From: an uncultured Gammaproteobacteria bacterium
GTDB lineage: Bacteria > Patescibacteriota > Microgenomatia > UBA12405
Direction: 5' to 3'
DNA length: 33,282 nucleotides
Assembly (NCBI GenBank): GCA_964464785.1
Contig: CAYXLS010000001.1
Coordinates: 49,698 to 82,979, forward strand
Shown: positions 1 through 33,282 of the stretch, one piece after another
How positions within the stretch are numbered: position 1 is the stretch's first letter
Layout: the number at the start of each line of letters is the position of its first letter
Position numbers and translations under genes: made by a program
The notes under the pieces: generated by a model
Databases searched by the model: none
Seen by the model: only the letters and a program-made list of their open reading frames with translations
Told to the model about the DNA's origin: nothing

Positions 1-381
1 AGAGATAGCGAAAATTAAAGATGATATCAAACCTGTTTTTTGATCAAACCAACGTTGGCCTATGATATAAATTAGAAAAGTTGTAAGTATATTTAAAAGA
101 GCAACAAATATAGCTGGACCGACTGGATTATAATTAAATATCACTAAGAAAGGAGCAATAAGATAATAGAAAAATGGACCAAGATACATATTACCAATAC
201 TCGTTTGAGGTCCGATGAAAAATAAATTACCATTTTGCCAAAAATCTTTAATTATGGTGACATCGCGTCCCTGATCACCAAGAAATTCCATATAATCTGA
301 AATTTTATATAGTCGTAAAAATGAAGCTAGTATCAATATACTGATAATTGGCCAATATGTTTTTACGATTTTTTTAAGCAC
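1..381 (-). CDS. GT-C fold (family 39/ArnT-like) membrane glycosyltransferase, N-terminal part; the gene runs off the left edge of the window
   Basis: Not in the ORF track because it has no ATG. My own minus-strand translation is open from GTG at 381-379 to position 1 (127 codons): (M)LKKIVKTYWPIISILILASFLRLYKISDYMEFLGDQGRDVTIIKDFWQNGNLFFIGPQTSIGNMYLGPFFYYLIAPFLVIFNYNPVGPAIFVALLNILTTFLIYIIGQRWF... It is multi-TM and resembles the N-termini of GT39/ArnT-like enzymes. The GTG overlaps the stop of the upstream GT2 gene by 8 nt. Confidence 0.55.
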   Translation of the reverse strand, partial: MLKKIVKTYWPIISILILASFLRLYKISDYMEFLGDQGRDVTIIKDFWQNGNLFFIGPQTSIGNMYLGPFFYYLIAPFLVIFNYNPVGPAIFVALLNILTTFLIYIIGQRWFDQKTGLISSLIFAIS

Positions 382-1102
382 GTTTAAAGTTAATTTTATA
401 CCAAAGACCAAAGAGATCAGAAAAACTTTTGATAATCACCTTTAAATTTCTTCCTGTAGCTTTGCCTTCAACTCTGGGATAATGATGAACTCCTAGTTCG
501 GTAATTTTAAATCCAGCCTTTTTAGCTTTAATTAAAAATTCACTACTAATAAAAGCCCCTCTTTCAGCTGCTAATTTTGGAATAGTATCGATCACCTTTT
601 TATTGATTAACTTAAATCCACAATCAATATCAGTGACCTTTAGACCAAAAAGGATAAAGACAATTATTTCCCATATTTTTGAAGTTAAAATCGTAGTTTT
701 GGATACTTGACGAGATAAATAATAACCAATAACTATATCTGACTTGGTTTCTTTTTGTTTATCGATAAATTTAGTAATCTCACTAAAATCAAATTGACCA
801 TCTGAATCAGTAAAAGCAATCCACTGATACTGTGAGTTATAAAGACCACTTTTTAGAGCAGCTCCATAGCCACGATTGGGATTGTGTGTAATTATCTTGA
901 TTGTTTTCGGATTATCTATTTGGATTTGATTAAGGATTTTAGCGGTATTATCTTTGGAACCATCATCGATAAGAATAATTTCCCAATTTTTAGCAATTTT
1001 ATTTAATACATTTATTGCCTTTGATACCGTATTATTTATATTTTTTTCTTCATTATAACAAGGGAAAAACACTGAAAGTTCATCAATTTGATATTTATTC
1101 AT
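374..1102 (-). CDS. Family 2 glycosyltransferase (polyprenol-phosphate sugar transferase, GtrB/ArnC/DPM1-like)
   Basis: GT-A motifs are present: LSVFFPCYNEEKNI, ILIDDGSKDNT and DSDGQFD (DxD). The ORF-track start at 1120 is TTG. The ATG at 1102 (MNKYQIDELSVFF) is more likely. Confidence 0.85.
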   Translation of the reverse strand: MNKYQIDELSVFFPCYNEEKNINNTVSKAINVLNKIAKNWEIILIDDGSKDNTAKILNQIQIDNPKTIKIITHNPNRGYGAALKSGLYNSQYQWIAFTDSDGQFDFSEITKFIDKQKETKSDIVIGYYLSRQVSKTTILTSKIWEIIVFILFGLKVTDIDCGFKLINKKVIDTIPKLAAERGAFISSEFLIKAKKAGFKITELGVHHYPRVEGKATGRNLKVIIKSFSDLFGLWYKINFKRA

Positions 1103-1154
1103 ATTGTTTAAGTATAACAATATTTTATTAATTGAAACACTTCATTACTATTAC

Positions 1155-1183
1155 TTGACAAAAAGGATAGTATCCTATATAAT
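1155..1183 (+). promoter_or_regulatory. Consensus sigma70-type promoter for the surface protein gene
   Basis: TTGACA at 1155-1160, a 17-nt spacer, then TATAAT at 1178-1183. This lies 30 nt upstream of the ATG at 1213. Confidence 0.6.
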
Positions 1184-1212
1184 TCTATATAATTAAATAT
1201 TAAAAATATTTT

Positions 1213-1878
1213 ATGATGCAGGTAAATAAAAATTATAATAAATTATTTTTGACCTTGTTATTGTCGGGTCTAGTTAGTTTACAGCTAATTAATCCAAAAA
1301 TGATAAATGCTGATTCGTATTCAAGTGATAATCAGAAAAATATTTCAATCGATAAAAAATTAAGATATCTAAGCGATACAAAATATGTAGATAATATTTC
1401 TAGTTCGGTTAGAACCTTTAAAAATGGTGACTTAATTGAGTTCTATGTAGAAGTTACTAATACTGGAGATACTAATTTAAAAAATATTAAAGTAACTGAT
1501 AATTTACCTCCTTTTTTGAAATTAATTTTTTACCCTGGTGTTTATAATTCAACTGATAATAAAGTTGAATGGACTATTGACGAACTTAACGCTGGTCACT
1601 CACAAAAATTTTTGATCAGAGCCAAAATTGATAAAGCTAATGAAGTAAAAACTTTAACCAAAGAAACTAACGTTGCTAGTGTTCGGGTTGATGAATTGGG
1701 AGCAAGAGATGATGCTATATATTATATTTTAAATGTTGGATCCACTATTAAGCCAGATGGTAAGGGAGAAATTATTATCCCTGAAACTGGAGCTGGATCT
1801 ATGGTTTTAGAAACCTTAGGCGTAATTGGAATGGGTTTAGGTGGATTTGCACTAAGAAAAAAGATTAGAGGATTCTAA
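1213..1878 (+). CDS. Sortase-anchored surface protein with a DUF11/CARDB-like repeat domain
   Basis: There is an N-terminal signal-like hydrophobic segment (LFLTLLLSGLVSLQL). The segment FYVEVTNTGDTNLKNIKVTDNLP is typical of DUF11-type surface repeats. The C-terminus is IPETGAG, then a hydrophobic stretch, then RKKIRGF, which is an LPXTG-type sorting signal. Confidence 0.7.
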   Translation: MMQVNKNYNKLFLTLLLSGLVSLQLINPKMINADSYSSDNQKNISIDKKLRYLSDTKYVDNISSSVRTFKNGDLIEFYVEVTNTGDTNLKNIKVTDNLPPFLKLIFYPGVYNSTDNKVEWTIDELNAGHSQKFLIRAKIDKANEVKTLTKETNVASVRVDELGARDDAIYYILNVGSTIKPDGKGEIIIPETGAGSMVLETLGVIGMGLGGFALRKKIRGF

Positions 1879-1910
1879 TTAGTATTTAAAAATAAAATTA
1901 AATCAATCGA

Positions 1911-1944
1911 ATCCTCTACTGAAAGGTAGGGGATTTTGATTTTT
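1911..1944. terminator. Bidirectional intrinsic terminator between convergent genes
   Basis: Stem ATCCTCTAC (1911-1919), loop TGAAAG, stem GTAGGGGAT (1926-1934); 9 bp including one G-U pair. It is followed by TTTGATTTTT and has an A-rich tract on the other side. Confidence 0.65.
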
Positions 1945-3034
1945 ATTGCATATGAAGGTAAAGTGTCATTTTACCGTCTGAATGAAATACTTTGGCATGA
2001 TTACCTAGGCTACTTTGAGGATTTCTGAAAAAGTAGGCTACCCCATCGTTTACAGAGAGTATAGTTTTGTTGTCTGAAACCATATCAATTCCGTGATGAA
2101 AATTATCTGAGTAATTTCTTGAGAAAGAAGTCACTCCTCTTTCTTGAGTAATTCTAATTGTTCCATTCATAGGCCAACGATTAGCTTGTATGTATGGTGA
2201 AGGGTCAATATCTTTTTGATAAGTCCAACTAGATAAATCAGATTCTTTTAATTCATAAAGTCCAAAATGTAAATGAGGTCCAGTCGAAAAACCGGTACTA
2301 CCCATTATTCCTAATGCTTCACCTTTTTTAAATTCTCTTTTCCCAACAAAACGAGCTGCTAACAGAGCAGCTAATTCTTTTTCGGCATCATTTTTCATTT
2401 GTTGATATTTTTTTTCGTCGTTTTTAGTAATTTCTAATAAATAATTCTTTTCATTTTTTTGTTTATCTAAACTAATTTTTTGTAATGCTAAAGTTTTTTT
2501 GAGTGATTCTAATTCGATTTGTTTTTTTTGTTTAGCGATTTTTTGATTATCATAATTAAAACGAACAGTTTCAAGATTGATTAGATTATTTTGGCTATTA
2601 GTTTGAAGCGAAGAGACGTAACGATATTGTTCTAAATAATTATTTAAATTAGCTGAGAAAAGAAAGGCAAAAGAAGGAATTCTTTTTTGGAGTTTATAAT
2701 TTTGAATTGTTTGATTTATATAGATTTCTGAAAGTTTATTTATTTGAACTTCAAGCTTATCTATTTCTAATGTCAAATTGGCTATTTCTTTTTCTAAAGA
2801 AGCGATTGAGTATTCAGTTTGATTAATTTTTAATAAAGTCAACTGATACTGCGAATCTAATAATTTAAGTTGATTTGATAGGGTGTTTTTTGACTTGTTT
2901 AATTCATTAAGTTTTTGGGTATATTGATTGATTTGATCTTGAAGTTCATCGCTACTTAAAGCATAAGTAATTATCGAAAAATTAAATAAAAATAATATAA
3001 ATGATAGAAAAATAAAAAACTTTTTTAAGAACAT
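1943..3034 (-). CDS. EnvC-like coiled-coil M23/LytM metallopeptidase; the motif order is permuted (see findings)
   Basis: Long heptad-rich N-terminal region. M23 motifs are present: GSTGFSTGPHLHF, FHHGIDM and TLYLHMQ. It lies directly downstream of ftsEX. The ORF-track start at 3088 is TTG inside ftsX. The ATG at 3034 (MFLKKFFIFLSFILFLF, a signal/TM segment), 5 nt after the ftsX stop, is preferred. Confidence 0.85.
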   Translation of the reverse strand: MFLKKFFIFLSFILFLFNFSIITYALSSDELQDQINQYTQKLNELNKSKNTLSNQLKLLDSQYQLTLLKINQTEYSIASLEKEIANLTLEIDKLEVQINKLSEIYINQTIQNYKLQKRIPSFAFLFSANLNNYLEQYRYVSSLQTNSQNNLINLETVRFNYDNQKIAKQKKQIELESLKKTLALQKISLDKQKNEKNYLLEITKNDEKKYQQMKNDAEKELAALLAARFVGKREFKKGEALGIMGSTGFSTGPHLHFGLYELKESDLSSWTYQKDIDPSPYIQANRWPMNGTIRITQERGVTSFSRNYSDNFHHGIDMVSDNKTILSVNDGVAYFFRNPQSSLGNHAKVFHSDGKMTLYLHMQ

Positions 3035-3038
3035 TAAA

Positions 3039-3911
3039 TTAAAACTTGATGTACCTTTTAACTCCAATAAGACTTGAGAAAAAGCCAATAATACAGCCTA
3101 AAATTAACTGAGCTAAAACAACTAAACCGTAATAGTATAAATCATCTGAAATAAAAACAACTGGTTGGAAAAAATTGTTAATTGAAGATTTTGCATAATA
3201 AAGTAACCCCAAAGTAATAATTGAACCAACAATACTACTAACAAGCCCATAAAATATGCCTTCTAATAAAAATGGTTTTTTGACATAAAATTTAGAGGCA
3301 CCCAAAAGACGGCTAATTTTTACTTCTTCTTTGCGATTGGTAATTTTCATACCAATGATTGTTGTTACTGAAAAAAAACTTGTAATTAAAACTAATGCAG
3401 TTATAACTAAACCTGAAAGTCTAATAATTTTTGTCCAGTCTAATAATGAATTAATAACATCTTTTTGATAAATTATTTCATCGATAATATCCGTTTTGGT
3501 GGCATAATTTTGATATATTTTTTCGAGAACTTTGGGGTCACTAACGGTTATCTCAAAAGAAGCAGGTAAAATATCGGCAGTGACCATTTCTGTTAACATG
3601 GGATTGTTTTTGTTTTGTTGTTTGTAAATTTCTAGAGCTTTATCTTTTGATATATATTTAATTTCTTTAACATTTTGATAATTGGCCAAATCTTTTTGAA
3701 GATTATTGATAATTGTTTGGTCTAAATTGTCTTTGATAAAAATAGTTATTTCTGGTTTGGTTTCAAAATAAACAAGAACTTTAGAGAATCCAGAATTTAC
3801 TACAATAAACAACGAAACTAACATAAAACTAAAAGTCATAAGTATAATTGCAATAAAACTTTGGATTGGCGAACGCCTAATATGATGCCAAGTAGTTTTG
3901 GTGTTAGTCAT
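3039..3911 (-). CDS. ftsX: Cell division permease FtsX
   Basis: Topology is TM1, a large external loop, then three C-terminal TMs. The signature RLLGASKFYVKKPFLLEGIFYG is present. It overlaps ftsE by 8 nt. Confidence 0.85.
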   Translation of the reverse strand: MTNTKTTWHHIRRSPIQSFIAIILMTFSFMLVSLFIVVNSGFSKVLVYFETKPEITIFIKDNLDQTIINNLQKDLANYQNVKEIKYISKDKALEIYKQQNKNNPMLTEMVTADILPASFEITVSDPKVLEKIYQNYATKTDIIDEIIYQKDVINSLLDWTKIIRLSGLVITALVLITSFFSVTTIIGMKITNRKEEVKISRLLGASKFYVKKPFLLEGIFYGLVSSIVGSIITLGLLYYAKSSINNFFQPVVFISDDLYYYGLVVLAQLILGCIIGFFSSLIGVKRYIKF

Positions 3912-4617
3912 GTTTTTTTGGGATTCTTGTTTTTTTAATAATTTTTTTGGGTGGCTGGGAAGTAGTTGATATTTTACCGTCTTTTATTTCGATTTGACGT
4001 TTGTCGAGAGAATTAACAATTTCTTGGTTGTGTGTGGTCATTATAATAGTGGTATTGTTTTTTTCATTAATATCTTTTAGAAGCTTGACTAAATTCCACG
4101 TATTCTCAACATCAAGATTACCAGTTGGTTCGTCTGCTAAAATAATTTTAGGTTCAATTGCTAGAGCACGAGCTAAAGCCGTTCGTTGAAGTTCTCCTCC
4201 TGATAATTGTGATGGATAAAGAAAACGACGATTATTGAGATTCACTTGATTGATTACTTCATCAATCTTGGTAGCTATTTTTTCTTTTGGATATGAAACA
4301 ATATCCAAAATAAGAGCAATATTTTCTTCAACTGATTTGTCCATAATTAATTGATAGTCTTGAAAAATTACGCCAATTTGACGCCTAATATTGTCGATTT
4401 CTGATTTGGAACCAAAAGACAAATTAATATCATCGACTAATATTTCTCCATTTGTGGGTCTAATTTGGTTGAGAATTAATTTCAAAAGAGTTGATTTGCC
4501 GGCACCAGAAGGTCCAACGATAAATACAAATTCTCCTTGATCAATGGTAAAGTTTATATTCTTTAGAGCATTGATGACCCCAAAATTTTTGTCAACGTTT
4601 TTAAAAACTAGTTTCAT
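3904..4617 (-). CDS. ftsE: Cell division ATP-binding protein FtsE
   Basis: Walker A GPSGAGKST, ABC signature LSGGELQR, Walker B ILADEPTGNLD. It is adjacent to and overlaps ftsX. Confidence 0.9.
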   Translation of the reverse strand: MKLVFKNVDKNFGVINALKNINFTIDQGEFVFIVGPSGAGKSTLLKLILNQIRPTNGEILVDDINLSFGSKSEIDNIRRQIGVIFQDYQLIMDKSVEENIALILDIVSYPKEKIATKIDEVINQVNLNNRRFLYPSQLSGGELQRTALARALAIEPKIILADEPTGNLDVENTWNLVKLLKDINEKNNTTIIMTTHNQEIVNSLDKRQIEIKDGKISTTSQPPKKIIKKTRIPKKHD

Positions 4618-4618
4618 C

Positions 4619-5098
4619 TTATTCTAATATTTTAATACTACCAACATCCATAAACCAAGCGGCTTTATTGGAATCGTTTGTTTCACCTTTTACCTCAACT
4701 TTTTTACCAATAAATAAATCGAGATCAACAACAGAAGAGGTTAGGGCTGCATTTTGAGTGACTCCACCTTCTCGCTCTAAAGTATGAGTGCCTTCATTGT
4801 TTACTCCACCTGACTTGATTACTCCAACGGCATTATCAGAAAAATTTTTCGATAAATTTCCATAAATAGTACCGACTTTTATCTCTTGGCCTTCAACAAT
4901 TTTTGAGGCAACATTATTTGATGAATTGTTGGAACTATTATTAGATATTGACATACGAGTAGGTAAAAAGCGAGAAATACAAAAACCAAATATTATGGCT
5001 AATATCACAATAATTAAATAGATTAATTTTTGTTTTTGGGGTAGTTTTAACGGTGATGGTTTGATAACAGTATTTGAAGCTAAATTTGGTATATCCAT
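4619..5098 (-). CDS. Membrane-anchored hypothetical protein
   Basis: One N-terminal TM (LIYLIIVILAIIFGFCI) and a low-complexity NNSSNNSSNN linker. It starts 21 nt... more precisely its stop lies 1 nt before the ftsE start region (tight packing in the operon). I recognise no motif. Confidence 0.55.
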   Translation of the reverse strand: MDIPNLASNTVIKPSPLKLPQKQKLIYLIIVILAIIFGFCISRFLPTRMSISNNSSNNSSNNVASKIVEGQEIKVGTIYGNLSKNFSDNAVGVIKSGGVNNEGTHTLEREGGVTQNAALTSSVVDLDLFIGKKVEVKGETNDSNKAAWFMDVGSIKILE

Positions 5099-5156
5099 AA
5101 TATATTTAAATACTAATAATCCAGTATAGCAAATTAGATGTTAGGTTGTTGAGGAA

Positions 5157-6182
5157 CTAAATAGAATCAGAAAAAAATTGATGAAAAGACTTATATTTTT
5201 TGTCACTAGGGATAAAAACCCATTGTTTATTGGTAAAGTATGTTGGATGATAAATTACGCCATTTTTTGAATTTGTACCAATTGGAATTTCAATTTTGTT
5301 TAGAGTTAATTTTGAGACAGTATCGCCCATGGTTGAAAGTATTTGTAGAAGATTTTTATCAAATATATCTTTGATAATTTCTTGATCCCAAAATTTGTAC
5401 AAATCAATTGGATTTAAATTGTCGTTGACAAATTGACCTGATTTAATTTTGTTTAATATTGATTCAACTAATAATTGTTGTCTTTGGATTCTGGCTAAAT
5501 CAGTTCCTCCATTTGCAACAGAATCACTACCTTTACGTGACCGAACAAATTCGGTAATATTTGTTTCATCTAAGTGAATTAGTCCTGATTTAAACTCAAT
5601 TGTTTTATATTTGGCAATATTTTGGGAAGGATTTTTTATATATTCTGGGTTTGGGTACTGATTGTCAACAAAACCTTTGTCTAAGGTAATGTCAACACCA
5701 CCGATTAAGTTTACAAATTTTATTAAGTTGTCAGTAGTTAAAACGACGACATGATTGATAGGTTGATCGATTAATTTAGAAAATGTTTCTTTGATAAAGT
5801 CCAGCTGATTAGGTTTTGTTAGAGATAATGGATAAATTTGATTAATTTTTGTATCTAGGTCGTAATTCCATAAATCACGAGGGATAGAGATAGTGTTTAT
5901 TTTTTGATTTTTTAAATTTAAAGAAATAAACATGATAGTATCGGTGACGTTAGTTTTTTCTAATGAATCATCCCTTCTATCCAGGCCTAGGACAATAAAA
6001 TTGACTTTATCATTGTTTTTATAAGGATTATTTTTGTCAATTGAGGTGAGAGTATTTATAAGATAATCAGGTGATTTTTGCAAAGATAATGAAATTTTTT
6101 TAAAAACTGTAATTAAACCAAACAAAACAAAAATAGTTGATACCAAAAATATAAGTAAAAATGATTTTAAAAATTTGAGCAT
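5157..6182 (-). CDS. LytR-CpsA-Psr (LCP) family cell-envelope phosphotransferase
   Basis: N-terminal TM. LCP motifs are present: FIVLGLDRRDD, TDTIMFISLN and ISIPRDLW. Confidence 0.85.
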   Translation of the reverse strand: MLKFLKSFLLIFLVSTIFVLFGLITVFKKISLSLQKSPDYLINTLTSIDKNNPYKNNDKVNFIVLGLDRRDDSLEKTNVTDTIMFISLNLKNQKINTISIPRDLWNYDLDTKINQIYPLSLTKPNQLDFIKETFSKLIDQPINHVVVLTTDNLIKFVNLIGGVDITLDKGFVDNQYPNPEYIKNPSQNIAKYKTIEFKSGLIHLDETNITEFVRSRKGSDSVANGGTDLARIQRQQLLVESILNKIKSGQFVNDNLNPIDLYKFWDQEIIKDIFDKNLLQILSTMGDTVSKLTLNKIEIPIGTNSKNGVIYHPTYFTNKQWVFIPSDKKYKSFHQFFSDSI

Positions 6183-6183
6183 G

Positions 6184-7254
6184 TTACAATTTTAACTCAG
6201 ATTCGATAAAAGCATCAAGGTCACCATCAAGTACCCCGACAGTATCGCTGGTTTCATATAGTGTACGTAAATCTTTGACCATTCTATAAGGATGTAAAAC
6301 ATATGATCGAATCTGTCTCCCCCAACTGGCAATGACATTGCTACCTTTAATCTCTTTTTTTTCGAGAGCTTGTTTTTCTTGCTCAAGAGACCATAACTTT
6401 GATGATAACATCTGAAGAGCTAATTCTCGATTTTGTTCTTGACTTCGTTGACTTTGACAGGAGACACTTATATTTGTGGGTTTGTGAACTAAACGAACAG
6501 CAGTAGAAACTTTATTTACGTTTTGACCACCATGGCCACCTGATCGATAAGCTGAAAACTCAATATCTTGAGGATTTATTTTGTATTCTGAAGCATCTAT
6601 TATAGGTACAACTTCGACCTTAGCAAAAGATGTTTGACGTAGCTGATCGGCATTGAATGGAGATAAACGTACTAATCTATGAACACCAGATTCTTTGTTT
6701 AGATAGCCATAGGCATAATTTTGGTTTATTTTAAAATAAACAGATTTTATGCCGGCTTCTTCACCTGGCGTAACATCCAAGATATCATATTTCCAATTTT
6801 TACGTTCAAAATATCGTAAATACATACGCTCTAACATAGAAGCCCAATCCATAGCTTCAGTACCTCCTTGCCCAGAGTGAATCGATAACAGAGCAAAATT
6901 TTGATCATATTTACCTGATAAATAAGTCTGTAATTCTATTTTTGATAATTCGGTATTTAAATTATTTATAGAAATTTCAATTTCGGTATCAAGTGAAGGA
7001 TCGGGTTTTTCATCAGCTTGAATTTTAAATTCTTTAAGATTTATTAGTTTATTTTCGATATCTTTAATTTGATTAATTTCTTTTTGAAGATCAGAAATTT
7101 GTTGAAGTATATTTTGAGCATTAGTAGGATTATCCCATAGATTTGAAACTTGAGAGTCTGTTTCAAGCTTAGTTAAGTTTTCTAGTTTTGAATTATAATT
7201 ATATTTTTTTTTAATTGAATCGAATTTTGATTCAATATCACTTAAATTAAGCAT
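6184..7254 (-). CDS. prfB: Peptide chain release factor 2
   Basis: Contains the SPF tripeptide (RLSPFN) and the GGQ motif ([18 protein letters not shown]). The ORF-track start at 7269 is TTG. The ATG at 7254 (MLNLSDIE) sits 1 nt after the upstream stop. It is a single uninterrupted frame. Confidence 0.93.
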
Positions 7255-7255
7255 A

Positions 7256-7636
7256 TTATTTTTTATCAATATTTTCGATTAAATCGTCGGAGATATTTTT
7301 TATTAATTGTTTTTTAAACTCTTTTATTTGTTTTTGTGGGAACCCATTTAGATGAGTAACAATATAATTTTTTGAATCTTGATAGATTTTACCTAATAAT
7401 GTTTGATCAATATGTTCAAGTTGATACCGGCTATCTTGTGGAAGTTTAGAATATATAGTTCCCAGTATTTGTCCCCCAGAATTTTCACCAATATATGAAG
7501 TAGGGTCATTATTTGGGTTGATAGACTTTTGCTGTTGACTTAATATATTTATTAAAAATACTATTATTACGATAAAAATTGATAAACGAATGATACTTTT
7601 TAGGGTAATTTTTTGTTTTTTCTTTTTCTTGACCAT
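7256..7636 (-). CDS. Membrane-anchored hypothetical protein
   Basis: Basic N-terminus followed by a TM ([15 protein letters not shown]). It is packed tightly upstream of prfB. I recognise no motif. Confidence 0.5.
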
Positions 7637-7668
7637 AACCTTAATTGGTTAATTTATCCCTAAGAAAC

Positions 7669-7690
7669 AAAATAGTATTACTACTATTTT
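7669..7690 (-). terminator. Possible weak AT-only hairpin terminator after the PPIase gene
   Basis: AAAATAGTA, loop TTAC, TACTATTTT; a 9-bp stem made entirely of A-T pairs. On the minus strand it is followed by GTTTCTT. Confidence 0.3.
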
Positions 7691-7691
7691 A

Positions 7692-8294
7692 TTATTTTGT
7701 CTTGGTGGTAATTTCAATTATCTTGTCATCTTGTTTAATTTTGTCTAATACATCTAACCCAGAAACAACTTCACCAAAATTGACATAATCAGAAGTAAGA
7801 TGTTGGCAACCAGATGTACTAAAACAAATGAAAAACTGACTATCGTTGCTAATTTCTTTGTTTCCACCACGAGCAAGCCCGATAGTACCTCGGACAAACG
7901 GAATATCATTTATCTCTGATTTTATTGTCCCACCACCAGTACCTGTTCCAAGTGGATCACCGCCTTGAGCCATAAAATTATCTATTACTCGATGAAAGGT
8001 CAATCCATTGTAAAAACCTTCATCTGCTTTTTTTATGAAATTGGCAACAGTGTTGGGTGCTTTATCTTGATAAAGCTTAAGCAATATTTCACCATCTTTA
8101 GTTTTCAAAGAAATTACAGGATTGATGTTTTTTTCAGTTGAAGATTGGGTAACTGAAGATTGTGATGAAAAATCGGGGATTTTGGTTAGATCCATATTGG
8201 TATCAACAGGCTTTTTGGTAGTACAGCCAGAAATTAATAATGATGAAATAAAAAAAAATGTTATATAAGTAGTTAATTTTGTTTTTTGTTTCAT
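7692..8294 (-). CDS. Cyclophilin-type peptidyl-prolyl cis-trans isomerase, lipoprotein
   Basis: Lipobox LLISGC. Cyclophilin motifs are present: FHRVIDNFMAQGGDP and SNDSQFFI. Confidence 0.9.
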   Translation of the reverse strand: MKQKTKLTTYITFFFISSLLISGCTTKKPVDTNMDLTKIPDFSSQSSVTQSSTEKNINPVISLKTKDGEILLKLYQDKAPNTVANFIKKADEGFYNGLTFHRVIDNFMAQGGDPLGTGTGGGTIKSEINDIPFVRGTIGLARGGNKEISNDSQFFICFSTSGCQHLTSDYVNFGEVVSGLDVLDKIKQDDKIIEITTKTK

Positions 8295-8298
8295 ATAG

Positions 8299-9096
8299 TT
8301 ATTTTAACAAAATTAAAACTTTTTTATCACCAGTATTAATATCTTTTTTATTCCTAGAAGCAGGGAAATCATGAATACTTTCTAAAAGTAGTGAATAAGA
8401 ATATTTGTAGTAAGCACCAAACTGAGTGCCAACATCATGAACAATAAATTTTTTTTGATCATCGTCGTAACCAAGAATTGTTAGATTATGATAATATGGT
8501 CCTTCTTGTTTAAAATGTTTATTTTCCCGATATAGAATTTTACCACTAGCAGGAATAATGACTGGAATATCTTTAGCAATATATTTTTTAATATCGTCTG
8601 TTGTTGGATTATCAATAATTTTGGTTGAATATCCTAAGTATTTTTGGGAAACTAATTCCATTTCTTGAAGGTTCATATCGTATTTAAATGATTGTTGATT
8701 TTCAAAATCAATCATCTTTTGGATATCTCCTTTGATTACTTGGATTTCTGGTGATGATTGTTGGTAATAATAATGAACTGTAAGTAAAGCAGCTTCTTCA
8801 CAGGCGTCTTGCCAAGGTTGATCCCAGTTTTTTTCAGGAGATTGAGGAACAAAAATAGTTTTTATCAAATGTTTATTAGGTAAACCATCAGATAAAATTT
8901 TTGTTGGTTTTGGAGCAATGGTATCGATAACATTTTCAATTTTGCTGGTAGTGTCGGTAACTTTTATTTCAATTTTATTACTAATATCAATGATTTTTTG
9001 TTCTATTTTGGAATTATATTTTAATTTTGAATAGCCTAATAACCCCAAAATCAATATAAATAAAAGTGCAGCTATTTTAAATATTTTTTTGGACAT
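8299..9096 (-). CDS. Membrane-anchored C39-like (YvpB-type) cysteine peptidase domain protein
   Basis: N-terminal TM. FVPQSPEKNWDQPWQDACEEAALL resembles the active-site region of the YvpB/C39_2 family, and there is a later H/D region (FIVHDVG). Confidence 0.55.
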   Translation of the reverse strand: MSKKIFKIAALLFILILGLLGYSKLKYNSKIEQKIIDISNKIEIKVTDTTSKIENVIDTIAPKPTKILSDGLPNKHLIKTIFVPQSPEKNWDQPWQDACEEAALLTVHYYYQQSSPEIQVIKGDIQKMIDFENQQSFKYDMNLQEMELVSQKYLGYSTKIIDNPTTDDIKKYIAKDIPVIIPASGKILYRENKHFKQEGPYYHNLTILGYDDDQKKFIVHDVGTQFGAYYKYSYSLLLESIHDFPASRNKKDINTGDKKVLILLK

Positions 9097-9180
9097 GCTT
9101 AATTATACGATAAGGTTATAATATACTATAATTTTGTTGGTGATTATTGCTAAATTTAGTTTTTATAGTAGAATAATCGA

Positions 9181-11055
9181 ATGCCAATTTTGAATGATAT
9201 TAGAAATGTTGCGGTTATTGCCCATGTGGACCATGGCAAGACTACTTTGGTTGATGCACTTCTCAAACAAACTCATACTTTTAGGGAAAATCAGGATGAA
9301 ATGATGATGGATAGAATTATGGATAGTAATGATCTGGAAAGAGAAAAAGGAATCACAATTTTGTCAAAAAATACATCTGTTTTTTACTCTCCTTTAAATC
9401 AAGACTTGAAAAATCAAAATAAGGCTATAAAAATAAATATAATTGATACTCCAGGACACGCAGATTTTGGCGGAGAGGTAGAAAGAGTTTTAAATATGGT
9501 TGATGGGGTATTACTAATTGTTGATGCAGCAGAGGGGCCCTTATCTCAAACAAAGTTCGTTTTGAAAAAAGCATTAGAGTCTAAATTAAAAGTAATATTG
9601 ATTATTAATAAAATAGATAGAAAAGACCAAAGAATTAAAGAAGTACTGACAGATACTGAAAATTTATTTCTGTCTTTAGTTGACGATTCAGATTTATTAG
9701 ATTTTCCAGTAATATATTGTGTTGGTAAAGATGGTAAGGCATATAAAAAAATACCCGAATGTTACGAAGATAAATCCGATATAAGTCCAATATTTGAACA
9801 AATTTTAGAGACGATACCAAATGCTGTTAAAAATATTGATCAACCTTTTCAGATGTTGGTATCATCTTTTGAAAAAAATGAATATTTAGGAAGGTTGGCG
9901 TTGGGAAGAATAAACCAAGGAATAATTAAAAAAGGAATGATGGTATCTCTTGTTAATAGTAATCAAAAAACAAAAAGTAATTATAAGGTAGAAAGAATGT
10001 ATGTTAACGAAGGGATAAAAAAAGTTGAAGTAGATGAGGCAGGTTGTGGAGAAATTGTATATATTGCTGGTATTCCAGAAATCGAAATAGGACAAACTTT
10101 GACTAGTATAAATTTTCAAGTAGCTTTACCATCAATTGAAATTTCTCCACCAACTATTAAAGCAAGTTTTGGACCAAATACTAGTGTTTTTGCCAAAGAG
10201 GAAGCCAAATTTTTAACAAGCCGAGAAATAAAAGAGAGATTGAAAGAAGAAGTTGAAACCAATCTTGGTTTAAAATTAGAAGACGATCCAGTTGATAGTA
10301 TTCGAATGATTGTATCTGGAAGAGGAGAACTTCATTTGGCAATACTAATTGAAAAATTACGTCGAGAAAATTATGCCTTAGAAATTGGTAAACCTGAAGT
10401 TATTTATAAAGAAATTGAGGGAAAAATTCTTGAACCATTTAACGAAATGACGATTTTAACACCAGAAGATTTTGTGGGGACGATAACTGCAGAAATGGGA
10501 AAGAGAAAGGCAGAGATGCTCGATATGCATACTGATGAAAAAATTGGGATAAAAATGATTTATAAAATTAGTGAGCGAAATGCTTTAGGGTTAAGAAGTA
10601 TTTTGATGACTGAAACAAAAGGATTAATTTCAATATCTTCTTTTTTTATAGGATATGAACAAAAAAAAGAAGATAATAATAAAGATAGAAACGGAGCATT
10701 GATTGCTTCAGAGTCAGGTAAAGCCCTATCTTATGGTTTGGATCTAGCTCAAAAAAGAGGGATAACATTTGTGGAGCCAACCGAAATGGTTTACGAAGGT
10801 CAAGTAGTCGGGATTAGGCCAGTATCGGGTGACTTGGAAATTAATGTATGTAAAGGAAAGCAACTTACAAATATGAGGGCGGCCGGGAACGATGATTCGA
10901 TTATTTTGGCACCAGCTGTAAAATATTCATTGGAAGAGTGCCTAGATTTTATAAATAATGATGAATTGATTGATGTGACCCCAAAGCAAATAAGAATTAG
11001 AAAAAAAATATTAACAAAAGTTGATAGAGTTAGAGCCGAGAGACAGAATCGCTAA
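9181..11055 (+). CDS. typA: Translational GTPase TypA/BipA
   Basis: G1 motif [10 protein letters not shown]3 motif [12 protein letters not shown] motif. The length and C-terminal region are typical of BipA. Confidence 0.93.
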
Positions 11056-11437
11056 TTTTTTGTGCAATTAAGGTCATTTCAGCTGAATTTATTTTTTTGA
11101 TGTTGTTTGGGTGAATACCACCAACATGATCGTCGTTTTCATATTTCGGAATAAGATGGATATGAGCGTGAGTTACTCCAAGTCCATATACGATTTTGGA
11201 AACTACAAGACAATTAGTTGCGGCTTGAATGGCTTGACTTAATTTTCTGGCGGTTTGCCAATATGTGCCATAAGGTTCAACTTCGTCAACCCATTGATAA
11301 TGATTTTTGGGGATCAATAATGTGTGCCCGAGATTTAAGGGATTTATGTCTAAAAAAGCTAGGAACAAATCATCTTCGTAGACTTTAAAATAAGGAATTT
11401 CGCCTTTTACAATTTTGCAAAAGATGCAATTATCCAT
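11030..11437 (-). CDS. HIT family nucleotide hydrolase/transferase
   Basis: Histidine triad HAHIHLIP. N-terminal CIFCKI. Its 3' end overlaps the typA 3' end by 26 nt, convergently. Confidence 0.9.
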   Translation of the reverse strand: MDNCIFCKIVKGEIPYFKVYEDDLFLAFLDINPLNLGHTLLIPKNHYQWVDEVEPYGTYWQTARKLSQAIQAATNCLVVSKIVYGLGVTHAHIHLIPKYENDDHVGGIHPNNIKKINSAEMTLIAQKISDSVSRL

Positions 11438-11484
11438 ATTTGTAGTATAAAGTATTAAGTGGAAAGTATAAAGTGGAAAAGAGG

Positions 11485-12504
11485 TTATTTGTCAATTTTG
11501 GGATAATTTTTTTTAATTATGTTTAACATTGTTTTTTTGGCTTCGTCTAAAGAAAGGTTTAGGGTGGCACCAGCGGCAGCTCTGTGGCCTCCACCAGCTT
11601 TGGTGGCAATAGCGATTTTTGATAAATCATAAATCTTACTATTACGAGTACGAAGACTAACTTTGACCACTTCAGGTTGAACTTCAATCAAGGTCAGAGT
11701 AATATTCCAACCAACTACAGATTTTAACATATTAGATATGTCTGAATAATTATTTAGAGTTTGAGGGCTAAATTTCTCTGATATGATTTGATCATAAGAC
11801 ATTGATGCAACAGCTACATGGTCAGAATAATGAGTTTCGATTGTTTTTAATAAAGATGAAATAAATTTGAGCCTATCAGGTTCGTCGTTATTTTCAACAT
11901 CAAAAACTAGCTCTAGGAATTTAGGGTAAATTTTGGCTAAAACTGAAGCGATAGTTAGTGTTTTATAGGTGGTGTTAATGTATTTGTAACCACCACTATC
12001 AGTATATAAACCTATATATAAACAAGCAGCAATTTTGGGAGTAATTTTTATTTTTTTTAGTTGAAATAAATCGTATAAAATTTGACAGGTGGCAGGATAT
12101 TTGGGCATTACTAAATTAATTTTGCCAAATTTTTCACAACTTAAATGATGATCTATGACAATAGTATTTAATTTTTTGGGTAACTTGATGTCTCCAAGTC
12201 GAGAAATTTGTTTTGGTGAAGATGAATCATTAATTATAAACAAATCAAATTGATCAAGGTCGATTTGAAATATATTTTTAGGAATTATTTTGTCAGCTCC
12301 AGGAATAGTCATTAAATTTTTTGGGATTTGATTGTCACCCTGAATAATGACGACATCCTTACCTATATTTTTGAGAACGTGATAAAAAGCTAAAGAAGAA
12401 CCAACACAATCACCATCTGGACCTGGATGGCAATGTAGAAGAATTTTTTTTGACCGGTCGATTTGTTTCCAAATTTTTCTACCAGTAAATCGCAAGTTAA
12501 ACAT
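11485..12504 (-). CDS. DHH/DHHA1 phosphoesterase (NrnA-like oligoribonuclease/pAp phosphatase)
   Basis: Motifs present: HCHPGPDGDCVGS, IIND, DHH and GGGHRAAAG. Confidence 0.85.
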   Translation of the reverse strand: MFNLRFTGRKIWKQIDRSKKILLHCHPGPDGDCVGSSLAFYHVLKNIGKDVVIIQGDNQIPKNLMTIPGADKIIPKNIFQIDLDQFDLFIINDSSSPKQISRLGDIKLPKKLNTIVIDHHLSCEKFGKINLVMPKYPATCQILYDLFQLKKIKITPKIAACLYIGLYTDSGGYKYINTTYKTLTIASVLAKIYPKFLELVFDVENNDEPDRLKFISSLLKTIETHYSDHVAVASMSYDQIISEKFSPQTLNNYSDISNMLKSVVGWNITLTLIEVQPEVVKVSLRTRNSKIYDLSKIAIATKAGGGHRAAAGATLNLSLDEAKKTMLNIIKKNYPKIDK

Positions 12505-12542
12505 GAGTATATTTTAACAGCTTGCTGTAAAATAGTTACTAT

Positions 12543-13490
12543 ATGATAGAAAACAAAAATAGAAAACTAGTAAATACAAAAGAACTTTTTTTAAAAGCAC
12601 ATGATAACCAATATGCGATTGGCGCTTTCAATATAAATAATATGGAGTTGGTTCAATCAGTGGTAGAAGCAGCCGAAGAGTTAAAATCACCACTAATCTT
12701 ACAAGTGTCACCAAGTGCGAAAAAATATTTTAAAAATTATTATTTAATAAAAATTATAGAAGCAACCTTGCAATTTTCAAATATTCCTTTAGTTTTACAT
12801 TTAGACCATGGCGATAGTTTTGCATTGTGTAAAGAATGTATTGACGAAGGTTATTCATCGGTTATGATTGACGGTTCTAGTTTTGATTTTGATAAAAATA
12901 TAGAAATTACGAAACAAGTAGTTGATTATGCTCATAATTTTGGAGTGACAGTGGAGGCAGAATTAGGTAAATTGTCAGGGATAGAAGATGAAATTTCAGT
13001 TGATGTCGATGAGGTCATATATACTGACCCACAAAAAGCAGTTGAATTTATTCAAAGAACTAATTGTGATTCGTTGGCTATAGCAATTGGAACAAGTCAC
13101 GGTGCTTATAAATTTAAACAAGAACCAAAATTAGATTTTGAAAGATTAAAAAAAATTAAAGAAATGGTTGGAATAAATTATCCACTAGTATTACACGGTG
13201 CTTCTAGTGTTTTGGAAAAATATGTAAAAATGAATAATGATTTTGGAGGAAAAATTGAAAATGCTATGGGAGTACCAGAAGAAATGCTAATTAAAGCTAT
13301 AAAATTAGGAGTAACAAAAATTAATGTTGACACTGATTTAAGATTGGCGTTTAGTGGAGCAATTCGAAAATATTTATCTCAAAATCCAACAGAATTTGAT
13401 CCTAGAAAATATTTAGGATCTGCAAGAGAAATAGTCAAAGAACTAGTTAAAAATAAGATAAAATTGTTTGGAAGTGAAAATGAAGGTTAA
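12543..13490 (+). CDS. fba: Class II fructose-bisphosphate aldolase
   Basis: Motifs present: AFNINNMEL, LHLDHG, GTSHGAYKF and LVLHGASSV. Confidence 0.9.
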   Translation: MIENKNRKLVNTKELFLKAHDNQYAIGAFNINNMELVQSVVEAAEELKSPLILQVSPSAKKYFKNYYLIKIIEATLQFSNIPLVLHLDHGDSFALCKECIDEGYSSVMIDGSSFDFDKNIEITKQVVDYAHNFGVTVEAELGKLSGIEDEISVDVDEVIYTDPQKAVEFIQRTNCDSLAIAIGTSHGAYKFKQEPKLDFERLKKIKEMVGINYPLVLHGASSVLEKYVKMNNDFGGKIENAMGVPEEMLIKAIKLGVTKINVDTDLRLAFSGAIRKYLSQNPTEFDPRKYLGSAREIVKELVKNKIKLFGSENEG

Positions 13491-13711
13491 TTTAATTAGC
13501 CAAATTTAGGATAACAGCATTTTTTGAAGTGTCATAAGAAATATATGCCGTATAGATATGACATCTCAAATTTGTATATTGATTAATACTATAACACTTT
13601 TTATATAGACCGGGTGCCCTTAATCACGGAAAAGGTACCTGTGCTCTGTAAGACAATAGTTTATATTATGATGATGACTATTTTTAGACCGAATAATATA
13701 AAAAAGTAAAC

Positions 13712-14542
13712 TTATTCTGACGTAGTCTCTAATTTTGCTACCAATGTTTCAAATTGATTTAATAGGGGGTGTTCCCAATGTTTCTTAGCCATTGTTAAAA
13801 CTGACTTTTCAAACCATAGCTTCTTTTCTTTCCCTCTGTTAAATTTCCCCCAAAGTGAAGGTCCTTCTTTCTCGTATTGATCAAAGAATGACTGAAGATT
13901 GCATATTTTGTCCATAATACTGACGGAAATGGCATTTTCCCCGCCCTTTTCTACTGAAGCAATATATTTTTCCTTTTTCTTTTCCCAGTCTTTTTTATCA
14001 GATAAAGCTTCGTCATTAGAGACTGCCTTAACTATCGACAAAACACCACTGCCACATTTTTCTAAAATTTCTTTTTCTGTACATTTTGTATCTTCCAAAA
14101 GATCATGACAAAAACCGGCAACCACTACTTCAAGTGGAAATTTTGCCTTCCATAACTTATACCCAACCTCTAACGGGTGTTCTAAATAAGGGTAACCGTC
14201 ACCTTTTCGAGTAGCTCCACCATGATAATCTCGGATAAGTAAAACTGCTCCCATAACACCTGGCAAAAGTATTAAGCTTGATCTGAAGATTGCTCCGTGA
14301 GGGTGAACAATCTCAAATTCGGTTGCCCTATCTTCGGCTTTTAGTTTCCAATCTAAATAGGACTTCATTGTGGGGTTTTCTTTAGAAAATCCAATAATAG
14401 CTTGATCAAGTAGTTGCTCAATATTGTTTGAACGAATACAGTCTAAATACCTCTCGTCGTCGAATATGTCAGCATAGACGTAGGAGTCTGTTACATCAAT
14501 CTTAAGTAACGCGTAACGATATTTATCGAATAAGTTGTTCAT
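13712..14542 (-). CDS. RelA/SpoT-type HD-domain protein (small alarmone hydrolase-like) with an ~95-aa N-terminal extension
   Basis: YHGGATRKGDGYPYLEHPLEVGYKL ... FCHDLLEDT matches the (p)ppGpp hydrolase HD domain signature. There is no synthetase domain. Confidence 0.7.
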   Translation of the reverse strand: MNNLFDKYRYALLKIDVTDSYVYADIFDDERYLDCIRSNNIEQLLDQAIIGFSKENPTMKSYLDWKLKAEDRATEFEIVHPHGAIFRSSLILLPGVMGAVLLIRDYHGGATRKGDGYPYLEHPLEVGYKLWKAKFPLEVVVAGFCHDLLEDTKCTEKEILEKCGSGVLSIVKAVSNDEALSDKKDWEKKKEKYIASVEKGGENAISVSIMDKICNLQSFFDQYEKEGPSLWGKFNRGKEKKLWFEKSVLTMAKKHWEHPLLNQFETLVAKLETTSE

Positions 14543-14571
14543 ATATGTTATTTTATCGCAAGATCATTGTA

Positions 14572-14590
14572 AAGAACTCTAGAGTTTCTT
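14572..14590. promoter_or_regulatory. Near-perfect palindrome upstream of the HD gene (possible operator)
   Basis: AAGAACTCT|AGAGTTTCTT, centred on TCTAGA, with 9 of 10 arm positions matching. It lies 30-48 nt upstream of the ATG at 14542. Confidence 0.25.
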
Positions 14591-14650
14591 AATTACCCTT
14601 TAGTTTATCCATCATGAACTTAATTAGTACTATTTAGAGTAAGGGTCTTC

Positions 14651-14784
14651 TGGAATGTTGCTCAGATTGAAAGGTGGATTAAAGGTTATATAGTGCTCGC
14701 TGAATGGAACAGATTCAGAACTATTTTCACTGTTTGATGCTCCCCGTGCTGGATTCAATCAGGACTGCAATGTGTGGATTATAA
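14651..14784 (+). repeat. ORF-tail relic copy A (long form, interrupted by a 44-nt insertion)
   Basis: 14651-14698 reads WNVAQIERWIKGYIVL. A 44-nt insert at 14699-14742 is bounded by GCTC direct repeats and carries the hairpin CTGAAT-GGAACAG-ATTCAG. 14740-14784 reads LPVLDSIRTAMCGL followed by a stop. Confidence 0.8.
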
Positions 14785-14819
14785 ACTAAAACAACCCACC
14801 GAAACCGATGGGTTGTTTG
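14781..14819 (-). terminator. Intrinsic terminator of the secreted-protein gene
   Basis: Minus strand reads AAACAACCCA, loop TCGGTTTCGG, TGGGTTGTTT (10-bp stem, 14789-14818), followed by TAGTTTAT. Confidence 0.7.
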
Positions 14820-14837
14820 AATAAATTAATTTGTTAA

Positions 14838-15998
14838 TTAATTGTCTTTTTTATTCCCTTTAGCATTTGGATTGCTTTGAATCCAACTGACACAATCTCC
14901 TTGATTTTTAAAGATTGGTTTATAAAATGTTTTCCAACCATTATTTTTACAATCATCTTTTAATGTTGGTGTATTTTTTACCGTGACTGTGTGCCAATCA
15001 ACTGAACCAGTATCTTTATTATCGGCAGCATCTCTGGCTTCCAGTTTTACAGTATAGTTACCTTCGGGGATAAATGTTGTATCCCAAGATAAAAGTAATT
15101 TATCAGTAAATGATGTGGTGTCATTAACTACTCCTGGACCAGCAACTGTTACGCCACTAGAGTTTTCAATAACAAACCAATAGTGATGAGGATTTATATC
15201 TGTTACTGAACCTTTTATTTCTACTATTCCAGAAACAGTAAAACCATCTATTGGAGTAGTAATTTCAACGTCAGGTGCAGTCCAATCGGCTGTAATACTA
15301 CACTCATTTGACCATTCTGAATAGTTTCCAAAATTATCTTTAGCTCTTACCTTAACAATATGAAGACCTTCATTTAAAGAACCACGATATTGTGAGGTTG
15401 TAAAAAATGGTTTCCAATCACCTCTTGTACCATCGGTTTTAGGATAATTAATCCAATATTCATAACCAGTAATTGTTCCACCAACAACTGTTGAATCTGA
15501 CCAATCAACTGTGACCATTTTGGCGTTAGTGATGGCTCCACAGTTTAGTTCAGGACTATGAAATCCAGTTACAGTTGGTGTTGTTGGGAGTGTTTTTACA
15601 TCAAATCTTGTCCAGTCAAAACGCTCATCTCCTTCTGCGCCAAAAACCATTCTTACTTCTATATACTCACTTGCAAAAATATCTTTTGTTTTTGTAGAGT
15701 TATTAACACAGACAAAAGGATATAAACCATCTGTTACTAAAGTATTATAATTTGCCCCACTTGCCTGACTAGTATCACCATCTGTTCTGTATTCAAAACA
15801 ACTGTTAAATCCTCTAGTGCTTACAAATTCTAATTTTGCTGAGCCAACATTTTTTTCAAGTTGATTAACATGTGCCCAACCATTAATACGATTAATGTCG
15901 TTCGTACTTGGCGTAACAGCATTTACTGCTGCATAAACAGGAATAGCGACAAATGCCAATGCGGCAAGTGCCATAAATAATGATAATAATTTTTTCAT
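14838..15998 (-). CDS. Secreted protein with FN3/Ig-like beta-sandwich repeats and a Cys-containing C-terminal motif
   Basis: Signal peptide MKKLLSLFMALAALAFVAIPVYA. Ig/FN3-like segments are present (TITGYEYWINYPK..., VEITTPIDGFTVSGIVEIKGSVTD). The C-terminus is DCKNNGWKTF...FKNQGDCVSW. An AAGGA Shine-Dalgarno lies upstream. Confidence 0.7.
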   Translation of the reverse strand: MKKLLSLFMALAALAFVAIPVYAAVNAVTPSTNDINRINGWAHVNQLEKNVGSAKLEFVSTRGFNSCFEYRTDGDTSQASGANYNTLVTDGLYPFVCVNNSTKTKDIFASEYIEVRMVFGAEGDERFDWTRFDVKTLPTTPTVTGFHSPELNCGAITNAKMVTVDWSDSTVVGGTITGYEYWINYPKTDGTRGDWKPFFTTSQYRGSLNEGLHIVKVRAKDNFGNYSEWSNECSITADWTAPDVEITTPIDGFTVSGIVEIKGSVTDINPHHYWFVIENSSGVTVAGPGVVNDTTSFTDKLLLSWDTTFIPEGNYTVKLEARDAADNKDTGSVDWHTVTVKNTPTLKDDCKNNGWKTFYKPIFKNQGDCVSWIQSNPNAKGNKKDN

Positions 15999-16111
15999 TT
16001 CCTTTTTCCTTCAATAAATTTGTAACTGTTAAGTTGTAGGATTATTTGAAGTGAAAGTCAAGCTGCCTGAATAGTGATTTATTGCCTATATTATGGGTAT
16101 ATTTTATCTAG

Positions 16112-16156
16112 CTCCCCGCCTTGGACTCAATCAGGACTTCGGTGAATGGGATTTAG
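16112..16156 (+). repeat. ORF-tail relic copy B (short form)
   Basis: LPALDSIRTSVNGI followed by a TAG stop. An in-frame TAG at 16109-16111 precedes it directly. Confidence 0.8.
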
Positions 16157-16183
16157 TTTGTGGAGTAAATCCAAATTGGAAAT

Positions 16184-16369
16184 TCATTTTTTGATAAGAT
16201 TTAAGCACGCAATTCTCGCAGCATCGCTTCCCATTTTTAGACAATCCATTTTTTGTTCTTGAAAAGACTTTGGAACTAATTCTTTGTATATCTTAATTCC
16301 AAAGTAAAAAGAAACTAAAATACAAGTGATGGTAACAAAAATATTTTGAGCGTTAAATTGTCTCTTCAT
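16184..16369 (-). CDS. Small single-pass membrane protein, hypothetical
   Basis: 61 codons with an ATG start, one TM (IFVTITCILVSFYFGI) and two Cys in the tail. It is the only ORF in its module. Confidence 0.4.
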   Translation of the reverse strand: MKRQFNAQNIFVTITCILVSFYFGIKIYKELVPKSFQEQKMDCLKMGSDAARIACLNLIKK

Positions 16370-16443
16370 TTTTTATATAAATAATAGTTGGTTAAGGATA
16401 TCAAAAATTTATTGATTTATTTGTCCCCAAAACCTCATTTTTT

Positions 16444-16473
16444 TTGACATTTATATTTTATACACAATATTCT
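16444..16473 (+). promoter_or_regulatory. Possible plus-strand promoter upstream of relic copy C
   Basis: TTGACA at 16444-16449, an 18-nt spacer, then TATTCT at 16468-16473. A transcript from here would cover copy C and be antisense to the 3' end of the HNH gene. Confidence 0.25.
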
Positions 16474-16504
16474 GGTCCCCAGTAGTCACAATTATCCTTC
16501 CCGT

Positions 16505-16594
16505 TGGAATGTTACTTGGATAGAAAAGTGGGTTAAGAATTATTTAATACTCCCCATCCTGGACTCAATCAGGACTGCTGTGTGTAGATTATAA
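16505..16594 (+). repeat. ORF-tail relic copy C (long form, contiguous frame)
   Basis: WNVTWIEKWVKNYLILPILDSIRTAVCRL followed by a TAA stop. The frame is open from 16448 but contains no ATG. Its TAA (16592-16594) abuts the HNH stop (16589-16591), giving TTATAA. Confidence 0.8.
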
Positions 16595-17101
16595 ACTGTA
16601 TAGTTCTGAATTATTAGGGTTTTCTTTAATATTGATTAAAGATGAAAAATGAAGCGACTCGTGACATTTTCTGCATAAAGTTATCACATCTTTTTTAGTC
16701 TCATTTCCAATGTTCTCGTAATTCAAATGATGGAGATTGAGCATTTCAGTACCACCGCATTTTTCGCATTTGTTTTTCTTAAACTTATTCTTAGTTTGTT
16801 CCCAAATTTCACTATGAAGATACATCCCATATTCATTTTTATTAAGAGGTAGTTTGGTAATTTTAAATTCTTCCTTTATTTTCCATTTATAACACCCTGA
16901 GTTTGCAATTACCCCAATTTTTCCAGGTTTACCATAAAAAAAATATTGTCCAATAGCATACCCATATGGCCAATTTTTAATCTTTATACTTTTGATAAGT
17001 ACGTAATGCCCACTAGTTTCACTCCACGAATCTGATACTGCCTTAAATGGTAATTTTTCACCGTTTTCTCTCCATAGCTCAAAAAGGTTTTTTGAATCCA
17101 T
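16589..17101 (-). CDS. HNH endonuclease with an uncharacterised N-terminal domain
   Basis: The C-terminal CEKCGGTEMLNLHHLNYENIGNETKKDVITLCRKCHESLH is a CxxC...HH...N...CxxCH HNH motif. Confidence 0.75.
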   Translation of the reverse strand: MDSKNLFELWRENGEKLPFKAVSDSWSETSGHYVLIKSIKIKNWPYGYAIGQYFFYGKPGKIGVIANSGCYKWKIKEEFKITKLPLNKNEYGMYLHSEIWEQTKNKFKKNKCEKCGGTEMLNLHHLNYENIGNETKKDVITLCRKCHESLHFSSLINIKENPNNSELYSL

Positions 17102-17278
17102 AGTGTAATAAGATGCCCATACTTTAGATAATGCTCTATTATACCGCCAATTTAATTATTTACAAAATTTTGTATTTTCAGTTATTTTTTTACCACAAGA
17201 TGAACAATACGTTGTTAAGTTGATTATATTACATTTTGGAGTAAAAATAAGATAAATCTGTGCGCTTGAATAAAATAA

Positions 17279-17323
17279 TCCTCCACCTTGGACTCAATCA
17301 GGACTGCTGTGTGGGTTGTATGA
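17279..17323 (+). repeat. ORF-tail relic copy D (short form)
   Basis: SSTLDSIRTAVWVV followed by a TGA stop. An in-frame TAA at 17276-17278 precedes it. It ends 10 nt before the stop of the gene at 17333. Confidence 0.8.
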
Positions 17324-17332
17324 CAGAAGTTG

Positions 17333-17887
17333 TTAATCAAATTTAACAAGTTCATGAATTTTTGCCAAAGCTTCTCTTGCTAGATTATTATCATTAAAAG
17401 CATCAGCTATAGTTAATTGTGTCATATAAATCAAAATATCAACATGAACCTTGCTAATCAGCAAAGAACCTATCATTTTAATAGTAATGTTTTCTTCAAT
17501 TAATGAGTCCATTACATCAAAAGTAAAGCGGGTTAGTAGGTTGCCTGAATCCTCTGCTTCATTATAACGGTTTATTAATGACTCATATTTATCTTTAAAT
17601 GGACTACAATAGGCTTCGGTAAGCATCGGGAAAAATTTATTAGCATCTTCTTTGGTAATTAAATTATTGTTTAGGGCAATATTTGGTATTATTTTTATTT
17701 GAAAACTTGAAACAGGAAACACGCAGTTTTCCATATATTTGTCTTTGATTATGATTTTATTATTCCCAAAAAGATCTTTCCCATTAGATAAGTCATTTTT
17801 TACAATATTTATCCAATTACTTCTATGTATAGTAAGTGTGTCTCTTATATTAGATATTTTTGGAATCCAAAAAAGTGATTTAAGCAT
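17333..17887 (-). CDS. Hypothetical cytoplasmic protein (operon gene 5 of 5)
   Basis: ATG start 13 nt after the upstream stop. There is no TM and no motif I recognise. Confidence 0.6.
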   Translation of the reverse strand: MLKSLFWIPKISNIRDTLTIHRSNWINIVKNDLSNGKDLFGNNKIIIKDKYMENCVFPVSSFQIKIIPNIALNNNLITKEDANKFFPMLTEAYCSPFKDKYESLINRYNEAEDSGNLLTRFTFDVMDSLIEENITIKMIGSLLISKVHVDILIYMTQLTIADAFNDNNLAREALAKIHELVKFD

Positions 17888-17900
17888 AAATTGGTATGAG

Positions 17901-18545
17901 TTATAAATTTCCTGCTTTAATTTCCTTACGAACTAAAGCATTAAAAGTTGTAGACTGTTCTACTTCTTTTTTATATTTACTTAAGTCCATAACAGTTCTT
18001 TTACTCATATATGTATTAACCCTATCTTTTAATTCAAAAGGCAAGGGGCGGTCATCACCCTTTGTGTTACTCGTATCTTCCGGATCACCATAGAGAGGAT
18101 AATATTTCCTCAATCTATCCATGGCTTCATCCATTGATAAATTATTATTTTGCATGTAATTAATCATGCAGGCCATATGGAGTTCGTTATCATATTCTAC
18201 AGTTACCCACCGTTCAATATCACATAGATTCCACCAGAGAGATATATCCTCATCTGTTACACCCTCCTTTCTTTTTGTAGGTATTTCTTTACAAATTGAT
18301 TCTGCATATTTTTTGACTAGTTCATCGTCAGTTTTAGTAACACCTAAAATAATATCTCCCATGATTTTAGGTAAATTGTTATATGTTCCTGCTTTTTTAG
18401 ATTGCTCAATTGCTCTATCAAGTAAGTCTTCTGCGGCTTTTTTAGCATCCTCCTCAGACATACCTTGAGAAGTGTAACCTTGAGTATAAATATTAATTAA
18501 TTCATTCTCTTCACTTTTATATTTTGAGAAGTTAAATAGTCCCAT
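17901..18545 (-). CDS. Hypothetical acidic cytoplasmic protein (operon gene 4 of 5)
   Basis: ATG start 20 nt after the upstream stop. It looks helical. It contains YYPLYGDPEDTSNTKGDDRPLPFELKDRV, and I recognise no family. Confidence 0.6.
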   Translation of the reverse strand: MGLFNFSKYKSEENELINIYTQGYTSQGMSEEDAKKAAEDLLDRAIEQSKKAGTYNNLPKIMGDIILGVTKTDDELVKKYAESICKEIPTKRKEGVTDEDISLWWNLCDIERWVTVEYDNELHMACMINYMQNNNLSMDEAMDRLRKYYPLYGDPEDTSNTKGDDRPLPFELKDRVNTYMSKRTVMDLSKYKKEVEQSTTFNALVRKEIKAGNL

Positions 18546-18565
18546 ATTTTTTATTAATTAATAAC

Positions 18566-19696
18566 TTAGATTGAATGTACCCTATCTTCAAGAATGGTTT
18601 TATATTGAATTTGAATTTTTTTCATCACATCAGAAGTAAATTTAGGGTTATCTCTTATTGACCGGATATCATATCTTCCATCGGCAAGTTTATATACCCA
18701 AACAGTGAATATTTGATCAGGTTTATCTTGAAATATAATTGAAATTTCTACTCCCCCGACAATACTGTCGTTTATTGAAAATACAATAAATTTACTTTTA
18801 TAATAATTTTTATCAAATGAAGCTAAACCTCCTGTATAATCTCCTATCTTGTGAGTTTCAATGACTAGTTCTGGAGAGTCCATACCAACATTTGTACCAT
18901 CCAGATATCCATTTAAAACCTTACGAATATGAAGTACATAAGGATCTTTTGTTGTTTGATAGTAATCCTCTAATTGATCTTTTGTAAATACAATAGGTTC
19001 AACTTTTGTTGATTCAGGTGGTATTTGCCAATCAAAGGCTCCGTAGGTGCTAGGAATCGTTGTATTTTCCTCAGTACATCCTTTTGGTGTTGGAACGATA
19101 ATAATTTTTTTTCTCCAATCAAATAATGTATCTAACTGATCATAAAAATCATTGTATTTATGTACAGCATCATCCTGTTGCTTCCTTATTTCATCATAAT
19201 TGGACATTAATTCGTCGCTACTAATCTTTTTATCCCAAAGATTTAATATACTTTGAGCGTCATTAAGATAATATTTTGTCATTTCCATTTGATAATCAAA
19301 AAATTTCTTAAAATACCAAGGTTCAATCAGCTTATAATCTAGACGATTAATAAAACTATTTTGCTTCTCAATCCAATTATTTTCTTCAGCAACATATTTT
19401 CTCATTTCAGAGATATAGTCGCCGATAAATGTTTGAAGATCTTCTTTTTTGTATTTTTCTGGAAATTTTGTATAGTCAATATACTTTAAATATGAGTTTT
19501 TGTAGGCAATACGAGGTGGGTTAACATTGGTACACCGGTACTCATATATTTTATTTCCAATTATTGAGAGGGAATGAAGTTTGTAAAGATAAACACCAAA
19601 AATTAAAATAGATATACCAATTAAAATTAAAAATATCTTAAATATTTTATTCTTATTCATTTTTGTTCTAATTACTAGGAGTATACCTCTTTTCAA
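18566..19696 (-). CDS. Membrane-anchored protein with a large extracytoplasmic domain, hypothetical (operon gene 3 of 5)
   Basis: One N-terminal TM (IFKIFLILIGISILIFGVYLY). The ORF-track start at 19696 is TTG, and the ATG at 19660 (MNKNKIF) is an alternative. Confidence 0.6.
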   Translation of the reverse strand: MKRGILLVIRTKMNKNKIFKIFLILIGISILIFGVYLYKLHSLSIIGNKIYEYRCTNVNPPRIAYKNSYLKYIDYTKFPEKYKKEDLQTFIGDYISEMRKYVAEENNWIEKQNSFINRLDYKLIEPWYFKKFFDYQMEMTKYYLNDAQSILNLWDKKISSDELMSNYDEIRKQQDDAVHKYNDFYDQLDTLFDWRKKIIIVPTPKGCTEENTTIPSTYGAFDWQIPPESTKVEPIVFTKDQLEDYYQTTKDPYVLHIRKVLNGYLDGTNVGMDSPELVIETHKIGDYTGGLASFDKNYYKSKFIVFSINDSIVGGVEISIIFQDKPDQIFTVWVYKLADGRYDIRSIRDNPKFTSDVMKKIQIQYKTILEDRVHSI

Positions 19697-19719
19697 TTAA
19701 ATTTATGTTATTTATAACC

Positions 19720-19911
19720 TTATTTATTTCTCAAATTAAATTTAACCCACAACTCTGCTAAACCAGATAAGTTATTGGCGATTTCTGTTACATCATCATC
19801 AGTAAGTGCTCTTTTGTATAAAGGCTCAAACATATTAATAACCTCTTCTTTCAATTCATCACTTAGCCAATCTTTATATTTAATTGGTATTACTTTTTGG
19901 GAACATTTCAT
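19720..19911 (-). CDS. Small acidic hypothetical protein (operon gene 2 of 5)
   Basis: 63 codons, with an ATG 13 nt after the upstream stop. It is tightly packed between its neighbours. Confidence 0.5.
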   Translation of the reverse strand: MKCSQKVIPIKYKDWLSDELKEEVINMFEPLYKRALTDDDVTEIANNLSGLAELWVKFNLRNK

Positions 19912-19924
19912 AATTATTTTTAAT

Positions 19925-20470
19925 TCAAAACTCCATTGATTTAGTTGTTCCTACCACTTCAATAGTTTTAATATCAATATTTTCCATACAATGTTTTTGT
20001 CCAACTTGCCAGTAGACACAGTCATCCTCACCTTTTGTACCTGTTATTTTGAATACCGAATCTCTGTTGCCTTCAATAAATTTTACCCATTTATCAGTTA
20101 GCGCCAAATCATCTGGCACATTAATAGGCATAGCCCAAAACCAAGCATATTGATTGTCAGGTTCAAGTACTTTATGTGTTTTTATGTCATACCACCTAAA
20201 CCTAACTTCTCCAGAAGTGGAATTCTTTCTTACAACACCATAATAGATTATAAGTGAACCTGTATCTTTTGGAAAACTTAACATATTACTACCACCTGGT
20301 ATATAAGACCCCTCAACTTTATTTTCGTTTACAACAGGTGTTTTAATAACAACCTCTTTATTACCTTTATTTTGGATATAATTTACAACCTTATAACCTA
20401 TACCTAAAACAACTAGGATAAAGATTAGTTTGAGTATATTTTTATTTATATTTTTATATATGGCACTCAA
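19925..20470 (-). CDS. Membrane-anchored hypothetical protein with a beta-rich ectodomain (operon gene 1 of 5)
   Basis: N-terminal TM (ILKLIFILVVLGIGY). The start is TTG and no in-frame ATG lies nearby. It begins 60 nt downstream of the GmrSD-like gene. Confidence 0.55.
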   Translation of the reverse strand: MSAIYKNINKNILKLIFILVVLGIGYKVVNYIQNKGNKEVVIKTPVVNENKVEGSYIPGGSNMLSFPKDTGSLIIYYGVVRKNSTSGEVRFRWYDIKTHKVLEPDNQYAWFWAMPINVPDDLALTDKWVKFIEGNRDSVFKITGTKGEDDCVYWQVGQKHCMENIDIKTIEVVGTTKSMEF

Positions 20471-20530
20471 TGAAATTTGTTATTAATAATGGTTTTAACC
20501 TTACTTATATTAATCTGATAATTTTTTTTA

Positions 20531-22657
20531 TCAAGTAAACCTAGTGACTAAATATTCATTTATTTCTCTAATACCTAGTTCCTGCGAAGAATTACCACTA
20601 CGAACATAAAATTTATCAACACTTTGATTATTATCAGAAATTTTTAAATATAAAGGTTTATTACCTTTTGCGATATCAATCTGGCAGATTTCTTTATCTG
20701 TTACTTGAATAAATTTTATAGTTAATGCTGATGTAGCAAAATTTATCCCAAAAGATTGGTTGATTAAATGTCTCAAATGTAATTCAAATTCATCTTTTGT
20801 ACCATCAAGTGATACATAATCTCTTTGTAATCCTAAGATTTCACCTTCATCGTTAACCCCTATTATAAGTGTTCCGCCTTCTCCATTAGAAAATGCAGAA
20901 ATTGATTTAAGAATTACTGTTTCTATTTTTTTATCAATACTTTCACTGATGTAATTCCATCTTAATGACGACTTAAATTCAAGTTCATTACTCTCACCCT
21001 TATTTATAATATCTTCTATTGATACTGCTGTAACTGATTCCTCTGTTTTCGTTATTCCTTCTAAAAATTTATTCATTTCATTTGATAATAATTTTCTTCG
21101 TGCTATCAAAAAATCTTCAAATCTGTCTAATTCCCAAAGAGCTTCACCTTCCGGAATACATTGAAGTTTTAAGGCTTGTGGGTACTTTTCCTTTACAGAT
21201 TTTAAATAATCTTTTGCTTGCTTGGCACTTTTACCCCTATTAGCTAATTGAGTTAAAATTGCCCTATTGGTTATTTCCTGGGCTAATGAATATTTATGAC
21301 GATTATTCATGTTGTATCCGTGGGACTTTAATATAGAGTAAGGAAAAATATGATCCCATTCCAACATATATCTGCTCCCCATATTCTGTCTAATACTTAG
21401 CCCAGTGGTCAAACAAACCGCATTTTTACTTTTAAAATACCATCTCATCATACTATAAAGAGCATTACTAACACCTGCTCCTTCAAATTCATCCGGAGAT
21501 ATTTCTAATGGTCTTTCTTGTTTAATTGTGTTTAACATTTCATCAAAAGGGTTTTTTGAATTAGCAACAATTCCCAAATCTTTATCTAATTTTTGTTGTA
21601 ATTGGCTAATATATCTTTGTCTAATTTGTGAATAATAAAACCATTTTATTATTTTCTTTATTTCTATTTGAGTTAATGATTCATTTCCTTTTTTAAATAC
21701 ATAAGAAATAATAGGTACTATCGCATAAACAGAATTAATTTCACTTGAGTGATCTATATATGCTTGAGATCTAAGTAAACTAACAACATAATCAAGTATT
21801 TTTTCATCAAGCTGTTTCCAGGCTTCTTTTAGTTTTACTTCGTTATCACTTGAATGAAGTTTTGTCATGTCAGAACCCATGTTGTATAACATACCCAATA
21901 AGCAATAAATAATAAAATCTAGTTTGAAGTTGAAACCACTTTCTTTAAGTGCTATTAGTTTTTCTTTAAATGTTTCTCTAGCTTTAGGCCAATAACCTGA
22001 TATTTGAGCTAGTGCTAATTCAGCATCCGTCAAATTAACTCCACTAGCATTAACTATATAAAAAATATTAATAGCTTCTCTAAGAGAAGCTTTAATTGGA
22101 ACTGATTGTTCAACAAACTCTTTATCAGGGATACTATCAATTGCACGAAAATTATCAGCTATTCTGTCTTCATCTTCTCTCGTTAAAGTAACGCCCTTAT
22201 CTTGTAAACCGCGAGTAATATCTCTTTCTCTAATGTTCTTTTGAAAAATATCGGTAATATTGACCCAATATGGATTGCTATCCATCATATTTTTTTTGTA
22301 ATATTGAAGGTCTAGGTCGTTAATATTTACATATAGCCCCCTAGGATCGTTTAGTATTTCACTTTCTTTGTAATAAGAAGGTATTTTATTTCTAATTAGT
22401 AAATATAAAGTTGTAATTCTTTGTTGACCATCAAGAATTATTTTTACTGCTCCTTGTCTTGGATCATATTGCCAATCACCTTTTAATTCTGGTGGTGTAT
22501 TTGTATCCCAAGTTAACATAGTTCCGGTGGGATAATCTTTTATCAAAGATGAAATTAAATCTTTTGCATCTTCTCTCTTCCAAACATATTCTCTTTGAAA
22601 AGCTGGAACAAATAATTGATTGTCGTCTATTTTGTCTAATATTTGATTAATTTTCAT
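20531..22657 (-). CDS. GmrSD-family (DUF262 + DUF1524) nuclease fused to a C-terminal AlbA_2/Schlafen-like domain
   Basis: DUF262: FVPAFQREYVW and ILDGQQRITTLYLL. DUF1524/HNH-like: EWDHIFPYS...EITNRAILTQLANRGK. C-terminal 155 aa (20534-20998): ESNELEFKSS...ISAFSNGEGGTLIIGVNDEGEILGL...FYVRSGNSSQEL. Confidence 0.85.
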   Translation of the reverse strand: MKINQILDKIDDNQLFVPAFQREYVWKREDAKDLISSLIKDYPTGTMLTWDTNTPPELKGDWQYDPRQGAVKIILDGQQRITTLYLLIRNKIPSYYKESEILNDPRGLYVNINDLDLQYYKKNMMDSNPYWVNITDIFQKNIRERDITRGLQDKGVTLTREDEDRIADNFRAIDSIPDKEFVEQSVPIKASLREAINIFYIVNASGVNLTDAELALAQISGYWPKARETFKEKLIALKESGFNFKLDFIIYCLLGMLYNMGSDMTKLHSSDNEVKLKEAWKQLDEKILDYVVSLLRSQAYIDHSSEINSVYAIVPIISYVFKKGNESLTQIEIKKIIKWFYYSQIRQRYISQLQQKLDKDLGIVANSKNPFDEMLNTIKQERPLEISPDEFEGAGVSNALYSMMRWYFKSKNAVCLTTGLSIRQNMGSRYMLEWDHIFPYSILKSHGYNMNNRHKYSLAQEITNRAILTQLANRGKSAKQAKDYLKSVKEKYPQALKLQCIPEGEALWELDRFEDFLIARRKLLSNEMNKFLEGITKTEESVTAVSIEDIINKGESNELEFKSSLRWNYISESIDKKIETVILKSISAFSNGEGGTLIIGVNDEGEILGLQRDYVSLDGTKDEFELHLRHLINQSFGINFATSALTIKFIQVTDKEICQIDIAKGNKPLYLKISDNNQSVDKFYVRSGNSSQELGIREINEYLVTRFT

Positions 22658-22686
22658 ATTTTTGAATGATTATAAATTTATAGTAT

Positions 22687-25600
22687 TTAGTTTTGATTTT
22701 TAAAGTCTAATTTTGGCAAGGAATTAACAATATCAACCGTTTGAACACTGACATTAATGATACTGAGCAATAAATCTAAAATATATTTAGGATTGCCAAC
22801 TTCTTCTGCCCAGTCATTTGGGTCATTTTTGATGCCACTGTCTTTATTTGTGGTGACTTGATAGCGTTCCATTATCCATTCAATTGCACTCTTACCATTT
22901 ACAATATATTCATAAGCCTTAACAGGAATCTTTGAAATGATGATTTTATTGTTATAAATGATTGTGTCTTTTTGATTTTTTTTAGGAAATCGCATTTTAT
23001 CTACTCTAAAATCATTACTTTCCTCACCTGTAACTTCAACATCGTTATAAGCTGGTACTTTTTCATAATTGATGTGTAGATCACCTAGTTTTCTACCGGC
23101 TTTACTAAATTTCCAAAAATCATTAAGATCTTCAACAAGTGGAATACGAGGTAACATTTTTTTTAAATCACTAGAGAACATTGTTTTGTACTCTGGACTA
23201 TGTAAAAAGCCATAAACATAATAAAAAATATCTTCTTTATTAATATTTTTACCATACATTTTTTTAGCCCTATTTAAAATAAAATCTGATACTCCATCCT
23301 TGCAGATATATTCGCTTTTCCCTGGTTCTTCAAATAAACCTATGTTTTGTTTCTCGCGCTCTTCATAATAATTTAGAGGAAAGCACTGAGAAGCAGCATT
23401 AATACCAAGATCCGGAATTTTATCTACCATCAAGACTGAAAAATCTTTTGTGCTGCCATTTCCAGGTACACATATTAACTTATTTGTAATATTTTTTTGG
23501 GGAAACAACTTTGGTAGTTGATAAACACGATTAATCAAACTTCTATTAAAATATACTTTTTGATTAAAAAATGGACGATAGATTGAATTTGTGATTGATT
23601 CGTTTTGAAATTGATATTTTTTATATTTGGCAAGGTCAACTTTTTGAGCATAATCCCAAGTAATATTTTTTGAATCAGTATCAATGAAATTATCTAACTT
23701 AAGATCAGGATTATTTTTTTTCTCAATTATAAAGCTATCAACTTGTTTATTAAAAAAATTTATTGTTTTATTAATATTATTTGAAAGTTCATTTGTTGAG
23801 GAGTTGTAACTCCAAGCATCCCTATTTGTTTTTAGTCCATTGGAATAAAAAGTAAAAAAAGAAGTGGCTAATTGATTTTTATTTTTTCCAAGTTCTATAA
23901 ATTCACTAAATAAATCATTGCGTTGACTTATCCAATCTCCGTGTTTGTTTGGGTATATACTATCCCATTTTATTGCCGAATTACTTATAGAACTAAAATT
24001 TTTAATGATGTTTATTTTTTCTTCTCTGTTTTTATAATCCTCTATTTCGTGATAATAAATTTGAGCCTTTTCGTTTGTTTTTTTAGGATTTTTAACTAAT
24101 AGAGTAATTGAAATGGGAGTCCGTGAACCACCTCCAAAAACATTACCTGCCTCTTTTCTTCTTAATTCACCTTGAGTACGAGCATTCCCTCTGGTATTAA
24201 ATATATAAATCGTTGAAAACTCTTTTTCTAAACATTTACGAAAACCATCGGTACTATTACTATCCAACCAGGATCCATTAGAAACAAAAGCAATAATTCC
24301 ACCATTTTGTGGATCCAGCCGATCTGTACTCCACCTAAAAGCTTTTATATAAGAATCGTATAATGAATTTTTTAAAATAGCGTTTGATTCAAAAGCATAA
24401 GTTTTTGCTATTCTTGAATCTAATTTATCATATTTTTGATTTTGAGCGTTATCATTAGCGGCTTTTTGTCCAGCAGAATATGGAGGATTACTAATTATTA
24501 CCCTAATAGGGCTCTTTTTTTGTTTTTGTACTTGTTCTGAATTTTGTGGAAACATTTTTGAAAAAAGTCTTTCACTAGAGTCAGTTTCGCCTAATTGAAA
24601 TGTATCAGTAAGACAGATACCATTAAAAGCTTTATACTCATTAGCCTTTGTTAGGTCGTGGTAAACATTTTCAATATTTACAGCTGCTATGTAATAAGCC
24701 AATAAAACTATTTCGTTAGCATGAATTTCGGACTCGTATTTTCTTTTTAAATCTTTGGATTCTATTAATCCACTTTGAAGTAAACGCGTTATAAATGTAC
24801 CAGTACCAGTAAACGGATCTAAGATGTGAACATTGTCATCAGTAAAAGTACAATTAAATTCCTTCTGAAGAACTTCGTTAACAGAATGTATTATAAAATC
24901 AACAATTTCTACTGGAGTATAAACAATTCCTAACCTCTCTACGGTTTTGGGAAAAGCCGTTTTAAAAAATTTATCATATAACTCAATTATTATTCGCTGT
25001 TTCCCTTCTGCATTATTTATTCCTTCGGTTCTTTTTTTAACCGATTCATAAAATTTTTGAAGCACTTCTAAATCTTTGTTTGATGTTTCTCCTTCTAATA
25101 AATCAAGCATTTTTTGCATTGATATTGAAATTGAATTATTTTTTACAAAAGAATATTTTTCAAATAATGCCTCAAAAACAGGTTTGGTAATAATATGTTG
25201 AGAAAGCATTTCTATTGCATCTTGTTCAGTAATACTGGGGTTAATATTCTTCCTTAATCCGTTTACAAAATCATTAAAGGCTTGGTGATCAGAAGCATCT
25301 TCTTTAACAAGTTGGCTAATTCGTTTTGCTTGTCTTTCGGCAATTTCAGCAATGTTTTTTGCCCACTGTTCCCAATAAGTGCGATCCCCTACCTTCTTTA
25401 CCATTTTGGCAAAAACAACATTTTGAAGTTGGTTAAATTGCAAAGATAATTGACTTGAGAGATTTTTTGCAGTCTCTTGACTTGATCCGTCATCAGTAAC
25501 CAAAACCGGCTTACCATCATCATCAAAAGAAAATACCCCTCTTCCAACCGATATTTGTGCTGGTCTATTTTTATTCAGTTCAATTTTATTAACAGTGGCA

Positions 25601-27567
25601 TTAAAACGATCGTCGTGTGCCCTTAGGGCATTTAGTACTGACCAGACCACTTTATAGCGATCATTATTATCTAGTGCTTTATCAGCTTCAACATCAGAAG
25701 GTATAACAATAGGAATAATAATATATCCATATTTTTTGCCAGGTGACTTTCGCATTACCCTACCAACTGATTGAACTACATCAACTTGTGAATTACGAGG
25801 AGACAGAAAAACAACTGCGTCTAAAGAAGGGACGTCTACACCTTCACTAAGACAACGAACATTTGTTAGAACACGGCATTCATTATTATCTATATCAGGA
25901 GCCTTCAACCATGACATTAATTCGTTTCGCTCTGGAGCTGACATTGTTCCATCAATGTGTTTGGATTCAATTGAAACCATACGCTCTCTTTCACTATTAG
26001 GTAGCGATTTAACATAAGCGTTGGCAGTTGAATCAAAAATCTCAGTAATTTTTTTAGAATCGGCAATTGTTTGACAAAAAGCAACCGCTCTTTTCATTGG
26101 TTCTGGGTCGCTTTCCTTAACTAATCCCTCATCGCCCAATATTTGCTTTGAAAGGGCATTAATACATCCTATTAATTTCGGTACATCGTCAGTATTAATT
26201 TCTCCTTCGGTTCCCGTGCTAGCTTTTTGAATATTAGGAGGAACATCTTTATCACTAACAGTAAGAACTAAAACCTTATAATCAGTTAAAAGGTCTTTTT
26301 CAACGGCTTCACCAAAGCCAATACGGTAGATTTCTTCACCATAAATTTTTGGATCATCCATAGAACACAAAACAGCGTCTGCTTGTTCTGCTCTAGTCTT
26401 AACATCTTCATTATATAGTCTAGGAGTCGCTGTCATGTACAATCTTTTTTTTGCACGAATAAAATTATTATCATGCACCTTAACAAAAGATGATGAATCT
26501 TCTTCAGAAAGAGTTACGCCAGTAGTTCTGTGTGCCTCGTCACAAATTATCAAATCAAATTCTCCAAATTTATCATTCTGATCAATTAATTTTTTTTGAA
26601 CTTGTGAGATTACTTCAATTGATTGATATGTTGAAAAAACTACCGTCATCCCTTTATATTCAACTAAAGGTATGTAATGCAATTGATGAATAATATTATT
26701 TACGTCGGTTGACGCCGGTAATGCTAGATCAATGGTGCTGAAACTACCACTATCAAATTTTTTGATCTTATCACTAGAAACCTTTTCATCTGAACATATA
26801 CAAATTGCTTTTATTGGATCTTTTGCTTCACTAAACCACTCCTTGAGGGCTTGACCCAATAAAGCGATTGAAGGTACTAAAAATAAAATAAAACCAGTTC
26901 CGTTTGTTTCGTTTTCTGCAATTCGTAATGAATTGAAAGTCTTTCCAGTACCACATGCCATGATAAGTTTTCCACGATCTTCATTTTTAAAATATTCATG
27001 TGTTTTATCTAATGCTTCTTGCTGGTGAGGTCTTATTGATTTTTGGGGGTTTCTTGATGCATCACCGTAAATACCATCTTCTAGTTTTTGCCAATCAACT
27101 ACTGCCTCTTGTAAATCGTAAAGATTAATTCTCGTTACTGGTGGATCCTGGTTTTTAATCGCTTGTGTAGCGTTGGAACCCCACTTGTTAGTTGTTGAAA
27201 TCCATAGACGGTGAGAAAACCCCGTTGTTCTAAGGTTTTTATCTCTAAATTTACGACCTGAAGTAGATAAAAAACTATCAACTGCAGGTTTATCAATGAC
27301 AGCATTTTCGGAATAACATTTACATTGAATAGCCCAATAATCACCATCTACAGTAAACCCAATTAAATCAATTCCCGTATCAATACCACCTAAATCATCT
27401 TTACCGAAAAATTCGTCCCACATCCACACATCTTTAAAAATACTTGAATAAACCGGATCAGTAAGCAAATAACCTTTCATTAATTTCTCAAAACGATTCC
27501 CTTTATCGTGCTCGGAAAATGATATTTCTCTGTATTTATTTAGTATGTCTTGAAAAGATAAACTCAT
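22687..27567 (-). CDS. Type ISP restriction-modification enzyme (Mrr-like nuclease, SF2 translocase, N6-adenine methyltransferase, TRD)
   Basis: Nuclease: GIDLIGFTVDGDYWAIQCKCY. Helicase: MACGTGKTF, ICDEAHRTTG, QSVGRVMR. Methyltransferase: ILDPFTGTGTFI and ISNPPYS. C-terminal YQVTTNKDSGIKNDPNDW is a Type ISP tail. The size, 1626 aa, fits this class. Confidence 0.9.
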   Translation of the reverse strand: MSLSFQDILNKYREISFSEHDKGNRFEKLMKGYLLTDPVYSSIFKDVWMWDEFFGKDDLGGIDTGIDLIGFTVDGDYWAIQCKCYSENAVIDKPAVDSFLSTSGRKFRDKNLRTTGFSHRLWISTTNKWGSNATQAIKNQDPPVTRINLYDLQEAVVDWQKLEDGIYGDASRNPQKSIRPHQQEALDKTHEYFKNEDRGKLIMACGTGKTFNSLRIAENETNGTGFILFLVPSIALLGQALKEWFSEAKDPIKAICICSDEKVSSDKIKKFDSGSFSTIDLALPASTDVNNIIHQLHYIPLVEYKGMTVVFSTYQSIEVISQVQKKLIDQNDKFGEFDLIICDEAHRTTGVTLSEEDSSSFVKVHDNNFIRAKKRLYMTATPRLYNEDVKTRAEQADAVLCSMDDPKIYGEEIYRIGFGEAVEKDLLTDYKVLVLTVSDKDVPPNIQKASTGTEGEINTDDVPKLIGCINALSKQILGDEGLVKESDPEPMKRAVAFCQTIADSKKITEIFDSTANAYVKSLPNSERERMVSIESKHIDGTMSAPERNELMSWLKAPDIDNNECRVLTNVRCLSEGVDVPSLDAVVFLSPRNSQVDVVQSVGRVMRKSPGKKYGYIIIPIVIPSDVEADKALDNNDRYKVVWSVLNALRAHDDRFNATVNKIELNKNRPAQISVGRGVFSFDDDGKPVLVTDDGSSQETAKNLSSQLSLQFNQLQNVVFAKMVKKVGDRTYWEQWAKNIAEIAERQAKRISQLVKEDASDHQAFNDFVNGLRKNINPSITEQDAIEMLSQHIITKPVFEALFEKYSFVKNNSISISMQKMLDLLEGETSNKDLEVLQKFYESVKKRTEGINNAEGKQRIIIELYDKFFKTAFPKTVERLGIVYTPVEIVDFIIHSVNEVLQKEFNCTFTDDNVHILDPFTGTGTFITRLLQSGLIESKDLKRKYESEIHANEIVLLAYYIAAVNIENVYHDLTKANEYKAFNGICLTDTFQLGETDSSERLFSKMFPQNSEQVQKQKKSPIRVIISNPPYSAGQKAANDNAQNQKYDKLDSRIAKTYAFESNAILKNSLYDSYIKAFRWSTDRLDPQNGGIIAFVSNGSWLDSNSTDGFRKCLEKEFSTIYIFNTRGNARTQGELRRKEAGNVFGGGSRTPISITLLVKNPKKTNEKAQIYYHEIEDYKNREEKINIIKNFSSISNSAIKWDSIYPNKHGDWISQRNDLFSEFIELGKNKNQLATSFFTFYSNGLKTNRDAWSYNSSTNELSNNINKTINFFNKQVDSFIIEKKNNPDLKLDNFIDTDSKNITWDYAQKVDLAKYKKYQFQNESITNSIYRPFFNQKVYFNRSLINRVYQLPKLFPQKNITNKLICVPGNGSTKDFSVLMVDKIPDLGINAASQCFPLNYYEEREKQNIGLFEEPGKSEYICKDGVSDFILNRAKKMYGKNINKEDIFYYVYGFLHSPEYKTMFSSDLKKMLPRIPLVEDLNDFWKFSKAGRKLGDLHINYEKVPAYNDVEVTGEESNDFRVDKMRFPKKNQKDTIIYNNKIIISKIPVKAYEYIVNGKSAIEWIMERYQVTTNKDSGIKNDPNDWAEEVGNPKYILDLLLSIINVSVQTVDIVNSLPKLDFKNQN

Positions 27568-27653
27568 TTTTTTAGTTTAGCATTATTTATAATGATGTTT
27601 ATATTTTAGAAAATTAAAAAAAAATTACTATTAACAATATGGGATAATAATAT

Positions 27654-28151
27654 ATGTCAACTATACGCCAAATGATTGTGGTTAAAAAATTATCTGAAAT
27701 TATCAGAAATCCAAAGATAAAAAAAAGGTTTTCTATGGGTAAAATTCTCAGAGAAGCCGGGTATTCAAAGCTAACCTCGATGAGACCCCGACTCGTGACA
27801 AAAAGTCAGGGGTATCAAGAAGAACTTATGAAATTAATTCCAGAAAATTTATTGGCGGAAAAACACAATGAATTATTGAATTCTTACAAAATAAACCGAA
27901 TAATATTTGAACTTGGTGTCTCTGATCAGGAAATTAATGAATTTTTTAAAAAATATTATAATTATAAGATAAAAAAAATTATTCGAAGTAAAAGCAAGAA
28001 AAAAACAATTTGTTACTACTGGACACCAGATAGTTCTATCAGGTTGAATGCTATAGATATGGCATATAAACTTTGGGGTAAATATCCGATAAAAAATAAG
28101 AATTTAGAAAAGACTCCTAGTGTAATCAAAATTGTAAATTATAAAGATTGA
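27654..28151 (+). CDS. Basic hypothetical protein, possible HTH protein (faint resemblance to a terminase small-subunit N-terminus)
   Basis: ATG start, and it diverges from the RM gene. ILREAGYSKLTS resembles the HTH of phage small-terminase-like proteins. The functional call is weak. Confidence 0.45.
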   Translation: MSTIRQMIVVKKLSEIIRNPKIKKRFSMGKILREAGYSKLTSMRPRLVTKSQGYQEELMKLIPENLLAEKHNELLNSYKINRIIFELGVSDQEINEFFKKYYNYKIKKIIRSKSKKKTICYYWTPDSSIRLNAIDMAYKLWGKYPIKNKNLEKTPSVIKIVNYKD

Positions 28152-28246
28152 TTTTATTAATAATTTTTTATTACATCTTTAATTTAATCCTCTTCAGTAA
28201 ATGATTTCCAGGCATTCATTAAATCTTTTTTCTGATTAAATACATA

Positions 28247-28441
28247 TTAACCATCATTATAAATTCCTCGTTTATAAGTAACCCTTATATATATGCTCTT
28301 AAATCTTGCTGAGTTAGCTTGCGGAAAATTATAAATCTTTATTTTTTTTGACGACCGCCTACTTATTACCTTCCAATCGTTTTTTTTATAATTTTTATAA
28401 TAAAAAACAAGACCATTCTTTTCTATGTATCTTTTTGACAT
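28247..28441 (-). CDS. Small basic hypothetical protein
   Basis: 64 codons, with an ATG 11 nt after the ATPase stop, on the same strand as the operon. Confidence 0.35.
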   Translation of the reverse strand: MSKRYIEKNGLVFYYKNYKKNDWKVISRRSSKKIKIYNFPQANSARFKSIYIRVTYKRGIYNDG

Positions 28442-28452
28442 TTTGTTTTTAA

Positions 28453-29448
28453 TTAATCAAAATAATTTTCATTTGCTTGTCCATCTTTTCTAACCTTTTC
28501 AAGTTTTTGATCAAAACTAATTTGTTCAATTGTTGTTTCAGTAAAACAAACCTTTTCTTCTTCAAAATACATTAATACGTCTTTTTTTCCTCCATCTCTG
28601 AATCCAGTAACAACAATTAAAGTTAATTTTTTGATATTTGTTGATTCCCGATATTCTTGAAATGGTCGCCAAACGATTAGTGTACCTGAAAATTGACTTT
28701 TCGCTTGAGCACCACCAAAAATATCTGCCGTTGTTGGTTTTCTTATTAATGCTATTGAATTAGTAAATATTTTTTGTGGTTCATTTTTTTCAATATATTC
28801 TTTTACAGCTTTAGGAATTTCAGATACTTTTAACACATCTTTTGCGTGTGTTACTACGAAAGTCCATACTTTAAGCTGTTTGGTTAGAGTAATAATATTA
28901 GTCATAGCTGCTGGTAACTCAGTATAAGTAGTTGACGAATTTTGAGACTGATATGTAGTTAAATTATCAAATATTATTATCTCAGCGCCTAGTTGTTCTA
29001 CAACATTTTTTACTAAAGCCAGAGACAACTTTATATCGAATTTTCCGTCTATACTTAGAGTCGTTGAATCAAATCGAAATAATTTGTTGTCATACTTTTT
29101 TCTAATTGCTTGAAGTAATTCTTTATTGTCCTCAACAATACATACTTCCTGATTCGTTTCGATAGCCGCTAATCTCGAATAAAATTGTAATCCGGTTAAT
29201 TCAGTATCAAATACCGCGATTTTTTTCTCTAAAGATAAGAAATGCAACATCAAAGACATTAGAAAGGAAGATTTTCCTGATTTTTCAGCACCAGATACGA
29301 GATATGTTCCTGATCGACGAAAACCTTTTATAGAGTCATCTAATGCTTGAATGCCTGACATTATTCGTTCTGAGTCTGAATAATTTATTTCATTAGTGAG
29401 GTAATCTGTAGCTCTAATTGTTTTTATGTTTGAATTTATTTCTGACAT
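28453..29448 (-). CDS. RecA-superfamily ATPase, DnaB C-terminal/RepA-like (replicative helicase candidate)
   Basis: IQALDDSIKGF...LVSGAEKSGKSSFLMSL (Walker A) and EIIIFDNL (Walker B). The start overlaps the upstream gene by 13 nt. Confidence 0.7.
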   Translation of the reverse strand: MSEINSNIKTIRATDYLTNEINYSDSERIMSGIQALDDSIKGFRRSGTYLVSGAEKSGKSSFLMSLMLHFLSLEKKIAVFDTELTGLQFYSRLAAIETNQEVCIVEDNKELLQAIRKKYDNKLFRFDSTTLSIDGKFDIKLSLALVKNVVEQLGAEIIIFDNLTTYQSQNSSTTYTELPAAMTNIITLTKQLKVWTFVVTHAKDVLKVSEIPKAVKEYIEKNEPQKIFTNSIALIRKPTTADIFGGAQAKSQFSGTLIVWRPFQEYRESTNIKKLTLIVVTGFRDGGKKDVLMYFEEEKVCFTETTIEQISFDQKLEKVRKDGQANENYFD

Positions 29449-30278
29449 AATAGTTTAACTGAATTTATAAATGATTTACCCTGTGTTTCCATAATGTAAC
29501 CAATAGAATCAACGTGTTTTCCGCAACCATAACAATGAATATAATTTGAATAGACTCTACACGATGGTGTTTTTTCAGAATGAAAAGGACAATGAATAAA
29601 ATGTTTTTTAGGTGATTCAGACAATAAATTGGTAATCGGATAATACCTAGCAATTTCTATATCTTTATCGGTTATATCTTTTGTATTTATAGTTTCTTTT
29701 TTGAAAAAGGATAACATTAGCCGATATGTCTTGACCTTTCCCTCCAAGCCTTTAATAGCTGCACCCAAAGTGGCATCTAGATTTGCTTCTTCCATCAGCC
29801 GAGTGTTTAAATCTTGAGAAAACAACTCTTCAGTAAGCTTAAAATCTTTTTTAAGTTTTTCCAGTAAATCTAACCTTTCAAGATATAAATTTAATATTTG
29901 TTCTTCAGCCTCTGGAAATGTCTCTACCCAATCCTTATCGGTATATGTTTGCCACCCCCTAGGTAGATTTTTTTTTATTTTTTGAATAAGAGGTTCGGCA
30001 TAATCTGGTAGAAGTTTAGCCCAATCTTCTAAGTTATATGTACCGAAACGTTTTAAAATTTCTTCTTTTAATTCTGGAATTTTTTTAGCTAATTCTTCTG
30101 GTGAAAAGACACCGTAATTTCCAGATGCTTTCCATTTATATTCTAGATCTCTATAATATTCCCATTCTAAATCTTCCGGGGTTGCTGTATCGATTGCTCC
30201 TCCGTCATCTATCTGTTCAACTAAAAAATCTGTAAAAGCATCTATATCTTCGACTGGAGGAGAAACAGGGTACTTCAT
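29436..30278 (-). CDS. Protein with a C-terminal CHC2 (DnaG-type) zinc finger; no catalytic primase domain is recognisable
   Basis: HCPFHSEKTPSCRVYSNYIHCYGCGKHVDSIGYIM is a zf-CHC2 signature. The N-terminal 210 aa are acidic and helical with no TOPRIM or AEP motif that I can see. Confidence 0.65.
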   Translation of the reverse strand: MKYPVSPPVEDIDAFTDFLVEQIDDGGAIDTATPEDLEWEYYRDLEYKWKASGNYGVFSPEELAKKIPELKEEILKRFGTYNLEDWAKLLPDYAEPLIQKIKKNLPRGWQTYTDKDWVETFPEAEEQILNLYLERLDLLEKLKKDFKLTEELFSQDLNTRLMEEANLDATLGAAIKGLEGKVKTYRLMLSFFKKETINTKDITDKDIEIARYYPITNLLSESPKKHFIHCPFHSEKTPSCRVYSNYIHCYGCGKHVDSIGYIMETQGKSFINSVKLLCQK

Positions 30279-30751
30279 ATATTAATTCCTCCTAATTCTT
30301 CTAAAACATTGATTATTCCAGACGATGAATTTATTTTTGTTGATAAATTATTTATATTCTTATCATTCTTGTTAGTGGTCTTTGATTGGTCTTTGTTTGG
30401 TCTTTGATTGGCTGTTTGTTTGGTCATATCAACCCAATCATCATATTTTATAACGGTAATAATGGAACAATTTTTACTTTTACGTTTGGTTATTAGTTTG
30501 TATTTATTTTCTAGTTTTTTTAAAATATTGCGTATTCTTGATGTTTCATTACTTTTTAAACCAAAGCATTTAGCCATTTCGTTACGTCCAACGACACACT
30601 GTCCCCGAGTGAGATCAATAGATGAATTCCCTACATATACAGTCTGACTTTGATTTGCACATCTTATAAGTAATAATTGAAATACCGTAGAGGCAAACTT
30701 ATTACCGTCAAGTTGAGGAATTTTCACCGGGATTGGCTGTCTCCAGATCAT
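30275..30751 (-). CDS. Winged-helix DNA-binding protein (replication initiator/organiser-like)
   Basis: DLTRGQCVVGRNEMAKCFGLKSNETSRIRNILKKLENKYKLI looks like a wHTH. The ORF-track start at 30775 is TTG. The ATG at 30751 is preceded by a perfect AAGGAGG with a 5-nt spacer. Confidence 0.5.
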   Translation of the reverse strand: MIWRQPIPVKIPQLDGNKFASTVFQLLLIRCANQSQTVYVGNSSIDLTRGQCVVGRNEMAKCFGLKSNETSRIRNILKKLENKYKLITKRKSKNCSIITVIKYDDWVDMTKQTANQRPNKDQSKTTNKNDKNINNLSTKINSSSGIINVLEELGGINI

Positions 30752-30914
30752 TTTTACCTCCTTCGTAGTCGTCAATAATTTTCCCAGTTATATTGTCAAT
30801 TATTATTACTCCCCTACCTTTACACGTAACACAAAGATGTTTGCCATAACCAAACGTTCCATACCCGTTACAATTTGGACATTTATTAATTGAAAACTGT
30901 TCGTCTTTCGTCAT
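30708..30914 (-). CDS. Small DnaJ-type CxxCxGxG zinc-finger protein
   Basis: Contains CPNCNGYG and CVTCKGRG repeats. ATG start. Confidence 0.5.
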   Translation of the reverse strand: MTKDEQFSINKCPNCNGYGTFGYGKHLCVTCKGRGVIIIDNITGKIIDDYEGGKNDLETANPGENSST

Positions 30915-30925
30915 AGTCTAAATTC

Positions 30926-31075
30926 CTAATTGTTAAAAAATTCTGAATTTATATTTTGAGACTTAGACAAAGAAATTTGTTCCAGTTGATTCCTTAAATG
31001 AACCAAAGCAGTACCAATGGCATTTTTAAGAATATCTGGTTTAGGTTTGTGTACAACTTTAACTTTAAGTTTCAT
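30926..31075 (-). CDS. Small hypothetical protein next to the recombinase (candidate regulator/RDF; very uncertain)
   Basis: The ORF-track start at 31114 is TTG. The ATG at 31075 gives MKLKVKVVHKPKPDILKNAIG... It diverges from the recombinase gene. Confidence 0.3.
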   Translation of the reverse strand: MKLKVKVVHKPKPDILKNAIGTALVHLRNQLEQISLSKSQNINSEFFNN

Positions 31076-31283
31076 AAAGACAATAAAATTGACAGAAATT
31101 AGACCTTGGATCAACCTGTTTTTTTATTGTCTTTTTAGCTTTTACAAATGATGTTTTTGCTTTTTAGATCTTTTTGGGTACGTTGATGATTATAATATAT
31201 TACTTTTTATTTCTTTGTCAATCACCTAGACTTTATAATTTTAATTCTTGTCGGTACCACACTGATGGTGTATTATTCAGTTA

Positions 31284-32864
31284 ATGGAATTAGTTACAAA
31301 CAGTATTAGAGCAGTTATTTATACTCGGGTGTCCACCCAAGAACAAGCTAAAGAAGATAAAACATCATTAGATAATCAATTAAAGGAATGTAAAAAAGTT
31401 TGTTTAGAAAAAGGGTGGAAAATTGTTGATGAATATGTAGACGCTGGAATTTCTGGACACTTATTGGAAGAAAGATTAGGTTTACAAAAAATGTTACTTG
31501 ATGCTAAATCAGGAAAGTTTGATTTAGTAATAGTGAAAGATTTTGATAGATTAGCACGATCAAAAACAAAGGCTTCACAAATTAGAGATGCTTTAAAGAA
31601 ACAATTTGTACAAACATATTCTTTATCAACACCAGTAGAACCAAGAAACCCAAAAGATTATGATCCAATGGATGATGATTTAGGACTTGTCGTAGAAGGC
31701 GTTAGTGATTTTATGAGTGAAATTGAAAGAAATAAAATTAGAAGAAGAATGATGTTAGCTAAAAATTCAATTGCTATGAGTGGAAAACTACCTAATCAAG
31801 TTCCGTTTGGGTATAAAGTAAATAGGACTTTAGATTCTCATGGAAAAATCAATAGAGATATAGGGGTTAGTGAAAAAGAAGCTCAAATTGTTAAAAGAAT
31901 TTTTCAAATGACTGAAGCTGGTTCTGGAAAAAGAACCATCGCTTTAAAATTTAACGAAGAAGGTGTTGCTTCACCCAAACAAGGATCATGGAATTCACAG
32001 AGTATTTCTTATATTCTGCGAAACAAAACCTATGCTGGTTATGTTAGATGGGGATGGAGGAATTCTGATTATTCTATTTCCAAACAAAAACGAAGTCGAT
32101 GTCATGAAGGTATTGAAGTTAAAGGACATCACTTAGCAATCATTGATGAGAGTCTTTTTAACCGCGTCCAGGATGTTCTTAATAAAAGAGGTAAATCATA
32201 TAATGGAAGAGCTCAATTGTCGAAGGGTTTATTAACTGGTATAGCAAAATGTATTCGTTGCGGTCATGGAGTTACTTACTGCACACGTAGAATAAAAAAT
32301 TCTCAACGTAATTCAAATTGGAAGGATATCGTCTCTTCTGAATATCGTTGTGGAGGAACTATGTATGGAATCGTTAAGTGTAGTCAACGTGTTATGAGTG
32401 CTCCAAAACTTGAAGATGCTGTACTATCTCAATTAAGAAATTATTTAAAAAGCCCGGCAATTAAAAGGCAAATTATGGATGAGACAAAAAAACCTTTAAA
32501 TATTAAAACTAAAAAATCAGAATTAGTTAAAATAAACGAAGAATTATCAAAAATTCTTATTAAAAGACAAAGACAAGAGGAAGCCTACGAAAAAGGTTAT
32601 TTAACAATTGAAAATTATGGTCTTATTATGGGACGACTTAATGAGTCTGAAAAAAAATTGCTTGCGGACAGGGTAAAGTATTGTGAAAACCAAGATAATA
32701 ATAAAAGTTCTAAAATATCCAATCAAAATATTTGGAAAGCTGTAAATGACTTTGATGGATTATGGAATAGTTTAGACTTCCTTGGTAAAAAACAATTTTT
32801 AAGATCTGTTATTGAAAAAATTTATGCCGGTAACAATAAAATTGATGTCTATTTTTCCATTTAA
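31284..32864 (+). CDS. Large serine recombinase (phage/ICE-type integrase)
   Basis: N-terminal resolvase domain AVIYTRVSTQEQ with the catalytic Ser, and VKDFDRLAR. There is a recombinase domain, a Cys-rich zinc-ribbon region (CIRCGH...YRCGG...VKC) and a C-terminal coiled coil. Length is 526 aa. Confidence 0.92.
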   Translation: MELVTNSIRAVIYTRVSTQEQAKEDKTSLDNQLKECKKVCLEKGWKIVDEYVDAGISGHLLEERLGLQKMLLDAKSGKFDLVIVKDFDRLARSKTKASQIRDALKKQFVQTYSLSTPVEPRNPKDYDPMDDDLGLVVEGVSDFMSEIERNKIRRRMMLAKNSIAMSGKLPNQVPFGYKVNRTLDSHGKINRDIGVSEKEAQIVKRIFQMTEAGSGKRTIALKFNEEGVASPKQGSWNSQSISYILRNKTYAGYVRWGWRNSDYSISKQKRSRCHEGIEVKGHHLAIIDESLFNRVQDVLNKRGKSYNGRAQLSKGLLTGIAKCIRCGHGVTYCTRRIKNSQRNSNWKDIVSSEYRCGGTMYGIVKCSQRVMSAPKLEDAVLSQLRNYLKSPAIKRQIMDETKKPLNIKTKKSELVKINEELSKILIKRQRQEEAYEKGYLTIENYGLIMGRLNESEKKLLADRVKYCENQDNNKSSKISNQNIWKAVNDFDGLWNSLDFLGKKQFLRSVIEKIYAGNNKIDVYFSI

Positions 32865-32878
32865 TTTGAAATTGGCAC

Positions 32879-33282
32879 TTATTTTTTATTGACTTCTTTT
32901 CCCCATGCATCACGATCATTTTTATAAAGGTCGAAAAGCCTTTGTTCATTACTATTTTGTGGACTAGTATTTAAGTGACACTTTTTGTATTTTTTTCCAG
33001 AGCCACAAGGACAAGGATCGTTGCGACCTACAATAGTATCTTTTTTGATGGTTCCTTCGACTGACTCAAGATTTTTATTTTCAAATGAATTAGATTTATT
33101 ATTTTCAGTGGGAGGATTATTGGTCAAAGAATCTCCCCTACCTTCAATTACGTTTTGAGGAGTAATAGTCTGAGGTGAGACAGGTTCAAGTCTAAATATT
33201 TTTCGGGAGATGTTGTATTCAAATTGAGCCATTAACTTTTGGAACATCTCATAACCTTCTTTTCGATATTCGACCAAAGGAT
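32879..33282 (-). CDS. secA: Preprotein translocase SecA, 3'-terminal part; the gene enters from the right edge
   Basis: [27 protein letters not shown] matches the SecA C-terminal region. [18 protein letters not shown] is the SecA zinc-binding motif. The frame is open to the window end. An unusual 31 aa follow the motif. Confidence 0.88.

Follow-up and report, generated by a model that had tools for sequence, protein, structure and literature searches.

Short one-directional DNA elements between accessory genes of Microgenomates-type CPR, with the anatomy of candidate cassette recombination sites

In the window analyzed here, a whole stretch of 33,282 nucleotides, four gaps between minus-strand genes carry copies of one short plus-strand segment, and the question raised by this locus is whether the segment is the remains of a protein-coding sequence or a site at which genes are exchanged. 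An earlier note, made from the letters of the window, had described an array of modules separated by relics of the tail of one plus-strand ORF. The four copies on which this description was built are present with the sequences that it gave (A, 14740-14784; B, 16112-16156; C, 16550-16594; D, 17279-17323). Their 19-nt core TGGACTCAATCAGGACTGC, with up to three mismatches allowed, occurs four times in the window, always on the plus strand, compared with zero expected from 100 dinucleotide shuffles, and a separate repeat search of the window recovered the same family.

The repeat family and the array in the window

The segment belongs to a family of short one-directional DNA elements located between accessory genes of Microgenomates-type CPR, for which no description was found in the literature searched. 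The family is known from metagenome contigs throughout, several of them with evidently wrong bin labels. The type first seen in the window, T1, has about 35 distinct copies in low-GC CPR-type contigs, and two sister types accompany it. T2 (19 matches with an nhmmer profile) is the 16-codon upstream extension of copies A and C, whose common block, WNV..IE.W.K.Y, is present as first described. T4 (about 20 profile matches at E below 1e-3) is what had been taken in copy A for a 44-nt hairpin-bearing insertion flanked by GCTC; this block is not an insertion into the element. Since it is a T4 element, copy A consists of three tandem elements (T2+T4+T1) and copy C of two (T2+T1).

All three types follow a common plan, in which a 7-nt core, GCTC(C/G)CC, is followed by a linker of 3-5 nt, two tandem half-sites 11 nt apart, and a variable tail; a single regular expression for this plan gave 51 matches, compared with 0-9 in shuffles. 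The half-sites co-vary across types (GGAC/GGAC in T1, GGAT/GGAT in T2, and GAAC/GAAC in T4) and are direct repeats with no dyad, reading GGACT-N6-GGACT, GGATA-N6-GGATA, and GGAAC-N6-AGAAC, respectively, and the site as a whole is without dyad symmetry around the core. The core and the right arm are conserved, and the left flank is unrelated between copies. The variable tail diverges together with the adjoining gene, as seen when L003 and L005 are compared with L022 (L numbers denote the other loci of the family). A 65-nt promoter/RBS module is often found next to the core. On the gene strand, T1 contains TTGAGT; in copies B and C this hexamer scored as a -35 box, with a -10 downstream of it.

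Within a locus, the confident copies all lie on one strand, with no exception, and most end within a few tens of nucleotides of the stop of an opposite-strand gene (27 of 39 T1 copies and 13 of 16 T2 copies). The opposed arrangement of gene and element is not universal, since in L016 elements and cassette genes share one direction. The elements punctuate single-gene modules in about 25 other contigs; the map of L013, for example, reads T1, orf101, T4, orf139, T4, orf257, T2, and L006 holds five sites in 4.4 kb. The window itself holds seven sites of the three types in 2.7 kb, all within 14647-17327, and profile and regex scans of the rest of the 33-kb window detected no further copies. The parts of the array are as follows.

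13712-14542, minus strand: HD-domain gene (Pfam HD_4), the left boundary of the array
14647-14699, plus strand: T2-type element of copy A, body TGGAATGTTGCTCAGATTGAAAGGTGGATTAAAGGTTAT, with a degenerate core GTCTTC at 14645-14650 (nhmmer T2 profile, E=5e-9; alignment with copy C)
14695-14738, plus strand: T4-type element of copy A, core GCTCGC at 14695-14700, then TGAA-TGGAAC-AGATTC-AGAACT (regex; T4 profile, E=1.9e-10)
14737-14789, plus strand: T1-type element of copy A, core GCTCCCC at 14739-14745 (homology with L017 begins at 14738)
14789-14818, minus strand: intrinsic terminator hairpin of the Ig-like gene, between its stop and T1 of copy A (terminator scan)
14838-15998, minus strand: cassette gene for a secreted Ig-like domain protein of 386 aa (Pfam Big_3_3)
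16110-16159, plus strand: T1-type element of copy B, core GCTCCCC at 16111-16117 (core, profile, and regex matches)
16184-16369, minus strand: 61-aa ORF, cassette content (ORF list; no Pfam match)
16404-16508, minus strand: pseudogene fragment with an in-frame stop (blastx, E=7e-7; alignment)
16495-16553, plus strand: T2-type element of copy C, core CCTTCCC at about 16495-16501 (nhmmer, E=4e-14)
16547-16599, plus strand: T1-type element of copy C, directly after T2, core ACTCCCC at 16549-16555 (core, profile, and regex matches)
16589-17101, minus strand: HNH endonuclease gene, 170 aa, its stop codon touching the tail of T1 of copy C (weak Pfam HNH match; ORF list)
17159-17209, minus strand: 5' fragment, 17 codons (YCSSCGKKITENTKFCK), of a zinc-ribbon/CAP-domain gene (blastx, E=1e-5)
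17278-17327, plus strand: T1-type element of copy D, degenerate core ATCCTCC at 17278-17284 (core and profile matches)
17333-20470, minus strand: five-gene operon, the stop of its last gene 10 nt from T1 of copy D (ORF list)

The copies had been noted to lie near the stops of convergent genes, and the distances are 54, 28, -5 (an overlap), and 10 nt from the genes at 14838-15998, 16184-16369, 16589-17101, and 17333-17887, respectively. There is no element 3' of the HD-domain gene, where the sequence at 13491-13711 was inspected and the profiles were negative. The homologue of the Ig-like gene in L017 is positioned between two T1 copies with neighbors that differ from those in the window, and a hairpin as in copy A also follows T1 there. 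The pseudogene at 16404-16508 matches the final ~37 codons of a gene paralogous to that at 19925-20470, and this truncated fragment ends near an element core, its clear homology stopping at the core of T2 of copy C. The fragment at 17159-17209, between T1 of copy D and the HNH gene, resembles L024:372-1121, the homologue from which its Pfam assignment is taken. The five-gene operon gave no Pfam or PADLOC matches and is either the first block of the recombinase island or a multi-gene cassette.

Homology breaks and exchange at the core

Comparison between genomes shows that homology breaks exactly at the element core. L003:508 and L005:6020 are 99.9% identical over 5.3 kb on one side of the core and unrelated on the other, and homology likewise ends at the core between L012:3035 and L007:5138, between window 14738 and L017 8048, and between L001 7032 and L002 3358. 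The cassette interpretation in the earlier note turned on variable module content, and the content does vary between relatives (window versus L017, L003 versus L005, and L012 versus L007). The same left flank, 40 nt in length, is found joined at the core to T1, T2, or T4. In heterotypic junctions of this kind the left flanks are 88% identical, compared with 50% for the right sides of T1 in L022 and T4 in L003, and 62% for those of T1 in L014 and T2 in L025. Because the types have only the 7-nt core in common at the junction, homologous recombination cannot make heterotypic joints.

The position of the exchange is seen most closely in one clean cassette indel (n=1), in which L003 carries a single T4 and L005, on a contig 99.9% identical, carries two T4 copies around a 706-nt SAM-methyltransferase cassette. 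In copy a of L005, TGCTCGC follows the chromosomal left flank and leads into a TTT linker; in copy b it follows the left flank of the cassette and leads into a CCT linker, as in L003. This pattern places the exchange within the 8 nt of the core, rather than in the identical 21-nt block that follows on the right. In a second candidate indel, L014 versus L026, the crossover lies in a 23-nt identical block of T2 and not in the core; as this indel is located at a contig end, homologous recombination or faulty assembly could account for it. The elements segregate with the 3' end of the upstream gene and not with the downstream promoter. The genes carried between them are typical accessory cargo, including SAM methyltransferases, GNAT, NUDIX, radical SAM, histidine phosphatase, an ArsR-thioredoxin-ArsP-DsbD operon, Mrr, and AAA_14/DUF4143.

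We propose that the repeats are double-stranded DNA recombination sites for gain and loss of accessory gene cassettes in a chromosomal array of Microgenomates-type CPR, a proposal that in our judgment has an even chance of being correct. The 7-nt core, (T)G-CTC(C/G)CC, would be the exchange point, the two tandem half-sites would presumably bind two head-to-tail subunits of a putative recombinase, and the variable tail would run into the stop codon of the cassette gene. Each cassette would bring a single gene, or in some cases a few, together with a promoter of its own and one site at the gene's 3' end, and exchange within the core would join any left flank to any right arm. The outcome would be arrays of sites in one orientation, junctions of mixed type, and tandem sites with no gene between them, of which T2-T4-T1 in copy A is an example. 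The site anatomy, the arrays, the breaks of homology at the core, the mixed junctions, and the one cassette indel are direct observations; that a dedicated site-specific recombinase acts here, rather than short-homology recombination, we infer. Of the earlier description, the array is supported, as a cassette array with the repeat as exchange point, and the relics of a plus-strand ORF tail are not.

The elements could instead be protein-binding or punctuation sequences, such as an operator-like site bound in tandem by a DNA protein or an insulator separating the transcription units of cassettes, with the shuffling a by-product of short-homology recombination or transformation between the repeats, as for REP/BIME, Correia, and BOX sequences. 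A tandem arrangement of half-sites at 11 nt is what head-to-tail DNA-binding proteins typically use, no recombinase is found nearby, and the L014/L026 hybrid crossed over within identical sequence; the -35-like hexamer of T1 and the promoter/RBS module adjoining the core would also suit such a function. We nevertheless regard this explanation as rather unlikely, since the heterotypic junctions are out of reach of homology and the L003/L005 exchange used the core although a longer identical block was adjacent. The next promoter or start codon lies anywhere from about 20 to 180 nt from the element, T2 has no -35-like hexamer, and co-segregation with the upstream 3' end, not the downstream promoter, is also unfavorable to it. 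In copy A, moreover, the element lies beyond the intrinsic terminator and is therefore not part of the upstream mRNA. A role of the element as terminator was rejected, as copy A has a canonical terminator between gene and element.

The codon-like signal of the sites

The recombination-site model does not account for the protein-coding look of the sites, and this coding-like signal is real. The frame reads LP(V/A/I)LDSIRT.. (SSTLDSIRT.. in copy D) and closes at one codon with TAA, TAG, TAA, and TGA, with B and D directly after in-frame stops and C open only from 16448, all as first described. In this frame 46 of 90 changed codons are synonymous (51%, compared with 27% expected), and a column-shuffle test of codon-like conservation gave P=0.006, as the best of six frames. 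The coding argument was also upheld on further copies, the T1 stop falling at codon 15 in 23 of 31 as TAA, TAG, or TGA and never as TGG. The minus-strand frame with the same third positions is also partly "synonymous," and T2 and T4 have no fixed stop.

The codon-like conservation and the fixed stop with three stop codons are what would be expected if the copies were displaced 3' tails of one plus-strand target gene, left by site-specific insertions that bring replacement tails, as for SCCmec in rlmH and e14 in icd. This was the model of the earlier note, and the two truncation points, about 90 and 45 nt before the stop, which both fall at CTCCCC, and the single orientation of all copies agree with it. 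The full-length parent gene that it predicts was, however, not found in three protein searches. For the T1/T2 and T4 peptides, two word-indexed searches of 5.8 billion protein clusters gave no protein with enough 5-residue words in common to be scored, and when 1.84 billion representatives were scanned exhaustively with HMMER, the matches were tandem-repeat junk only, with no real protein carrying these peptides. No in-frame ORF upstream of any copy is longer than 66 codons (most have 0-20), and no long in-frame ORF runs into a complete copy. To the left of the first window element stand a complete fba and the HD-domain gene on the minus strand, and no truncated gene on the plus strand. The cassettes are without an integrase, the half-site co-variation at the DNA level (GAC..AGG-ACT, GAT..CGG-ATA, and AAC..AGA-ACT) is not predicted by selection on a peptide, and the partly synonymous minus-strand frame further weakens the coding argument. 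Taken with these points, the target-gene origin appears improbable.

The same signal could arise if T1 were a tiny gene for a peptide of about 15 residues, (M/L)LPALDSIRTAVCGL, convergent with its neighbor, which might act, for instance, as an antisense-coupled regulator or toxin. Immediately ahead of CTC, 19 of 31 T1 copies have an ATG or TTG codon and 13 of 18 T4 copies an ATG, TTG, or GTG codon, and the fixed T1 stop position and the substitution pattern are consistent with a gene of this kind. However, the extended core with its conserved TG produces NTG by itself, the remaining copies have TGG, TAG, CAG, or GGG at this codon, there is no Shine-Dalgarno-like sequence upstream, and the other two types have no fixed stop. 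In several loci a mere 20-24 nt separate the element from the start codon of the divergent gene, too few to hold a promoter of the tiny gene, and we consider this explanation very improbable indeed.

Comparison with known systems and the recombinase question

The closest likeness of the proposed recombination sites is to integron arrays, including sedentary chromosomal integrons and CALINs. In both, mostly single-gene accessory cassettes carry the site at the 3' end, often overlapping the stop codon, sites are co-oriented, variants are mixed in one array, cassette order differs between relatives, and the cargo includes GNAT, NUDIX, methyltransferases, and defence genes. Arrays of co-oriented cassettes, each made of an ORF with its site after it, were found in, for example, L013, L006, and the window. 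In contrast to integrons, it is the sequence and not the structure that is conserved across genera in the CPR sites, the cassettes have their own promoters, the host is CPR, and neither an IntI-type integrase nor the attI and Pc that accompany it at the head of an integron array were seen in the flanks covered. An attC site, through its imperfect palindrome (R''-L''...L'-R', with the conserved ends RYYYAAC and GTTRRRY), folds when single-stranded. As attC sites the elements were rejected: single-stranded folds of all four window sites, on both strands, were no better than shuffles (z from -0.26 to +1.51), RNAalifold on 31 copies gave -2.36 kcal/mol with 4 pairs and 0 compensatory changes, and there are no R''/R' boxes and no GTTRRRY in the consensus.

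SCCmec in rlmH and e14/phage 21 in icd also have direct repeats that read as last codons plus stop, stand in tandem, and separate unrelated modules, and a large serine recombinase is present in the window. They differ in that here no target gene runs into the first repeat, no protein with the tail was found, the modules are single genes without their own recombinase, and the window serine recombinase lies in a separate island and is absent from most loci. The sfx sites of the R64 shufflon, reportedly described by Komano and co-workers with the tyrosine recombinase Rci, are asymmetric, with a 7-bp core, one conserved arm, and one non-conserved arm, an architecture also found here; like the elements here, they occupy what reads as the C-terminal end of an ORF, where recombination and coding constraints overlap. 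The sfx sites, however, are in inverted orientation inside alternative C-terminal segments of one gene and cause inversions that switch pilV C-termini beside rci, whereas the CPR sites are all direct and separate whole genes, with no rci-like gene or nearby tyrosine recombinase and no constant N-terminal ORF. In the pdif modules of Acinetobacter plasmids, gene modules are likewise bounded by short conserved sites in varying contexts without an internal recombinase. A pdif site is a 28-bp dyad with 11-bp XerC and XerD arms around a 6-bp spacer, in alternating orientation, whereas the CPR half-sites are tandem and not inverted and the sites have a single orientation.

Several other classes were rejected. 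No tRNA or tmRNA overlaps any copy as an att site. IS or MITE debris would be dispersed and show terminal inverted repeats, target-site duplications, and similarity to an element with a transposase. The elements are not such debris, which the earlier note had named as a finding that would remove its cassette interpretation, as there is no inverted partner in any locus and no transposase domain in the array ORFs, and the copies form one 2.7-kb cluster of single orientation in 33 kb. CRISPR arrays have near-identical repeats of 24-48 nt at regular distances with spacers of 25-50 nt; the spacings between successive copies here are 1372, 438, and 729 nt, with a whole gene in each interval. For structured RNA (riboswitch, ribozyme, or sRNA), Rfam gave no match on the elements, at the gathering threshold or at E up to 10, and there are no covarying pairs.

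No recurring recombinase was found in the 5-10 kb around about 25 arrays. The serine recombinase at 31284, which had been put forward as a candidate, belongs to a separate 15-kb island; besides the window, L015 alone of the 27 pattern-derived loci carries a large serine recombinase, and in these two cases it lies on opposite sides of the array. Pfam detected no tyrosine recombinase in the 20 window ORFs scanned and none among the recurrent families of 136 flanking ORFs of other loci, beyond which the array heads may lie. The lack of a dyad around the core is unusual for tyrosine or serine recombinases.

The elements would mark points of single-gene swap in CPR, much as in an integron but with different sites. 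It is possible, though less likely than not, that they represent an integron-independent system of cassette capture in CPR, with non-palindromic double-stranded sites of at least three interchangeable types and a putative recombinase, of which the literature searched gave no description, and that the sites are in addition under genuine peptide-coding constraint. If this is true, there would be a state of the system in which an expressed gene takes its C-terminal codons and its stop from a site.

Repeats of the window and their common site plan

Re-reading of the window bore out the positions and sequences that the earlier note had assigned to four plus-strand copies of one segment (repeats A-D, 14647-17327), and a search with a 19-nt core at up to 3 mismatches gave four matches in the window (GC ~30%) and none in 100 dinucleotide shuffles. 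The copies share a frame, LP.LDSIRT... (SSTLDSIRT.. in copy D), that closes at the same codon with TAA, TAG, TAA, and TGA, respectively. In-frame stops precede copies B and D, copy C is open only from 16448, a further upstream block is common to copies A and C, and the stop of a minus-strand gene lies within 55 nt of the end of each copy or is overlapped by it, all as described before. The 44-nt stretch previously read as an insertion in copy A is present, but it is not an insertion into the element, being itself a third type of element (T4). In copy A the gene and the element are separated by a canonical terminator. With the copies A-D designated T1 and the block common to copies A and C designated T2, the array is T2-T4-T1 / Ig gene / T1 / 61-aa ORF / T2-T1 / HNH / T1 / operon, and thus contains gene-less tandems in which different types are joined at their cores (copy A, T2-T4-T1; copy C, T2-T1). 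The order of genes and the two gene fragments within the array are as follows.

Gene order and gene fragments in the window
1-2: fba, then an HD-domain gene
3: the array itself, with the Ig-like protein, the 61-aa ORF, and the HNH nuclease
16404-16508 (-), inside the array: 3'-terminal ~37 codons, from a gene paralogous to that at 19925-20470
17159-17209 (-), before the HNH gene: first 17 codons of a zinc-ribbon/CAP-domain gene
4: 17333-20470 (-), operon of five genes (184, 214, 376, 63, and 181 aa), function not assigned by matches
5-6: GmrSD/HEC-05, then a Type ISP restriction enzyme
7-8: a primase-helicase pair, then a large serine recombinase, 31284-32864 (+)

Clear homology of the 16404-16508 fragment to its paralogue stops at the T2 core of copy C, where the intact gene has CTCACC. 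The HNH nuclease gene stands directly after the zinc-ribbon 5' fragment, as if substituting for the remainder of that gene.

When 185,579 species genomes were scanned for the exact pattern, eight loci emerged, seven of them with GCTCCCCGCCTTGGACTCAATCAGGACTGC... (including Shapirobacteria and Woesebacteria MAGs) and the eighth a chance match within an ORF; a scan of JGI metagenomes gave 23 loci, 20 of which were true matches. A profile built from these copies collected 35 distinct T1 copies, 1-4 per locus. T2, GCTCCCC-N3-TGGGATAGTACTCGGATAGAAAAGTGGGTTAAGAACTAT, gave 19 matches and mostly stands alone, and T4, GCTCG(C/A)-N3-5-TGGAACGATTTTAGAACTA, which came to light by comparing two contigs, gave ~20 matches with E<1e-3, a value that relates to a small local database. 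All of these sequences are metagenome contigs.

The three types follow one plan: a core, (T)G-CTC(C/G)CC, a variable linker of 3-5 nt, two tandem half-sites 11 nt apart, and a tail that grades into cassette-specific sequence, with the sequence to the left of the core unrelated between copies. The half-sites are:

T1: GGACT-N6-GGACT
T2: GGATA-N6-GGATA
T4: GGAAC-N6-AGAAC

They are identical within a type and different between types, a pattern of covariation at the DNA level. A regular expression for the common plan found 51 matches in the sequences scanned versus 0-9 in shuffles, on one strand per locus throughout; the sole opposite-strand profile match was weak (E=0.49). In three Roizmanbacteria loci (L036-L038, ~9930-9975) a GGGGAGC core precedes the promoter of a gene for a 101-aa protein, as in T1-bearing loci, and is partnered by a GC-rich palindrome, GCCCCGATTTAATCGGGGC, which may represent a fourth site type.

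Known classes of repeat were compared with the elements. ARAGORN found no tRNA or tmRNA overlapping any copy, and Rfam gave no match at the gathering threshold or at E<=10. A viral origin was rejected, since neither the T1 nor the T2 core occurs in IMG/VR. The alignment folds at -2.36 kcal/mol without any compensatory pair, and folding as single-strand DNA gives z-scores of -0.26 to +1.51; because there is no conserved fold, the elements are not attC-type hairpins, REP elements, or terminators. Lacking an inverted partner, a transposase, and regular spacing, they are neither IS debris nor CRISPR.

Evidence for exchange of flanking sequence at the core

In pairwise BLAST comparisons homology blocks stop at the core. 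Contigs L003 and L005 match at 99.9% identity over the 5.3 kb that follow a T1 core on its right, and on its left side they are unrelated; the pairs L012/L007 and window/L017 show the same one-sided homology, as do L001 and L002 at a T2 core. These breaks, together with one cassette indel between L003 and L005 and with the gene-less tandems and truncated genes of the window array, uphold the proposal that the repeat is a point of exchange. One left flank can also be joined at the core to different element types. L022 and L003 have in common an ArsR-type promoter flank (88% identity) that runs into T1 in the former and into T4 in the latter, with right sides 50% identical. Likewise, a 65-nt promoter/RBS module runs into T1 in L014 and into T2 in L025, with flanks 88% and right sides 62% identical. 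We regard a punctuation or protein-binding repeat shuffled by short homology as a rather doubtful alternative; homology-driven recombination cannot make these heterotypic joints, since the types share only the core there.

The natural indel places the exchange more closely. L003 has one T4, and L005 has two T4 flanking a 706-nt insert with a methyltransferase gene. This gene runs antisense to the element and has its stop codon 7 nt from the first T4; a 76-nt promoter region lies before the second. In the first T4 of L005 a TTT linker accompanies the chromosomal left flank, and in the second a CCT linker, as in L003, accompanies the cassette left flank. These combinations of flank and linker indicate exchange within the 8-nt TGCTCGC and not within the identical 21-nt block after it. 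A possible second indel, between L014 and L026, has a hybrid T2 with a crossover in a 23-nt identical block and is given little weight because it lies at a contig end.

We give even chances to a recombinase-driven system of cassette sites. A recombinase would bind the two tandem half-sites and exchange strands in the adjacent 7-nt core, GCTC(C/G)CC; a cassette, consisting of a promoter, a gene, and a site at the 3' end of that gene, would be excised by recombination of its own site with the upstream site and could be re-inserted at any core. The site plan, arrays, breakpoints, heterotypic joints, and one indel are observed; the enzyme and a circular intermediate are putative parts of this model, in which exchange may be conservative. 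A link with the large serine recombinase of the window was rejected, as a homologue was found, among 27 pattern-derived loci, only in L015, on the other side of the array, and the window recombinase's island recurs in L040 with different cargo.

A coding-like signal in the elements

The elements carry a signal resembling that of protein-coding sequence, measured on 31 gap-free distinct T1 copies. Over 12 codons the column entropy is lowest at position 2, followed by 1 and 3 (0.30, 0.48, and 0.68 bits; permutation P=0.036), and in the frame first described 46 of 90 changed codons are synonymous compared with 27% expected and 33% in the next best frame. Shuffling of alignment columns gave P=0.001 when a single frame was considered and P=0.006 when the best of six was taken, although all these P values are optimistic since the copies are related to one another. 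The fixed stop position also holds beyond the window, codon 15 being a stop in 23 of the 31 copies (TAA 15, TAG 5, TGA 3). Related peptides are read from T2 (LP.WDSTRIEKWVKNYL) and T4 (L..WNDFRTI) as well, the peptides at issue being LPALDSIRTAVC and WNDFRTI.

Such a signal would suit displaced 3' tails of one plus-strand target gene, as the earlier note had it. The parent gene did not materialize: no ORF leads into the copies, and three very large searches returned no real protein with these peptides. The consensus T2+T1 peptide gave one candidate, which did not score, the T4 peptide gave none, and exhaustive phmmer, queried with the copy C ORF of 48 aa, turned up two matches, both translated tandem repeats. 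We therefore consider a target-gene tail improbable. A micro-ORF, to which the same signal could point, seems very improbable: no ribosome-binding site was found upstream of the copies, and the NTG before the core is an automatic consequence of the conserved TG. Against a coding role in general, covariation of the Arg and Asp/Asn codons from type to type keeps the DNA half-sites rather than the peptide. A small remainder of probability is assigned to none of the models. Translational coupling to, or readthrough from, the convergent gene is ruled out by the random frame relation between element and gene (11/8/8). The coding-like signal is real and is accounted for by none of the models.

Cassette genes, neighboring islands, and relation to known systems

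The stop of an opposite-strand gene lies within a few tens of nucleotides of the tail, and is often overlapped by it, in 27 of 39 T1 and 13 of 16 T2. This orientation rule is strong, not absolute, the genes of L016 running in the same direction as the elements. The tail co-diverges with its convergent gene, as in the DsbD-operon cassette of L003 and L005 compared with that of L022. Genes between elements are accessory and include SAM methyltransferases, GNAT, NUDIX, radical SAM, histidine phosphatase, Ham1, MFS transporters, an ArsR-thioredoxin-ArsP-DsbD operon, Mrr, an AAA_14/DUF4143 ATPase, and serine hydrolases. Many are preceded by a promoter of their own, which in several cases is of a leaderless type, TATAAT-N5-7-ATG. 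TATAAT or TGnTATAAT is found 5-7 nt before ATG at L012 ~3036-3057, L016 3080-3096, L010 ~1004-1020, and L017 ~10640-10657, which suggests that leaderless mRNAs are common among these accessory genes.

Several further features adjoin the cores:

~65-nt non-coding module, ..CCTCTATTTAACCATAACATAAAA.CGTAT..CGTATC.TT.., on the left of the core at six junctions: L006:172-240, L008:40-107, L014:532-600 and 2703-2770, L016:1345-1410, L025:745-811
Inverted repeat of the AAA_14/DUF4143 ATPase cassette, AATTAGGCA-N7-TGCCTAATT, 9-10 bp, near-perfect: L001 ~5805-5860, L002 ~4530-4583
101-aa protein (orf101), beside T1: L012:3055-3360, L014:10276-10581, L025:4555-4860; also in L033-L038

The 65-nt module lies directly upstream of a gene start at four of the six junctions, before genes that do not cluster together, and in L016 lacks a gene that it could drive; it resembles a portable unit of promoter and ribosome-binding site. 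The inverted repeat overlaps a TTGACA box immediately to the left of the T1 core and is probably an operator. The 101-aa protein has several long hydrophobic stretches and no Pfam family, and is probably membrane-embedded. It has 1444 homologues at E<=1e-5, and its sequences from Roizmanbacteria, Shapirobacteria, Daviesbacteria, and WWE3 show 84-97% identity, an unusually high conservation for such divergent lineages. Six 13-20-kb loci around its gene (Daviesbacteria, Shapirobacteria, Roizmanbacteria) contain none of the elements, which are thus not universal in Microgenomates.

Beyond the array, the window holds an island of ~15 kb (17333-32864) with the large serine recombinase at its end and, inside it, the primase-helicase pair, the Type ISP enzyme, GmrSD/HEC-05, and the five-gene operon. 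A convergent gene that encodes a SEC-C motif (32879-; probably secA) has its stop 14 nt from that of the recombinase. A conserved secA-adjacent locus was rejected, the sole match to L002 being the 19-aa SEC-C zinc motif. The same backbone (recombinase, primase, helicase, and a 165-aa ORF) is present in another sample (L040), where a Type I HsdM replaces the ISP enzyme. The five-gene operon has no Pfam or PADLOC match, lies in a defense-rich stretch between the last repeat and GmrSD, and could be an uncharacterized defense system. Two more islands with large serine recombinases were seen, one in L015 (5043-6624), which abuts tRNA-Ala and adjoins a T1, and one in L035 (1-1691), with an OLD-family ATPase/UvrD-like helicase pair and a methylase/EcoO109I pair, which adjoins the gene for the 101-aa protein.

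The proposed system would work like an integron array, but its sites do not pass the defining test for attC, and no IntI was seen in the sequence examined, which stops short of the array heads. SCCmec/rlmH and e14/icd are alike in having repeats that read as a gene tail, whereas here there is no gene. The closest site architecture is that of the shufflon sfx sites, with a 7-nt core between a conserved arm and a free arm; unlike the present elements, sfx sites are inverted and lie inside pilV. In contrast to pdif, the half-sites are tandem and not inverted. Literature searches on the sequence and on cassette systems of CPR returned nothing.

Bin labels of Gammaproteobacteria, Methanoperedens, and Christensenellaceae (L001, L003, L005, L006, L007) are implausible at 30-40% GC; some of these contigs are near-identical although labelled differently, and CPR MAGs carry the element too, so that the contigs are probably mis-binned. 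Conserved 30-nt sites break assemblies, and many copies sit at the ends of contigs, a point of relevance to the binning of CPR genomes. The site consensus is a simple handle for finding arrays, for cataloguing their cargo, including candidate defense genes, and for identifying the recombinase by co-occurrence. CPR bacteria (Patescibacteria) have tiny genomes, and their acquisition of accessory genes is poorly understood. If the cassette-site model is true, it would give them a dedicated platform for swapping single genes, and would be a second, structurally unrelated answer to the integron problem, in which sites are recognized by sequence and not as a folded hairpin.

Follow-up and report, generated by a model that had tools for sequence, protein, structure and literature searches.

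A five-gene cassette beside restriction genes of a Patescibacteria-type genome as a probable mosaic of separately shuffled mobile-element cargo

The window (the whole stretch of 33,282 nt analysed here) contains five tightly packed minus-strand ORFs, taken from the ORF listing as g1 (19925-20470, 181 aa, TTG start), g2 (19720-19911, 63 aa), g3 (18566-19696, 376 aa, TTG start), g4 (17901-18545, 214 aa), and g5 (17333-17887, 184 aa). The gaps between g1-g2, g2-g3, g3-g4, and g4-g5 measure 13, 23, 20, and 13 nt, and on the strength of this spacing the five are probably co-transcribed. g1 begins 60 nt past a minus-strand gene (20531-22657) for a 708-aa protein combining GmrSD_N, HNH-like, and SLFN/AlbA_2 parts (Pfam; HEC-05-like in PADLOC), which itself begins 29 nt past the gene of a 1626-aa Type ISP/IIG fused restriction-modification enzyme (22687-27567, minus strand; PADLOC REase_MTase_IIG, 2318 bits). 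A first-pass annotation had described these five frames behind two restriction genes, and its coordinates and spacings were reproduced throughout. No Shine-Dalgarno motif is visible upstream of the five ORFs. The cassette DNA is AT-rich.

An HNH endonuclease-like gene (16589-17101, minus strand, 170 aa) lies 231 nt downstream of g5 in the same cargo region, and the five genes, flanked by the restriction genes and this HNH gene, sit on the recombinase side of a housekeeping block. PHROGs matches identify minus-strand genes for a DnaB-like helicase (28453-29448), a primase-like protein (29436-30278), and a DnaD-like loader (30275-30775), next to a plus-strand large serine recombinase (31284-32864; Pfam Resolvase, Recombinase, and Zn_ribbon_recom) in the same co-linear region; the window stops 400 nt past the recombinase. 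The recombinase and the three replication genes support a mobile-island setting, and the earlier view of a cassette co-oriented with Type ISP and GmrSD genes in a mobile-looking region is thus borne out. Homologues of the cargo genes are found near such recombinases in other genomes as well. In 8 other loci, g4 has a serine recombinase no more than 8 kb away (9 of the 79 g4-bearing loci including the window, where the distance is ~13 kb), and Resolvase/Recombinase proteins account for 4 of the 63 neighbours scanned around genes carrying the g1 ectodomain, g1C; g1-, g3-, and g4-type genes recur near serine recombinases, restriction-modification (R-M), TIR, Fic, and IS genes. On balance, the five ORFs probably make up the variable part of the cargo of an integrative element with a large serine recombinase, carried by a Patescibacteria-type genome, a judgement that extends to the whole mosaic reading developed below.

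A hydropathy scan places a single N-terminal TM segment in g1 (~residues 8-33) and in g3 (~residues 15-46) and none in g2, g4, or g5, upholding the previously proposed anatomy of two TM-anchored ectodomain proteins and three soluble ones. In g1 and g3, Lys/Arg residues precede the lone hydrophobic segment and the ectodomains carry conserved Cys pairs; we infer from these features that both are single-pass, N-in/C-out proteins exposed outside the cell, a predicted topology that would leave only ~14 residues of g3 in the cytoplasm. The isoelectric points are 8.7, 5.3, 8.1, 4.95, and 5.9 for g1 to g5, so the label "acidic", given before to g2 and g4, fits g4 and is marginal for g2, which has 11 acidic and 10 basic residues. 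None of the five proteins has a significant match in Pfam, NCBIfam, PADLOC (0 families for all five), or PHROGs, in keeping with the first-pass observation that no family or motif was recognisable.

The five ORFs are genuine genes, not chance frames. g1, g3, g4, and g5 are taken as real because each has clear homologues. The coding status of g2, a small soluble protein, is the weakest of the five. Its one other copy, in contig L002, has a GTG start, its 90% cluster has one member, and its first ~4 codons fall within a recombination junction. The support for g2 as a gene comes solely from its being kept inside a near-identical block in this second context.

This block, common to the window and L002, comprises g2 from ~codon 5, g3, g4, g5, and 150 nt downstream (17181-19898, minus strand). 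By blastn, the window and L002 are 99.67% identical over 2754 nt; position by position, the g2-g5 block differs by 1 mismatch in ~2.7 kb (99.96% identity), and the differences cluster in the junction at 19899-19933, upstream of which the two contexts are unrelated. There, membrane proteins of 94, 116, 155, and 452 aa replace g1, GmrSD, and ISP in L002, whose contig ends at the equivalent of window position 17181, so that the block may extend past this point. g2-g5 thus move as one block between unrelated upstream contexts. Given its 99.96% identity, the L002 copy provides no separate evidence that selection maintains the linkage.

g1 lies outside the block. Its N-terminal TM anchor is followed by an extracytoplasmic C-terminal domain of ~110 aa, g1C (residues ~65-181), with the invariant residues S84, S86, G87, W110, F140-K-I-x-G144, D150-C151, and H160-C161. 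All-against-all HMMER comparison finds g1C in 86 representative clusters, C-terminal in proteins of 120-540 aa, with only sporadic fusion partners (PEGA and FG-GAP) and with a 365-aa variant that has an additional C-terminal module. None of the 11 g1C loci examined contains g3, g4, or g5.

g3, which the database version starts at Met13 (364 aa), is modular as well. In its AF2 model (pLDDT 91.7, pTM 0.63), the TM helix continues into an ectodomain formed by a long four-helix bundle (N module, ~15-200), which a flexible linker (~224-230) joins to an ectodomain of alpha/beta type (C module, ~236-376). Elsewhere, each of these two modules is found as a protein of its own, and no homologues of g1, g2, g4, or g5 were found in 9 other g3-module contexts (L004-L009 and L098-L100). 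Genes near g3-module homologues include SLFN-helicase/GIY-YIG, PDDEXK, Type I R-M, ThsB_TIR, Fic, and RhuM; defence- or addiction-type genes are present in 7 of the 9 contexts, a small sample for which there is no background rate.

g4 is an acidic, all-alpha, soluble protein according to its sequence and AF2 model (pLDDT 92.1, pTM 0.84), and it is part of a family counting at least 233 homologous clusters (at 90% identity) matched over their full length at 40-80% identity. The family is recognised by the motifs EGVxDEDIxxWWNxxDxER, HPxYGDPxD...GDDRPLPxELKDRxNxY, and S(S/T)TFNALxRxEI. Besides Patescibacteria, its members occur in MAGs placed in Planctomycetota, Thermodesulfobacteriota, Nitrospirota, Chloroflexota, Atribacterota, and even archaea; the 67 genomic loci, drawn from one-genome-per-species contigs, stem from MAGs whose assignments cover more than 10 phyla. 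This patchy distribution, at 35-50% identity, indicates horizontal spread. The AlphaFold and Foldseek check proposed in the first-pass annotation gave confident models of g3 and g4, yet neither has a significant PDB match, and the g4 model has none in BFVD; a sequence profile search of g4 against the PDB likewise returned no match. Across 39 family members, no PHROG matched consistently and no PADLOC model did so, the weak PADLOC matches being sporadic (three to GajB, best E 5.6e-4). g4 is therefore a widespread and well-conserved family that has no known relative or fold.

g4 also travels as a single-gene unit. Its closest relative (80% identity) is in L010; what the window and L010 have in common at the DNA level (83% identity) is only g4 and ~58 nt upstream of it, between unrelated flanks. 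In that locus, the g4 homologue has a homologue of the 452-aa membrane protein of L002 on one side and an Ltp lipoprotein plus a recombinase on the other, with TerB_N and HSDR_N genes nearby. Elsewhere, g4 is mostly single and its neighbours vary; the 149 neighbours inspected are a heterogeneous mixture of housekeeping and mobile genes. Order is fixed in two lineages, GidB-PASTA-NadA-[g4]-Cmk-PlsC in WOR-3/Stahlbacteria and Aldedh-[g4]-PALP in Thermodesulfobacteriota, and in some Patescibacteria g4 adjoins RecG, FtsH, FtsZ/FtsA, or DnaG. The possibility raised earlier, that homologues might sit singly in housekeeping contexts, thus holds for two phyla, whereas elsewhere the neighbours are variable.

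g4 appears linked to membrane proteins, as indicated by TM-rich neighbours and by some TM-fused homologues. Adjacent same-strand neighbours of g4 have at least one TM segment in 41 of 73 cases, compared with 251 of 791 background ORFs (odds ratio 2.8, p = 5e-5, from a crude hydropathy rule and partly dependent loci). DUF6804 and a 67-aa two-TM family are recurrent neighbours, and the g4 homologues P0091, P0098, P0135, L046, and L034 are fused to TM regions, in some cases multi-TM ones.

g5 is soluble and has only 3 other clusters, at 54-58% identity. Every other g5 adjoins g4, in the order g4-g5 in L016-18 and g5-g4 in L013-15. Conversely, g4 occurs without g5 in L010 and in all 67 genome-collection loci, none of which has g5 within +/-8 kb of g4; a g5 profile search detected no remote g5 beside other g4 genes, and none was found in JGI metagenome contigs. 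g5 is thus a rare, lineage-restricted accessory partner of g4. g3 and g4 share a locus only in the window and in the near-identical L002, and profile searches found no g1C, g3 N module, or g3 C module within +/-8 kb of g4 in the 67 loci or in the g4 loci collected earlier. Genes of the cassette do travel together as the g2-g5 block and as adjacent g4-g5, but elsewhere g1 and g3 are found apart from the others.

Our data favour the view that the five genes are an evolutionary mosaic of separately shuffled cargo rather than a conserved five-component system, since g1C, the g3 modules, and g4 are found independently elsewhere and transfers of the block and of g4 alone can be observed. The cassette is best read as a probably co-transcribed combination of two surface proteins of modular build with g4 and g5 as a cytoplasmic pair. 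g1 and g3 would display the modular ectodomains (g1C, the g3 four-helix bundle, and the g3 alpha/beta domain) on the cell surface, each module being shuffled among many anchor/stalk architectures and recurring in accessory or mobile regions. Such proteins might alter surface presentation, affecting adhesion, partner-cell recognition, or the exclusion of incoming elements, and a surface-exclusion role may apply to either g1 or g3. On the inner side, g4 would act at the cytoplasmic membrane face with a variable membrane partner, here presumably g3, and g5 would serve as its accessory.

The strongest competitor, with perhaps one chance in five by our estimate, builds on the earlier proposal of a dedicated defence, anti-defence, or superinfection-exclusion system formed by all five genes or by g2-g5, in which g1/g3 would sense or block phage or DNA at the surface and g4/g5 would provide effector and regulator. 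The position directly downstream of the co-oriented Type ISP and GmrSD genes of a mobile element is as expected from this model, and from this context the cassette may have a defence or exclusion role. The joint movement of g2-g5, the retention of the g4-g5 pair in both gene orders, the Ltp-type surface lipoprotein gene adjoining g4 near TerB_N and HSDR_N in L010, and the Type I R-M, ThsB_TIR, and SLFN-helicase genes beside g3-module homologues point in the same direction. However, most of what the first-pass annotation named as arguing against a dedicated system was found, and the claim of one five-gene system is not supported: the five genes co-occur in no divergent genome, g2-g5 have just one further copy, at 99.96% identity, and more than 95% of g4 loci are without g5, g3, and g1. 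The housekeeping synteny of g4 in two phyla, the functional heterogeneity of its neighbours, the lack of a consistent PADLOC or PHROG match among the window proteins or the 39 family members, and the finding of no g4 in phage, plasmid, and IMG/VR collections also argue against such a system. The tight 13-23-nt spacing and the near-identical block could still be the mark of four genes that work as a unit, one of very recent origin or very seldom found.

A more specific arrangement, which we regard as unlikely, would make g4 the constant cytoplasmic half of a two-part system and pair it with a membrane protein that can be exchanged freely: g3 in the window, and elsewhere DUF6804, small 2-TM proteins, or fused TM domains, with g5 as an extra subunit in a few elements. 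If true, the combination of a variable membrane sensor or anchor with g4 as a constant effector might represent a new mechanism of membrane surveillance, abortive infection, or exclusion on integrative elements.

Less probable again is that the five are lineage-specific envelope or physiology genes lying by chance in or beside the island, with g1/g3 serving an episymbiotic lifestyle (e.g., host attachment) and g4 acting as a housekeeping factor with no role in the element. The fixed positions of g4 in WOR-3/Stahlbacteria and Thermodesulfobacteriota and its proximity to RecG, FtsH, FtsZ/FtsA, and DnaG in some Patescibacteria would fit, as would the conserved Cys pairs and shuffled stalks of g1C and the g3 modules, which are typical of variable surface proteins. 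In contrast, the window genes lie between restriction and HNH genes, on that side of the housekeeping block where the recombinase is; g2-g5 and g4 have clearly passed from one context into another, unrelated one; g1C, the g3 C module, and Patescibacterial g4 repeatedly have serine recombinases, IS, Fic, and R-M genes around them; and the spread of g4 over more than 10 assigned phyla speaks for horizontal transfer. Finally, a two-gene g4-g5 toxin-antitoxin or addiction module stabilising the element, with g1-g3 as unrelated passengers, is very improbable: the two are small, soluble, 13 nt apart on mobile, accessory DNA, and together in three divergent lineages (with inverted order in one), but they match no known TA family, g5 always accompanies g4 whereas g4 is mostly alone, even in its closest relative, and g4 is stably placed among housekeeping genes, which is unexpected for a partner-dependent toxin or antitoxin.

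Several known systems resemble parts of the favoured mosaic. PADLOC HEC-05 (GmrSD-family) and Type ISP enzymes are the immediate same-strand upstream neighbours of the cassette; the five genes are not components of either. Both are missing from L002, which has g2-g5, and from L013-L018, which have g4-g5, and the gene encoding GmrSD_N and SLFN_AlbA_2 shows no linkage to g2-g5 elsewhere. Like the membrane-binding PspA/Vipp1 proteins (IM30, ESCRT-III superfamily), g4 is all-alpha, soluble, and found beside or fused to membrane proteins, and the N-terminus reads MG[LFI]F in 31 of 39 family members (cf. MGIFSRF in PspA and MGLFDR in Vipp1). This likeness is confined to ~4 residues: g4 has no PF04012 match in Pfam and no Foldseek match to the many PspA/Vipp1 structures, and an amphipathic N-terminal membrane-binding helix is not supported, the hydrophobic moment of residues 2-12 averaging 0.29 (0.23 in the window) against 0.33 for background and 0.57 for PspA.

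The g3 N module is, like the 4HB ectodomains of chemoreceptors such as the PcaY_PP ligand-binding domain (PDB 6s37 and 6s1a), a membrane-proximal antiparallel bundle extending from a TM helix. This is its best partial resemblance and is not significant (Foldseek probability 0.7-0.8, TMt 0.46-0.48, E 0.75-1.4); with one TM segment only, no cytoplasmic signalling domain, and no sequence similarity, g3 is not a chemoreceptor-type sensor. The Ltp family is known for its part in the superinfection exclusion of phages. Its lipoproteins (PF07553, Lipoprotein_Ltp) are element-encoded, surface-exposed, and membrane-tethered, as predicted for g1 and g3, and an Ltp gene fills the slot adjoining g4 in L010; g1 and g3 are not themselves Ltp lipoproteins, given a TM-helix anchor, no lipobox found, and no PF07553 match at E <= 1 in Pfam.

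The closest parallel to the whole locus is the cargo of serine-recombinase elements and of prophage "moron"/defence hotspots. The putative element in the window differs from described cases in its Patescibacteria-type host and in five cargo genes that belong to no described family. In both, a backbone of recombinase and replication module is followed by co-oriented R-M, GmrSD, HNH, and unknown genes, and single genes or small blocks are swapped between unrelated elements.

The genes g1 to g5 form a compact minus-strand run, with g1 (19925-20470, 181 aa, TTG start) followed by g2 (19720-19911, 63 aa), g3 (18566-19696, 376 aa with a TTG start; public gene calls use a Met13 start, giving 364 aa), g4 (17901-18545, 214 aa), and g5 (17333-17887, 184 aa). 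All five minus-strand ORFs described in the first-pass annotation recur in the ORF list exactly as stated, and the tight spacing proposed there is borne out by intergenic gaps of 13, 23, 20, and 13 nt. From this spacing alone, we infer that the five genes are co-transcribed; promoter and terminator scans gave no useful excess over shuffled controls, and no Shine-Dalgarno motifs were visible on RBS inspection. The two restriction genes also lie where they had been placed: g1 starts 60 nt past the GmrSD-like gene (20531-22657), which itself begins 29 nt past the Type ISP gene. The GmrSD-like protein (708 aa) carries GmrSD_N (DUF262), a weak HNH_4 match, and a C-terminal Schlafen/AlbA_2 domain according to Pfam, with HEC-05 as its best PADLOC match (E 4.8e-49), and the gene upstream of it encodes a 1626-aa Type ISP/IIG enzyme as identified by PADLOC. 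Divergent from the Type ISP gene, on the plus strand, a 165-aa, very basic ORF (pI 10; 27654-28151) has no match in Pfam or PHROGs and could encode a protein that regulates either the restriction block or the element.

The window from 1 to 14.5 kb consists of housekeeping genes (GT2, FtsEX, RF, PPIase, BipA, HIT, DHH, class II aldolase, HD). It includes, at 1943-4617, a trio of FtsE (ABC ATPase), FtsX, and an M23-peptidase (EnvC-like, coiled-coil) upstream of a LytR_cpsA_psr gene, an ordinary cell-division/envelope cluster that marks the left part of the window as chromosomal. Past this block, a minus-strand run extends up to a DnaB-like helicase, a primase-like gene, and a DnaD-like loader, beyond which lies a divergent large serine recombinase. 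Taken together, the minus-strand run, the replication genes, and the divergent recombinase make the putative mobile-island setting, as first suggested, a reasonable one. The left end of the island is somewhere within 14.5-17.3 kb; between g5 and the housekeeping block, at 16184-17101 and 14838-15998, we find a 170-aa HNH endonuclease-like protein, a 61-aa TM peptide, and a 386-aa Big_3 surface protein.

Hydropathy analysis predicts one N-terminal TM segment each in g1 and g3 and none in g2, g4, and g5, in agreement with the earlier assignment of membrane anchors. The description of g4 as acidic is confirmed (pI 4.95), whereas that of g2 is only marginally so (pI 5.3). Searches of Pfam, NCBIfam, PADLOC, and PHROGs gave no significant match for any of the five proteins, consistent with the earlier failure to recognize a family by eye, and alignment profiles of g4, g3, and g1 found nothing among PDB sequences. 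A separate collection scan for g1 used 11 closer sequences; the 60-sequence g1 alignment has no sufficiently conserved stretch. AlphaFold models of g3 and g4, searched with Foldseek as had been proposed, returned no match at E <= 0.001, either for g3 against the PDB or for g4 against the PDB (best E 0.36, TM <= 0.23) and BFVD (best E 0.09).

The first-pass annotation considered the five genes a possible dedicated defence, anti-defence, or exclusion system, a view that depends on the genes traveling together. By exact look-up of g4, we found a second locus, L002, in which g2-g3-g4-g5 stand behind membrane proteins of 94, 116, 155, and 452 aa, in the place that g1, the GmrSD-like gene, and the Type ISP gene occupy in the window. 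Base-by-base comparison puts the junction between the two at 19899-19933, spanning the end of g1 and the first g2 codons, and downstream of it a single mismatch separates them in ~2.7 kb; a very recent exchange has thus moved g2-g5 as one unit, leaving g1 out. The gene g2 is present only in the window and L002. A true defence or exclusion system, made up of the whole cassette or of g2-g5, draws support only from this single near-identical block and the genomic context. Beyond this block and the adjacency of g4 and g5, there is no co-occurrence: profile HMMs of the C-terminal g1 ectodomain (g1C), of the N- and C-terminal g3 modules (g3N and g3C), and of g5 detected nothing within +/-8 kb of g4 in 67 genome loci, g3, g4, and g5 are all missing from the 11 g1C loci, and so are g1, g2, g4, and g5 from the 9 g3-module loci. 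A dedicated five-gene system does not hold, and we consider a defence or exclusion function of either extent unlikely. At L010, which carries the closest divergent g4 (80% protein identity), only the g4 gene and ~58 nt upstream are common to the window (83% DNA identity), and the flanks are unrelated. In that locus (10001-13544), a gene for an Ltp-type surface lipoprotein (PF07553) and one for a large serine recombinase come after g4, a 564-aa membrane protein precedes it, and TerB_N and HSDR_N_2 genes lie upstream; a tblastn search for a g5 remnant after g4 was negative.

The two membrane-anchored proteins are themselves modular. All-against-all HMMER comparison detects g1C, the C-terminal ~110 residues of g1 with an invariant Cys pair and a W/F-rich core, in 86 representative clusters, mostly at the C-terminus of 120-540-aa proteins whose N-terminal parts vary. 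A 365-aa variant in the same 90% cluster as g1 (P0240) bears an extra C-terminal FG-GAP-like, Cys-containing module that in P0159 sits N-terminal to g1C, indicating module shuffling in both orders. Similarly, g3 has 27 homologues apart from the window's own protein, and these divide into two classes without overlap, one of ~220-235-aa proteins matching only the N-terminal part (TM segment and residues ~14-235) and one of 206-544-aa proteins matching only the C-terminal ~140 residues, with the motif YY..Y.DPFV.H.RK.LNGYL.G...GL.SFDK.YY.SKF.V...GGK.I.IIFQDKPDK.F.AWVY...YDLRGF...ED..HAL; two modules have thus been joined in g3. In its confident AF2 model (pLDDT 91.7), the TM helix leads into a long four-helix bundle, which a disordered linker (224-230) connects to an alpha/beta domain. 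The 63 g1C neighbors include four Resolvase/Recombinase proteins as well as LexA/S24, FtsK, SocA, and GP3_package, and g3 modules neighbor an SLFN-helicase/GIY-YIG gene, PDDEXK, Type I R-M, ThsB_TIR, IS elements, Fic, RhuM, and a small terminase.

The g4 family is far larger, with 233 homologous clusters that align over their full length at 40-80% identity and share the invariant positions G63, G95, D100, W104, N106, and E171-L-K-x-R175; the AF2 model, of very high confidence (pLDDT 92.1, pTM 0.84), has 11 helices. When 39 members were scanned singly against PADLOC and PHROGs, only sporadic weak matches appeared. Neither tblastn against INPHARED phages and PLSDB plasmids nor a pattern scan of IMG/VR gave a match, and a phage or plasmid origin of g4 is therefore unsupported. 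A scan of one genome per species gave 67 g4 loci, many in Patescibacteria classes and others in MAGs labeled Planctomycetota, Thermodesulfobacteriota, Nitrospirota, Nitrospinota, Atribacterota, Chloroflexota, Actinomycetota, WOR-3/Stahlbacteria, Omnitrophica, Latescibacteria, Aminicenantes, and even Methanoperedens/archaea, a spread that follows MAG labels and may include binning errors in individual cases. The homologues in MAGs labeled Methanoperedens or uncultured archaeon (L023, L027, and L040; 43-46% identity) reflect either cross-domain transfer, e.g., by extrachromosomal elements, or mis-binning. The 149 proteins within 2.6 kb of g4 are functionally heterogeneous, ranging from housekeeping (IlvD, PurD, FtsH, FtsZ/FtsA, DnaG, QueC, Ogg) to mobile or accessory functions (resolvases, an integrase, NotI, Ltp), and the small membrane protein DUF6804 is the sole recurrent family (5/149); clustering all ORFs of 85 loci revealed no conserved g4 neighbor. 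Judged by these neighborhoods, the g1C, g3-module, and g4 families recur independently of one another as cargo of accessory or mobile DNA, and we favor, with moderate confidence, reading the locus as the cargo cassette of a serine-recombinase integrative element, co-transcribed yet composite in its evolution.

What does recur beside g4 is membrane proteins. At least one TM segment is predicted, by a crude hydropathy rule, in 41 of the 73 same-strand ORFs within 150 nt of g4 (L019-L085 and the window), against 251/791 ORFs in the same loci (odds ratio 2.8, Fisher p = 5e-5). Moreover, g4 homologues are fused to multi-TM regions in P0091, P0098, P0135, L046, and L034, in 5 loci the gene immediately upstream belongs to a 67-aa two-TM family, and DUF6804 is near g4 in 7 loci. 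The upstream gene is the membrane-anchored g3 in the window and L002, and in L010 it encodes the 564-aa membrane protein, a homologue of the 452-aa protein of L002. The enrichment, the fusions, and the upstream genes support, without proving, that g4 works with a variable membrane partner; a more speculative and rather doubtful proposal is a new two-part membrane module in which g4 would be the constant, cytoplasmic half.

Part of the g4 family appears to be chromosomal. The single-gene housekeeping context that the first-pass annotation had named as contrary to a dedicated system is where g4 is found in WOR-3/Stahlbacteria (L058, L061, and L062), fixed in GidB-PASTA-NadA-[g4]-Cmk-PlsC-S1, and in Thermodesulfobacteriota (L066-L068), fixed in HD-Aldedh-[g4]-PALP-x-CdhC-like; in both it appears to be a stable chromosomal gene. 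Such placements would suit envelope and housekeeping genes that are specific to a lineage and play no part in the element, an explanation of the locus that we hold to be decidedly unlikely. At Patescibacteria-type loci, by contrast, a large serine recombinase often lies only a few kb from g4 (<=8 kb in 8 other loci and ~13 kb in the window; together 9/79 g4-bearing loci).

The g5 family is small, with only three other clusters (54-58% identity) among 5.8 billion proteins and none found in JGI metagenome contigs. All three adjoin a g4 homologue, as g4-g5 in L016-18 and as g5-g4 in L013-15, but g4 nearly always occurs without g5, making a g4-g5 addiction module very improbable. A g5 profile search for hidden homologues beside other g4 genes was negative. 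In L013 (273-7316), g5-g4 lies beside a T4SS cluster (TrbC/T4SS_pilin, PrgI, VirB4-like ATPase, M23 peptidase) and an HsdR-like helicase; we do not accept these genes as evidence of a conjugative element because in Patescibacteria such clusters mostly reside on the chromosome and have no relaxase (PMC12102498).

In the composite cargo cassette that we favor, g1 and g3 would be two modular surface-displayed proteins and g4 and g5 a cytoplasmic pair, with g4 probably acting at the membrane. If this conservative reading is true, the locus is an ordinary mosaic cargo region, not to be tallied as a new five-gene defence system, which spares follow-up effort. The shuffled ectodomain modules g1C, g3N, and g3C are recurrent cargo of Patescibacterial mobile DNA and may bear on the ways in which the cell surface is altered by these episymbionts or by their mobile elements. 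With no annotation, no fold match in the PDB or BFVD, and a non-random association with membrane proteins, g4 is the part of the locus worth follow-up, and its large, strongly conserved family would be a sound choice for a new Pfam/DUF entry and for study of its structure and function.

Among known proteins, Flpp3 and the 4HB ligand-binding domains of chemoreceptors (the latter with TMt 0.46-0.48 and E >= 0.75) are the best partial, non-significant likenesses that Foldseek gives for g3. The MG[LFI]F start of 31 of the 39 g4 family members (18531-18545 in the window) resembles those of PspA (MGIFSRF) and Vipp1 (MGLFDR), a likeness that is probably coincidental or convergent. A PspA-like amphipathic N-terminal helix was rejected for g4: the hydrophobic moment of residues 2-12 is not raised, and neither Pfam nor the fold search gives a PspA match. 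As a whole, the locus is a fresh example of a mosaic mobile-element accessory region full of uncharacterized genes.
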